In this document: in pieces, positions 1 through 64,000 of the stretch
Layout of the letters: each line of letters begins with the position of its first letter
How positions within the stretch are numbered: position 1 is the first letter of the stretch
Assembly (NCBI GenBank): GCA_043228905.1
Contig: JBHGNT010000002.1
Location: 26,536,001-26,600,000 of the forward strand
Direction of reading: 5' to 3'
DNA from: Azolla caroliniana
Taxonomy: Eukaryota > Plantae > Polypodiophyta
Length of the DNA: 64,000 bases
Position numbers and translations under genes: made by a program
The notes under the pieces: generated by a model
What the model saw: the letters and a program-made list of their open reading frames with translations, nothing else
Database searches by the model: none
Told to the model about the DNA's origin: nothing

Positions 1-619
1 AATCCTCTACAAAAACTTTTGGTTTGTGTTGCGAAGGTCACTTGGTTGTTTGGGAGTTGTTTGCATATATTATATATTCCCTTATATGATTCCTTTGGGA
101 TAATGACTACACATTTTTCCTTCTAAAGCTTTTCACTACTTCTAGGTTGACGACATCCCATGAGGTTCTCATCTCCTTTGACTTTTCTAGACGCTTCCGC
201 GCCTTCTTTGTGCTTCCAAAATATCTGAACCATCTTTCATTTTTCAAAAACTTCCAATCTCATCAAAACTCAAGTATTCCAAATGTACATAGTTTGGATA
301 AGGTAAGGGAAAGCAGTATCTACTCGAAACAATTCTTGATGTTGAGCAAAGTCAAGTTGAACTAACAAAGAATAGGGGCCTCCTTGTGATGCTCTTGATA
401 TGTGAAATCCTCTACAAAAACTTTTGGTTTGTGAGGGTCTTTCGGTGTTTACCATGGTAACAAAGGGCCCAAGCTAGCCTCAAATAAGTTACTTTCTATT
501 GTATGCACCTTTCTATGGTCCTACCATGAGCCCTATTTGAAAATGTTGAGGACTTCTAAGTCATTCCTTATTTCTACAGTTTACTTCACAAGGAACTCTA
601 AAGACATATTTTTAATTGA

Positions 620-1540
620 ACAAACATGAATGGCCTTCTAATGGTCCGATGAAAGTAACCATAAACCTATTTTCATAGCAATAGATTTATCCCCACGAGA
701 GCAAGTTTAGTTATTGGCATTCCTCAAAAAAAGTTTGAGGATGTAATTGTGTGGAGCTACAAATATATGAAAGGAGTACTTCTTGAATTTGTCACACATG
801 GCATCCATGTGTAAGAAGATATCGTCCCAATTTGCCAAAGGCCTAGATGGATGAACACTTGCAATGAACACAAAGTCACAGATGAAATTGAGAAGATGCT
901 TGAGATTGTCGTAGGTTATCCTATAGAGTGCATTGCTTGGGCGTCCCTTATAGTCTTCATACCTAAAAAACTGACACCACTATTCAAGATAACTACTTAA
1001 TGCCTTAGAACACTTGGAATGGGTAGCAGGAAAGGATTGTACATCTACAACATTCATAAATGTTTTTTATGGTTATAGCCAATTAACAGTTGCCCCACGT
1101 GACCAATATAAGACAAGTTTTGCTAAAGTGTTTGATACTTTCATTTACAAGTACATGTCATTTGGACTTGCAAGTGCCTTCATTTCTTGGTCACAACTTT
1201 GTTTCCGACCTTAGAAAAGGTCCAATAGAATCCTTCGTCAATGATTTATGTTGCAACTCTACTTGAAGGTGAGAATACCAATTATTGTTAAAACCCAATC
1301 AAAAGCCAAATTTACATAAACAAGAGTTGTTGCTAGAACACATAGTATCAAAGCATAACATCCCCATAGAAGAAAGGTTAAACTCATGTGGAAGATGTCT
1401 CCACACACAAACGAGAAGAAATTGCAACATTTGTGTGGATTATAGGAGATTCATCAAGATTATTGAGGAAAAGTAACTACCATTGTATTGGTTACTTGAA
1501 TAAATTGGTTTTGTGCCTAACTCAAATGGATTTGGTACTA
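620..1540 (+). pseudogene. Highly degenerate Ty3/Gypsy (Athila/Tat-like) reverse transcriptase remnant
   Basis: Translated fragments 'DVIVWSYKYMKGV' and 'FINVFYGYSQLTVAPRDQYKTSF..TFIYKYMSFGLASA' resemble the Gypsy RT motif FLDGFSGYNQI..EDQ.KT.F...MPFGL. Many stops and frameshifts; no LTR found; boundaries approximate. Confidence 0.7.
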
Positions 1541-1912
1541 GCTTATGATTCATAAGACCTACTCTAATAAACTCTTGAGTTCCCCATAACAATACAATAT
1601 ATCAACATGGTTGATTAAAGAATTTAAGATTACATATATATATATACTATCACCCATATAAAGGCTTCTACTAAAGAATGCAGACTTACAAATATAACAA
1701 ATGCACCCACAAAAGGATGTTATCCCTTGGGAAGTTATGAAGCAACAAGGACATGTTGCCCTAGTTCCAAGAAAATAGACTAGAAGTTTACCTAGAAATA
1801 AAGCTTTGCTCCAAGATACATATTAGATTAAAGAAGTTGTAAATTATGTAGCTAGAAAATTGAATAAAGATAAATTGGTTTTTAATTATTTGTTTATGAT
1901 GAAGAGTGTTGA

Positions 1913-3145
1913 CTAATTGTCCTTCAATGATGATGTCATGAGCTTTTTACGAAAGTTGGTAATAAAAGCGCTCACTCTCTCATTTAGCTCCTCTGTGCTC
2001 ATGTCATAATTCTCCTCCTCAATGCTAATCACACGTGATTGGACATCATCTTCATATAATATCATCCCTCTCATGTCATTCTTGTTTGATGACTCATGGA
2101 CTTGGTTGACATAGTCATTGTTGTAATATTTGACAAGCTCATTGTGATCATTCTTGTTTTTTAGTGTTGAAATGTTCATCCCATCTCGTTCGTTGTCATA
2201 AACATTTGCATCACTACTAATATCAATATCAACACCAACGCCAACACCAACACCAACATTAATGTCACCTGATGAGCCTTCGTTGTCATCATTTGGAATC
2301 ATTTGGAGGCCTTCATCCTTCATTGTGATCTCCAATGATGATGATGATTCCACACAAATATTGAGTGGGTTTTCTAATTGATCATATTCCATAACAAAGG
2401 TAACAAGTGATGAATCAATTCCATGATGAACTTCTGAAATATAACCTTGTTGATTTTGGCAATCACAATCATATGTTATGAGACTATCTTCATGTGATGA
2501 GAGAGAATGAGAAAGCTCAAACTCGGATCCTTGGATATTAGTTCCTAATGCACATATAGTTAATGAAACATGGGTAGTTTTACATGGACATGTTGGTTTC
2601 ATACTATAAGTCTCTACTACATTATCTTCATTTGAAGATTTCTTTGGTCTCTCACTATTGTTTATGATCACATCTTCGATGAACATTAAACTCGTTGTCT
2701 CTCCAACGTCATTATCCTTTAATGGAGTGAATACCCCTCGTGTCGTTTCATAAACTTGATCAAGAGTAATCTTTTCGTTAGCCATCATATGAGAGCTTGT
2801 TGTGTTGCAATTGTTATGATGATGACGCTTGTCGTCATTGTCATCATCTGAGTGTTCTCTTTCATCTTGTAAGTTCATTTCTTTTTCCTCTCCTTGTTCA
2901 TCAAGAATGCCCGATGTGAAGACTAATGTGAGAATGAGGAAATTGAGAATGAAATAATAGAAAGGAGAGCTTGTGAAGAAGTTTGCGAGGCAATCTTTCA
3001 ATGCCCAAAACATGGTAAGGAGAAGATATGGTGACAACGCCAATGATGGAACAACAAAGATTGTGATTATGATGAAGAGGGCATTGGAAGATAGTTGTAG
3101 CTTAGGAGCATTGGCAATACTATGTATAAGCTCCTTAAAATCCAT
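1913..3145 (-). CDS. Cotton-fibre-expressed-like protein (N-terminal DUF4408-like hydrophobic segment, C-terminal DUF761 motif), intronless, ~410 aa
   Basis: Open frame 1913-3163; first ATG at 3145 (MDFKEL). N-terminal TM-like segments include 'SPFYYFILNFLILTLVFTSG', followed by a long acidic spacer and C-terminal 'MSTEELNERVSAFITNFRKKL', typical of DUF761. Confidence 0.8.
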   Translation of the reverse strand: MDFKELIHSIANAPKLQLSSNALFIIITIFVVPSLALSPYLLLTMFWALKDCLANFFTSSPFYYFILNFLILTLVFTSGILDEQGEEKEMNLQDEREHSDDDNDDKRHHHNNCNTTSSHMMANEKITLDQVYETTRGVFTPLKDNDVGETTSLMFIEDVIINNSERPKKSSNEDNVVETYSMKPTCPCKTTHVSLTICALGTNIQGSEFELSHSLSSHEDSLITYDCDCQNQQGYISEVHHGIDSSLVTFVMEYDQLENPLNICVESSSSLEITMKDEGLQMIPNDDNEGSSGDINVGVGVGVGVDIDISSDANVYDNERDGMNISTLKNKNDHNELVKYYNNDYVNQVHESSNKNDMRGMILYEDDVQSRVISIEEENYDMSTEELNERVSAFITNFRKKLMTSSLKDN

Positions 3146-3211
3146 TATAAATAAGGTATCCAAAGTTTTGTTGTATTTAATAGCAATGAATATGTCCTCT
3201 GCCCATGCTTA

Positions 3212-3221
3212 CTATATATAT
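3212..3221 (-). promoter_or_regulatory. Candidate TATA box of the DUF761 gene
   Basis: ATATATATAG on the minus strand about 70 bp upstream of the ATG at 3145; position-based inference only. Confidence 0.4.
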
Positions 3222-5806
3222 CAACAAATGGACATGTTTATTAGGAATAGATATGATCAAGGCATGTAAGGCATCAAATGCACATGTATACATATGGTTC
3301 ACATGTTCATTGTGCATAGGTATGATCATGCTTATTAATCCAATATATGCACATCACTGTCCAAAGTTTATTATGTATACAATAGTCCAACATATGCATG
3401 TGTTTATTATCTATTAATCAATTGATTGAGTATAATACATGCATACAACATAATTTAGTATACATGGATTTATTATATCCATACATAAAACATTTTTGTG
3501 ACTATATTTCAACAAAGAAAATTTGTCTCTTCGAAGTGAAAATATGATAGTAGATGGAATACATATACTGAATAAACCTCATTCATGTTTACTATATATA
3601 GATATGGTCATACCTTGTATAACAAACCCATGCGTTGTATGTTAATGTTATATGATTATGCATAGAATGTAAGATTAATGTGATACAAATGTATGAATGT
3701 GGAATACACAAATTCGTAGCTTGATTTGCAAGAAGAGCCTACAAGGGATGACTTGAAAAAGAAAGGAACTTTCATCACAACCTAACCATGGCCCACCTAC
3801 AATCTACTTGAAACCCAGTTTGCAAGCTATACCTTAGTACATGATTTCATGTGATATAATCGTATGCATGTTTAGGTTCTTTTAATATTTTTCGTGTTTT
3901 TTGCGTATTTGAACTTTGCACCCCAAGTTTTTGTGTGGGCATGAAGATAATCTAATATATGGAAATCACCATCAAATCTGTACACTTCTCATATGGCCCC
4001 TGTGAAAATTAAAGGGTGGGTCCTTCAACTTTAAGAAAACAATCTTTTTTATGTGGACCTTACACAACATTTCCGATAGACCCATACGTTAGTTGCTTGG
4101 CTTCATCCTCTTGATTTGGAGTACATTGTTTCAATATAGTTTTCTACGTGCTCAAAACAATAGAATCTACAATGTGGAAAGACAAATTGTGGAAATGTTA
4201 TAGCAACGTTTGTTATAATTTAGTGAAATAAAAATAGCTAGAATTCTTGGATTTCACCTTTCTTAAGGTAGAGGTAACATCAATCTTATCCTTATTTCTA
4301 TAACCACATTATTATACATATATATACATTCACCAACTTTTGTTTTCTTAGGTTGGTAGATGCAAATGTGTTCATGAACACACGTGCACGCCGCACACAC
4401 CACTCTTTAGATTCGTTGTTGTTCCATAGAATAGAAGGGTGGTATGAAGAAACCAACATTAAAATCAAGCACCATTGTTGTCCCTAACGTCTCCCTTCAC
4501 TCCACTTAAATGGTTTATTGATTTTTTTATAATGTAATTCAAAAGAAGAATTGCTCATTTTTAAACATCTTAATAATTGATGGATGTAACAAAGTAGTTG
4601 AAGCTAATTGTCTTTATTTAACTCGTTACACTATTTTCAAAATGCGATCTTTGTGGTGGTTGATTAATTGTACATTTGTCAACTTAATGTGATCACAATT
4701 TTTAAGATTTTAGAATATATCGAATAGAAATCACCTCAATCCCATACAAATTTGGATTAATGTGTTCTACTTTTGATGAGTGCTTGTAAATAACCAAATT
4801 AGTGCAATAAACTCTACACACTTCCGAACACAAATTACTATGAGAATGATTTAAATAATCATGAGCTTTGTTGTGTTTGTTCTTAATTAAGCATCACTCC
4901 TAGATTGGTGTTAAACAAATGCTAATTTGGTTATTAAATTAATATCAACAATAAATAGAAATGATCTACCCGTTGATTGACGAAACTAATTTTGTATTAA
5001 GCTTTTTGGTGGGAGTTGAGACACCTAAAAATAAACAACTCTAGCAAGTGAAAGACAAAATTAGAAAAAAGCTTCGACAATGGGCATAAGTAAAAGCTTT
5101 CCCTTGCAGGTAGGGTGGTCGTAGTGAAGTCTACATGCTAGACCAAAATTGTGGAAGGTGCTCCTTGGGAATAGAGTTAACCTTTGGTGCCTAAAGAATG
5201 GCGATCCTTGGGAGGCAAATACATGGTGATTGTTTAGTCCAGTTTTTAAGTCGAAAGAACTGATTGGCATGGAGGATAGGGTGGTTCATGCGCCATAATG
5301 AAGGTATGGTCAATTCTAAGAGAAGGTTTACAGGTCTTAATGCAACTAAAATCGTTAGATGAATGACTATGACAATCGTTGTTTTGGAATCTTAGGATTA
5401 GAAGTGAAGACGGTATGATGCTTAGATAGAAAAAATACTTGCCCTGGGGTGTATGTTAGAGTACAATGTTACGTCGATAAGAGATTGGGAGGTTTTCAAC
5501 ATGCAAACGTGGGATGGTCAGGCTAGTAACATTAGGTTTAATGGAAGGTTAGCAAAGGTGACAAGCCAACTGATAAATAACGTAGTTGATGGATTAGATA
5601 AGCCGAATGCAGAAGAGGGAGTTTGGTTGAGTTGGTTTGTAGGTGAGGGTGACGCACAAATTATCCGCAATAGGTGCACATCTAACGAGGATCGTTTGTG
5701 GGGCAACCTAAGTGCATTGATGGACGATGGACGATGGTTGGTAGTGTTGTAGGGTAAGAGGTGGAAATTGAACCTGGGCCCTAGGAAACTTGATCATGAT
5801 TGTAAA

Positions 5807-7130
5807 CATAGATTGACACATACATGATATTTGCCATATTCTCCATGCGTGATATTCTCAATCTTCGAGAATACAAAATGACCCCAAGAATATTATAAAA
5901 CCATTCGTTTTATAAAATAAATATATAAAATTTTTATATTTATATTTAAATTAATTTAATTCACTAAAAAAAGAACAATAATTCATTAATAGATTATAAA
6001 CATATGATTAGTATTAACTCTCCTTTATAGTGTCAAATAAAAAATGGGGAAGTTTATGAACCTTTATCTTAATTAATTAATTTTTTAAAAAAACGAATAT
6101 TTGTGTATTTATTATAGAAATATGACTAGTGTGAACTTCAATTTTTAATGTCAAAATAAAAATATCCATAAATTTTGAGAGAATAAAAAGTGAGGAATTA
6201 ATGACCTTTTATTTAGTTTTATTTATTTATTAAAAATAAAACGAATACTTTTATATTTATTATCATAGATTGACACATGCGTGATATTCGTGTTATTCTC
6301 CATGCGCAATATTCTCAATATTCGAGAATACAAAATGGCCCCAAGAATATTAAAAAACCATTCGTTTTGTAAAATAAATATAAAAAATTATTTATTTATT
6401 TAAATAAATGTATTTCACCAAAAAAAACAATTATTCATTAATAGATTATAGTGTCAGAGAGTTTATGAAACTTATTTTAATTAATTAATTTTTTTAAAAT
6501 GAATATTTTTATATTTATTATACAAATATGATTACTATTAGTATGAACTTTGAAGATATAATTAGTTTGAAGTACCATTTTTAATGTCAAGATAAAAATA
6601 TCCATAAATTTTGAGGAAATAAAAAGTGAGAAATTAATCAGCCTTTATTTTATTTTATTTATTTATTAAAAATAAAACGACTATACATTTATTATAAATT
6701 TTTAGTAGTGTCAAGTCCCAAAAGTCCCTCTTTCATTATCCCTATTTATTGTTAAGTTCTTTTTTTTTTTTTTTGGGGGGGGGGGGGGGGGTTAAACGAA
6801 TACTTGACTAACCATTCGTATTCGTATTCGTTTGCATTCGAATGGGAAACACCACGAATGCGAATATGTCAATCTATGTTTATTATATAAAATTATTAGT
6901 GTCAACTTTCAAGTCCCTCTTTTAATGTCCCTTTTTATAGTCCCTCTTTTAATGTCTCTTTTTATTGTCAAGTCCTTTTTTTTATCCTAGGAAACTAAAA
7001 AAGGAGGGAGTTCTTGTACTCTTTTTATTTTTATTTTTTTGGGTTAAACGAATACTTGACCATGCATTCGTATACGTATTCATTTGCATTCGAATGGGAA
7101 CCCCCACGAATTCGAATATGTCAATCTATG
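5807..7130. mobile_element. Non-autonomous hAT-type DNA transposon (MITE), outer copy
   Basis: 12-bp TIR CATAGATTGACA...TGTCAATCTATG; 8-bp TSD ATTGTAAA at 5799-5806 and 7131-7138; AT-rich, non-coding interior. Confidence 0.9.
6264..6878. mobile_element. Same-family hAT MITE nested in the outer copy
   Basis: Same 12-bp TIR; 8-bp TSD TTTATTAT at 6256-6263 and 6879-6886; interior aligns with the outer copy. Confidence 0.9.
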
Positions 7131-7932
7131 ATTGTAAACTATGGCTTTTTGAGAATAAGCCCCTATGTGATTTGGAGTGGGATCCATTGGAGGTATGGTG
7201 GCAAAAACCGGGTACAACCAAACTGAAAAAGTGTTTTAAATACAAATACTAAGCTAGGAAGGCAAATCATTGGCTCCAAATCGGTGGGTGTTGTATAGAC
7301 TAGCAATAGTTGGAAGGATAAGGCATATCATATGACTTTTCGAAGTAATTTTGGGGGAGACTACGAACATTGGATACGCCAGAAAAAATAAAGGTTTGGT
7401 TGTGGCTTCTTAGCCATAAGGTGGTACCTGTAGGGAAGTGGTTGGGTTCTCGTGGTGGTGAGGCTGGTTGTCAGCTATGTGGACATGCTTTGGAATCAAT
7501 CCCTCACTATTTCTACAATTGTATAGAGGTGATTAACATTTGGTGTACAAGCCTCATAATCTTGGCAACTTGCAGTGTGGATGGGAAAGTTGTGTGAGGT
7601 TCCATACAGGGTTTCACATTAAAAGGAGAAGGCTGGGCAGAATAGTTAAACCCACAGGGACATGGTTTTATAGTGCAAGGTGGCATCGTGTTCCAATGTG
7701 TTGGGGTGATAGGTACAAACTCTAAATTTTTTGAGGAGATATGGCTTATGGGGGCATGCTTATCGATTTGCCACCTTTGGACTAGACTTTGCAAGTTTGT
7801 TTTTTAGCGGCAAAAGCTTCCATTCGGTGAGGTGATGCTAAACATGTGGTTCGAGCTAGTGGCTTGTCTGCGTGTGTTGAGAACGCGACCGTCTAGGTGC
7901 AGAACAATCTTAACACTCTTCTGTGAGGAGAT

Positions 7933-8610
7933 TGTTAATAGATGCAATGAAGAAGATTGATGGCAACTAGAAACAGAATCAAGAAGGAAGATTAACAAGA
8001 ACACAAGAGAGAGAGATGTTAGGCACACGATGAACTATATTTGTAACCGCTAGAAAGCTAGGTTACAAAGTCAGTTTATATACTGACTAACTTAGGGCAA
8101 TTGCCCTTCTCACTATTTACATAAATAGCCTAAACGTAGTGTGTACAAAGGGAGGCGATGTGAATACATTCATTAGAGACTTGCATTCAACACTCCCCCG
8201 TAATGGACATATACATCAAAAATCTGTAAATCGAAATAAATGTACAATCTAGATTGATACATGGTTTTTCGAACAAATAAAAAACTTTGTTCGAGTCCAT
8301 GAACTTTGAAAAATAGAAGGCTGAATTGGCCAAGATTGGGAAAACAAAGACTGAGATTCGAGCTGTCGAAGTCGATTGTTTGAAAAACATCCTGAGTGTC
8401 GGGCTTAATCAGACTGATTCTTAGTTATGCCCATCTGATGTTGTAGGGATCAGAATCGATCCGCTGAAAGACATTTGGTCATCCCATTTGCGACATTTTC
8501 GGCTGTAGATATCTTTTCAAGGCCGTTTTTCCTTGAGATGACGTAGTCCCGAACAAAGTGATATCAAACGTCGATATGCTTGGAGGTGTTCTGATGAACC
8601 GGATTTTTCG
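7933..8610 (-). mobile_element. Old Copia Z: 3' LTR (7933-8192), PPT and RNase H end
   Basis: TGTT...AACA LTR homologous to the LTR of element B, followed by CTCCCCCG (PPT on minus). 8420-8610 matches the RNase H C-terminus of B (23320-23510). Confidence 0.75.
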
Positions 8611-9067
8611 AAGCTGACCAGACTAGTTGTTTAGAATGCCTCCAAACATATCGACCAGATTTTTCGAAGCCGGCTCCAGTTGTCTACAGTAACAGTTAGT
8701 TGATCGAAGCCGACCAGACTAGTCAGAGCATGATGGCACGAAGCCGAAAAGCCGAACAATCCAGTTCAAGGATTACGAAAGCTGAAAGCCAGACTCCGAA
8801 GACCGAACCGAAACAACTTTTCGACAGATGGAAGTTGTGTTTGAAGGGGCGTGTTGAGAGTCGAACTCAACTTCCCATAGAGATAGGTTTCACACTAGGG
8901 CACACTAGCCCATGGACATACCATGCTAGTTTTGTAAATAGTTGAAAGGGCACTTGCCCTAGCCTACTTGGTACTTAAACCAACCTTTTTGTAACTTAGT
9001 AACTGTTGGATGTAATATACAGTTTCTTGTTATAGTTCTCTCTCTCATTCTCTCTCTTGTCTCACGT

Positions 9068-9068
<1 letters not shown>

Positions 9069-9140
<72 letters not shown>
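9069..9140 (+). repeat. (CA)36 microsatellite in the 5' LTR of A
   Basis: Read directly; the 3' LTR has a shorter compound GC/CA tract at ~55045-55075. Confidence 0.95.
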
Positions 9141-9144
<4 letters not shown>

Positions 9145-9180
9145 CCTTCCGGTGTACAAAATCACTCTTGATTCTTTACA

Positions 9181-9192
9181 TGGTATCAGAGC
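9181..9192 (+). promoter_or_regulatory. PBS (initiator tRNA-Met) of A
   Basis: TGGTATCAGAGC immediately after the LTR-terminal CA. Confidence 0.9.
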
Positions 9193-10211
9193 ATGTGGTA
9201 GCTTGATCCAAGCCCATCGCCTTCACGTGTGTCGTGCTCAAGCTAGCAGAGACCCAACTGATTGCTGCAACAATGACTTTTGCATAGCTTGCATCAAGAG
9301 TAGAAGAAGTTCGACAATGAACACCCAGATGGGAATCACTCTTCCTACCGAGAAGCTCGATAGAACAAACTTCGCACCTTGGGAGTACAAGATGCATCAA
9401 TACCTTGTCAGACAAGGTTACTAGAGCTACATCGAGGGAGCTCATGAAACGCAACCCAACCCAACACACGCCGACTACCTAGCGTGGGAGCAGGCCACGA
9501 GCCGTGTGTTGTACTGCCTTGCGTCATGCGTTCATGACCACATGCTAGGCTATATTCGAGATTCGAAAACAGTGAAAGAAGCTTGGGGAAATCTCAAGAA
9601 GATTTTTGCGGCCAATACGGTTGCACGAAAGCTACAACTTGACAGGATCTAAACAACATGCAATAGAGAGACATGTCGATCACCGGCTATACCTTGAAGA
9701 TCAAGGAGTTGTGCGATGCCCTCGGTTTGATTAATGTCGTAATCGACGATGAAGAAATGATGCAAATATGCCTGGGCGGCGTGGCACCTCGATTCGGCAC
9801 AATTAGATTAGCCATTCTTGCGAGGGAGAACCCTCCTTCCTTTTTCGACCTTCAATCGATTCTGTTGATCGAAGAAAATCATGTTCGGCAAAGGAATAAT
9901 GCGTCTAATGGTTAGATGTTGAAGACAAGGCCGTGTCGCGGAAGATCAAGTAGCATTCGATTGGGGTTGAGTACCTGCGTATGACAGTTTCCAAGATCGT
10001 GCACAGAGAGAGAGAGAGAGAGAGGAGGCACAAAAGAACTCTTTCATTCAATAGAAACAATAATACAAAACAACCTTACAAAAAGGTTACTAGGTCACTT
10101 TATATAGTGACCGACTTAGGGCAACTACCATTTATGCTAATTACACAAATGGCCCAAACTGTTGGGATTTTCGGTCCCTCCGGATGAGATGTCCGGAGAA
10201 GAATGACGGCA

Positions 10212-10432
10212 GACCCGGTTACGGAGCCGGATGATGAAGACCCCGGCTACGGAGCCGGATGACGAAGACCCGGTTACGGAGCCGGATGATGAAGACCCCG
10301 GCTACGGAGCCGGATGACGAAGACCCGGTTACGGAGCCGGATGATGAAGACCCCGGCTACGGAGCCGGATGACGAAGACCCGGTTACGGAGCCGGATGAT
10401 GAAGACCCCGGTTACGGAGCCGGATGACGAAG
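10212..10432 (+). repeat. 27/28-bp alternating minisatellite (55-bp dimer x4) in U3 of the C LTR; also at ~22390-22610
   Basis: GACCCGGTTACGGAGCCGGATGATGAA alternating with GACCCCGGCTACGGAGCCGGATGACGAA. Confidence 0.95.
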
Positions 10433-10902
10433 TACCCGGAGAGAGATCCGGATGCGGAGACTATATTTGTAAATAGCCCGAAAGTCATATGTGTATAAAT
10501 ATGACTTAGGGCAAACAGTTTAGGTTGTTGTTGCTCATTTTCTGTTTTCACTCAGAGGGAGCGAAGTGAAGAGAGCAGCCGAGAGAGAGAGAGAGAGGGA
10601 GAGAAAGGAAGAGGTCGACGCCTCTGTGTATTACCGACGCCTGTGGCGAAGACAGTGAGCTCAAGGTTGTTGCCTTGTGGCTTCACCATTGTACATCTCT
10701 GTTCATAGTGATAGTTGGAGTTTGAGGACTCCCGTGGTTTTTCCCATTTACGGTTTTCCACGTAAAACATCCTGTGTACTCTTCTCTCTACTGAACGGTG
10801 CATTTTGTATTTCCCGTTTTTCTGTGAGTTGGTCCTATCCCTCGGTTGTGGCCGAGCACTGTTGTTTAACAGAGTGGTATCAGAGCACGGTTAACACAGA
10901 AA

Positions 10903-13900
10903 ATGGAAGGCGGCGGTAGTGGGTCTCCGGGCATGATGGTGTTGAACTCACAGAACTACGCCGACTGGAAGATAAAGATGGAAGACCTTCTCATCGTCCG
11001 AGACCTGTACGAACCGATCGACAATGCCGAGATACCCAAGGGGGTAATAGAGTCGGAATGGAAGCTCCTGAACCGGAAAGCCGTAGCGACGATCCGACAA
11101 TATGTAGATGTAAGTGTCCTGCAACATGTGGCGAACGACACCAACGCATATGAGATGTGGAAGAAGCTGTCGGGCCTCTACGAGAGGAAGAATGCGTTGA
11201 ACCGGACCTCCCTGATGAGGAAGATAGTGAACCTCAAGTACCGGGACGACGAGAATATGGTGGAACACGTAAGCACGTTCATGGGATTCGTGAACCAGCT
11301 TGCGGCGATCAAGTTCCCGTTGGAGGATGCAATGCAAGCCATCATCCTGATGTGTACATTGCCGGAAAGTTGGGAGAACTTGGTGGTGACTCTCAGCACC
11401 TCCTGCACGGAAGATAACTTGTCCCTACAAACGGTAAAGACAAGTATTCTGAACGAAGAAGCGCGTCGGAGAGATAAAGAACCGGCCTCCGACTCGAAGG
11501 CGCTGCTTACCGAATCGGAACGGGGAAGACAATGGAACCGGAGTCCGCAAAGACGGGAGAAGTCGGGGACCCGGTCGCAGTCAAGAGGAAGACCCACATG
11601 CTTCCACTGTGGGAAGCCGGGGCACTTCCGGAAGAATTGTCGGCATTACCGAAAGGACAACGGAGCCGACGACACCGATTCGAAGAAGTCACCGGAGAGA
11701 AACGGTGCATACCGGGGAGCCACGGACCGGAGAGGTCCGGATCGGCGAGGGCAGGACCGGAAAGGAACGACGGCACTCGCGGCAAGTGAAGAAAAGATAA
11801 TGCTCATTACCGAAGAGAGGGAGCTGAACCTTGCCGGTGAAGAGATGACCTGGGTGGTCGATTCCGGAGCGTCGTTCCACCTGACCCCGGAGAAGAAATA
11901 CTTCTCATCCTACATAGCCGGTGAGCACGGCTGTGTCCGGATGGGAAATGAAGGTACATGCCGGATTGCCGGCATAGGAGACGTGTGGCTGATGACATCA
12001 ACCGGATGCAAGATGCTGCTGAAGGATGTTCGACACGTTCCGGAGGTTCGATTGAACCTGATTTCGGCCGGGAGGCTAGACGATGAAGGCTACACGGGTA
12101 GCATCCGGAACGGTGTCATGAAGTTCAGCAAGGGGAGCCTGATAGTGGCTCGGGCCCGGAAAGTCAACACGCAGTACCTGATGAATTCCCGGCTATGTCC
12201 GGAGGAGTTGAATGTGGCAGCCGACACTGCCGGTGAGCTGTGGCACAAGAGACTGTGCCACATGAGTGAGAAGGGGATGAAGAGGCTTGCAGAAGACAAC
12301 CTTATTCCAGTGAAGCATGTGCACCTGGAGAAGTGCACCGACTGTCTGGCCGGTAAGCAAAACCGGACCTCCTTCCACTCAAGGCCACCGACGAGACGTA
12401 GCGCACCATTGGAGCTGGTGCACACTGACGTGTGTCAAGTAGAAACGAAGTCACATGGCGGAGCCCAGTACTTCGTGACATTCATAGATGACCATAGCCG
12501 GAAGTTGTGGACGGCACCGTTGAAGACAAAGGACCAAGTATTGTCCGTCTTCAAAGAACTCCACACGAGAGTGGAAAGGGAATCCGGCAAGGAGCTGAAA
12601 GCGATACGAGCGGATAACGGAGGAGAATACCGGGGGCAGTTCGCGGAGTACTGTCGCTCGAAGGGAATCCGGCTCGAGTTTACTGTGCCGAAGACGCCGG
12701 AACTGAACGGGCTGGCCGAGAGGATGAACCGGACCATAATGGAGAGGGTCCGGAGTATGCTGGCGCATGCGAAATTACCCAAGGGGTTTTGGGCTGAGGC
12801 AATGTCGACGGCGACATACGTGATAAACAGATCACCCTCAGTACCTTTGGACGGAGACACGCCGCAGAGAGTGTGGACCGGTAGGGAAGTATCCTACCGG
12901 CATCTGAAGGTGTTCGGGTGTCTCGCATACGTGCATGTGGCAAAGGACCGGAGAGGAAAGCTAGATCCAAAGACCCGACCATGCATATTCCTCGGTTACG
13001 GCGACGACGAGTTCGGCTACCGAGTATGGGACCCGGTCGACAAGAAGATATTCAGGAGTCGAGATATCATCTTCATGGAGGACAAGACACTCGCCGACTG
13101 GGAGTCGGAGAAGAAGATGAAGAGCTCCAAGTCGACCGGTGAGAATCAACTCTACGAGGAGCAGTCCCGACCGGAAAGGGACCGGTTAGCACTCGAGGAT
13201 CCGGCCGAAGACGGTGAAGAAACAGAACCGGCCGAGGAAGATGAAACTGATACCGGAACCGGCCCCGATCCCGAAATGGATTTGGATGAAGAGGAAATGG
13301 AGGAGACGGTTACCGAAGCTCCGGAACGGAGATATCCTCTAAGAGAGAGAAGGGCCCCCCGGAGATTTCCGGAACCAGAGCACGTGCTGCTAACCGACGA
13401 GGGGGAGCCGGAGAGCTTTGAAGAAGCGAAGCACGACACTCATAGCCGCAGGTGGTTAAGTGCCATGCAGGAGGAGATGGATTCCCTGCATGAGAACCAC
13501 ACATATGAACTTGTGGAGTTGCCGAAAGGAAAGCGGGCACTTCGAAACAAGTGGGTGTTCAAGCTGAAACCGGGAGATGCCGGAAACCCCCCGAGATACA
13601 AAGCCAGGATCGTGGTGAAGGGGTTCCAGCAGAAGAAGGGCGTCGACTTCGACGAGATATTTGCCCCGGTAGTGAAGATGACCTCCATCCGGACGGTGCT
13701 GAGCATAGCGGCAAGCATGGACCTCGAGGTAGAACAGATGGACGTGAAGACGGCATTCCTTCACGGTGACCTCGAAGAAGAGATCTACATGCAGCAACCG
13801 GAAGGATTCGAGAAGAAAGGGAAGGAGCACCTGGTATGCCGGTTGAAGAAGAGCCTTTACGGTCTGAAGCAGGCTCCCCGGCAATGGTACCGGAAGTTCG

Positions 13901-14627
13901 ACTCCTTCATGACAGATGAAGGGTACCACAAAACGCAGTCCGATCACTGCGTGTTTGTGAAGAAGTTCGAAGGAGGAGACTTTCTAATACTCCTCCTGTA
14001 CGTGGACGACATGTTGATCGTCGGACGAGACCAGGTCAAGATACGGATGCTGAAGAAGGCTCTTCACCGAACCTTCTCAATGAAGGACCTGGGTCCGGCG
14101 AGGCAAATACTAGGGATGCACATCATCCGGGACCGGAAGAAGAAGCAGTTGTGGCTGTCACAGGAGAAGTACGTGACAAAGGTGCTTCACCGGTTCAACA
14201 TGTCGGAAGCAAGACCGGTCGGGTCAACACTCCCGGCAAACTGCAAGCTGCAAGCTGTCCAGCAAGCAAAGCCCCAAGACAAAGGCTGAGAAGGAGGGCA
14301 TGTTGAAAGTACCATATGCCTCTGCCATCGGGAGCTTGATGTACGCAATGGTGTGTACAAGACCGGACATAGGATATGCAGTTGGAGTGGTGAGCCGGTA
14401 TATGAGTAATCCCGGCAAGGAGCACTGGAACGCGGTCAAATGGATACTCCGATACTTAAAGGGCACTTCGAACATGTGCCTCCGATTCGGCTCCGGTAAA
14501 CCCGAACTCGATGGATTTACCGATTCGGATATGTCGGCTGATGCGGATACCAGCCGGTCTACATCTGGGTATGTAATGACATATGCAGGGGGAGCCGTTT
14601 CGTGGCAGTCGAGGTTGCAGAAGACGG
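10903..14627 (+). pseudogene. gag-pol: C gag-pol (Gag, CCHC knuckle, PR, GAG-pre-IN, IN, RT); RNase H continues at 21972-22327
   Basis: 1128-aa ORF with CFHCGKPGHFRKNC, WVVDSGASFH, HTDVC..DNGGEY and YVDD. A 7-bp duplication CTGCAAG (14241-14254) shifts the frame, and D interrupts RNase H. Confidence 0.93.
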
Positions 14628-15508
14628 TGTGGGGGTTGCTACGCCCTTGCGTGCAGAAAGGAGGAGGGACCACGGGGGTCTCGGACCGAAGAGCAAGAGA
14701 GAGAGAAGTAAGAGAGATAGACCCGATTACACAGAACCGAAGATTGCACCGGGACACGGCCCAACAAACAGAGATCACAAATAAACGCCGACGCAGATGG
14801 ACGCAACAACGAAAGATATCTACTTCTGAAAGCAAGAAAATAACAGACTACAGTATTACAACCCACGGTGGGGCACGAAATAGATACTAACGAAAACGAA
14901 CAGGGCGGCGAACAGATGCCGACCCCTGTATGTCGCGACGCACAGAAAGGGGGAAAACAGGTCGGAGGTGCTGCAGGACGCACTCGGGGCGTTCCACGGA
15001 ACAGCACAAGCCTCCTCGAAACCTGCACAGGTACGCGATGGAGCAGAAGACAGAGAAAGCGGGAGTGAGAGAGAAGCCCCGAAATCGGTTCGGCAGCACT
15101 TCGTCCTCCCCGTGCGAGATATCTGCAACAGCTCTTTCCTGCTCCTTATATAGGCCGTTGAGCAGGCCTTCCTGTCAGCTTTATTCCCTGTCCCTTTTGT
15201 CAGGGATCTCCTCCGTTCTGCACGCATCCGCGTAGTTACGCCGCCGACTCGTACAGTTCGCGCGCGTGACCGAAAAGACTGTTCGCGCGGTCTTTGTCTT
15301 CACTCGTGTTAGGGCCCGTTCCTCCCGATTATCCTCCTAATTCGATTCTATGTACAACTTGGAGCGTGCGCGTGTGAAGAACCGGTTCCTACGCCCCGGT
15401 GCGCCGATTCCGCTTAGGGACGGTTTTCTTCACGACATCCGCCCCCACCTAACCGCGCATCCTCCGGTATGCGCCAAGAGAGTTGGGACGGAGAAAACCG
15501 GCCCGTCT

Positions 15509-18500
15509 TCATTCCTCGCCCGTCGGTTCTTCCTCGTTTTCGGATCGTTCGTCACTGCCGACCAGGAGAGCCGGGTCGGGCTCGTCGTCGTGTCGCTTCT
15601 TGAACGCTTTGATCCGCTTCCCTGCAACCGGTATCGCCATTCTCGTGCCGTCGAGTTCCGCCAGGTGATATGTCCCGTTGCCATTGGCGCTCCGTACCGC
15701 GTAAGGCCCAAACCACCTTCGTGCGAACTTCCGTGTGGCTCGGTGCTGGTTGTCGAGGCTGCTGTCGTAGACGAGCACCCAGTCACCTTCTTCGATTTTC
15801 TTCGGTCGGAGCCGGTGCGTTCGGTCGAACCTGGCTTTGTTCTTTGCCCTCGCCACCCGGAGCCTCTTCGTAGCCAGTTCCACGTCCTCCGGTCTCCGCT
15901 CGAGTTGTCGTATACGCGCGGCCAACAACTCCTCCCGGCTCATCTCGTCCCTCCAATCGACCGTTGCCCATGAGGGGATCGTCCGTTCCATTGGCATGAT
16001 AGGCTTCTGGCCGAACATGAGCTCCGTCGGCATGTACCCGGTTACCGAACTGTGCGTGGTCCGGTCTGCCCACAAAGCATAAGGTAGCAGCCGCGGCCAG
16101 TTACCGACTTGGCCTCCGCATGCCCGAACCAACGCCTTGACGATCGGCCCGTGTCCGCGCTCCACCTTCCCATTCGCCTCCGGATTGTACGCAGTGGTGA
16201 GCGAGAGCTTAACTCCGAGCCGGTCGAACAGCTCCGCGGCTTCTTCGGTGTCCAACTCCCCTCGATCAGCCACGATCTTCCCGACGCACCCGTACCGGCA
16301 TATCACGTCCTCGATTAGGAACCGGCATACGGCCGTGGTCGTTTTGTTCGGAAGGGCCCGGCCTTCCACCTGGTTCGTCAGATCCTCCCGTGCTAGGACC
16401 AGGTACCGCATCTGTCCTACCCCCATTGGCATCGTCACCAGATCTACCATCCATTTGAAGTGGATGGTCGGAGGGTACGTGGGGTGAAGCTCGTCCCGAT
16501 GTTGGACTATGGAGTGCATCTGACAGCTCTCGCAAGTTGTCACGAACCGATGCACGTCCCGGTACTGCCCCGGCCACCAATACTTCCCCTTCAGTTTCTC
16601 AAACGTAGCCCATGTCCCACGGTGTCCAGCCCAAGGGCTGTCGTGGTAGGCCGTCAGCAGCTCCTCCTGTTCTTCCTTCATCGCCACCACCCGGAGCGGA
16701 GCGCCGTCCCTCTTCTTCGGGTGCTTCCATAGGTAGCCATCCCGGAGAAAGAACCGGTACGCTTTCCTCCGGATCCGGTTGGCCTCGTCCTTCGTCCATG
16801 ACGCATCGGGCGTCATTGTCTTCAAAAACCCACCGATCTGCAGCCACTCCCCGTCATACTTGCTCGCGTCGAAGTCGTTAAGCGCCGGAGTGCTTGTCCC
16901 GCCGGTTGTTACATACGCAGTCTCGAAGAAGTCCACGCCGACCTCTTCGTCCTCCGAGACCATGCCGCCCTCGTCCTCGAATCTCGCCCTTGAAAGCATG
17001 TCGGCCATGGCGTTGTCTTTCCCGGAAATGTGCCGTATTACCGGGTCTAGGGACTTGATGTACGCTATCCACCTGAGCATTGCCAGGTCCGGCGTCGCGC
17101 ATCCGGAAACCATGCCGAGAATCGGCATGCAATCCGTCTCTATGATTACCTCCGTCCCGATCAGATAGTCCTTGTCGGCCTTCACCGCCGAAACGATACC
17201 CCAGAGTTCGCGTTTAACCTGGGCGTATCCTCGCTGCCGTTCGCTGAGGACCTTCGCGCCGAATCGGATTGGAAACCGATTGCCGTCCCCGTCTTCTTGG
17301 TTGACGACCCACCCGATTCCGGTCGGACTCGTGTCAACCGTTATGTACACTGGGGTGCCCTTCCCGTAGACAGCCTTTCGGAGCGCCGGTGCTGCCGAAA
17401 GGGCCTCCTTCAGCTTCCGGACCGACTCCGCGTGCTTGTCTAGCCATTCGAATCTTCGCCCTTTCCTCAACAATCCGTATAGCGGCTCCGCAACGTGGGC
17501 GTAATGCGGGATCCATATGTGGTAGAATGCGCATGCCCCCAGGAATCTTCGTACTTCCGTGACCGAGCTGCAGTCGGGCTTCATCGCGGAGATGGCTTCT
17601 ACCTTTGCCGGAGACGGTTTCCGGCCATACGGCCCACATAAGTGTCCGACCACCATGATTTCTGACTGCCCGAAGGCCGACTTCTCCCCGGAGAAGGTGA
17701 GTCTCGCATCCTCTAGCCTTTGCAGCACCTTCTCGCAGTCGTCGATGTGCGTTGCCACGAATCGCCGGCATCCGTCCGGCCCGATCGTCTCGTCCTTTTC
17801 TTCCACCGGGCATCCCTTGATCGGGATGTCGTCCAGAAACGGCATGGTGATGTCCGGGATACAGTCCCTCAGAACCTTGTTCATCGCATTCACCATGTGG
17901 GCCACCGAGTTGGTCCCTCCTTGCGGCAGTGTACACATCCGAACTAGGCCGAGGGGAGTTCGCATCGTCGTAATGTCTCTGCTCTCCACGGCTAGCTGGA
18001 ACTGGTCGTACCCTGAGTATAGATCCCCGACCGAGTAAATTGACCTTCCGGCGAAGGCCTCCGCGAACTCGTCTATGGTCGGTCCGATCCCTGCGTTCCG
18101 AATGGTCACTCGATTGACCGGCTGCAGGTCATGGATGAAGCGCAACGAACCGTTTTTCTTCGGTACGGTAAACCATCGATTCGAATATGGGGCGCTCGAC
18201 GGCTCGAGAATTCCCATATCAACTTTCTGCCTCAGCAGCTCCATCAACTTCGGGATGTGAGCTCTCGGAACCGGGATTGGCTTGAGATTCCATGGTACAT
18301 GCGGTACCGTGAATATCACCATCGGCTCCACGATCGTCGGGTCGACGCACCCGATTTCCTCCGGCGAGAATGCGAAGCCTTTCCCGTGCCTTCCGAGCAT
18401 TCTCCGAAACCGGTCTTCCTCCGCCGGCAGTAGGAACCCGCCCCCACCAATTTTGAGCTCTCGGAGCGTCTCGTCGGTGAAGGTGTGTCCTATGCAGGCC

Positions 18501-18997
18501 GGATCTCGTAGACTAGGGTCCGATGCAACCCCTTTGATTCTCGATGCGCTGTCCTCCGGTAGGGGTGCCGCGACTGGCCTTACCTTCCGGTCCACAGTCT
18601 TGTACTTGGTGCTTGCGTGGGCCGTCCGAACTGACTCGAGCCCTCGACCGAAGTCCGCGATGACTCCGTACATCTCCTCGGAACACACCGGTATCGTCCG
18701 GTCTTCGTTAAGGCCTTCTTCGACTACCTTTCCCAGCATTCCCAAGGTGTCGTCGAATGAGACCGCCTCCACGGCTCCGTTGATTTCCTCGTCAGGGCCG
18801 AGAACTCCGCACGCTCGAAGTCTCCCCTCCGCCTTTGTCTTCTCTCGGCCGCCGATGCCGACTATCGTACACGCTCCGCTGTCGGAGAACAAAAATTCCC
18901 TACCTATGGTACAAGGTTTTATCGTACAGATGTGGGGTTTTTCCCGAGCATCCGGACTGTCGCGGCCCCACGCCTTGGCAGTCCTCTCTAAAAATCC
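15509..18997 (-). CDS. pol: D Pol (RT, RNase H, integrase), reached by -1 frameshift
   Basis: Frame is open from the GGATTTT slippery site to 15509. RT 'DLYSGYDQF..LPQG..PFLDD', RH 'VDTSPTGIG', IN 'HDSPWAGH..CESC..VDL..ADRGE..NGKVE', GPY motif; no chromodomain. Confidence 0.92.
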   Translation of the reverse strand, partial: GFLERTAKAWGRDSPDAREKPHICTIKPCTIGREFLFSDSGACTIVGIGGREKTKAEGRLRACGVLGPDEEINGAVEAVSFDDTLGMLGKVVEEGLNEDRTIPVCSEEMYGVIADFGRGLESVRTAHASTKYKTVDRKVRPVAAPLPEDSASRIKGVASDPSLRDPACIGHTFTDETLRELKIGGGGFLLPAEEDRFRRMLGRHGKGFAFSPEEIGCVDPTIVEPMVIFTVPHVPWNLKPIPVPRAHIPKLMELLRQKVDMGILEPSSAPYSNRWFTVPKKNGSLRFIHDLQPVNRVTIRNAGIGPTIDEFAEAFAGRSIYSVGDLYSGYDQFQLAVESRDITTMRTPLGLVRMCTLPQGGTNSVAHMVNAMNKVLRDCIPDITMPFLDDIPIKGCPVEEKDETIGPDGCRRFVATHIDDCEKVLQRLEDARLTFSGEKSAFGQSEIMVVGHLCGPYGRKPSPAKVEAISAMKPDCSSVTEVRRFLGACAFYHIWIPHYAHVAEPLYGLLRKGRRFEWLDKHAESVRKLKEALSAAPALRKAVYGKGTPVYITVDTSPTGIGWVVNQEDGDGNRFPIRFGAKVLSERQRGYAQVKRELWGIVSAVKADKDYLIGTEVIIETDCMPILGMVSGCATPDLAMLRWIAYIKSLDPVIRHISGKDNAMADMLSRARFEDEGGMVSEDEEVGVDFFETAYVTTGGTSTPALNDFDASKYDGEWLQIGGFLKTMTPDASWTKDEANRIRRKAYRFFLRDGYLWKHPKKRDGAPLRVVAMKEEQEELLTAYHDSPWAGHRGTWATFEKLKGKYWWPGQYRDVHRFVTTCESCQMHSIVQHRDELHPTYPPTIHFKWMVDLVTMPMGVGQMRYLVLAREDLTNQVEGRALPNKTTTAVCRFLIEDVICRYGCVGKIVADRGELDTEEAAELFDRLGVKLSLTTAYNPEANGKVERGHGPIVKALVRACGGQVGNWPRLLPYALWADRTTHSSVTGYMPTELMFGQKPIMPMERTIPSWATVDWRDEMSREELLAARIRQLERRPEDVELATKRLRVARAKNKARFDRTHRLRPKKIEEGDWVLVYDSSLDNQHRATRKFARRWFGPYAVRSANGNGTYHLAELDGTRMAIPVAGKRIKAFKKRHDDEPDPALLVGSDERSENEEEPTGEE

Positions 18998-21114
18998 TCT
19001 CGGTTTTCGGAACCGAGGGAATCGCGGTTACGTTCGTGGTTCGGCCGTACCGTCAGAAACTGGACCGAATGGCGCCCGTCTTGGCTTTTGACCCTTGCGT
19101 AGGCCGAACCATTGTCCAGCACTTTGGTCTCCATTCGCGCCGCCGTGATGTACGGCTCTCCCAGAATGACCGGATGCGAAGACGTCTCCTGCACGAAGAA
19201 GTGCTGGTCAATCTCAACGTCGCCGATCTTGACTCGCACATTCAGACAGGCCCCGTGCAGTTCCTCGGTGGCGCGCGTTGCTGCCCTTATTTTCCACCCG
19301 TGCTTGGTGTTGATCGGCCATTTGCCCTTCTTATAGAAGTCCATGGACATCAAATTGATCTCCGATCCGTGGTCCACCAAAGCTATCACCGGTTCCTGGA
19401 CATCGCCGATCTTCACCGGGGTTTCCGTGGTCGCTCGGGCCCAGTGTGGTCTCGAATAGTGGCTTTCCGCCCACTCGTCTCCCAGCGCCATGTCGTCTAG
19501 GTGCGTCGTCCGCACTTCCACCGGTCTTTCCGGTTCTGTCTCCGTCGACAGCCTCTTCCGTTTCACCAAGTCCACGATGGAGTCGTGGAACTCCTTCTTG
19601 GCGATTCCCAGCACCTCTCGTAACGACAGCTCCACCTTGCTGTCGAGGATCCGTTCCTCCAGGACCTTTCGTAAGTCTGTGGTCCTTTCTATCTCCGTCC
19701 CCAGACGGTACCCGCCCTTCTGGGGTTTATCTTGCGTACCGGCCCCGCCGGCTTCGTCCCGTCGTGGCCCGGACCGGGTCTCGTATCGTTGTGAGGGCCC
19801 GGTCGTCCCCGGTCTCCCCACCCGCTTCTCTTCTACCAGAGCCTCGTAGTTCTGGCAAGCGGCTTCCACGAAGCCCGTCCTTTCCTCGACCGGGTCGCTC
19901 CACCCGGTCATCTCCCGTACCCGTTTCTCCGCACGGTCCGATTCCTCCCCTTTAAGCCTTGCACCGGCAAGGCCTTCCAGCATCGTCGGCCAGAATCCGG
20001 CTTTGCTTTCCCTTCGGGCCTCGCCGCCCCCGACTCGAATGCCGGCCGACGCCGAGTAGTGGACGGTTTCCGCGTGTCGGGCCGCCGCCTCTTCCATCAA
20101 CCTTTTCATACCACCCTTTCCGTCGTTTCGGCTCAGGGCCCTTCGGGTGTCGCTGGCATGCACCCGTCCTTCCCACAGGTACACCACCCTGTTCCTCAGC
20201 GCCTCCGCGAAGTCGCCGCAGTCCTTCCGAATGTGGCCGACTTCATCGCACCACATGCACCTGTTTCCTGCCGCCGGCCGTCGGTCACGAGCCGGTTCGC
20301 CCCCTTCCCTTCGGGCCTGCGCGATTTGGAGGCCCTTTATCGCCTTCGTCAATTCCTCCAGCGCCGCTCCTCCGGTTGAGCCTCTGACTACGCCGGTCGA
20401 AGCCGAACCGGTATCCAACCACTCTCGGGTCTCTTCCTTTCGCACCTGTGGCGCTGGTTCGAACTTCCTTGCTGCGACCGAGCCCGACCCGGTCGCACCG
20501 TTATCCGCCCATTCTCGCCGTTTGTCGAAACGGCCACAGACCTTCCTGACAGCCGCCCAGTCGGTAGTGAGCCCGTCTTCGGTTTCCAGCAAGAGGTCCA
20601 CGTGCTCCCGATCCCGTTCGTCGACCGACTTGACAAACAGCAAGACCCGGCTCGTGTCCAGGATGGTTCTGTCGAGCGCCGAAAGGCGCGCAAAGTTTTC
20701 CTCGAACTCCCGGAGGAGTGCCGAAGCGTTTCTTCCCTTCCCCGGGGACTCCACCCATTCCATGAACCTTCGCTTCGAAAGCCGGAGCGCGTCGTCCAGC
20801 CCGTATTTCTCTAGGAGCCGACCTTCGAACTCCTCCCAGGTACGGCTCTCCGTCCGCACCTCGAGCACCTCCGCATGGATGCCCGGCATTGCGACTCGGG
20901 GAAATCCGGCAAGACGCCTTTCTTCCGGAATGTCCCGCATCAACATCTCCGCACCGTAGGACGCTAGATACTTCGTGGCATCCCTCCCATCGAACCGGCC
21001 GATCGTGCCGACGACCGCCTCAATAGCTCTGTCGAGGGCACCTGTGCCCTCGCGCGCGTTTACAATCCGATCCACGGCCGAAGCCATGGCCTCTGCAAGA
21101 TCCGACCCCCTCAT
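18988..21114 (-). CDS. gag: D Gag-protease (ORF1)
   Basis: Open frame with zinc knuckle CMWCDEVGHIRKDC and protease-like 'ALVDHGSEINLM...HPVILG'. Likely ATG at 'MRGSD'; the ORF-track GTG start lies inside the PBS. Confidence 0.88.
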   Translation of the reverse strand: MRGSDLAEAMASAVDRIVNAREGTGALDRAIEAVVGTIGRFDGRDATKYLASYGAEMLMRDIPEERRLAGFPRVAMPGIHAEVLEVRTESRTWEEFEGRLLEKYGLDDALRLSKRRFMEWVESPGKGRNASALLREFEENFARLSALDRTILDTSRVLLFVKSVDERDREHVDLLLETEDGLTTDWAAVRKVCGRFDKRREWADNGATGSGSVAARKFEPAPQVRKEETREWLDTGSASTGVVRGSTGGAALEELTKAIKGLQIAQARREGGEPARDRRPAAGNRCMWCDEVGHIRKDCGDFAEALRNRVVYLWEGRVHASDTRRALSRNDGKGGMKRLMEEAAARHAETVHYSASAGIRVGGGEARRESKAGFWPTMLEGLAGARLKGEESDRAEKRVREMTGWSDPVEERTGFVEAACQNYEALVEEKRVGRPGTTGPSQRYETRSGPRRDEAGGAGTQDKPQKGGYRLGTEIERTTDLRKVLEERILDSKVELSLREVLGIAKKEFHDSIVDLVKRKRLSTETEPERPVEVRTTHLDDMALGDEWAESHYSRPHWARATTETPVKIGDVQEPVIALVDHGSEINLMSMDFYKKGKWPINTKHGWKIRAATRATEELHGACLNVRVKIGDVEIDQHFFVQETSSHPVILGEPYITAARMETKVLDNGSAYARVKSQDGRHSVQFLTVRPNHERNRDSLGSENREDF

Positions 21115-21136
21115 CTTCTGCTCTTCTGCCGCCTCT

Positions 21137-21154
21137 TTCACGTCGGGTTCACCA
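21137..21154 (-). promoter_or_regulatory. PBS complementary to tRNA-Trp (also G at ~52928-52945 and H at 55855-55872)
   Basis: TGGTGAACCCGACGTGAA is the reverse complement of the plant tRNA-Trp 3' end ...TTCACGTCGGGTTCACCA (tRNA sequence from memory). Confidence 0.85.
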
Positions 21155-23303
21155 AGATGTGGGGGTTGCTACGCCCTTGCGTGCAGAAAGGAGGAGGGAC
21201 CACGGGGGTCTCGGACCGAAGAGCAAGAGAGAGAGAAGTAAGAGAGATAGACCCGATTACACAGAACCGAAGATTGCACCGGGACACGGCCCAACAAACA
21301 GAGATCACAAATAAACGCCGACGCAGATGGACGCAACAACGAAAGATATCTACTTCTGAAAGCAAGAAAATAACAGACTACAGTATTACAACCCACGGTG
21401 GGGCACGAAATAGATACTAACGAAAACGAACAGGGCGGCGAACAGATGCCGACCCCTGTATGTCGCGACGCACAGAAAGGGGGAAAACAGGTCGGAGGTG
21501 CTGCAGGACGCACTCGGGGCGTTCCACGGAACAGCACAAGCCTCCTCGAAACCTGCACAGGTACGCGATGGAGCAGAAGACAGAGAAAGCGGGAGTGAGA
21601 GAGAAGCCCCGAAATCGGTTCGGCAGCACTTCGTCCTCCCCGTGCGAGATATCTGCAACAGCTCTTTCCTGCTCCTTATATAGGCCGTTGAGCAGGCCTT
21701 CCTGTCAGCTTTATTCCCTGTCCCTTTTGTCAGGGATCTCCTCCGTTCTGCACGCATCCGCGTAGTTACGCCGCCGACTCGTACAGTTCGCGCGCGTGAC
21801 CGAAAAGACTGTTCGCGCGGTCTTTGTCTTCACTCGTGTTAGGGCCCGTTCCTCCCGATTATCCTCCTAATTCGATTCTATGTACAACTTGGAGCGTGCG
21901 CGTGTGAAGAACCGGTTCCTACGCCCCGGTGCGCCGATTCCGCTTAGGGACGGTTTTCTTCACGACAACGGTCGCGTTGTCAACCACGGAGGCGGAGTAC
22001 ATGGCGGCTGTTGAAGCCGGCAAGGAAATAATATGGATGAAGGACTTCATTAGAGAGCTCCGTATCCGGCAGGAGGAGTACCGACTCTACTGCGACAGTC
22101 AGAGTGCCATCCACCTTGCGAAGAATGCGGCCTATCACTCCCAGACGAAGCACATCCAGCGTAGATACCACTGGATCCGGGAAAGGATAGAGGACAAGGA
22201 GTTCGTGCTGACGAAGATCCACACGGACGAGAACGGGTCGGATATGCTGACCAAGGTACTTACACCCGACAAGCTGGAAGCATGCCGGAAGAGGATCGGA
22301 TTGGAGAGACATCCCATGCCGAAGTGAAGGGGGAGTTTGTTGGGATTTTCGGTCCCTCCGGATGAGATGTCCGGAGAAGAATGACGGCAGACCCGGTTAC
22401 GGAGCCGGATGATGAAGACCCCGGCTACGGAGCCGGATGACGAAGACCCGGTTACGGAGCCGGATGATGAAGACCCCGGCTACGGAGCCGGATGACGAAG
22501 ACCCGGTTACGGAGCCGGATGATGAAGACCCCGGCTACGGAGCCGGATGACGAAGACCCGGTTACGGAGCCGGATGATGAAGACCCCGGTTACGGAGCCG
22601 GATGACGAAGTACCCGGAGAGAGATCCGGATGCGGAGACTATATTTGTAAATAGCCCGAAAGTCATATGTGTATAAATATGACTTAGGGCAAACAGTTTA
22701 GGTTGTTGTTGCTCATTTTCTGTTTTCACTCAGAGGGAGCGAAGTGAAGAGAGCAGCCGAGAGAGAGAGAGAGAGGGAGAGAAAGGAAGAGGTCGACGCC
22801 TCTGTGTATTACCGCCGCCTGTGGCGAAGACAGTGAGCTCAAGGTTGTTGCCTTGTGGCTTCACCATTGTACATCTCTGTTCATAGTGATAGTTGGAGTT
22901 TGAGGACTCCCGTGGTTTTTCCCATTTAGGGTTTTCCACGTAAAACATCCTGTGTACTCTTCTCTCTACTGAACGGTGCATTTTGTATTTCCCGTTTTTC
23001 TGTGAGTTGGTCCTATCCCTCGGTTGTGGCCGAGCACTGTTGTTTAACACAAACTTGAGCTATACAAAGGGATAGTGTGAATACGTCCATTATACACTTG
23101 TATTCGACAATCCCCCGTAATGGGCGTATACATGGGTTATCTAAGATTACAGGTATAAACCTAGGTTCTCGGACATATCAGTTTTTGTTCGAGTCGGCAG
23201 GGTCTGAAGGCAGAAGACCGAACTGGTCTGGTCGGAAGAGTTGAAGCCAATCATTAAGGAACTGATGTCGGTTGTCCGAAACCATCCTGTGCTGTGTCCG
23301 GCT

Positions 23304-26300
23304 CTAACCGGACTGGTTTGTCGTTACGCCCATCTGATGCCGAAGGGACCGAAAGCGGTCTGCCGAAAGACACTTGGTCATTCCATCTGCGACATTGTCG
23401 GTTGTGGATATTTTCTCTAGACCGATTTTCCCTGAAATGACGCAGTCCCGAACGAAGTGATATCGAACGTCGATATGTTTGGAGGCGTTGTGGTGAACCG
23501 GATTTTTCGACAAGGCAACAACACCTTGATTGTCGCTATAGACAACTGGGGCCGAGTCATGGTCGACTTGTCGAAACGTGTGCGCCAGCCAGCCGAGCCA
23601 CAAAGCTTCTTTTGCAGCGTCGGACGCAGCTACATATTCTGCTTCGGTCGTTGAGGTCGCTGTGCACTCCTGAAGTTTCGACTTCCACGATATTGCTCCA
23701 TTGCCGAATTTGAAGCAGTATCCAGTTGTTGATTTTCGACTGTCTATACAGCCGGCGAAGTCTGAGTCGGTGTAACCGACTACGCCTGAGGTTGAGTTCG
23801 GACCGAAAAGAATGCCGTGGTCTTTTGTGCCAACCAGATATTTGAACACATGCTTGACTGCGTTCCAATGCGATCGGCCAGGATTGTGCATAAATCTGCT
23901 AACGACTTCTACGGCATGAGAAATATCAGGCCGTGTCGCGACCATCAGGTACATAAGGGAGCCGACTGCCGGTGCATACGGTACCGACTTCATATCTTCC
24001 CCCTCCGGACCGGATGTCGGGCAGTCTCGCTGAGAGAGCCGAAGATTCATGGGGAGCGGGGTTGAAGCAGATTTGGCTGATTGCATGTTGAAGCGTTCCA
24101 AGACACGTCCGATATAGTCGGTCTGAGACAAAAAAAGATGTCGTTTATCGCGATGCCGACTAATCTTCATGCCAAGTATGTGTCGTGCCGGACCGAGGTC
24201 CTTCATGGCAAACTTCAACCGCAATTGCCGAATGAGATCGGCAAGTTCGCCCGCGTGGCGTCCAGAAATTAGCATGTCGTCCACGTAGATGATGAGGAAG
24301 ATGGGTGATCCATCTTGAGCTGTGTTGGTAAAAAGACAATGGTCCTCATCGCTTTTTGAGAAGCCGATCGATTGGATGAAGTCGTCGAACTTCTTGTACC
24401 ATTGTCGCGGTGCCTGTTTGAGGCCGTATAGACTCTTCCTGAGTCGGCAGACTAGATGTTCTTGGCCAGTTGCCACGAAGCCTTTTGGCTGCTCCATATA
24501 AATTTCCTCTTCAAGATCACCATGGAGGAAGGCTGTTTTGACATCTAGCTGAATCAGCTCCAAGTTGTCGGCTGCCACTACGCCGAGTAGAAAACGAAGG
24601 GTTGTCATTTTCACCACTGGTGAAAAAATCTTGTCGAAGTCGACGCCATATTCTTGTCGGAAGCCCTTCGCAACTAATCTGGCCTTGTACTTTGGGGTGG
24701 TCGAATCAGACGTCTCTTTTAGTCGATAAACCCACTTGCAAGGAAGAGCACGTCGATTCTTAGGTAATTCGACCAGATCCCAAGTCTTGTTTGCCCGAAT
24801 GGAGTGCATTTCCGACTCCATCGCCAGATGCCAGGTGGCTGAATCGACAGATGTTGATGCTTCTTCGTAAGACGTCGGTTCGCCGGCGTCGGTGAAGAAA
24901 ATTCCAGGAGAATACCTCTCCGGAGGTTGCGACAGTCTCTCGGATCGTCGAGGTATGATTGGACTGGTCGTATCGGGTATCGAGGTCGGATGGTCCGAAA
25001 GCGAATTATTCTGCTGTGCCGAGTCAGAGTTGTCCGAGTCGGTAGTGGAAGGTTCAGCTACCCGTGAAGCTGACCGTGTGTTAAGAGCGGGGCCTTCTTG
25101 AAGGGTCGGCACATCGGAAAATGTTACCCTTTGGACTTCGATCGGTGTTTCGACTGATGGATTCATAGCCGACTCGTTGAACACAACGTCCGAACTTCGA
25201 ACGATTTGTCTGCGTTCGGGGTCCCAGAGTCGGTATCCCATTTCGCCGTCTGATCCATATCCAAGGAAAATGCATTTCCTGGACCGAGGTGCAAGTTTTC
25301 GGCGATCATCTTTCGGAATAAGGGCGTACGCCTCGCATCCGAAAATCCTCAGCTTGTCGTAATTCGGCTTACTGCCGATCCATAGTTCCTGAGGAATTTG
25401 AAGTCCTAGAGGTCTGCTTGGCGACATATTGATTATGTGTACTGCCGTGAGTAGAGCCTCTGCCCAGAAGCCATCCGACAGTCCGGAGTGTTGGAGCATG
25501 GAAACTATCCGTTCTTGGATTGTCCGATTCATGCGTTCTGCAATCCCGTTTTGCTCCGGACTGTGTGGTGCCGTAAATTCACGTCGGATGCCGCGTTGTC
25601 AGCAGAATTTGACGAATTCTTCTGATTTGAACTCTCCCCCATTGTCGGTCCGAAAGCATTTCAGTTTTCGGTCAGTTTGATTTTCTACCATAGCGAGCCA
25701 ATCGGAGAAGATCGAGAAGACACGATCTTTGGTGCGAATTGGATAAGCCCACACCTTTTGAGTCGAATCGTCAATAAAACTGACGAAGTAAGAGGCACCG
25801 CCGAGAGACTGATGCGGCATTGGGCCACAGACGTCCGAGTGGACTAAATCGAGAGGTCTCGTTTCTCTTGGTGCTGATGTCGGGTGTGATGCGGCTGCTT
25901 GTTTGCCATACTGGCAATGTTCGCAGAATTGATGGTCCGAGAAGGAGAGTTTAGGGATGTATCCGGCTCTAGATAGGTGCGTAATGCCGGCCTTGCTGAG
26001 GTGTCCTAATCTTCTGTGCCATAGTGATGACACAAGAATATCCACCAAAAACAGGTTACCCTCTCTGAGCGTAACATGTAACGGATACAGTGAGTGTATC
26101 TTGGGTCCTCTAGCAAGCAGGAGGTTCCCCCTGTGGAGTGTCCACCCTCCCGAAGAAAAACCGGCACGAATGCCGTCTTCATCTAGTTGTCCGACTGAGA
26201 TCAATGGCCTTGAGAGCTCGGGTACATGTCGGACATTGTGAAGTACAAGTGTAGAGCCACCTGCAAGGTTGAGCTCTACTGTGCCGATTCCAATGATGTC

Positions 26301-27336
26301 ACAGTGTTGCGAGTTTGCCGACTCGAACTGAGTCGGAGTGACGGATCGTATATTGCCGAAATTGGGATCGATGAGGAGTCACGTGAAATGACGCGCCCGA
26401 ATCTAAGAGCCATGTGCTCGATTCTTCAGTCGTGAGCAGAAATTCTGATCCGACTGGATTTTCGATTGATAGTATATTCGGGTCGTTTGGTAGCACATCC
26501 GCTGAGAAGCTGACGTAGTTGATCTCCTCATGCCGGCCACTCTTCTTGTCTGATTTCTGAGACTTGTCGTTCTTGTTCTTGAGTGCGCGGCAGTCGGCTT
26601 TGATGTGTCCGGGTTTCTTGCAATAGTTGCAGATTCGATTATCCCGTGACTGGCTCCGTCTTCGCTGATTGTTCGGCTACCGTGAGGAGTCTCTTCCTCG
26701 TATGTTCGATCGGTCTGTCGAACCTTGTACTACATAAGCGTCGTCTGTTGAGTCTTTGGCGAAAGACTTTCTCCGAGCTGCTTCGGTCAGGATTGCGCTC
26801 GTGACTTCGGAGTATTTAACAGCCGTGGTTGACGCGTTGCACACGGTTGTGACGAAAGTTTCCCATGATGAGGGAAGGCTGCTCATGAGTATCATTGCTC
26901 TGAGTTCATCCTCGATTGCCGTCCCCTGAGATGAGATTTGGGAGCTTATGCTTTCGTACTCATTGAGATGTGCTTGAACCGAGTCTGATTCTTTCATCCG
27001 CAAGTTGTAGAGGCGCCGGATCAGAAACATCTTCGTTGCAGCGACCTTCTTTTCGTAGGTGTCCGACAGTGTTTTCCACAGTTCGAATGCTGTCGTACAC
27101 GATTGCACCGTAAAGTATACCGATTCCGATAGGTGCATCCGAATCGTGGCGCGGACGATTCTGTCCAGCTTCTGCCACTCAATTGGTTTGTATCCTTCTG
27201 GAAGTGCTTCATTTTCGATGGGATCGATTTGCCCCTTGACTATGAGATAGTCCTGCATTTGCTCCTTCCAGAAGTTGAAGTTCGATCCATCGAACTTTCG
27301 TAGACTCATTTCTGACGAGCCGGATGTTGATGTCAT
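23304..27336 (-). pseudogene. gag-pol: B gag-pol, broken by stops and a frameshift
   Basis: Gag 26677-27336; protease 'WLLDSGASFH' (~26400); integrase 25599-26204; IN-RT-RH 23304-25532 with YVDD. Stops at 26677 and 25599, frameshift near 26316. Confidence 0.9.
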
Positions 27337-29149
27337 GACTCTGTCCTAAGTCGGCTACGAACTTTGGTGAAGTGCAGCGGTTTGGCCCACTCAGAGTCGT
27401 TCTAGCTGAAGTTGGACACAAGTGATGTTGATTACGGAGAGTCGGGGATTTGGTTCGGATTGACTACCGACAACTGTCTTAGTCGAGTTGAACCTAGATT
27501 TAACGATCCGACAGTACTTCAAGCCGATTCGGTTTCGGTTGACTGCAACGGTGAGAGCAATGGAACCGACTGGTCCTTCCGATTATTGTCCAATCGAATG
27601 AAACACGAACTGGGGTTGTCCTTGAAGTCGTCGTTGTGCAGGAAGCCCACCTCAAGCAGTTACGATCAAGGAAGTAGAGTACAGCCGACCGGCTTACTCC
27701 GAGTGATGATCTAACGCAGCGAGATTCAAGCTTGTGTTTGCCTACTTTCTTCTCTGTTTCTTCGAATGACGACTAGGATGAAGCGAAAGGCCGAATACTG
27801 TGCAGGCTGTGATGAAGCGAAGAACCGAATGCTGTGCAGGCTGAGACGACGGCCGACAGCGGGTTGAGGAACCTCGCTCTGATACCAAATGTTGAAGACA
27901 AGGCCGTGTCGCGGAAGATCAAGTAGCATTCGATTGGGGTTGAGTACCTGCGTATGACAGTTTCCAAGATCGTGCACAGAGAGAGAGAGAGAGAGGAGGC
28001 ACAAAAGAACTCTTTCATTCAATAGAAACAATAATACAAAACAACCTTACAAAAAGGTTACTAGGTCACTTTATATAGTGACCGACTTAGGGCAACTACC
28101 ATTTATGCTAATTACACAAATGACCCAAACTTGAGCTATACAAAGGGATAGTGTGAATACGTCCATTATACACTTGTATTCGACATTAGATGCTCTACTC
28201 ACAGTCGGATGATAGAAGGAAGAGGATACGACCGTGGAAACAAAGGTTTGCTCGGACAAAGCCGATAGAGTCAGCCGACCCAAGAGCGTAACTTCCATCA
28301 ATGGGAAGAGGACAGAAACAATCCTAGAGAGTTTGGCAGAAGGGGGAGCCACCTTGCCGTACCGAGCAATCGTAACAACCCGATCGAATGCGGGTACTGT
28401 GGAAAACATGGCCACTATGAAGAGGAGTGCTGAAAAAAGGTACAAAACTCGGCTTCGACTAACCGACAACTCACAAACTACGCTTCAAATTCCGACTACG
28501 ACGATCGTGGCAGGATGTTCTTAATGAGGCATGAAGCACATTCGATAATGGCACAAGCCTCGACTAGCACCTCTTCTTCAGATAGCATATGGTTTGTCGA
28601 CTCGGGAGCATCCAATCACATGACGTCCCATGAAGATTGGTTCCGGGAATTACGAAAGCCTGATTGACCCGAGTATGTAGAAACCAGAGATGATACGATT
28701 CACCCAATTCAGCATGTCGGAAATGTTCCATTCGGAAATGACGGCAAACACACCTACCTCAAGAACGTCTTGCATGTCCCAACCATCATGAAAAACCTAG
28801 TCTCGGTTAGCTAGATCGTCGAACAAGGTATGCAAGTACGATTCAATAATGAAGGGTGCTTCATCGAAAAGGACGATCAAATCATAGTGCATGGTCGCTG
28901 AGAAGGCCGAATGTTCATCCTCGAATTAGAAGAGATGAAATCGGCTATGTTCGCGAAAGGTCTTAAAGTCGAAACCGAGTTAAAACTGTGGCACAAGAGA
29001 ATCGTCCACATCAATCTTCAAAAGCTCCAGAACATGCAATCAAAAGGAGTCGTGATTGGACTCCCGACATTTACTAAGAAGGAGATTACGAGCATATGTG
29101 AGGCATGCCAGTTCGGAAAACAACGTCAACATCCATTCCCGAAAGAGAG

Positions 29150-29550
29150 TGTAAACGATTACTTGCAGAAGCGTTAGAAAACAGAGAAAGCAGAGAATAC
29201 ACAGAGTACATGGGAGAGACAGAGAGAGTAGAACGTAAAAGCTATATTCAAAACAATAAAACACTCTATGTGTATTTACAACTATGCTCAGTAGCACTAT
29301 TTATACAAGTCCTCGTGGGACTGACAAGAGTACCGCATACTTCAATGCTCACATGAGCATCTGACACTTACTACGAGACTATAACTGCCTAGTAGTCTAA
29401 ACTAATACTAGGCTTCTGGTTACCGATTGGATCCGGCTAACCGGCTCCCTAGCTCACCGTCTCGGTTGCTCGCCGGCTTACCGATCCGTCTCGCTCACCG
29501 ACTCAGGCTTATCCAGCCGATTCGGCTCCAGTTGAGCTTGCCGCTCAACA
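29150..29550 (-). mobile_element. Solo LTR (401 bp) inserted in A
   Basis: TG...CA ends; TSD GAGAG at 29145-29149 and 29551-29555; GTATAAATAG on minus; A coding sequence rejoins across it. Confidence 0.9.
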
Positions 29551-29960
29551 GAGAGGAATGTGAGAAAAGGGATCCTGGATGTAGTACATTCAAATGTGTG
29601 GGGACCAACCCCGACAGTAACATTCGGTGGATGCCAATACTACATAACATTCATCAACGACTACTCCCGCTACACGTGGATCTTTCCGATGAAGAGAAGA
29701 GCGAAGTGCTCTCCCACTTCCAAAGGTTCAAAAACGAAGTCAAAAAAGCCACGGGTCGGCACGTACGATGCCTTTGATCGGATGGAGGCAAAAAATATTT
29801 CTCGGACGAGTTTACGGCATATCTCCGAAAGGAAGGAATACAACGAGAATTTTCGTGTTGCCATACACCTCAGCAAAATGTTGTAGCCAAACGGAAGAAT
29901 CGGCACATCGTAGAGGTTGCACGGGCAATGATGAATGAGAAGAACCTGCCGAAATTGTAC

Positions 29961-31585
29961 TGTTAAGAATAGTACTAAAACAAAGAGAGAATTAGAACTG
30001 GAGAAGGGAATTACTATTAGTACTAAGAGGACGGGACGACGCAAGACTCCCAAGAGAGGGAGAGAGAAGAGGAGAGAGAGAGAGAGATGATGATAACAGA
30101 TGATATATTATATGAAGAGTAAGTACAAAATGTCTATGAGGCTTAAGACTGGCGTTGAACCAATATAATTAATTTCCTATAATAAAACTTAAAATAATAT
30201 CCTACGTATTACAATAGATGGTATAATGGTCAAGAGCTCAACCCATATAACATAAGGTCATGGGTTCAAGTCTTGCCATATAATGACACTATCCCCCCCT
30301 TAAGACTTGTCATATAATGACATTATCCCCCCCTTAAGACGACGAGTGTAACGAGTCAACGCTGATTGAGGACCGGGTTTGTCCGGATACTGTCGGTGGA
30401 AATCAGCAAGAAGATCCCGAGCATTGGCGACATGCTCGACGGGTTCCCAAGTACATTCACTCGGATTATAGCCAAGTCAATTGACCAAATAATAAAGTTT
30501 GCTGCGAACAAATTTGGAGTCGAGGATGGCAACAACTTCATACTCTGGGCGGGCGTCTAACTCAAGGGGGGGCGGCGGCGGTGTAACACAATCGGGAATA
30601 ATGTTTGCTTTATAAGGTTCAAGAAGAGAACTATGGAAGACTGGATGTATCTGAAGATGCGGAGGAAGATCAAGGCGGAATGTGACATCATTAACCTTAA
30701 CTGGTAATACGGAAAGGACCGAGTCGTCGATAATCCAACTTGTCGCACGGTCGAGTAGTCTTGATGTGACGACATAAGAGCCATACTCGATCTCCGATGG
30801 CAAAAGAGGAGGGAAGTCGATGACGATCCACATAAGTTTGTGTGTTGAGCATGACGAAGATGAGTAGAGAGATCCATCTGGATCTTGCGTAGCCTCTCCA
30901 AATGATCCTCGGCATGAAGATTGGTAGGTAGCTCCGGGGTGTCGACCACAGACTAGCGAGGATGAGAACCAGTATAAGCGTAAAATTGGGAGACCCGATT
31001 TGAGGAGTGAATAGCGTTATTATAATCAAACTCCACAAAGTGGAGAATATCAGCCCAATCGTCCTACTAATAACTTAGAAACCACCAGAGGTATTGTTCC
31101 AGCGTTTGATTTGTTCGTTCCGCCTACCCATCGGTTTGGGGATGGTAGTCGGAAGAGAGGTTACAAGAGACCTTGAGCATCTTGAAGAGATGCTTCCAAA
31201 ATTTGGAGACGAATTGAGGTCCTCGGTCACTGATTATACTGTCTGGGAGGCCATAATGCCGAAATACCTCACGCATGACAAGGGCGGCGGTTTCCTCACT
31301 AGTGATGGCCTTAGTACATGGCACAAAATGTGCCATCTTAGTATATAGATCAACGACGGTTAAGATAGCATCGAAACCCTTTGAGACTGGTAGATCTATG
31401 ATAAAATCAAGACAAATAGACTACCACGACTTACTTGGAATCGGTAAGGGTTCCAACAAGCCATATAGATGATGTCGTGGCATCTTTGCTCGGCAGCAAG
31501 CATCACAGGTCCAAACGTAGTCGTCGACAAAACGTCGCATATGGGGCCACCAAAAAGATCGGTGAACTAGATCCAACGTCTTTGT
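29961..31585 (-). mobile_element. Truncated chromovirus Gypsy E (Tcn1-like): integrase, chromodomain, PPT, 3' LTR
   Basis: IN 'MAHFVPC..HYGLPDSIISDRGPQFVSKFW..HPQTDG', 'LGPF', 'IHPVFHSSLL'. Chromodomain 'EYEVVAILDSK..LYYLV..WEP' at ~30370-30545; PPT AAGGGGGGGA; LTR 29961-~30288; 5' part deleted. Confidence 0.88.
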
Positions 31586-32350
31586 ACTAAAAATCACTCA
31601 ATATCTTCACCAAATCGGCATTCGAATGTCGAAATCGCACAACTCCATGTACATCTGAAACGAACCACACAACCCGATTGTCATTATGATTTACGTGGAT
31701 GATCTAGTAATTGGAGGAAAGGATCTAGCCAGGATCATTAAGGTCAAATCCCTCCTATCTGACAGATTCGAAATGAAGACCGGCATGAGATCTATTACTT
31801 TCTTAGCATAAAAGTAATTCGAACACTAGTCGGGATATTGATCTCTCAACGACACTACGTTCTCAACTTACTCTACAAGTTCGGAATGACCGAGTGCATG
31901 TTATTCCTTAGGGCCGGACAATGGCCTAACACAAGGTGTCTACGAAAGACACTTCACCAAAGGGGTGTTACGGCGAGATAACTTAAGACACAACGATTAA
32001 TCCGACTTAATTGGCTACTTAGCCATATGGCATTAACTTTACACATGTGTAAGATATAACAATTAATACAGAACGATAATCAATATGTGAAGATAAAACA
32101 AGAAGCTTACATTAATTCTCCGTTAAAGTTTTACATTGTAATCGGGCCTTTATATAGGTCATCGGTGCTGCGTACAAAACGTTGCCAACCGGCACCTGTT
32201 CGGAACCGGTCTGGATCCGAATCGGCATACCGATTCCGGTCCGTCCGTTCACTACTTAATTATAATCTATTCTACTTAATTAAAATAGATTCTGAATAAC
32301 AATCCCTTTCACATTTTGGTCTTTAACTCCTTTGCCGACCGGGTAACACA

Positions 32351-32367
32351 TGGCACGCCCGTGGGAC
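32351..32367 (+). promoter_or_regulatory. PBS-like site (tRNA-Arg UCU) at the PPT position of F, opposite strand to gag-pol
   Basis: TGGCACGCCC-GTGGGAC, 2 nt inside the LTR; matches the remembered plant tRNA-Arg PBS TGGCACGCCCGGTGGGAC with one gap. Confidence 0.7.
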
Positions 32368-32401
32368 AGTATCTTGTACGTCGAATCCCACTATCTGGCC
32401 C

Positions 32402-35189
32402 TTAGCCTTCGTCCAAAATATCCAGAATACTTTGCTCCAGGGTATCCAATGGTTCTTCGGAACTCTGTTGTTGTTGTTGTGGGTGATGTTGCAGTGGCTC
32501 TGGCTCCTCCGACTATTGCTCCTTAGATGTCGTTTGTTCGACTCCCGGTACCGGCGGTTGTGGCGGTGATTCCTCAGTTAGTTGCTCTGCTGGATTTGAC
32601 TCCGGTTGACTCGCCCTAGCCTTGTCTCCGTCCGGTCCTTGCTTCGGTGATGGCTCCTCATCGCTGAGGTTGACGGTCGCCGCCTGCTTTGCTTCTTCTC
32701 CCCGTAGCCTGGTCCGCTCATAACTTTCAAACTGGATTTGAGCATCCAGTCCATCATCGTCTAGATGTGCTACCAATTGCCGGACCACTGCTGACTATTC
32801 CTCTGCCAGAGTTACAAAATCTTCGGCTAACTCATCTCTTACGGCAGTGAAGTCCTCCATTGTTAGTATGTAGCAGTCGTCGCCATCCTTCTGCCGGTTT
32901 TCCGTGTCCGCCCTTAGCAACTGGAGCTCGGCTGTGTGTTTTGCCCATTTGTCCCACCATTGCGCGGAGCTTTCGTCAATCAAGCATTTTGTCTTGTTCC
33001 TCCATGCCTAAACGATGAACTGGATCCTCTCCAATCCCATCTTTGATTTGTCCTCCACGGCTTGCCGTTCGTCCTTCAATTGCTTGATCAACGCCACCGT
33101 ATTCGCCTCCTGCTCCTTGTAATGTGACAATTGGTTTTGATAGGTGTTCTGCAACCTCTGCAATACCATTGTCGCTCTTTCTTTCTCTTCATAATGCTGC
33201 TTATGGAGCTCCATACGTTCTTGCGCGGCTTCCTCCAATAGCGTGGTTCTTTCAACCCGTTCCTCTGCTAGCGCCGTCTCAGCTCGATGCACCTCCTACC
33301 AGAGCTCTACCATCTTCTCATGCTGTTTCTAATGCTCCGTATCTAGGTGCTTGTAGTCTTGGTGCAGGTGCTCAAAATCATCGGTCTTCTGATTCAGCTT
33401 TTGGTTGAGTTGCCGACGAGCGTGGTCTTCCCGATCCTTCTGTTGACGGAGTTCTTCTTTAAGTCTTTCGATCTCTGTTTCCGCCATCCATCGCAGCTTA
33501 TCCTTTTCTTGCAGCGCCTTCTCTTTCTCCTCCTTCAGCCGGTCATATGCCTGATGTCCTTTCCGCAGATTCTCTTCTGCCCGACGGAGGTTCTCAGCAG
33601 TCTTTCTTTGCTCTTCTTTTGCCGCTTTCTTCAAGTCCCCCTCTCGGGTGCGTAATGCTTCCTGTGCGGCCAATTCATCTCTCAATTCAGCAAGCTCTTT
33701 TGCTTGCGCCGCCACTATCTTCGGGACTGGTTCCGTCTTCGGGGTCTTATTGCTATGTACAAGTGCCAATGTTTCTTTATTCTGTACATCTACCGGAGTC
33801 ACTAGTGCTTGGATCAGTGGTCCGGTTAAGGCCATTTTGGCCAATTCTTTTGTGGCCAGGTCCAAGTCTTGTTCTAAGCTCCGGATCCTTGACCGGGCCG
33901 TCTCTAGTTCTCCGGTTGTGACGAGCAACCGGTCCATCTGCGCTTTCTCTTCCGCCTCTATGTAGTGTACCACTCCGGCAATCTGTTCTCCAATCCACCG
34001 GAGCCATTGGCTATCGGTGCCCTGTTGTTGCGTCTGCCCGGAGGGTTGGCTGTTGGTGTCGCCGGCCAGTGGTCGGTTTTGTCTGGTTGCGTCGAGCTGC
34101 AACTTTGTCTCTGGTTGGTGACCACTTTGCCGTTCCGATTCCGGCTCCGTTGGCCGCTTCGCCTTTGATTGCGCTTGCCCTGCTGGTGGGATAGACGATT
34201 GTACTTCCGGCGCTTGCATTTCGGGCCTTGCCGTATCCTGACCCGCTGGTAGAGTTTGTTGTGCAGGGAGCTCTGTGACCGGTTCTGGTTCCATCCTTGG
34301 TGCGGGCTGCTCAGTGTGGGGTACATGCGTTCCATCCTTCTTTGGGTTCGAACGCTTCCCGGCCTGTTCGGAGGTGCTCTAACGGTTCCTCCTCCGCTTC
34401 CTCCTCCTGAGTCCCGATGTTGATTTTTGTTGCCAAGGGGTCCGACGCTTGTTGAACCGGTCGGTGAAGCCTGATCTTGATCGGCCGTGCCGGTGGCTCG
34501 TCCTACGTTTCCGCCTGCCGCTTCCTATTGGCGCGCTCCTTTGCCGCCTGGTCTGTATCGGCCGCCTTCCCTTTGGTTGCCTTAGAAGCCAACAACTGCT
34601 GCCGTTTCGAGGCCGTTTTCGAGGTGCCTTCGGTTGTTCTTCCTCGCTTCGTGGTCTTGACGGGCTCGATAGGTGGGGCCAATAGGGTAAGCCATTGCGC
34701 CATTGCCGTCCATATCTTCCGACCCTCCTTGCCTCTGACAGAGTCGATGGCCGCACAGAGGCCATCCGCAATCAGTACCAGCCAGTCCACCTTCACGCCT
34801 TCATATGTTGCTATGATTAAGCCAGCCCGGTTCTGAGGCATGCACGGGGGTCGAGGGTATACATGTCCAAATTCATGGAGCACACGGGCAATCTCTCGGA
34901 ATAGTGGATCTTCGTCGCCCTGTGTCCGGTAGGCCTTGCTGGCCAGAGAGTATTCCCCAAAATATTTTCGGAGCTGTGCAGGGGTAGGGTTGTCGATAGT
35001 GAAGATGCCCCCCTCCGGAAGGCCAATCAAAGCATGGGTGGCCTCCTCCGTGATTAGTTCCGTGTTGATCTCCTTTACTATCTTCTCCGCCTCCCGGTGC
35101 GGTGGAGCCTCCATGATTGTGAGGAAACCTTCAAACCCGTGTTGCCTTAGCCACTTCTTGGCTGCTTCAGAGAGTGCTTGGCAGTCCAT
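32402..35189 (-). pseudogene. F extra ORF (~930 codons): globular N-terminus plus long coiled coil
   Basis: ORFs 33329-34294, 33008-33292, 32795-32983 and 32513-32788 share one frame separated by single stops and run on to TAA at 32402. ORF 34503-35189 joins via a frameshift. E/K/Q/L/R heptad-rich. Confidence 0.7.
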
Positions 35190-35572
35190 GGCTTCTTCGA
35201 GGTCGATGAGCGCTGGTGAGGGGTGTGTTTGAGGAGGCTGTGTGTGTGGGCTCGCGTTTGCTGATCTTCAATCGCTTGTGCTCGTTTGTGCTCCTTGGTT
35301 CGCGAAATGTGAAGGTTTCTTGTTGCATGTTGCCGCCTTTTTTTTTTTTTTTTGACTCGCACGTGTGCACGTCGTGTACTAAAATAGAATGACGTGCCAT
35401 GTGGCGGCGGTTTAATATCCTATTAATAGCCCACTACGTACCTTTTCAAAGTGCTTGTTCACTCCTTGTTCTTGCATGTGTCCGTTCACCCCTCGCCCTT
35501 GCATGATTTACTTTGATTTGATTTGATTTGATTTGATTTTTTATTTTTATTTTTTTGATAAAAATGGTTTGG

Positions 35573-36810
35573 TTAATTCGCATCCGGTCCCACTGGACCC
35601 TTATCCGGATTGTGGGAGTTGCCGGCTGCTGGACTGCTTGCCGTCACATCGTTCTTGTTGTTTGCCGGCTCGTGCTCCCTCTTACCGGCTTCGCGCTTAC
35701 TGATTGCTAAACGTGTTGCCGTCTCTTCTGACTTACCGGTGTCCGGTTCTGTGTCGACCTTTACTTGTTCAAATGGGTTTCTTGGCATGGGTCCATTGTA
35801 TTGTTTGAGTCGGAACCCATTGACCCATTTACCCAGAACCTCGCCGACGAGTGTCCCTAATTGGTAGGAACCGTTGAACTCACACGTAATCCAGTATGGT
35901 CCGGTCCATCGAAACTGTAGCTTCCCTGACATCTTCCCCATCCGGGTCTGGAATACTAGTACCGGCTTACCGATTCCGAACATCTTTTCGTTCCCTTTCC
36001 GGTGATGATCCACGAATGCCTTCCTTCGCCGCTGCTCTAGTTCTAGGTGCATGATGCTGTCTAGCCGGTGTTCTTCCAATTCGCACAACGCGGCTAACCG
36101 GATAGCTTCTGATTCCTTCTCATTTAGGCGTTCCCGAATCTGTATTCGTAAACTCGGTACCTGGAACTCTACCGGCATCACTGCTTCCAATCCGAATGCT
36201 AGGCGAAACGGTGTTGTGCGGATACTTGTCTTATATGCCGTTCGGTAGGCCCAGAGTGCACTGTGTAGCTTTGTATTCCTCTGCGACCGTACCATCCGTT
36301 GCCATTTCTGTTGTAACTCTAAACAACTCTGCATCTGGAAAGTCATCTTGGACGCCGTCACTGGTTTTGCCGGAATCTAACCGGCTCAAATAATCTGGTA
36401 CCGCATGTTGTATGCCGGGTCGGTGGAATATCTCGAACTCAAATTCTTGTAATAGTAACGTCCACCGGGCCAACTTACTGGTGAGTGATGTTTTGGACAC
36501 CAAGTAAAGGAGCGCCGAAAGATCTACGTGAAAGGAAAATTTCCTTCCCAGCAGATAATGTCTAAACTTGGTGACACTGTAGATCATACCCAAGGCCTCT
36601 CTTTCCGTTGTGGAATAATTACGTTCTGCTTGGGACAGCTTCCGGCTAGCATAATACACTGGCCGGTACCATTTCGGTTCTGTAAGATGCATGAGCGCGC
36701 TCCCGATTGTGATGTCAATCCGGAGGTTGCACCACCGGTGCTTGTGACAACAGTACTTTTAGTGCTTGGTAAGCTTGGTCCTTTGTGTCCGTCCATCGAA
36801 AAGGTGTCCA
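35573..36810 (-). pseudogene. pol: F pol remnants (RT end, RNase H, integrase C-terminus)
   Basis: 'RPVYYASRKLSQAERNYSTTEREALGMIYSVTKFRHYL' and 'LHSALWAYRTAYKTSIRTTPFRLAFG..RWTGPY..VNGFRLK'; internal deletions. Confidence 0.85.
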
Positions 36811-39800
36811 ACACGTTTCGGAGGTTCGTCTGAACCTGATATCAACTGATCGGGCTACACGGGTAGCATCCAGAACGGTGTTATGAAGTTCAGCAAAGGG
36901 AGCTTGATTGTGGCTCGGGCCCGGAAGGTAAACACGCTGTACTTGATGAATGCCCGGTTATGTCCGGAGGAAGTGAACGTGGCATCCGACACTGCCGGTG
37001 AGCTGTGGCACAAGAGGCTGTGTCACATGAGCGAGAAGGGGATGAAGAGGCTTGCAGACGACAACCGCATTCCAGTGAAGAATGTGCACTTGGAGAAGTG
37101 CACTAATTGTCTGGCCGATAAGCAAAACTGGACCTCCTTTCGACCAAGGCCACCGATGAGACGTAATGCACCACTGGAGTTGTTGCATACTGATGTGTGT
37201 CAAGTGGACACGAAGTCACATGCAGGATCGCAGTACTTCGTGACGTTCATAGATGACCACAGTCGGAAGCTGTGGGCCACACTGTTGAAGACGAAGGATC
37301 AGGTGCTATCCGTCTTCAAAGAGCTCCACGCGAGGGTGGAAAGAGAAACCGGCCGGAAGCTGAAGGCGGTTCGAGCAGATAACAGAGGTGAATACCAGGG
37401 GCAGTTCGAGGAGTACTGTCGCTCGAAGGGAATCCGACTCGAATTTACTGTGCCGAAGACGCCGGAACTAAACGGGCTGGCCGAGAGGATGAACTAGACA
37501 GTAATGGAGAGGGCCCGGAGTATGCTGGCGCATGCAAAACTACCCAAGAAGTTTTGGGCTGAGGCACTGTCGACGGCGACATATGTGATAAACAGATCAC
37601 CCTCAGTACCCTTGGACGGAGACACACCACAGAGAGTCTGGACCGGTAAGGAAGTGTCCTACCGGCATCTGAAGGTATTCGGGTGTCTCGTGTACGTGCA
37701 TGTAGCTAAGGACCGAAGAGGAAAGTTGGATCCAAAGACCCGGCCATGCATCTTCCTCGGTTACGGCCACAATGAGTTCGACTACCGAGTGTGGGACCTG
37801 GTCGACAAGAAGGTATTCCGGAGTCGAGATATTATCTTCATGTAGGACAAGATGCTCGCCGACTGGGAGTCAGAGAAGAAGATAATGAACTCCGAGTCGA
37901 CCGGTAAGGATCGATTCTACGATGAGCAGGCCCAACCGGCAAGAGACCGGTTAGCACTCGAGGAACCAGCCGGTTACGGTGAGGATACAGAACCGACAGA
38001 AGAAGAAGTAGAGGAAGCTGAAACCGGAACCGGCGAATACCCCGAATCAGATTCGGATGAAGAGCAAATGGAGGAGCCGGTTATCGAAACCTAGAGACGA
38101 AGATATCCTCTCAGAGAGAGAAGGCCCCCCCGGAGATTCCCAGATGCAGAGCATGTGCTGCTAACCGATGAGGGGGAACCAGAAAGCTTCGAAGAAGCGA
38201 AGGATGACACCCACAGCCGCAAATGGTTAAGTTCCATGCAGAATGAGATGGATTCCCTGCATGAGAACCATACGTACGAATTGGTGGAGTTGCCGAAAGG
38301 AAAACCGGCACTCTGAAACAAGTGGGTGTACAAGTTGAAACCGGGAGATGCCGGCAAACCCCCGAGATACAAAGCCAGGATCGTGGTGAAGGGGTTCTAG
38401 CAGAAGAAGGGCATGGACTTCGATGAGATATTTGCCCCGGTAGTAAAGATAACCTCCATCCGGACGGTGCTGAGTATAGCGGCAAGCATGGACCTCGAGG
38501 TAGAGCAGCTGGACGTGAAGACGACATTCCTTCACGGTGACCTCGAAGAGGAGATCTACATGCAGCAACCAGAAGGATTCGTGGAGAAAGGGAAGGAGCG
38601 CCTGGTTTGCTAGTTGAAGAAGAGCCTGTACGGACTGAAGCAGGCTTCCCAACAATGGTACCGGAAGTTCGACTCCTTCATGGCTGATCAAGGGTACCAC
38701 AAGATGCAGGCCGATCACTACGTGTTTGTGAAGAAGTTCGAAGGAGGCGACTTCTTGATACTCCTTCTGTACGTGGACGACATGTTGATCGTCGGATGGA
38801 ACCAAGCCAGAATAGGGATGCTGAAGAAGGCTTTCAATCGAACTTTCGCGATGAAAGACTTGGGTCTGGAAAGACAGATGCTGGGGATGCATATCATCCG
38901 GAACCGGCCAACGAAGCAAATGTGGCTGTCACAAGAGAAATACGTGACAAAGGTGCTTCAACGGTTCAACATGTTAGAAGCGAAACCGATCGGATCGACA
39001 CTCCCGGCAAATTGCAGATTATCCGGTAAGCAAAGCCTGAAGACGAAAGCAGAGAAGGCTCATATGATGAAGGTTCCATATGCCTCTGCCGTCGAGAGCT
39101 TAATGTACGCAATGGTGTGTACCCGACCGGATATAGGATATGCGGTCGGAGTGGTGAGCCAGTTTATGAGCAATCCCGGCAAGGAGCACTGGAACGCGGT
39201 CAAATGGATACTCTGGTACTTGAAGGGCACTTCAAATATGTGTCTCCGATTCGGCTCTGGTAAACCTCAACTTGACGGTTTTACCGATTTAGACATGTCG
39301 GCTGATGTGGATACCAGCTGGTCTACATCCGGGTATGTAATGACATACACAGAGAGAGCGAGTAGAAGATCGAGAGTTCGCGTTGACGAAGATCCACACG
39401 GCCGAGAACGGGTCAGATATGCTGACCAAAGTACTGATACCCGACAAGCTGGAAGCATGCCGGAAGCGGATCAGACTAGTAAGACATCCCATGCCGGAGT
39501 GAAGGGGGAGTTTGTTAGGAAACAGGTCCCTCCAGATGGGAAGTGAGAAGAGCAGTGTCGGTGAGATTCGGATGAGGAGTACCCAGCTACGGAAGACCCG
39601 GTGAGAACCGGATGAGGAGTACCTGGTAAGAGCCGGATGGTGAAGGCCCGGTGAGAAGTGCTCACCGGATGAAGGGACATATTCGTAAATATGTTTTCTG
39701 AGAGTCCATCGGGGCTATATTTGTAAATAGCCGAAAATTCATATTAGTATAAATATGACTTAGGGCAAACTTAGAATAATAAGTTGTTTTGTCATTCTTG

Positions 39801-40125
39801 TTGGTGCAAGATTAGAGCGCGTAACTGTGTACAGAGAGAGTGAGAGAGAGGAAGAGGTCGTTGCCTTTGTTGTAACTGCCGCCTATGGCGAAGATAGCAA
39901 GCTCGAGGTCGTTGCTTCGGTGTCTTACTATTGTACATTCTAATATAGTGATAGTTTGCAGTCTGTGGGCTGCCGTGGTTTTTCCCTAGTTTGGGTTTTC
40001 CATGTTAACATCCTGTGTACTCTTCTCTTCACCGTGTCGTGCGTTTCATTCCCCGTTTTTCTGTGTATGATTCTAAGCTCGGTTGTGGCCGAGCGTTGTG
40101 CATAGGGAACATGTAGTTCCTGTCA
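36811..40125 (+). mobile_element. Copia I, 5'-truncated, decayed (J/C/K family)
   Basis: IN-RT fragments 36883-39350 with many stops and an RNase H deletion near 39350. PPT GAAGGGGGAG; 3' LTR 39513-40125 homologous to the J LTR. Confidence 0.88.
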
Positions 40126-41002
40126 AAACTGTTGAATGTTCTCCGTTGGTTCCTGCCGGATACTGTAAAATAAGCCTACCATTTCCCGTTGGTCCATCTC
40201 CTTGTGAAAGAAATGCAAAATTTTTGTCTTTAATGTTTCAAACGTGGGATGGTGTTGGGATCTTGTGTTCAGTGCCATCTGGCGGCCGGTCCCTCCAAGG
40301 TCATGCCGAACTCTGCCCTTTTTGAGCATTCCTCTTCGGCTGCATTTAAGCGTTGGGACACATGGTTTGCCTCCCAGGTCTGTTGAAACGCATGGACGTG
40401 GGCTTCCGCGTCCGGATCATCCCGATATTTGGGATATTGGAACGACATATCGTTGTCTGGTGTCGGTACACGGGTTGGTGGTGGTTCCTCCCCCTCTTTC
40501 GGTGTCGGAGGTTTTCCCGGTCCTCTGTCGCCATTAGAGGTCTTTCCTGCTCCTCTTTCAGTGTCAGAGGCTTCTCCTCCTCGACTTCCGGTGCCAGAGG
40601 TTCTAGCCTTGTCAATTTTGGTTCTAGTGTCGGCAAGGTATCTGACTCCTCGTCCTCTAGTCCATCTGGGGTGTTGTTATTGCTGCGGTAGTTCGTCTGT
40701 GCGCTGTATTCCCCATCCGAACTTGATTCAAATGCTGAAAATGCTTCGGATTCGCCTTCGCTCGCTGCCAATGCCTGGAGAAGGGATTCCGCTTCCCGGA
40801 GGCTGCTTAGGCTGCTTCCTTTGTCCGGGTAGTCATTTTGTGGTAACCGAAGTGACTCTTTGGCCACTCTCCGGATCACCTTGGAAAATGAGCGATCCGC
40901 TCTGATTTCTTCTACTGCTTGCTGGAAAGCCTCACGCTTCCTTAGTCGTTCAACAAGTCTCCTTGCTCGCTCCGTAACCGGGTCGTTCATTGGTCGTGTC
41001 AT
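40126..41002 (-). pseudogene. gag: F gag N-terminal part
   Basis: ATG about 55 bp inside the 5' LTR boundary. After a frameshift reads 'TFETLKTKILHFFHK...YSIRQEPTENIQQF', a retrotransposon gag-domain pattern. Confidence 0.7.
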
Positions 41003-42603
41003 CCATTCCTGCCACTGTTCGCTGCGATTGTGCAGGAATCATGGTCACCAAAAACTGTGTTATTCCTTAGGGCTGGACAATGGCCTAACACAGGGTGTCT
41101 ACGGAAGACACTTCACCAAAGGGGTGTTACGGCGAGATAACTTAAGACACAACGATTAATCCGACTTAATTGGCTACTTAGCCATATGGCATTAACTTTA
41201 CACACGCGTAAGATATAACAATTACTACAGAACGGTAATCAATATGTTGTCGAGGTATTCCTCGTGGATGCGTGGAATGAGGCGGGACCTCGGGGGTCTT
41301 GTACCGAAGAGCAAGAGAGAAAGGAGAAGGGAAGGGACCCACTACGTGCGAGCGTAGATCCACAGGGACACGGCCCTTCGACACGAAGACGTGAGCGGGG
41401 AAACCAACACAGAGAGGCACGAAGGTATGTATGTATATATTAACAGAGACAAACAACAAGAAGCACAAAGTCGGTTACAACCGAACAGGCCGGCGAACAG
41501 ATGCCGATGCCTGTTCGCAACGCTCAGAAAGAAAAGAGTAGGTTGGAGGTGTTGCTGGAAGCACTCCGGCATTCCTCAGAGCAGCGCGAGCCTCCCCGAA
41601 AACCTGCACAGAAAGAAGCTACAGAGTATGGAAGAGAGAGAAGCCTTCGGCCGACAACCCGACAACACTTCGTCCTCTCTATCCGCGATCCGTTCCTCCT
41701 CCTCGTTTCCCCCCTTTTGTAGGCAAGAAAGGAGCCGTTTCCCATTAACTCCCTTCCTACCGAATCTACGTACCTAGGATCTTCTATGTTCCTAATTCTC
41801 TCTTATATACAACATAAGGCGTACGTGCACGAAGAGCCGGTTCCTACGCTCCGGTGCACCGATTCCACTTGTGGACGGTTTTCTTCGCGACATCCACCCC
41901 CACCTAACCGCGCATCCACCGGCATGCACCAAATTGAGTTGGGACGGAGAAAACCGGTCCAGCCCTCATTCCTCGCCCGTCGGTTCTTCCTCGGTTTCGG
42001 ATCGTTCGTCGTCCCGGTCCAGGTTAACCGGATCCGGCTCGTCGTCGTGACGCTTCTTGAACGCTTTGATCCGCTTCCCAGCTACCAGTATCGCCATTCT
42101 CGTGCCGTTGAGTTCCGCCAGATGGTACGTCCCGTTGTCGTTGGCGCTTTGTACCACGTAAGGCCCGAACCACCTTTTTGCGAACTTCCGTGTCGCTCAG
42201 TGCTGGTTGTTGAGGCTGCTGTCGTAGACTAGCACCCAGTCGCCTTCCTCGATCTTCTTCGGTCGGAGCCGGTGCGTTCGGTCGAACCGGGCTTTGTTCC
42301 TCGTCCTTGCTTCCCGAAGCTTTCCCGCAGCCCGCTCCACGTCCTCCGGCCTTCACTCGAGCTGACGTATACGCGCCGCTAGCAGTTCCTCCCGGCTCAT
42401 TTCGTCTCTCCAGTCCACGGTTGCCCATGAGGAGATCGTACGTTCCGTCGGCATGATCGGCTTCTGCCCAAACATGAGCTCTGCCGGCATGAATCCGGTT
42501 ACCGAACTGTGCGTAGTTTGGTCAGCCCACAACGCGTAAGGCAGCAGCTGCGGCCAGTTCCCGACTTGCCCACCGCATGCCCGAACTAACGCCTTGACGA
42601 TCG

Positions 42604-45600
42604 TGTCGAGAATCAACGCTCCGATTCACCTTCACCGCTCGGCCACAACCGAGAAATCACGAATCAATGCAGCAGAAAATAGGAAACACAGAGAAAGACA
42701 CGATAACACAGGGATTAACGTGGAAAACCCTATACGGGAAAAACCACGGGAGTGCAAGACTCCAAACCAAAACTATGCACAGAGAAATATACAATGGCGA
42801 GCTGCAAGGCGACGACCTTGAGCTCGCTATCCTCGCCACAGGCGGCGGTATTACACAGAGGCGTCGACCTCTCCCTCTCTCACGCTCTATCTCTCTCACG
42901 GCTGCTCTCTCTTCACTCCTCTTGAGTGGAAAAACAGAAAAATGAGTAGCAACATAAAACTATTTGCCCTAAGTCATATTTATACACATATGACTTAGGG
43001 CTATTTACAACTATAGCCTCAAGGGCCCTTGGCAAACATATTCACAGATATGTCCCCGCATCCGGATCTCTCTCCGGGTACATTCGTCATCCGGCTCCGA
43101 AGTCGGGGTCTTCATCATCCGGTTCCGAAACCGCAACCGGGCTTGTCGTCATTCATCTCCGACATCCGACCATCCCATCCGAAAGGGACCGTAATCCCAA
43201 CAAACTCCCCCTTCACTTCGGCATGGGATGTCTCTCCAATCCGATCCTCTTCCGGCATGCTTCCAGCTTGTCGGGTGTGAGCACCTTGGTCAGCATATCC
43301 GACCCGTTCTCGTTCGTGTGGATCTTCGTCAGCACGAACTCCTTGTCTTCTATCCTTTCCCGTATCCAGTGATATCTTCGCTGGATGTGCTTCGTCCGGG
43401 AGTGATAGGCCGCGTTCTTCGCAAGGTGGATTGCACTCTGACTGTCGCAGTAGAGTCGGTACTCCTGCTGCCGGATACCGAGCTCTCTAATGAAGTCCTT
43501 CATCCATATTATTTCCTTGCCGGCTTCAACAGCCGCCATGTACTCCGCCTCCGTGGTTGACAACGCAACCGTCTTCTGCAGCCTCGACTGCCATGAAACA
43601 GCTCCCCCTGCATACGTCATCACATACCCTGATGTGGACTGGCTGGTATCTGCATCAGCCGACATATCCGAATCGGTGAAGCCGTCGAGTTCGGGCTTAC
43701 CGGAGCCGAATCGGAGGCACACGTTTGCCGTGCCCTTCAGGTATCGGAGTATCCATTTGACCGCGTTCCAATGCTCTTTGCCGGGATTGCTCATGTACCG
43801 GCTCACCACTCCGACTGCATATCCTATGTCCGGTCGGGTACACACCATTGCGTACATCAAGCTCCCGACGGCAGAGGCATATGGTACTTTCATCATGTCC
43901 TCCTTCTCAGCCTTTGTCTTGGGGCTTTGCTTGCTGGACAGCTTGCAGTTTGCCGGGAGTGTTGACCCGACCGGTCTTGCTTCCGACATGTTGAACCGAT
44001 GAAGCACCTTTGTCACGTACTTCTCCTGTGACAACCACAACTGCTTCTTCTTCCGGTCCCGGATGATGTGCATCCCTAGTATTTGCCTCGCCGGACCCAG
44101 GTCCTTCATTGAGAAGGTTCGGTGAAGAGCCTTCTTCAGCATCCGTATCTTGGCCTGGTCCTGTCCGACGATCAACATGTCGTCCACGTACAGGAGGAGT
44201 ATTAGAAAGTCTCCTCCTTCGAACTTCTTCACAAACACGCAGTGATCGGACTGCGTTTTGTGGTACCCTTCGTCTGTCATGAAGGAGTCGAACTTCCGGT
44301 ACCATTGCCGGGGAGCCTGCTTCAAACCGTAGAGGCTCTTCTTCAACCGGCATACCAGGTGCTCCTTCCCTTTCTTCTCGAATCCTTCCGGTTGCTGCAT
44401 GTAGATCTCTTCTTCGAGGTCACCGTGAAGGAATGCCGTCTTCACGTCCATCTGTTCTACCTCGAGGTCCATGCTTGCCGCTATGCTCAGCACCGTCCGG
44501 ATGGAGGTCATCTTCACTACCGGGGCAAATATCTCGTCGAAGTCGACGCCCTTCTTCTGCTGAAACCCCTTCACCATGATCCTGGCTTTGTATCTCGGGG
44601 GTTTTCCGGCATCTCCCGGTTCCAGCTTGAACACCCACTTGTTACGGAGTGCCCGTTTTCCTTTCGGCAACTCCACAAGTTCATATGTGTGGTTCTCATG
44701 CAGGGAATCCATCTCCTCCTGCATAGCACTTAACCACCTGCGGCTATGGGTGTCATGCTTCGCTTCTTCAAAGCTCTCCGGCTCCCCCTCGTCGGTTAGC
44801 AGCACGTGCTCTGGTTCCGGAAATCTCCGGGGAGCCCTTCTCTCTCTTAGAGGATATCTCCGTTCCGGAGCTTCGGTAACCGGTTCTTCCGATTCTTCTT
44901 CATCCGAATCCATTTCGGGATCGGGGCCGGTTCCGGTATCATTTTCAGCTTCTTCGGCCGGTTCTGTTTCTTCACCGTCTTCGGCCGGATCTTCGAGTGT
45001 TAACCGGTCCCTTGCCGGTCGGGACTGCTCCTCGTAGAGTTTATCCTCACCGGTCGACTTGGAGCTCTTCATCTTCTTCTCCGACTCCCAGTCGGCGAGT
45101 GTCTTGTCCTCCATGAAGATGATATCTCGACTCCTGAATATCTTCTTGTCGACCGGGTCCCATACTCGGTAGCCGAACTCGTCGTCGCCGTAACCGAGGA
45201 ATATGCATGGCCGGGTCTTTGGATCTAGCTTTCCTCTCCGGTCCTTTGCCACATGCACGTATGCGAGACACCCGAACACCTTCAGATGCCGGTAGGATAC
45301 TTCCCTACCGGTCCACACTCTCTGCGGCGTGTCTCCGTCCAAAGGTACTGAGGGTGATCTGTTTATCACGTATGTCGTCGTTGACATCGCCTCAGCCCAA
45401 AACCCCTTGGGCAATTCCGCATGCGCCAGCATACTCCGGACCCTCTCCATTATGGTCCGGTTCATCCTCTCGGCCAGCCCGTTCAGTTCCGGCGTCTTCG
45501 GCACAGTAAACTCGAGCCGGATTCCCTTCGAGCGACAGTACTCCGCGAACTGCCCCCCGGTATTCCCCTCCGTTATCCGCTCGTATCGCTTTCAGCTTCT

Positions 45601-47917
45601 TGCCGGATTCCCTTTCCACTCTCGCGTGGAGTTCTTTGAAGACGCACAACACTTGGTCCTTTGTCTTCAACGGTGCCGTCCCCAGCTTCCGGCTGTGATC
45701 ATCAATGAATGTTACGAAGTACTGGGCTCCGCCATGTGACTTCGTTTCTACCTGACACACATCGGTGTGCACCAACTCCAATGGTGCGCCACGTCTCGTC
45801 AGTGGCCTTGAGTGGAAGGAGGTTCGGTTTTGCTTACCGGCCAGGCAATCGGTGCACTTCTCCAGGTGCACACGCTTCACTGGAATAAGGTTGTCTTCTG
45901 CAAGCCTCTTCATCCCCTTCTCACTCATGTGGCACAGTCTCTTGTGCCACAGCTCACCGGCAGTGTCGGCTGCCACGTTCAACTCTTCCGGACACAACCG
46001 GGCATTCATAAGGTACAGTGTGTTGACTTTCCGGGCCCGAGCCACTATCAGGCTCCCCTTGCTGAACTTCATTACGCCGTTCCGGATGCTACCTGTGTAG
46101 CCTTCATCGTCTAGCCTCCCGGCCGAAATCAGGTTCAATCGAACCTCCGGAACGTGTCGGACATCCTTCAGCAGCATTTTGCATCCGGTCGAGGTTGTCA
46201 ACCACACGTCTCCTATGCCGGCAATCCGGCACGTACCTTCATTTCCCATCCGAACACAGCCATGCTCACCGACTGTGTAGGATGAGAAGTATCTTCTCTC
46301 CGGGGTCAGGTGGAACGATGCTCCGGAATCGACCACCCAGGTCGTCTCATCGCCGGCAATGTTTAGTTCACCTTCTTCGGTGATGAGCATGATTTCTTCC
46401 TCACTTGCCGCGAGTGCCGTCGTTCCTTTCCGGTCCTGCCCTCGCCGATCCGGACCTCTCCGGCCCGTGGCTCCCCGGTATGCACCGTTTCTCTCCGGTG
46501 ACTTCTTCGAATCGGTGTCGTCGGCTCCGTTGTCCTTTCGGTAATGCCGACAATTCTTCCGGAAGTGCCCCGGCTTCCCACAGTGGAAGCATGTGGGTCT
46601 TCCTCTTGACTGCGACCTGGTCCCCGACTTCTCCCGTCTTTGCGGACTCCGGTTCCATTGTCTTCCCCGTTCCGATTCGGTAAGCAGCGCCTTCGAGTCG
46701 GAGGCCGGTTCTTTATCTCTCCGACGCGCTTCTTCGTTCAAAATACTTGTCTTTACCGTTTGTAGGGACAAGTTATCTTCCGTGCAGGAGGTGCTGAGAG
46801 TCACCACCAAGTTCTCCCAGCTTTCCGGCAATGTACACATCAGAATGATGGGTTGCATTGCATCCTCCAGCGGGAACTTGATCGCCGCAAGCTGGTTCAC
46901 GAATCCCATGAACGTGCTTACGTGTTCCACCATACTCTCGCCGTCCCGGTACTTGAGGTTCACTATCTTCCTCATCAGGGAGGTCCGGTTCAACGCATTC
47001 TTCCTCTCGTAGAGGCCCGACAGCTTCCGCCACATCTCATATGCGTTGATGTCGTTCGCCACATGTTGTAGAACGCTCACGTCGACGTATTGCCGAATGG
47101 TTGCAACGGCTTTCCGGTTCAGAAGCCTCCATTCCGACTCAAGTACCCCCTTCGGTATTTCCGACCTGTCAATCGGTTCGTACAGGTCCCGAACAATCAG
47201 AAGATCCTCCATCTTGATCTTCCAGTCGGCGTAATTCTGCGCATTCAGCACCATCATCCCCGGCTGCCCGCTGCTGCCGCCTTCCATTTTCTGCACTGCC
47301 GTCGCTCTGATACCACTTTGTCGAGAATCAACGCTCCGATTCACCTTCACCGCTCGGCCACAACCGAGAAATCACGAATCAATGCAGCAGAAAATAGGAA
47401 ACACAGAGAAAGACACGATAACACAGGGATTAACGTGGAAAACCCTATACGGGAAAAACCACGGGAGTGCAAGACTCCAAACCAAAACTATGCACAGAGA
47501 AATATACAATGGCGAGCTGCAAGGCGACGACCTTGAGCTCGCTATCCTCGCCACAGGCGGCGGTATTACACAGAGGCGTCGACCTCTCCCTCTCTCACGC
47601 TCTATCTCTCTCACGGCTGCTCTCTCTTCACTCCTCTTGAGTGGAAAAACAGAAAAATGAGTAGCAACATAAAACTGTTTGCCCTAAGTCATATTTATAC
47701 ACATATGACTTAGGGCTATTTACAACTATAGCCTCAAGGGCCCTTGGCAAACATATTCACAGATATGTCCCCGCATCTGGATCTCTCTCCGGGTACATTC
47801 GTCATCCGGCTCCGAAGTCGGGGTCTTCATCATCCGGTTCCGAAACCGCAACCGGGCTTGTCGTCATTCATCTCCGACATCCGACCATCCCATCCGAAAG
47901 GGACCGTAATCCCAACA
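42604..47917 (-). mobile_element. Copia K (Tnt1-like), recent, inserted in the integrase of G
   Basis: TSD GATCG (42599-42603, 47918-47922). 599-bp LTRs at 42604-43202 and 47319-47917 with two mismatches seen; PBS-Met 47304-47315; PPT 43205-43214. Confidence 0.95.
43213..47287 (-). pseudogene. gag-pol: K gag-pol with a single +1 frameshift
   Basis: Two overlapping ORFs nearly identical to C. The C6 run at 45553-45558 has only five bases in C; could be real or a homopolymer sequencing error. Confidence 0.9.
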
Positions 47918-50900
47918 GATCGGTCCGTGTCCGCGATCCACCTTCCCATTCGCCTCCGGATTGTACGCAGTGGTAAGCGAGAGCTTGACTCCTAGCCGGT
48001 CGAACAGCTCTTCGGCCTCTTCGGCGTCCAACTCCCCGTGATCAGCCACGATCTTCCCGACGCACCCGTACCGGCATATCACGTCCTCGATCAGGAACCG
48101 ACATACGACCGCGGTCGTTTTATTCTGAAGGGCTCGGCCTTCCACCTGGTTCGTCAGATCTTCTCGAGCCAAGACCAGATACCGCATCTGTCCTACTCCC
48201 ATCGGCATCGTCACCAGATCTACCATCAATTTGAAGTGGATGGTCGGAGGGTACGTAGGGTGAAGCCCGTCCCGATGTCGGACTATGGAGTGCATCTGAC
48301 AGCTCTCGCAAGTTGTCACGAACCGATGCACGTCCCGGTACAGTCCCTGCCACCAGTACTTCCGCTTTATCTTCTCGAACGTGGCCCACGTTCCACGGTG
48401 TCCAGCCCAAGGGCTATCGTGGTAGGCCATCAGCAGCTCCTCTTGTTCTTCCTTCATCGCCACCACTTGGAGCGGGACACCGTTCCTCTTCTTCGGGTGC
48501 TTCCATAAGTATCCGTCCCGGAGAAAGAATCGGTATGCTTTCTTCCGGATCCGGTTGGTCTCGTCTCTCGTCCATGATGCATCCGGCGTCATTGTCCTCA
48601 AGAAACCACCGATCTGCAACCACTCGCCGTCGTACTTGCTCTCGTCGAAGCCGTTAAGTGCCGGTGCACTCGTCCCATCGGTCGTCATGTACGCTGCTCC
48701 GAAGAAGTCCACGCCGACTTCTTCGTCCTCCGAAACCATGCCGCCCTCGTCATCAAACCTCGCCCTCGAAAGCATGTCGGCCATGGCGTTGTCTTTTCCG
48801 GAAATGTGTCGTATTTCCTGGTCCAGGGACTTGATGTACGCTATCCACCTGAGCATCGCCAGGTCCGGTGTCGCGCATCCGGAAACCATGCCGAGAATTG
48901 GCAGGCAATCCGTCTCGATAATCACTTCTGTCCCGATCAGGTAGTCTTTGTCGGCCTTCACTGCCGAAACGATACCCTAGAGTTCGCGTTTAACCTGGGC
49001 GTACCCTCGCTGTCGCTCACTGAGGACCTTTGCGCCGAATCGGATCGGGAACCGAATGCCGTCCTCGTTTTCTTGGTTGACGACCCATCCGATCCCGGTC
49101 GGACTCGTATCCACCGTTATGTATACCGGGGTACCCTTATCGTAGATAGCCTTCCGGAGCGCCGGTGCTGCCGCAAGAGCTTCCTTTAGCTTCTGGACCG
49201 ACTCCGTGTGCTCGTCCCGCCACTCGAATTTTCGCCCCTTCTTCAGCAACCCGTATAGCGGTTCCGCAACGTGGGCGTAATGCGGGATCCATATGTGGTA
49301 GAATGCGCATGCCCCCAGGAACCTCCGAACTTCCGTAACCGAGCTACAGTCGGTTTTCATCGCGGAGATGGCTTCTACCTTTGCCGGAGACGGCTTCCGG
49401 CCATATGGTCCACATAGGTGTCCGACCACCAGGATTTCTGATTGCTCGAAGGCCGATTTCTCCCCGGAGAAGGTGAGCCTCGCATCCTCTAGCCTTTGTA
49501 GCACCTTCTCGCAGTCGTCGATGTGTGTTGCCACGAATCGCCGGCACCCGTCCGACCCGAGTGTCACGTCCTTCTCTTCCACCGGGCACCCCTTGATCGG
49601 GATGTCGTCTAGAAATGGCATGGTGATGTCCGGGATGCAATCCCTCAGTACCTTGTTCATTGCATTCACCATGTGGGCCACCGAGTTGGTTCCTCCTTGT
49701 GGCAGGGTACACATTCGCACTAGGCCGAGGGGAGTTCGCATCGTCGTAATGTCTCTGCTCTCTACGGCTAGCTGGAACTGGTCGTACCCCGAGTACAGAT
49801 CACCGACCGAGTAAATCGACCTTCCGGCGAAGGCCTCCGCGAACTCGTCTATGGTCGGTCCGATTCCGGCGTTCCGAATGGTCACTCTGTTGACCGGCTG
49901 CAGGTCTTGAATGAAGCGCAATGTTCCGTTTTTCTTTGGTACGGTAAACCATCGGTTCGAGTATGGGGCACTTGACGGTTCGAGAATGCCCATATCGACT
50001 TTTTGCCTCAATAGCTCCATCAACTTCGGGATGTGAGCTCTCGGTACCGGAATCGGCTTGAGATTCCACGGCACATGCGGTACCGTGAATATCACCATCG
50101 GCTCCACGATTGTCGGGTCTACGCACCCGATCTCTTCCGGTGAGAATGCGAAGGCTTTCCTGTGTCTTCCGAGCATTCTCCGAAACCGGTCTTCCTCCGC
50201 CGGTAGTAAGAACCCGCCCCCACCGATTTTGAGCTCTCGGAGCGTCCCGTCGGTGAAGGTGTGTCCTATGCAGACCGGATCTCGTAAACTGGGGTCCGAC
50301 GCAACCCCTCTGATTCGGGACTCGCTGCCCTCCGGTAAGGGTGCCGCGACTGACCTTACCTTCCGGTCCACAGTCTTGTACTTCGTGCTAACCTGGGCCG
50401 TCTGATCCGACCCGAGCCCCTGACTGAAGTTCGCGATGACTTCGTACATCTCTTCGGAACATACCGGTATCGTCCGGTCTTCGTTAAGGTCTTCTCCGGT
50501 TACCTCCCTCAGCATTCCCAAGGTGTCGTCGAAGGAGACCGCCTCCACGGCTCCGCTGATTTCCTCGTCCGGGCCAAGAACTCCGCACGCTCGAAGTCGC
50601 TCCTCCGCCCTTGCCTTTTCTCGGCCAACAATGCCGACCATCACACACCCTCCGTCGTTGGAGAAGCAAAATTTCCTAACTATCGTACAAGGTTTCTTCG
50701 GTTTCGGTTCTATCGTACAGTTGTGGGATCTTTCCCGAGTGTCCGGACTGCCTCGGCCCCACGCCTTGGCAGCCCTCTCTAAAAATCCTCCTGGTTCTCG
50801 CCACCGAGGGATTCGCGGTTTCGCTCGTGGTTCAGCCACACCGTCAGAAATTGGACCGAATGGCGCCCGTCCTGGCTTTTGACCCTCGCGTAGGCCGAAC

Positions 50901-53900
50901 CGTTGTCCAGCACCTTGGTCTCCATTCGCGCCGCCGTGATGTATGGTTCCCCTAATATGACCGGGTGCGAGGACGTCTCCTGTACGAAGAAGTGCTGGTC
51001 AATCTCGACGTCGCCGATCTTGACTCGCACGTTCGGCTAAGCCCCGTGCAGTTCCTCGGTGGCGCGCGTCGCCGCCCGTATCTTCCACCCGTGCTTGGTG
51101 TTGATCGGCCACTTTCCCTTCTTATAGAAGTCCATGGACATCAGGTTTATTTCCGAACCGTGGTCCACCAATGCCACCACTGGTTCCTGAACATCTGCGA
51201 TCTTTACCGGGGTCTCCGTGGTTGCTCGAGCCCAGTGTGGCCTCGAATAGTGGCTCTCCGCCCACTAATCTTCTAGCGCCAAGTCGTCGATGTGCGTCGT
51301 CCGCACCTCCACCGGTCTTTCCGGTTCCGTCTCCGTCGACAGCCTCTTCCGCTTCACCAAGTCCACAATGGAGTCGTGGAACTCCTTCTTAGCGATCCCT
51401 AGCACCTCCTGCAATGACAACTCCACCTTGCTGTCGAGGATCCGTTCTTCTAGGACCTTTCGTAGGTCCGTGGTCCTTTCTATTTCCGTCCCCAGTCGGT
51501 ATCCGCCCTTCCTGGGGTTATCTTGCGCGCTGGACCCACCGGCATCGTTCCGTCGTTGCCCGAATCGGGTCTCGTATTGTTGTGAGGACCAGGCCGCTCC
51601 GGCTTTCCCCACTCGTTTGTCTTCTACCAGAGCCTCGTAGTTCCGGCAGGTGGCTTCTACGAAGCGCGTCTTCTCCTCGACCGGGTCGCTCCAGCCGGTT
51701 ATTTCCCGGACCCGTCTCTCAGCGCGGTCCGCTTCATCTTTCCTCAACCGTGCGCCGGCGAGGCCTTCCAGCATTGCCGACCAGAATCCGTCTTTGCTCT
51801 CCTTCCGGGCTTCGCTGCCCCCGACCCGAATACCGGCCGACGCCGAGTAGTGGATGGCCTCCACGTGTCGGGCCGCTCCCTCTTCCATTAGTCTCTTCAT
51901 ACCTCCTCGCTTGTCGTTCCGGTTTAGGGCCCTTCTGGTATCGCCGACGTGCACCCGACCTTCCCACAGGTACACCACCTGGTTCCTCAACGCCTCTGCG
52001 AAATCGCCGCAGTCCTTCCGAATGTGGCCGACCTCGTTGCACCACATGCACTTGTTCCTTGCTGCCGGCCGTTGGTCACGAGCCAGTTTGCCGCCTTCCC
52101 TTCGAGTCTGGGTGATCTGGAGATCCTTTATCGCCCGCCTCAACTTCTCCAGCGCTGCTCCTCCGGACGAGCCATTGACCATGCTGGTCGAAGCCGAACC
52201 GGTTTCGAGCCACTCCCGGGTCTCTTCCCTTCGCCCTTGCGATGCCGGTTCAAGCCTCCTTGCTGTGATAGAGCCCGCACCGGCCGCCCCGTTATCAGCC
52301 CATTCTCGCCGTTTGTCGAAACGGCCACAGACTCTCTTAACCGCAGCCCAGTCGGTCGTCAGCCCGTCTTCGGTTTCCAACAAGGAGCCGACTTGATCCC
52401 GGTCCCGCTCGTCCACCGACTTGACGAACAGTAGGACCCGGCTCGTATCCAGAATGGTTCGGTCAAGCGCCGAAAGGCGCGGAAAGCGTTCTTCAAACTC
52501 CCGGAGGAGTGCTGACGCGATTCTTCCCTTGCCGAGGGACTCCACCCATTCCATGAAGTCCCGTTTCGAAAGCGGGAGCGCGTCGTCCAGCCCGTATTTT
52601 TCTAGTAGTCGGCCTTCGAACTCCTCCCAAGTACGGCTCTCCGCCTGTACCTCGAGCACCTCCGCATGGATGCTCGGCATCACCACTCGAGGGAATCCGG
52701 CAAGACGCCTCTCTTCCGGAATGTCCCGCATCAGCATTTCTGCCCCATAGGACGCCAAATACTTCGTGGCATCCTTTCCGCTGAACCGGCCGATCGTACT
52801 TACGACCGCCTCAATGGCTCTGTCGAGGGCGCCGGTGCCCTCGCGTGCGCTCAATATCCAATCCACGGCCGAAGCCATGGCCTCTACAAGATCCGACCCC
52901 CTCATCTTCTGCTCTTCTGCCGCCTCTTTCACGTCGGGTTCACCAAGATGTGGAGGTATTCCTCGCGGATGCGTGGAATGAGGTGGGACCTCGGGGGTCT
53001 TGTATCGAAGAGCAAGAGAGAAAGGAGAAGGGAAGGGACCCACTACGTGCGAGCGTAGATCCACAGGGACACGGCCCTTCGACACGAAGACGCAAGCGGG
53101 GAAACCAACACAGAGAGGCACGAAGGTATGTATGTATATATTAACAGAGACAAACAACAAGAAGCACGAAGTCGGTTACAACCGAACAGGCCGGCGAACA
53201 TATGCCGATGCCTGTTCGCAACGCTCAGAAAGAAAAGAGTAGGTTGGAGGTGCTGCCGGAAGCACTCGGGCATTCCTCAGAGCAGCGCGAGCCTCCCCGA
53301 AAACCTGCACAGAAAGAAGCTACGGAGTATGGAAGAGAGAGAAGCCTTCGGCCCACAACCCGACAGCACTTCGTCCTCTCTATCAGCGATCCGTTCCTCC
53401 TCCTCGTTTCCCCCTTTTTGTAGGCAAGAAAGGAGCCGTTTCCCATTAACTCCCTTCCTACCGAATCTACCTACCTTGGATCTTCTATGTTCCTAATTCT
53501 CTCTTATGTACAACATAAGGCGTACGTGCACGAAGAGCCGGTTCCTACGCTCCGGTGCACCGATTCCACTGGTGGACGGTTTTCTTCGCGACAACGTGAA
53601 GATAAAACAAGAAGCTTATATTAATTCTCCGTTAAAGTTTTACATTGTAACCGGGCCTTTATATAGGTCACCGGTGCTGCGTACAAAACGGTGGCAACCA
53701 GCACCTGTTCGGAACCGGTCCGGATCCGAATCGGCATACCGATTCCGGTCCGTCCGTTCACTACTTAATTATAATCTATTCTACTTAATTAAAATAGATT
53801 CCGAATAGTAATCCCTTTCACATTCTAGTCTTTAACTCCTTTGCCGGCCGAGTAACGGTGCAAACCCGTGGCTACCCCTCTCGACTGAAATCTCAAGCTC

Positions 53901-55075
53901 GATGTCGATTCGGGCACAACCGAGTGCGATCCGACTTAGTATCGACTATTGATCGGCAACCTAATTTATCTAACCATCACATGACCTGATCTCAGCTTTT
54001 TTGTCGGCTTTCTTAGCCAATTCATGCAGAACCCACGAAATGATCATCTCGTTAAGAGGATACTTTGGTATGTCAGTACGACGATGGATTATGGCATCAT
54101 GTATAATTCGAATATGCTTATTCGACTGAAAGGGTACACAAGCACAGACTGGGCCGGTTATAAGGCCGACTGACGATCCACTTCCGGATTTGTCTTCTCA
54201 CTCGACAACGGAGCGATCTCCTGGAGCATCAAGAAATAGCCAACAGTCACACTATCAAACACGGAGGCCGAATACAGGGGTGCGATAGTCGCCACATGCG
54301 AAGCTGTTTGGCTCAAATGCATCTTGAAGGACTTGGGCGTTCCCATTATGGATCCAATTCGCCTCTTCTGTGACAACATGAGTATCATCTACCTCGCTCG
54401 GAACCCCGTATTCCACTCGAGGACTAAACACATGGAACTGCACTACCACTTCATTCGCGAGCGCGTTCAGGTCGGCGAAATCGATCTCCAACACATCAGT
54501 ACGAACCTTCAAATTGCTAACATCTTTATGAAGGCCTTGCGAGTCGACAAGCTCGGGCAATTCACATCAGACCTTGGTCTCACAATCTCTACATTGTAGA
54601 GCTTGAGGGGGAGTACATCAGTCGACACAGAAGCAACTGATAAGCGGCCGACATGGAAGTAGCCGATTAGTTGATCGAAACCAACCAGACTAGTCAAAGC
54701 ATGATGGCATGAAGCCGAAAACCTGAACAACCCAGTTCGAGAATTACGAAAGCCAGAAGCCCGACCTCGAAGACTGAACCGAAACAACTTTTCGACAGAT
54801 GGAAGTTGTGTTCGAAGGGGCGTTTTGAGAGTCGAACTCAACTTCCCATAGAGATAGGTTTCACACTAGGGCACACTAGCCCATGGACATACCATGCTAG
54901 TTTTGTAAATAGTTGAAAGGGCACTTGCCCTAGCCTACTTGGTACTTAAACCAACCTTTTTGTAACTTAGTAATTGTTGGATGTAATATACAATTTCTTA
55001 TTATAGTTCTCTCTCTCTCTCTCTAATTCTCTCTCTTGTCTCACATGCGCGCGCACGCGCACGCGCACACACACA

Positions 55076-55218
55076 TATTGAAGTAGTCGAGGACACACCT
55101 AATATAGTCGGATTGGGACAGAAACAATTGTCTTTGATTTTGATTTCGACTAATCTTCATGCTAAGAATGTGTCTTGCCGGACTGAGGTCCTTCATGGAA
55201 AACTTCAACTGCAGTTGC
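55076..55218 (-). pseudogene. RT fragment of the B family, probably the continuation of Z
   Basis: 'KFSMKDLSPARHILSMKISRNQNQRQLFLSQSDYI' matches B 'KFAMKDLGPARHILGMKISRHRDKRHLFLSQTDYI'; same strand as the Z fragment at 7933-8610. Confidence 0.75.
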
Positions 55219-58200
55219 GAAAACCGGCTAGAAGCGGAATCGGCGAAGCAGGGCGCATGAACCGGCCCTACACTTTTCCACACCAATTAATACCTTGTAC
55301 ATAACTAGGAGTAGGACGATGGATGTGATGCATTGAATGTGTAGGAAATCAAAGAGTATCTCTGTCCGAAAGGATAGAGAATAAATTGATGAAAACGAGG
55401 GTGCAACGGCCTGCCTCGACAACCTATAAAAGGGAAGGAAGAAGGCGGATGAAGGGATTGCATTTTAGGAGCAAGGAGGAAGCGTTGTTGGACTGGGACC
55501 GAGCTCTCTCCTCCATCGTTCGTCATTCTCTGCAGGATATCAAACTGAGTTGCCTCTGCTTCATGGACAACCCGTGTGCTTCCGGTAGAGGCTCCACAAT
55601 GCAGTCGGGTTGTGTGTGTGCATGAGCACCATGTGCGTGTGTGTGTGTTAGGCTGAGTTGGGCCTGTTGCCGGCTTGCCGGTTGTAATTGTTATTGATTT
55701 TGTAATTAAGACTTTGTTCTCTCTCTCTTCCTCCCTCGGGGTTCCTGCAAGCTGTGCTCTCTCTCTCTCTCTCTTCTTCCTCACGCTCCTTGGTTTAAGG
55801 CCCCTGCGGTCCCGCCTCTTTCCACACGCGAAGAGCGTAACAACTCGACATATTTGGTGAACCCGATGTGAAACAAGCGGCAAAGGAGTGAAGGTTGAGG
55901 GGATTCGAGCTTGCTGAAGCTATGGCCGTAGCCGTCAACCGGCTAGTGAGTGGTCGCAAGGGAATGGGTGCCCTCGACAGGGCCATTGAGTCGATCGTCG
56001 GCACCATAGGTCGATTCGATGGGAAGAATGGCACGGGCTACTTGGAGGCCTACCGAGCCGAAATGATCATGAGGGATATCTCGGTGGACAGGTGGCTGTC
56101 TGGATTCCCTTGAGTGGTGACGCCGAGCATCCACGCAGAGGTGCTCAAGGTGTTGGCCGGATGCCAGACTTGGGAGGAGTTCGAGTTGCGGCTCCTCGAG
56201 ATTTATGGGTTCGATGACTCGCTTCAGCTGTTGAAGCAAGACTTCATGGCGTGGGTTGAGAGCCCTGGAAAGGAGAGGAACACGTTGGCGCTCCTCCAGG
56301 AGTTCGAAAAACGGTTTGCACAGCTGTCAACGCTGGACCGGACCGTACTCGACACAAGCCGGGTATTACTATTCGTCAAGTCGGTGGACACCATGGACCG
56401 GGAGAAGGTGGGTCTCCTATTGGAAACGGATGAAGGGCTCACGACAGACTGGGCCATGGTAAGGAGGGTCTGCGGTCGTTTCGACAAGCGACACGATTGG
56501 AGCGACGAGGGCTCGCTAGCAACAAAGCCGGTCCCGGTGAGGGAGCTTGAGGAGCCGGTGTCGGTACCGGCTAGGAAGGAAGTGACAAGAATTACATGCT
56601 CCGATGAACACCGCTCGGCCACAACTGAGCTTAGAATCATACACAGAAAACGGGAAATGAAACACACGCCTCAAAGGAGAGAAGAGTACACAGGATGTTT
56701 AACGTGGAAAACCCTGAGAGGGAAAAACCACGGGAGTCCACAAACTCCAAACTATCAGTATATAAGAATGTACAATGGTGGAGCACCGAGGCAACGACCT
56801 CGAGCTTGCTATCTTCGCCACAGTCGGCGGTTACAACAGAGATACGAAACCTTCGTCTCTTTCTCTCTCTCTCTCTCTCACTTTGTACACTGTTACGCGC
56901 TCTCTCTTCTTGCACCAACAAGAATGACAACAACTCTTATAATAAGTTTGCCCTAAGTCATATTTATACTAATATGACTTTTCGGCTATTTACAAATATA
57001 GCCTCGATGGACTCTCAAAAACATATTTACGAATATGTCTCTTCATCCGGTGAGCACTCCTCACCGGGCCTGCATCATCCGGCGCTTGCCGGGTACTTGC
57101 CATCTGGTTCTCACCGGGTCTTCCGTTTCCGGGTACTCCTCATCCGGTTCTCACCGGGTCTGCACCATCCGATTCTCCGTAGCCGAGTTTGCTCATTAGC
57201 ACTGTTCTTCTCCCTTCCCATCCCGAGGGACCTGTCTCCCAACAAACTCCCCCTTCACTCTGGCATGGGGTGTCTTACTAGTCCGATCCGCTTCCGGCAT
57301 GCATCCAGCTTGTCGGGTATCAGTACTTTGGTCAGCATATCTGACCCGTTCTCGGCAGTGTGGATCTTCGTTAGCGCGAACTCCTGGTCATTTACTCTTT
57401 CCCGGATCCAATGATACCTTCGCTGGATATGCTTCGTCCGGGAATGGTAGGCCGCATTCTTAGCAAGGTGGATGGCACTTTGACTGTCGCAATAGAGCCG
57501 GTATTCATCTTGCTGGATATCGAGCTCTCCGATGAAGTCCTTCATCCATAATATTTCCTTGCCGGCTTCCACAATTGCCATGTACTCTGCCGTACTCCGC
57601 CTTCGTAGTTGACAACACAACCGTCTTCTGCAGCCTCGACTGCCACGAAACAGCTCCCCCTGCTTATGTCATTACATACTCGGATGTAGACCGACTGGTA
57701 TCCACATCAGCCGACATGTCTGAATCGGTAAAACCGTCAAGTTGAGGTTTTCCGGAGCCGAATCGGAGACACATGTTCGAAGTGCCCTTCAAGTACCGGA
57801 GTATCCATTTGACTGCGTTCCAGTGCTCCTTGCCAGGATTGCTCATAAACCAGCTCACCACTCCGACTGCGTATCCTATATCCGGTCGGGTACACACCAT
57901 TGCGTACATTAAGCTCTTGACGGCAGAGGCATATGGAACCTTTATCATATCAGCCTTCTCTGCTTTCGTCTTCAGGCTTTGCTTACCGGATAACCTGCAG
58001 TTTGCCGGAAGTGTCGATCCGATCGGTTTCGCTTCTAACATGGTAAACCGCTGAAGCACCTTTGTCACGTATTTCTCCTGTGACAGCCACAGTTGCTTCG
58101 TTGGCCGGTTCCGGATGATATGCATCCCCAACATCTGTCTTGCGGGACCCAAGTTTTTCATCGCGAAGGTTCGGTTGAGAGCCTTCTTCAACATCCGTAT

Positions 58201-61200
58201 TTTGGCTTGGTCCCGTCCGACGATCAACATGTCGTCCACGTACAGGAGGAGTATTAGGAAGTCGCCTCCTTTGAACTTCTTCACAAGCATGCAGTGATTG
58301 GCCTGCGTCTTGTGGTACCCTTGATCGGTCATGAAGGAGTGGAATTTCCGGTACCATTGTCGGGGAGCCTGCTTCAGTCCGTACAGGATCTTCTTCAACC
58401 GGCATACAAGGTGCTCCTTCCCCTTCTCCACGAATCCTTCTGGTTGCTGCATGTAGATCTCCTCTTCGAGGTCACCGTGAAGGAATGCCGTCTTCACGTC
58501 TAGCTGCTCTACCTCGAGGTCCATGCTTGCCGCTATACTCAACACCGTCCGGATGGAGGTCATCTTCACTACCGGGGCAAATATCTCGTCGAAGACCACA
58601 CCCTTCTTCTGCTGGAACCCCTTCACCACGATCCTGGCTTTGTATCTCGGGGGGTTGCCGGCATCTCCCGGTTTCAACTTGTACACCCACTTGTTCCGGA
58701 GTGCCCACTTTCCTTTCGGCAACTCCACCAATTCGTACGTATGGTTCTCATCCAGGGAATCCATTTCATCCTTCATGGCACTTAACCATTTTCGGCTGTG
58801 CGTGTCATCTTTCGTTTCTTGGAAGCTTTCTGGCTCCCTCTCATTGGTTAGTAGCACGTGCTCTGCATCCGGAAATCTCCGGGGGGGCCTTCTCTCTCTG
58901 AGAGGATATCTCCGTCTTTGGGCTTCGGTAACCGACTCCTCCATTTGCTCTTCATCCGAATCCCATTCGGGGCCTTGGCCGGTTCCGGTTTCGGCTTCCT
59001 CTACTTCTTCTTCTGCCGGTTCGGTATCCTCACCGTAACCGACTGGTTCCTCAAGTGCTAACCGGTCTCTTGCTGGTTGGGTCTGTTCATCATAGAATCG
59101 ATCCTTACAGGTCGACTCGGAGTTCATTATCTTCTTCTCTGACTTCCAGTCGGTGAGCGTCTTGTCCTCCATGAAGATAATATCTCGACTCCGGAATACC
59201 TTCTTGTCGACTAGGTCCCACACTCGGTAGCCGAACTCATCGTCGCCTTAACGGAGGAATATGCATGGTCGAGTCTTTGGATCTAACTTTCCTCTCCGGT
59301 CCTTAGCTACATGCACATACGCGAGACACCCGAACACCTTTAGATGCCGGTAGGACACCTCCTTACCGGTCCAAACTCTTTGTGGCGTGTCTCCGTCCAA
59401 GGGTACTGAGAGTGATCTATTTATCACATACGTCGCTGTCGATAGCGCCTCAGCACAGAACGTCTTGGGTAATTTTGCATGTGCCAGCATACTCCGGACC
59501 CTCTCCATTATGGTCCGGTTCATCCTCTCGGCCAACCCATTTAGTTCCGGCGTCTTCGGCACAGTAAATTCGAGCTGGATTCCCTTCGAGTGATAGTACT
59601 CCTCGAACTGCCCCCGGTATTCACCTCCGTTATCTGCTCGAACCGCCTTCAGCTTCCGGCCGGTCTCTCTTTCCACTCTCGCGTGGAGCTCTTTGAAGAC
59701 GGATAGCACCTGATCCTTTGTCTTCAGCGGTGTGGCCCACAGCTTTTGGCTGTGGTCATCTATGAACATCATGAAGTACTACGATCCGGCATGTGACTTC
59801 GTATCCACTTGACATACATCAGTATGCACCAACTCCAATGGTGCATTACGTCTCATTGGTGGCCTCGATCGGAAGGAGGTCCGGTTTTGTTTACCGGCCA
59901 GACAATTAGTGCACTTCTCCAAGTGCACGTTCTTCATTGGAATGAGGTTGTCGTCTGCAAGCCTCTTCATCCCCTTCTCGCTCATGTGGCACAGTCTCTT
60001 GTGCCACAGCTCACCGGCAGTGTTGGATGCCACGTTCACATCAGGTACAACGTGTTGACCTTCCGGGCCCGAGCCACAATCAGGCTCCCTTTGCTGAACT
60101 TCATAACACCGTTCCGGATGCAACCCGTGTAGCCTTCATCATCTAGCCGATCGGCTGATATCAGGTTCAGACGAACCTCCGGAACGTGTCAGACATCCTT
60201 CAGCAGCAGCTTGTATCTGGTTGGTGTTGTCAGCCACACGTCTCCTATGCCAACAATTCGGCATGTACCTTCATTCCCCATCCGGACACAGTCGTGATCA
60301 CCGGCTGAGTAGGATGAGAAGCACTTTCGGTCCGGGGTAAGGTGGAACGACGCTCCGGAGTCAACCACCCAGGTCATCTCTTCGTCGACAAGGTTTATCT
60401 CACTCTCCTCGGTGATGAGCATCAACTCTTCTTCACTTGCCGCGATTGCCGTCGTTCCCTTTCGGTCCGGTCCCCTCCGATCTTTACCGTTCTGGTCTGG
60501 TGTCCGCTTAGAATCGGTACCGTCAGTTTCCTTGTCTTTTCGGAAATGCCGATAGTTCTTCTGGAAGTGTCCCGACTTGCCACAATAGAAGCAAGTAGGC
60601 CTCCCCCTTGACTTTGACCGTGTCCCCGACTTTTCCCTGTTCTGGGGACTACGGTTTCTATGTCTTCCGCGTTCCGATTCGGTAAGGAGCGCTTTGGAGT
60701 CGGAGATTGTATCCTTATCTTTCCGACGCGCCTCCTCATCTAGCAAGCTCGACTTCACTCTTGCTAGGGATAACCGTTTCCCTTCCGGCTCGGCGTTGCC
60801 CAAGGTGACAACCAACATCTCCCAACTATCTGGGAGGGAACCGAGCAAGAGCAACCCTAGTACCTCATCGGTGAGAGGTACTTCCAATGAAGTTGCGTAG
60901 TGGATTAGCCCCTGGAAGGCATTCATGTGCTCCGCCATGTTGGAGCCATCTTGGTACCGGAGTCTTACTAGCTTCCGGAATACCAAAATCTGATTAACAA
61001 CATTTTTGTTTTGAAACATAATGCTGATCTTCTCCCAGAGCTCATGAGCCTTGCTCTCTTCATTGAAGTTGTTGTATAGGCTCATGTCGATGAAGCACCG
61101 TATATACGCCGTTGTCTTCATGTGCATCACCTCCCATATCGTGGCGTCGATTTTATCCGGTCTCTTGTCCCCGAACTGAACCGGCAACCAAAGATCTTTA

Positions 61201-64000
61201 ACCACGAGCATGTCCCTCATCTTCGACTTCCACACCGAATAGTTGGAGCCGGTGAGCTTGAACATGCCTCCCAACGAATCGTCCATTTTCTGTGTCATTT
61301 CACTCTGATACCAATTTGACAAGAATTACACACTCCGATGAACACCGCTCAGCCACAACCGAGCTTAGAATCATACACAGAAAACGGGAAATGAAACACA
61401 CGACTCAAAGGCGAGAAGAGTAAACAGTATGTTTAACGTGGAAAACCTTGAGAGGGAAAAACCACGGGAGTCCACATACTCCAAACTATTAGTATATAAG
61501 AATGTACAATGGTGGAGCACCGAGGCAACGACCTCGAGCTTGCAATCTTCGCCACAGTCGGTGGTTACAACAGAGATACAAAACCTTCGTCTCTTTCTCT
61601 CTCTCTCTCTCACTTTGTACACTGTTATGCGCTCTCTCTTCTTGCACCAACAAGAATGACAACAACTCTTACAATAAGTTTTCCCTAAGTCATATTTATA
61701 CTATTATGACTTTTTGGCTATTTACAAATATAGCCTCGATGGACTCTCAGAAACATATTTATGAATATGTCTCTTCATCTGGTGAGCACTCCTCACCGGG
61801 CCTGCATCATCCGACGCTTGCCGGGTACTTGCCATCCGGTTCTCACCGGGTCTGCACCATCCGGCTCTCCGTAGCCGGGTTCTCCTCATCCGGTTTCGGC
61901 CTCGACCGAGTTTGCTCATTAGAACTGTTCTTCTCCCTTCCCATCCGGAGGGACTTGTTTCCCAACAGGAAGAAACTCAGAGTTGGCTTGAGATGGGCTG
62001 AACCCCGAGTGGAGTGGTCAAAGGTCCCTCCGGAGGCGCAGCTCTAGAAGAGTTGTCGCAGATGGTGCGAGATCTCCAAATCACAAAGGCCTAGACGGAC
62101 AACGGTGAACAGTCTCGTGACCGAAGGCCGCTGGCGGGGCAACGGTGCATGTGGTGCGACGCGGTCGGCCACATCCGGAAAGAATGCGCGGGTTTCGCCG
62201 AGGCACTCAAGACCAACATGGTGTACCTCTGGAACGGGCGGGTGCACGCGATCGAGACCCAGAAAGCCCTAGAGTTGAATGCGGGGCGTGACGGAATGAA
62301 GCGGTTGATGGAAGAGGCCGCGACACGACATGCAGAGGCCGTTAACTACTCGGCATCGGCGGGAATTCGGGTCGGGGGCGATGAGGCCAGGAAAGCGAAG
62401 GACTCTGGATTCTGGTCGCTGGTGCTAAAGGGTCTCTCCGGAGTACGACTGAAGAAGGAAGAGGCAAACCGTGCGGAACAACGGATCCGGGAGGTTACCG
62501 GATGGGACGACCTGGTGGAAGAAAAGACTGGCTTCGTGGTAGCCGCATGCCAGAGCCACGAGGTTCTGGTAGAAGACAAGCACGCGGGAAAGGCCGGAGG
62601 GGGCGGCCCCTCGCAACGGTATGAGACCCGGTTCGGACCGAAGCCGAATGAGGCCGCCAATGCCAGCACACCGGAGAAGAAGAAGCAGGCCGGTTTTCGG
62701 CTGAGCACCGAAATCGAACGAACAACGAACCTGTGGAAGGTCCTGGAAGAGAGAATCCTCGACATCAAGGTCGAGTTGTCGTTATGGGAGGTGCTAGGGA
62801 TCGCCAAGAAGGAGTTCCACGACTCCATCGTGGACTTGGTGAAGCGGAAGAGGCTCTCGACGGAGCCGGAACCGGAGAGGCCGGTGGAAGTGCGGACGAT
62901 GCACTTAGAAGACACGACCCTAGAGGATGAGTTGGCGGAAAGCCACTACGCGAAGCCACATTGGGCTAGGGCCACTACAGAAACCCCTGTTCGGATCGGC
63001 GACATCCAGGAGCCGGTGGTGGCATTGGTAGACCATGGTTCGTAGATCAACCTGATGTCGATGGACTTCTATAAAAAGGGGAAATGGCCGATCAACACCA
63101 AGCATGGGTGGAAGATACGTGCGGCGACGCGCGCGATAGAGGAGCTGCATGGTGCGTGCCCGAACGTAAGCGTGAAGATCGACGACGTCGAGATAGATCA
63201 ACATTTCTTCGTGCAGGAGACTTCCTCGCACCCGGTAATTCTCGGCGAACCGTACATTATGGCAACACGCATGGAGATGAAGGTATTGGACAACGGTTCG
63301 GCGTATGCGCGCGTCAGGAGCCAAGACGGTCGACATTCTGTCCAATTCATGACAGTGCGACCCAACCACGAGAGGAACTGCGAGACCCTCGGCGGCGATA
63401 GCCGAGGGGATTTTTAGAGAGGGCTATCAAGGCGTGGGGCCGCGATAGTCCGGACACCCAGGAAGAACCCCACACATGTACAGTAGGTAGGAAGTTTTGG
63501 CTCTCCGAAAATGAAGGTTCTATGTTAACTAGCATCAGTAGCCAGGAGAGGAAGCGAGCGGAGAGACGACTTAGGGTGTGTGGAATGCTCTCCCCCGACG
63601 AAGAAATTAGCGGCGCCGTGGAGGCGGTCTCTTTTGATGACACCTTGGGCGAATTACGAAAGGTGGTCGGTGAAGGCCTTAGCGAAGACCGGACCGTTCC
63701 GGTTAGCTCGATGGGAATTTATGAAGTCATCGGAGACTTCGGGGAGAGGATCGGGTCAGATCGAACGGCCCACATGGATACGAAGTATAAGATTGTGGAC
63801 CGGAAGGTGAGGCCAGTTGCGGCACCCTTGCCGGAGGGCAGCGGAGAGTGGATAAAAGGGGCCGCGTCGGACCCAAGTTTACGGAATCCAGCCGGCATAG
63901 GACACTGGTTCACCAACATAACGCTACGAGAGCTCAAGGTTGGTGGGGGTGGCTTTCTACTGCCGGAGGAGGAGGACCAGTTTCAGAGGATGCTCGGAAG
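55219..64000 (+). mobile_element. Gypsy H (same clade as D/G), decayed, runs off the window
   Basis: 5' LTR ~55219-55850 (first bases missing); Trp PBS at 55855. Gag pieces 55895-56582 and 61973-63417; pol starts at the slippery site at 63408. Confidence 0.88.
56583..61967 (-). mobile_element. Copia J, full length, decayed, inserted in the gag of H
   Basis: TSD GGAAG (56578-56582, 61968-61972). LTRs at 56583-57244 and 61317-61967; PBS-Met 61302-61313; gag ATG at 61286; pol fragments down to 57255. Confidence 0.93.

Follow-up and report, generated by a model that had tools for sequence, protein, structure and literature searches.

Immediately before its 3' LTR the Ty3/gypsy element F carries, in the position of the polypurine tract (PPT), a conserved copy of the 3' end of tRNA-Arg(UCU). 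Judged from the sequences of F and its relatives, the element would represent a lineage of plant Ty3/gypsy retrotransposons without a PPT, in which a second host tRNA-Arg(UCU) primes the plus strand; we assign this reading a probability of about 0.6. In its wider form, held with the same confidence, a widespread, high-copy LTR lineage of non-seed plants would have dropped the PPT. Here tRNA-Arg would start both strands, and a three-way junction of the tRNA, the minus-strand DNA and a hairpin looped out at the m1A58 step would be the plus-strand origin.

Priming of the plus strand from the PPT is described as a core step of retroviruses and LTR retrotransposons in the pertinent sections of PMC5371799. 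A successful lineage with a tRNA-shaped site instead of a PPT would mean that reverse transcriptase and RNase H can use another primer, and F-type elements would allow the requirements for a plus-strand primer to be tested directly. A second tRNA, a self-primer that mimics a tRNA and an antisense genome all depart from the textbook cycle. Searches of largely open-access full texts turned up neither a tRNA-primed plus strand nor an LTR lineage with two primer binding sites (PBS) and no PPT. Annotation tools would miss elements of the F type or turn them round if they depend on a PPT or take the orientation from the best PBS.

Structure of element F

The window (the whole stretch of DNA that was analyzed, 64 kb) is a nest of LTR retrotransposons, in which element F spans positions 31899-53857. 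Its LTRs are 450 bp long, have TG...CA ends and lie in direct orientation; the pair is about 95% identical, with 7 mismatches in 190 positions and 15 in 262. Since the pair is flanked by a 5-bp target site duplication, GTGCA (31894-31898 on the left, 53858-53862 on the right), F is a true insertion. The 3' LTR occupies 31899-32348 (minus strand). The 5' LTR is split by a nested gypsy element (41248-53593) into an inner piece at 41058-41247 and an outer piece at 53596-53857, both on the minus strand.

The coding region of F is decayed. It comprises a frameshifted 5' part of gag (40130-41038), for which relative L038 provides a Retrotrans_gag match, and a broken pol remnant (35573-36800) with RNase H (PF17917, E 4.6e-26) and integrase, the integrase core being partly deleted. 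An extra 3' ORF (32400-35290) is broken by stops and frameshifts in F; it is about 1000 aa long and open in L031 and L038. The gag, RNase H, integrase and extra ORF of F are all located on the minus strand, and the original assignment of this strand to gag, pol and the extra ORF and of 31899-32348 to the 3' LTR was confirmed in coordinates and orientation. Because a 5'-truncated copia element (36801-40127, plus strand) stands in place of the missing protease and RT region, this copy of F is dead. No tRNA gene was found within the 64 kb.

A tRNA-Arg(UCU) end in place of the polypurine tract

On the sense strand, the 15 nt that precede the spacer of 2 nt at the 3' LTR contain 7 purines with a longest run of 3, compared with 11 to 14 purines out of 15 in all six other LTR elements of the window; the original statement that the sequence before this LTR is not purine-rich is thus borne out. 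In plus-strand direction the last LTR position is 32348, and CA (32349-32350) and TGGCACGCCCGTGGGAC (32351-32367) follow. On the minus strand the two nucleotides form the spacer between the LTR and the CCA with which the sense-strand copy of the tRNA end terminates. The predicted PBS-like geometry of LTR, CA and motif was found to be correct, both in its 2-nt spacing and in its coordinates.

The 17-nt motif is the complement of the 3' end of tRNA-Arg(UCU). In the supplement rows of PMC8482286, ArgTCT of Arabidopsis is represented by 3' fragments with lengths of 18 and 23 nt. Against the 18-nt tRF-3 TGGCACGCCCGTGGGAC lacks one base and matches at the other 17, as had been anticipated from a match to tRNA-Arg(UCU) with one gap. 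The match resumes past a 13-nt insert (32368-32380) in a second module, which is complementary to the T-loop and the 5' strand of the T-stem (32381-32391, plus strand); if the insert is left out, agreement with the Arabidopsis tRF-3 of these rows extends to 22 of 23 nt. The tRNA copy was therefore correctly recognized in its 17-nt part, but it is longer than originally described, the hairpin and the T-arm module having been overlooked. Assuming equal base use, the chance of finding the 17-mer at one fixed place is about 6e-11.

In standard tRNA numbering, the motif corresponds to tRNA positions 59-76 less one base. The insert is located between A58 and G59, and the missing base is the one at the joint of T-stem and acceptor stem. 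A58 is the methylated base (m1A58) at which reverse transcriptase stops.

A scan of a viral collection with the motif pattern resulted in one match, a tRNA-Arg(UCU) gene. This gene lies in the phage-type contig L001, and its end is identical to the motif apart from one base. The Rfam search of 32200-32600 returned nothing at E values up to 10. A pattern of 18 letters that includes the extra base had no match in the window, since it cannot match a site from which this base is missing. The supplements of PMC7827920 and PMC11658184 contained no matching tRNA string.

Conservation of the junction among relatives

Scanning a metagenome collection with the motif pattern yielded 39 matches in 38 contigs. 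Contig L010 was excluded from the family counts as a different element, which leaves 38 sites in 37 contigs and, together with F, 39 sites. L010 has at 1061-1109 a plain 18-nt tRNA-Arg site including the base that is absent from all F-type sites; this site is located 4 nt from the LTR and has a 23-nt gap. The contigs were found by the motif pattern itself, with PPT-keeping relatives outside the reach of the scan; 37 of the 38 come from a single accession series and many are repeats collapsed in assembly, which means that they do not represent 37 independent hosts. No tRNA gene was present in 38 of the 39 loci examined.

The distance between motif and LTR is 2 nt at all 39 sites (38 sites of relatives and F), with the sequence AACA in 38 cases and AACC in one. 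A spacing of 2 nt also separates PPT and LTR in the four copia elements of the window. The insert measures 13 nt at 37 sites and 14 nt at two, and the base missing relative to the tRNA is restored at none of the 39. There is no purine tract in F or at the 38 sites of relatives: within 50 nt before the LTR the longest purine run of the relatives is 3 to 5 at 36 sites and 6 and 8 at the remaining two. A normal PPT in the relatives had been named as evidence against the original prediction; these relatives, selected by the motif as they are, keep the motif and have no PPT. Their LTRs belong to at least three types, and the LTR of F has no blastn match to the second of these.

As the pattern fixed both tRNA modules, conservation of the modules was checked separately with decayed copies and with the depth of public sequencing runs. 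Complete decayed copies in L004, L009 and L032, which the pattern had missed, keep the 13-nt spacing and the second module. In public runs of four labelled organisms the bin containing the motif was the deepest of 30 in all four runs; its summed depth of 105,000 to 236,000, compared with less than 10,000 in most interior bins, is a measure of depth and not of copy number. A narrow depth analysis revealed no indel at 1% or more and ten changed positions, eight of which are C>T or G>A changes at no more than 8%. The absence of indels and the predominance of C>T and G>A changes indicate conservation of the primary sequence itself, which is what one would expect if the site pairs with an invariant partner. 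A change at 32372 of F, which breaks one pair of the insert hairpin, is absent from nearly all copies in the public runs.

Coding content and placement of the F group

Among the 38 contigs examined, 21 match F proteins, and in all 21 the genes run opposite to the motif strand; four others have unrelated matches only and 13 have no match. In L031 and L038, gag, pol, the extra ORF of about 1000 aa, the motif and the LTR follow each other in this order. The Pfam scan of L038 identified Retrotrans_gag, a zinc knuckle, RT, RNase H and integrase. All four catalytic carboxylates of the RNase H are intact in this contig, and its pol gave no Pfam match to archaeal RNase H. The extra ORF of L038 (3319-6327) encodes 1003 aa, and neither this ORF nor that of F has a Pfam match. 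Among the Atlas look-alikes of its N-terminal part are clusters named Transposase_32 (0.85) and ATHILA (0.84), all named ones being below 0.9 and serving as leads only; the C-terminal part resembles a long charged helical region. In L012 (sense 3-4000) an F-type element is interrupted, right ahead of the extra ORF, by a gypsy element that brings a PPT and an LTR of its own. An exchange of pol in L012 was considered and rejected: the contig contains a nested insertion of the other gypsy type of the window.

Direct LTRs with a target duplication, a tRNA PBS after the 5' LTR (nine F-type contigs) and the order gag, RT, RNase H, integrase (from the Pfam scan of L038; F retains the gag 5' part, RNase H and integrase) are all traits of Ty3/gypsy elements that F or its relatives show; no protease family was matched at E 0.05. 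A PPT before the 3' LTR, which also belongs to these traits, is found neither in F nor in its family relatives. F works like, and is, a Ty3/gypsy element except for the PPT.

The nearest named proteins are from a fern (59% identity over RNase H) and from liverworts (40-45% over pol), and the nearest named pol proteins are 34-45% identical to the F group. The fern and liverwort matches make a non-seed land plant the probable host. In trees of RT, RNase H and integrase the F group forms a clade of its own, apart from angiosperm elements with and without archaeal RNase H. It did not group in either tree with the Athila-like clade, by which we mean angiosperm proteins without PF13456, but a common clade with them is not rejected by the AU test (p 0.121). 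With the aRH group it appeared as sister at 89/85, unstarred, in a tree of 19 rows, and outside that group in a quick tree of 55 rows.

By the traits listed in the relevant part of PMC6317226, the F group is a non-chromovirus on the OTA side that deviates from Athila in one trait, the PBS type, and from Tat in its defining trait. With the OTA elements Athila and Tat (TatI-III, Ogre, Retand) described there it has in common the 5-bp target duplication and the extra 3' ORF, and a tRNA-Arg PBS occurs in Ogre, Retand and TatIII as well. Like Athila it has no archaeal RNase H, but the PBS of Athila is mainly for tRNA-Asp, Asn or Ala, in contrast to Arg in the F family (PMC6317226). The pol of Tat carries an archaeal RNase H, which the F group does not have (PMC6317226). 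Of the link to Tat/OTA-type elements that had been drawn from the PBS, the tRNA-Arg site stands, while the Tat-defining archaeal RNase H is absent. Phygy elements, with a 4-bp NCGN duplication and a tRNA-Trp PBS according to the same part of PMC6317226, differ from F with its 5-bp duplication and Arg sites. This part of PMC6317226 mentions no group without PPT or with two PBS.

Comparison with Ty3, as far as it is covered in the sections of PMC5371799 on priming, shows the same LTRs, gag-RT-RNase H-integrase order, tRNA-primed first strand and primer site 2 nt from the LTR. The Ty3 plus strand is primed from a 12-nt purine tract encoded by the element, whereas F has at this position a tRNA-Arg copy with 7 of 15 purines. 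Ty1 and Ty3 have a bipartite PBS with two segments that read the acceptor end and the T arm, in Ty1 with a small internal loop in between (PMC5371799). The complementarity of those segments to the tRNA lies in the genomic RNA and is used for the first strand (PMC5371799), whereas the two modules of F are complementary on the strand opposite to gag-pol and lie beside the 3' LTR.

The 5' site, a second LTR family and the direction of the TATA boxes

The 5' junction is covered by nine F-type contigs. All nine have a 7-nt spacer followed by TGGCGACCAC, eight in the exact form and one with a single change. TGGCGACCAC matches an Arabidopsis Arg/CCG fragment over 11 nt (Table 1 of PMC3221849) and ArgTCG over 10 nt. 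The corresponding site of F (41040-41050, minus strand) differs from TGGCGACCAC by two changes of the CpG type. The original prediction had described this end as LTR, CA, GTTTT and TGG, with no PPT. What F has there is a CpG-decayed form of the ordinary 11-nt tRNA-Arg(CCG/UCG) site of its family, separated from the LTR by 7 nt (41051-41057).

A second LTR family was found among the motif contigs (L002, L004, L011, L015, L023, L026, L034, L035 and L039 are among its members). It has LTRs of 330-380 bp and interiors of 1.5-3.6 kb without gag or pol matches. A 10-nt tRNA-Arg(UCU) site follows the 5' LTR after 2 nt (10 contigs), compared with the 7-nt spacer of F-type elements. Both tRNA sites are kept in this family, and there is no purine run at either end (10 contigs). 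That non-coding units keep both sites suggests that both are needed in cis. Units of this family are often arranged in tandem with shared LTRs, which may reflect collapsed assembly, and no complete copy with a target duplication was found among them.

The 3' motif of the second family is the exact complement of its 10-nt 5' site (duplex of -22.3 kcal/mol). Elements of the F family pair poorly between their ends, with a broken duplex of -8.9 kcal/mol. Pairing in cis between the ends was discarded as a general rule.

A TATA-like box directed towards gag-pol sense is located in the 3' LTR of F at 32147-32158 (minus strand). It faces the short 5' site in F itself and in the LTRs of 10 of 11 F-type contigs, in accordance with the earlier observation that the best TATA box of the LTR is on the gag-pol strand. 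All eight second-family LTRs examined have the box in this direction too, and their other strand gives no match. F-type LTRs also give weaker, AT-rich matches in antisense direction, and three LTRs of other types have no match; the pattern matched none of the six control LTRs, so that the control is empty.

The hairpin in the insert

The insert forms a hairpin of 4 bp with a 3-nt loop, and 97 of the 100 cells are paired in an alignment of 25 distinct rows. Both sides change in three of the four pairs, that is, the hairpin covaries. Its score was reached by none of 500 shuffles and controls slid along the sequence scored lower, but the rows are related and these values are not a probability. 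In three rows the outer pair is G-U on the sense strand and A-C on the antisense strand. This is a small point in favor of a hairpin on the sense strand; the same change is also the commonest one in methylation-type decay.

When the last 30 nt of the tRNA-Arg(UCU) from L001 were co-folded with the antisense strand, 25 to 29 of the 30 tRNA bases paired in all 25 rows. In 22 of the 25 rows the predicted structure included the covarying hairpin and was a three-way junction. These co-folds use RNA-RNA energies, and the L001 tRNA is a stand-in which shares 22 of its last 23 nt with the Arabidopsis fragment and is not the host tRNA. The sense RNA by itself formed the hairpin in 6 of 25 rows with no common fold, and on its own neither strand of the motif folded better than shuffled sequences.

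Plus-strand priming

Priming of the plus strand by a host tRNA annealed to minus-strand cDNA was one of two options in the original prediction. It is the best supported of the readings, and the mechanism, deduced in every priming step from the sequence, is likely. The sense RNA would be packaged, and the minus strand would start from tRNA-Arg on the short 5' site. After the first jump the minus strand would copy the motif and RNase H would strip the RNA. Once the DNA is exposed, a tRNA-Arg(UCU) could anneal to it through some 17 nt at the tRNA 3' end and through 8-11 nt in the T arm; one tRNA base would bulge out, and the 13-nt insert would form a looped-out hairpin between positions 58 and 59. 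Reverse transcriptase would extend the CCA end across the 2-nt spacer into U3, which would leave the usual two extra bases for the integrase, and the primer would be removed by RNase H, as in the case of a PPT. A tRNA on DNA is a substrate of RNase H and could be cut before it is extended. This sensitivity is the main difficulty for a second tRNA as primer; that bulge and hairpin protect it is a guess.

The original prediction did not consider that the element could encode its own primer, which is possible although unlikely. The element RNA would mimic the tRNA 3' end, RNase H would cut after the CCA, as it does in the removal of a tRNA primer, and the resulting piece would prime the plus strand in the manner of a PPT. 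The 2-nt spacing is the same as that of a PPT, the sense RNA is already hybridized at this position, which would make an annealing step unnecessary, and the three G-U rows speak for the sense strand. A T-stem-like pairing in cis can be formed in 17 of 25 rows; the other eight break the outer T-stem without compensation (its 3' side was fixed by the search pattern). Moreover, no fold is common to the families, and none of five sense folds is clearly above shuffles (z -1.96 to +0.47). The identity to a real tRNA beyond the insert and the position of the insert at the 58/59 step are left unexplained. Self-priming in Tf1/Sushi, Tcn1 and TAR, as treated in the corresponding passage of PMC6317226, is a likewise unusual primer route and relevant to this alternative, but there it replaces the first-strand tRNA and not the PPT.

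We consider a packaged genome of opposite sense to gag-pol, the other option of the original prediction, improbable. First-strand synthesis would in this case use the long split site as its PBS, in the manner of Ty1, and the second strand would start at the short site or at the A run of that site. The long site does have the classic PBS geometry and the split form known from Ty1 (PMC5371799, section on priming), and with tRNA sites at both ends the DNA alone is nearly symmetric. Split first-strand sites of acceptor end and T arm on RNA, known from Ty1 (PMC5371799), fit an antisense genome too, which counts against priming by a second tRNA. The conserved, normal tRNA site at the 5' end and the direction of the TATA box in two unrelated LTR families disfavor the antisense genome, the TATA direction being the main counterpoint (10 of 11 F-type contigs and F; 8 of 8 in the second family). 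Second-family units have no A run. That the missing base is restored at none of the 39 sites, with no indel in the depth analysis either, is a weak argument against an antisense genome, since Ty1 and Ty3 do not copy the PBS from the tRNA (PMC5371799).

There is a slim chance that the site binds a tRNA or a tRNA fragment for packaging, circularization or regulation, while another RNA remnant primes the plus strand. The exact complementarity of the two ends in the second family (-22.3 kcal/mol) and the existence of an 18-nt ArgTCT tRF-3 in Arabidopsis (supplement rows of PMC8482286) are compatible with such a role, but the ends of the F family barely pair (-8.9 kcal/mol), and the start of the LTR needs a precise primer 2 nt away, which is exactly where the motif is situated. 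Although F is internally rearranged, with a copia remnant and its RT lost, a one-off chimera or inversion with a motif left over from another element is refuted by the direct LTRs with their 5-bp duplication, the recurrence of this junction in 37 contigs whose LTRs are of at least three types, the gene orientation in 21 of 21 contigs and the high depth in four labelled organisms.

Other elements of the window

Copia elements at 10160-23049, 42604-47917 and 56583-61967, nested with gypsy elements, have an ordinary PBS and PPT and served as PPT controls. The gypsy elements at 14628-21967 and 41248-53593 have a G-rich PPT and a PBS unlike that of F, and they are flanked by 4-bp target duplications (ACGG/ACGG and ATGT/ACGT). 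This NCGN type of duplication fits the Phygy traits given in PMC6317226. An open frame of 431 aa at 1913-3208 (minus strand) with a weak C-terminal DUF761 match (E 0.0098) is probably a host gene. The gypsy element at 14628-21967, with 810-bp LTRs that are 100% identical and an open pol frame of 1172 aa, is very young.
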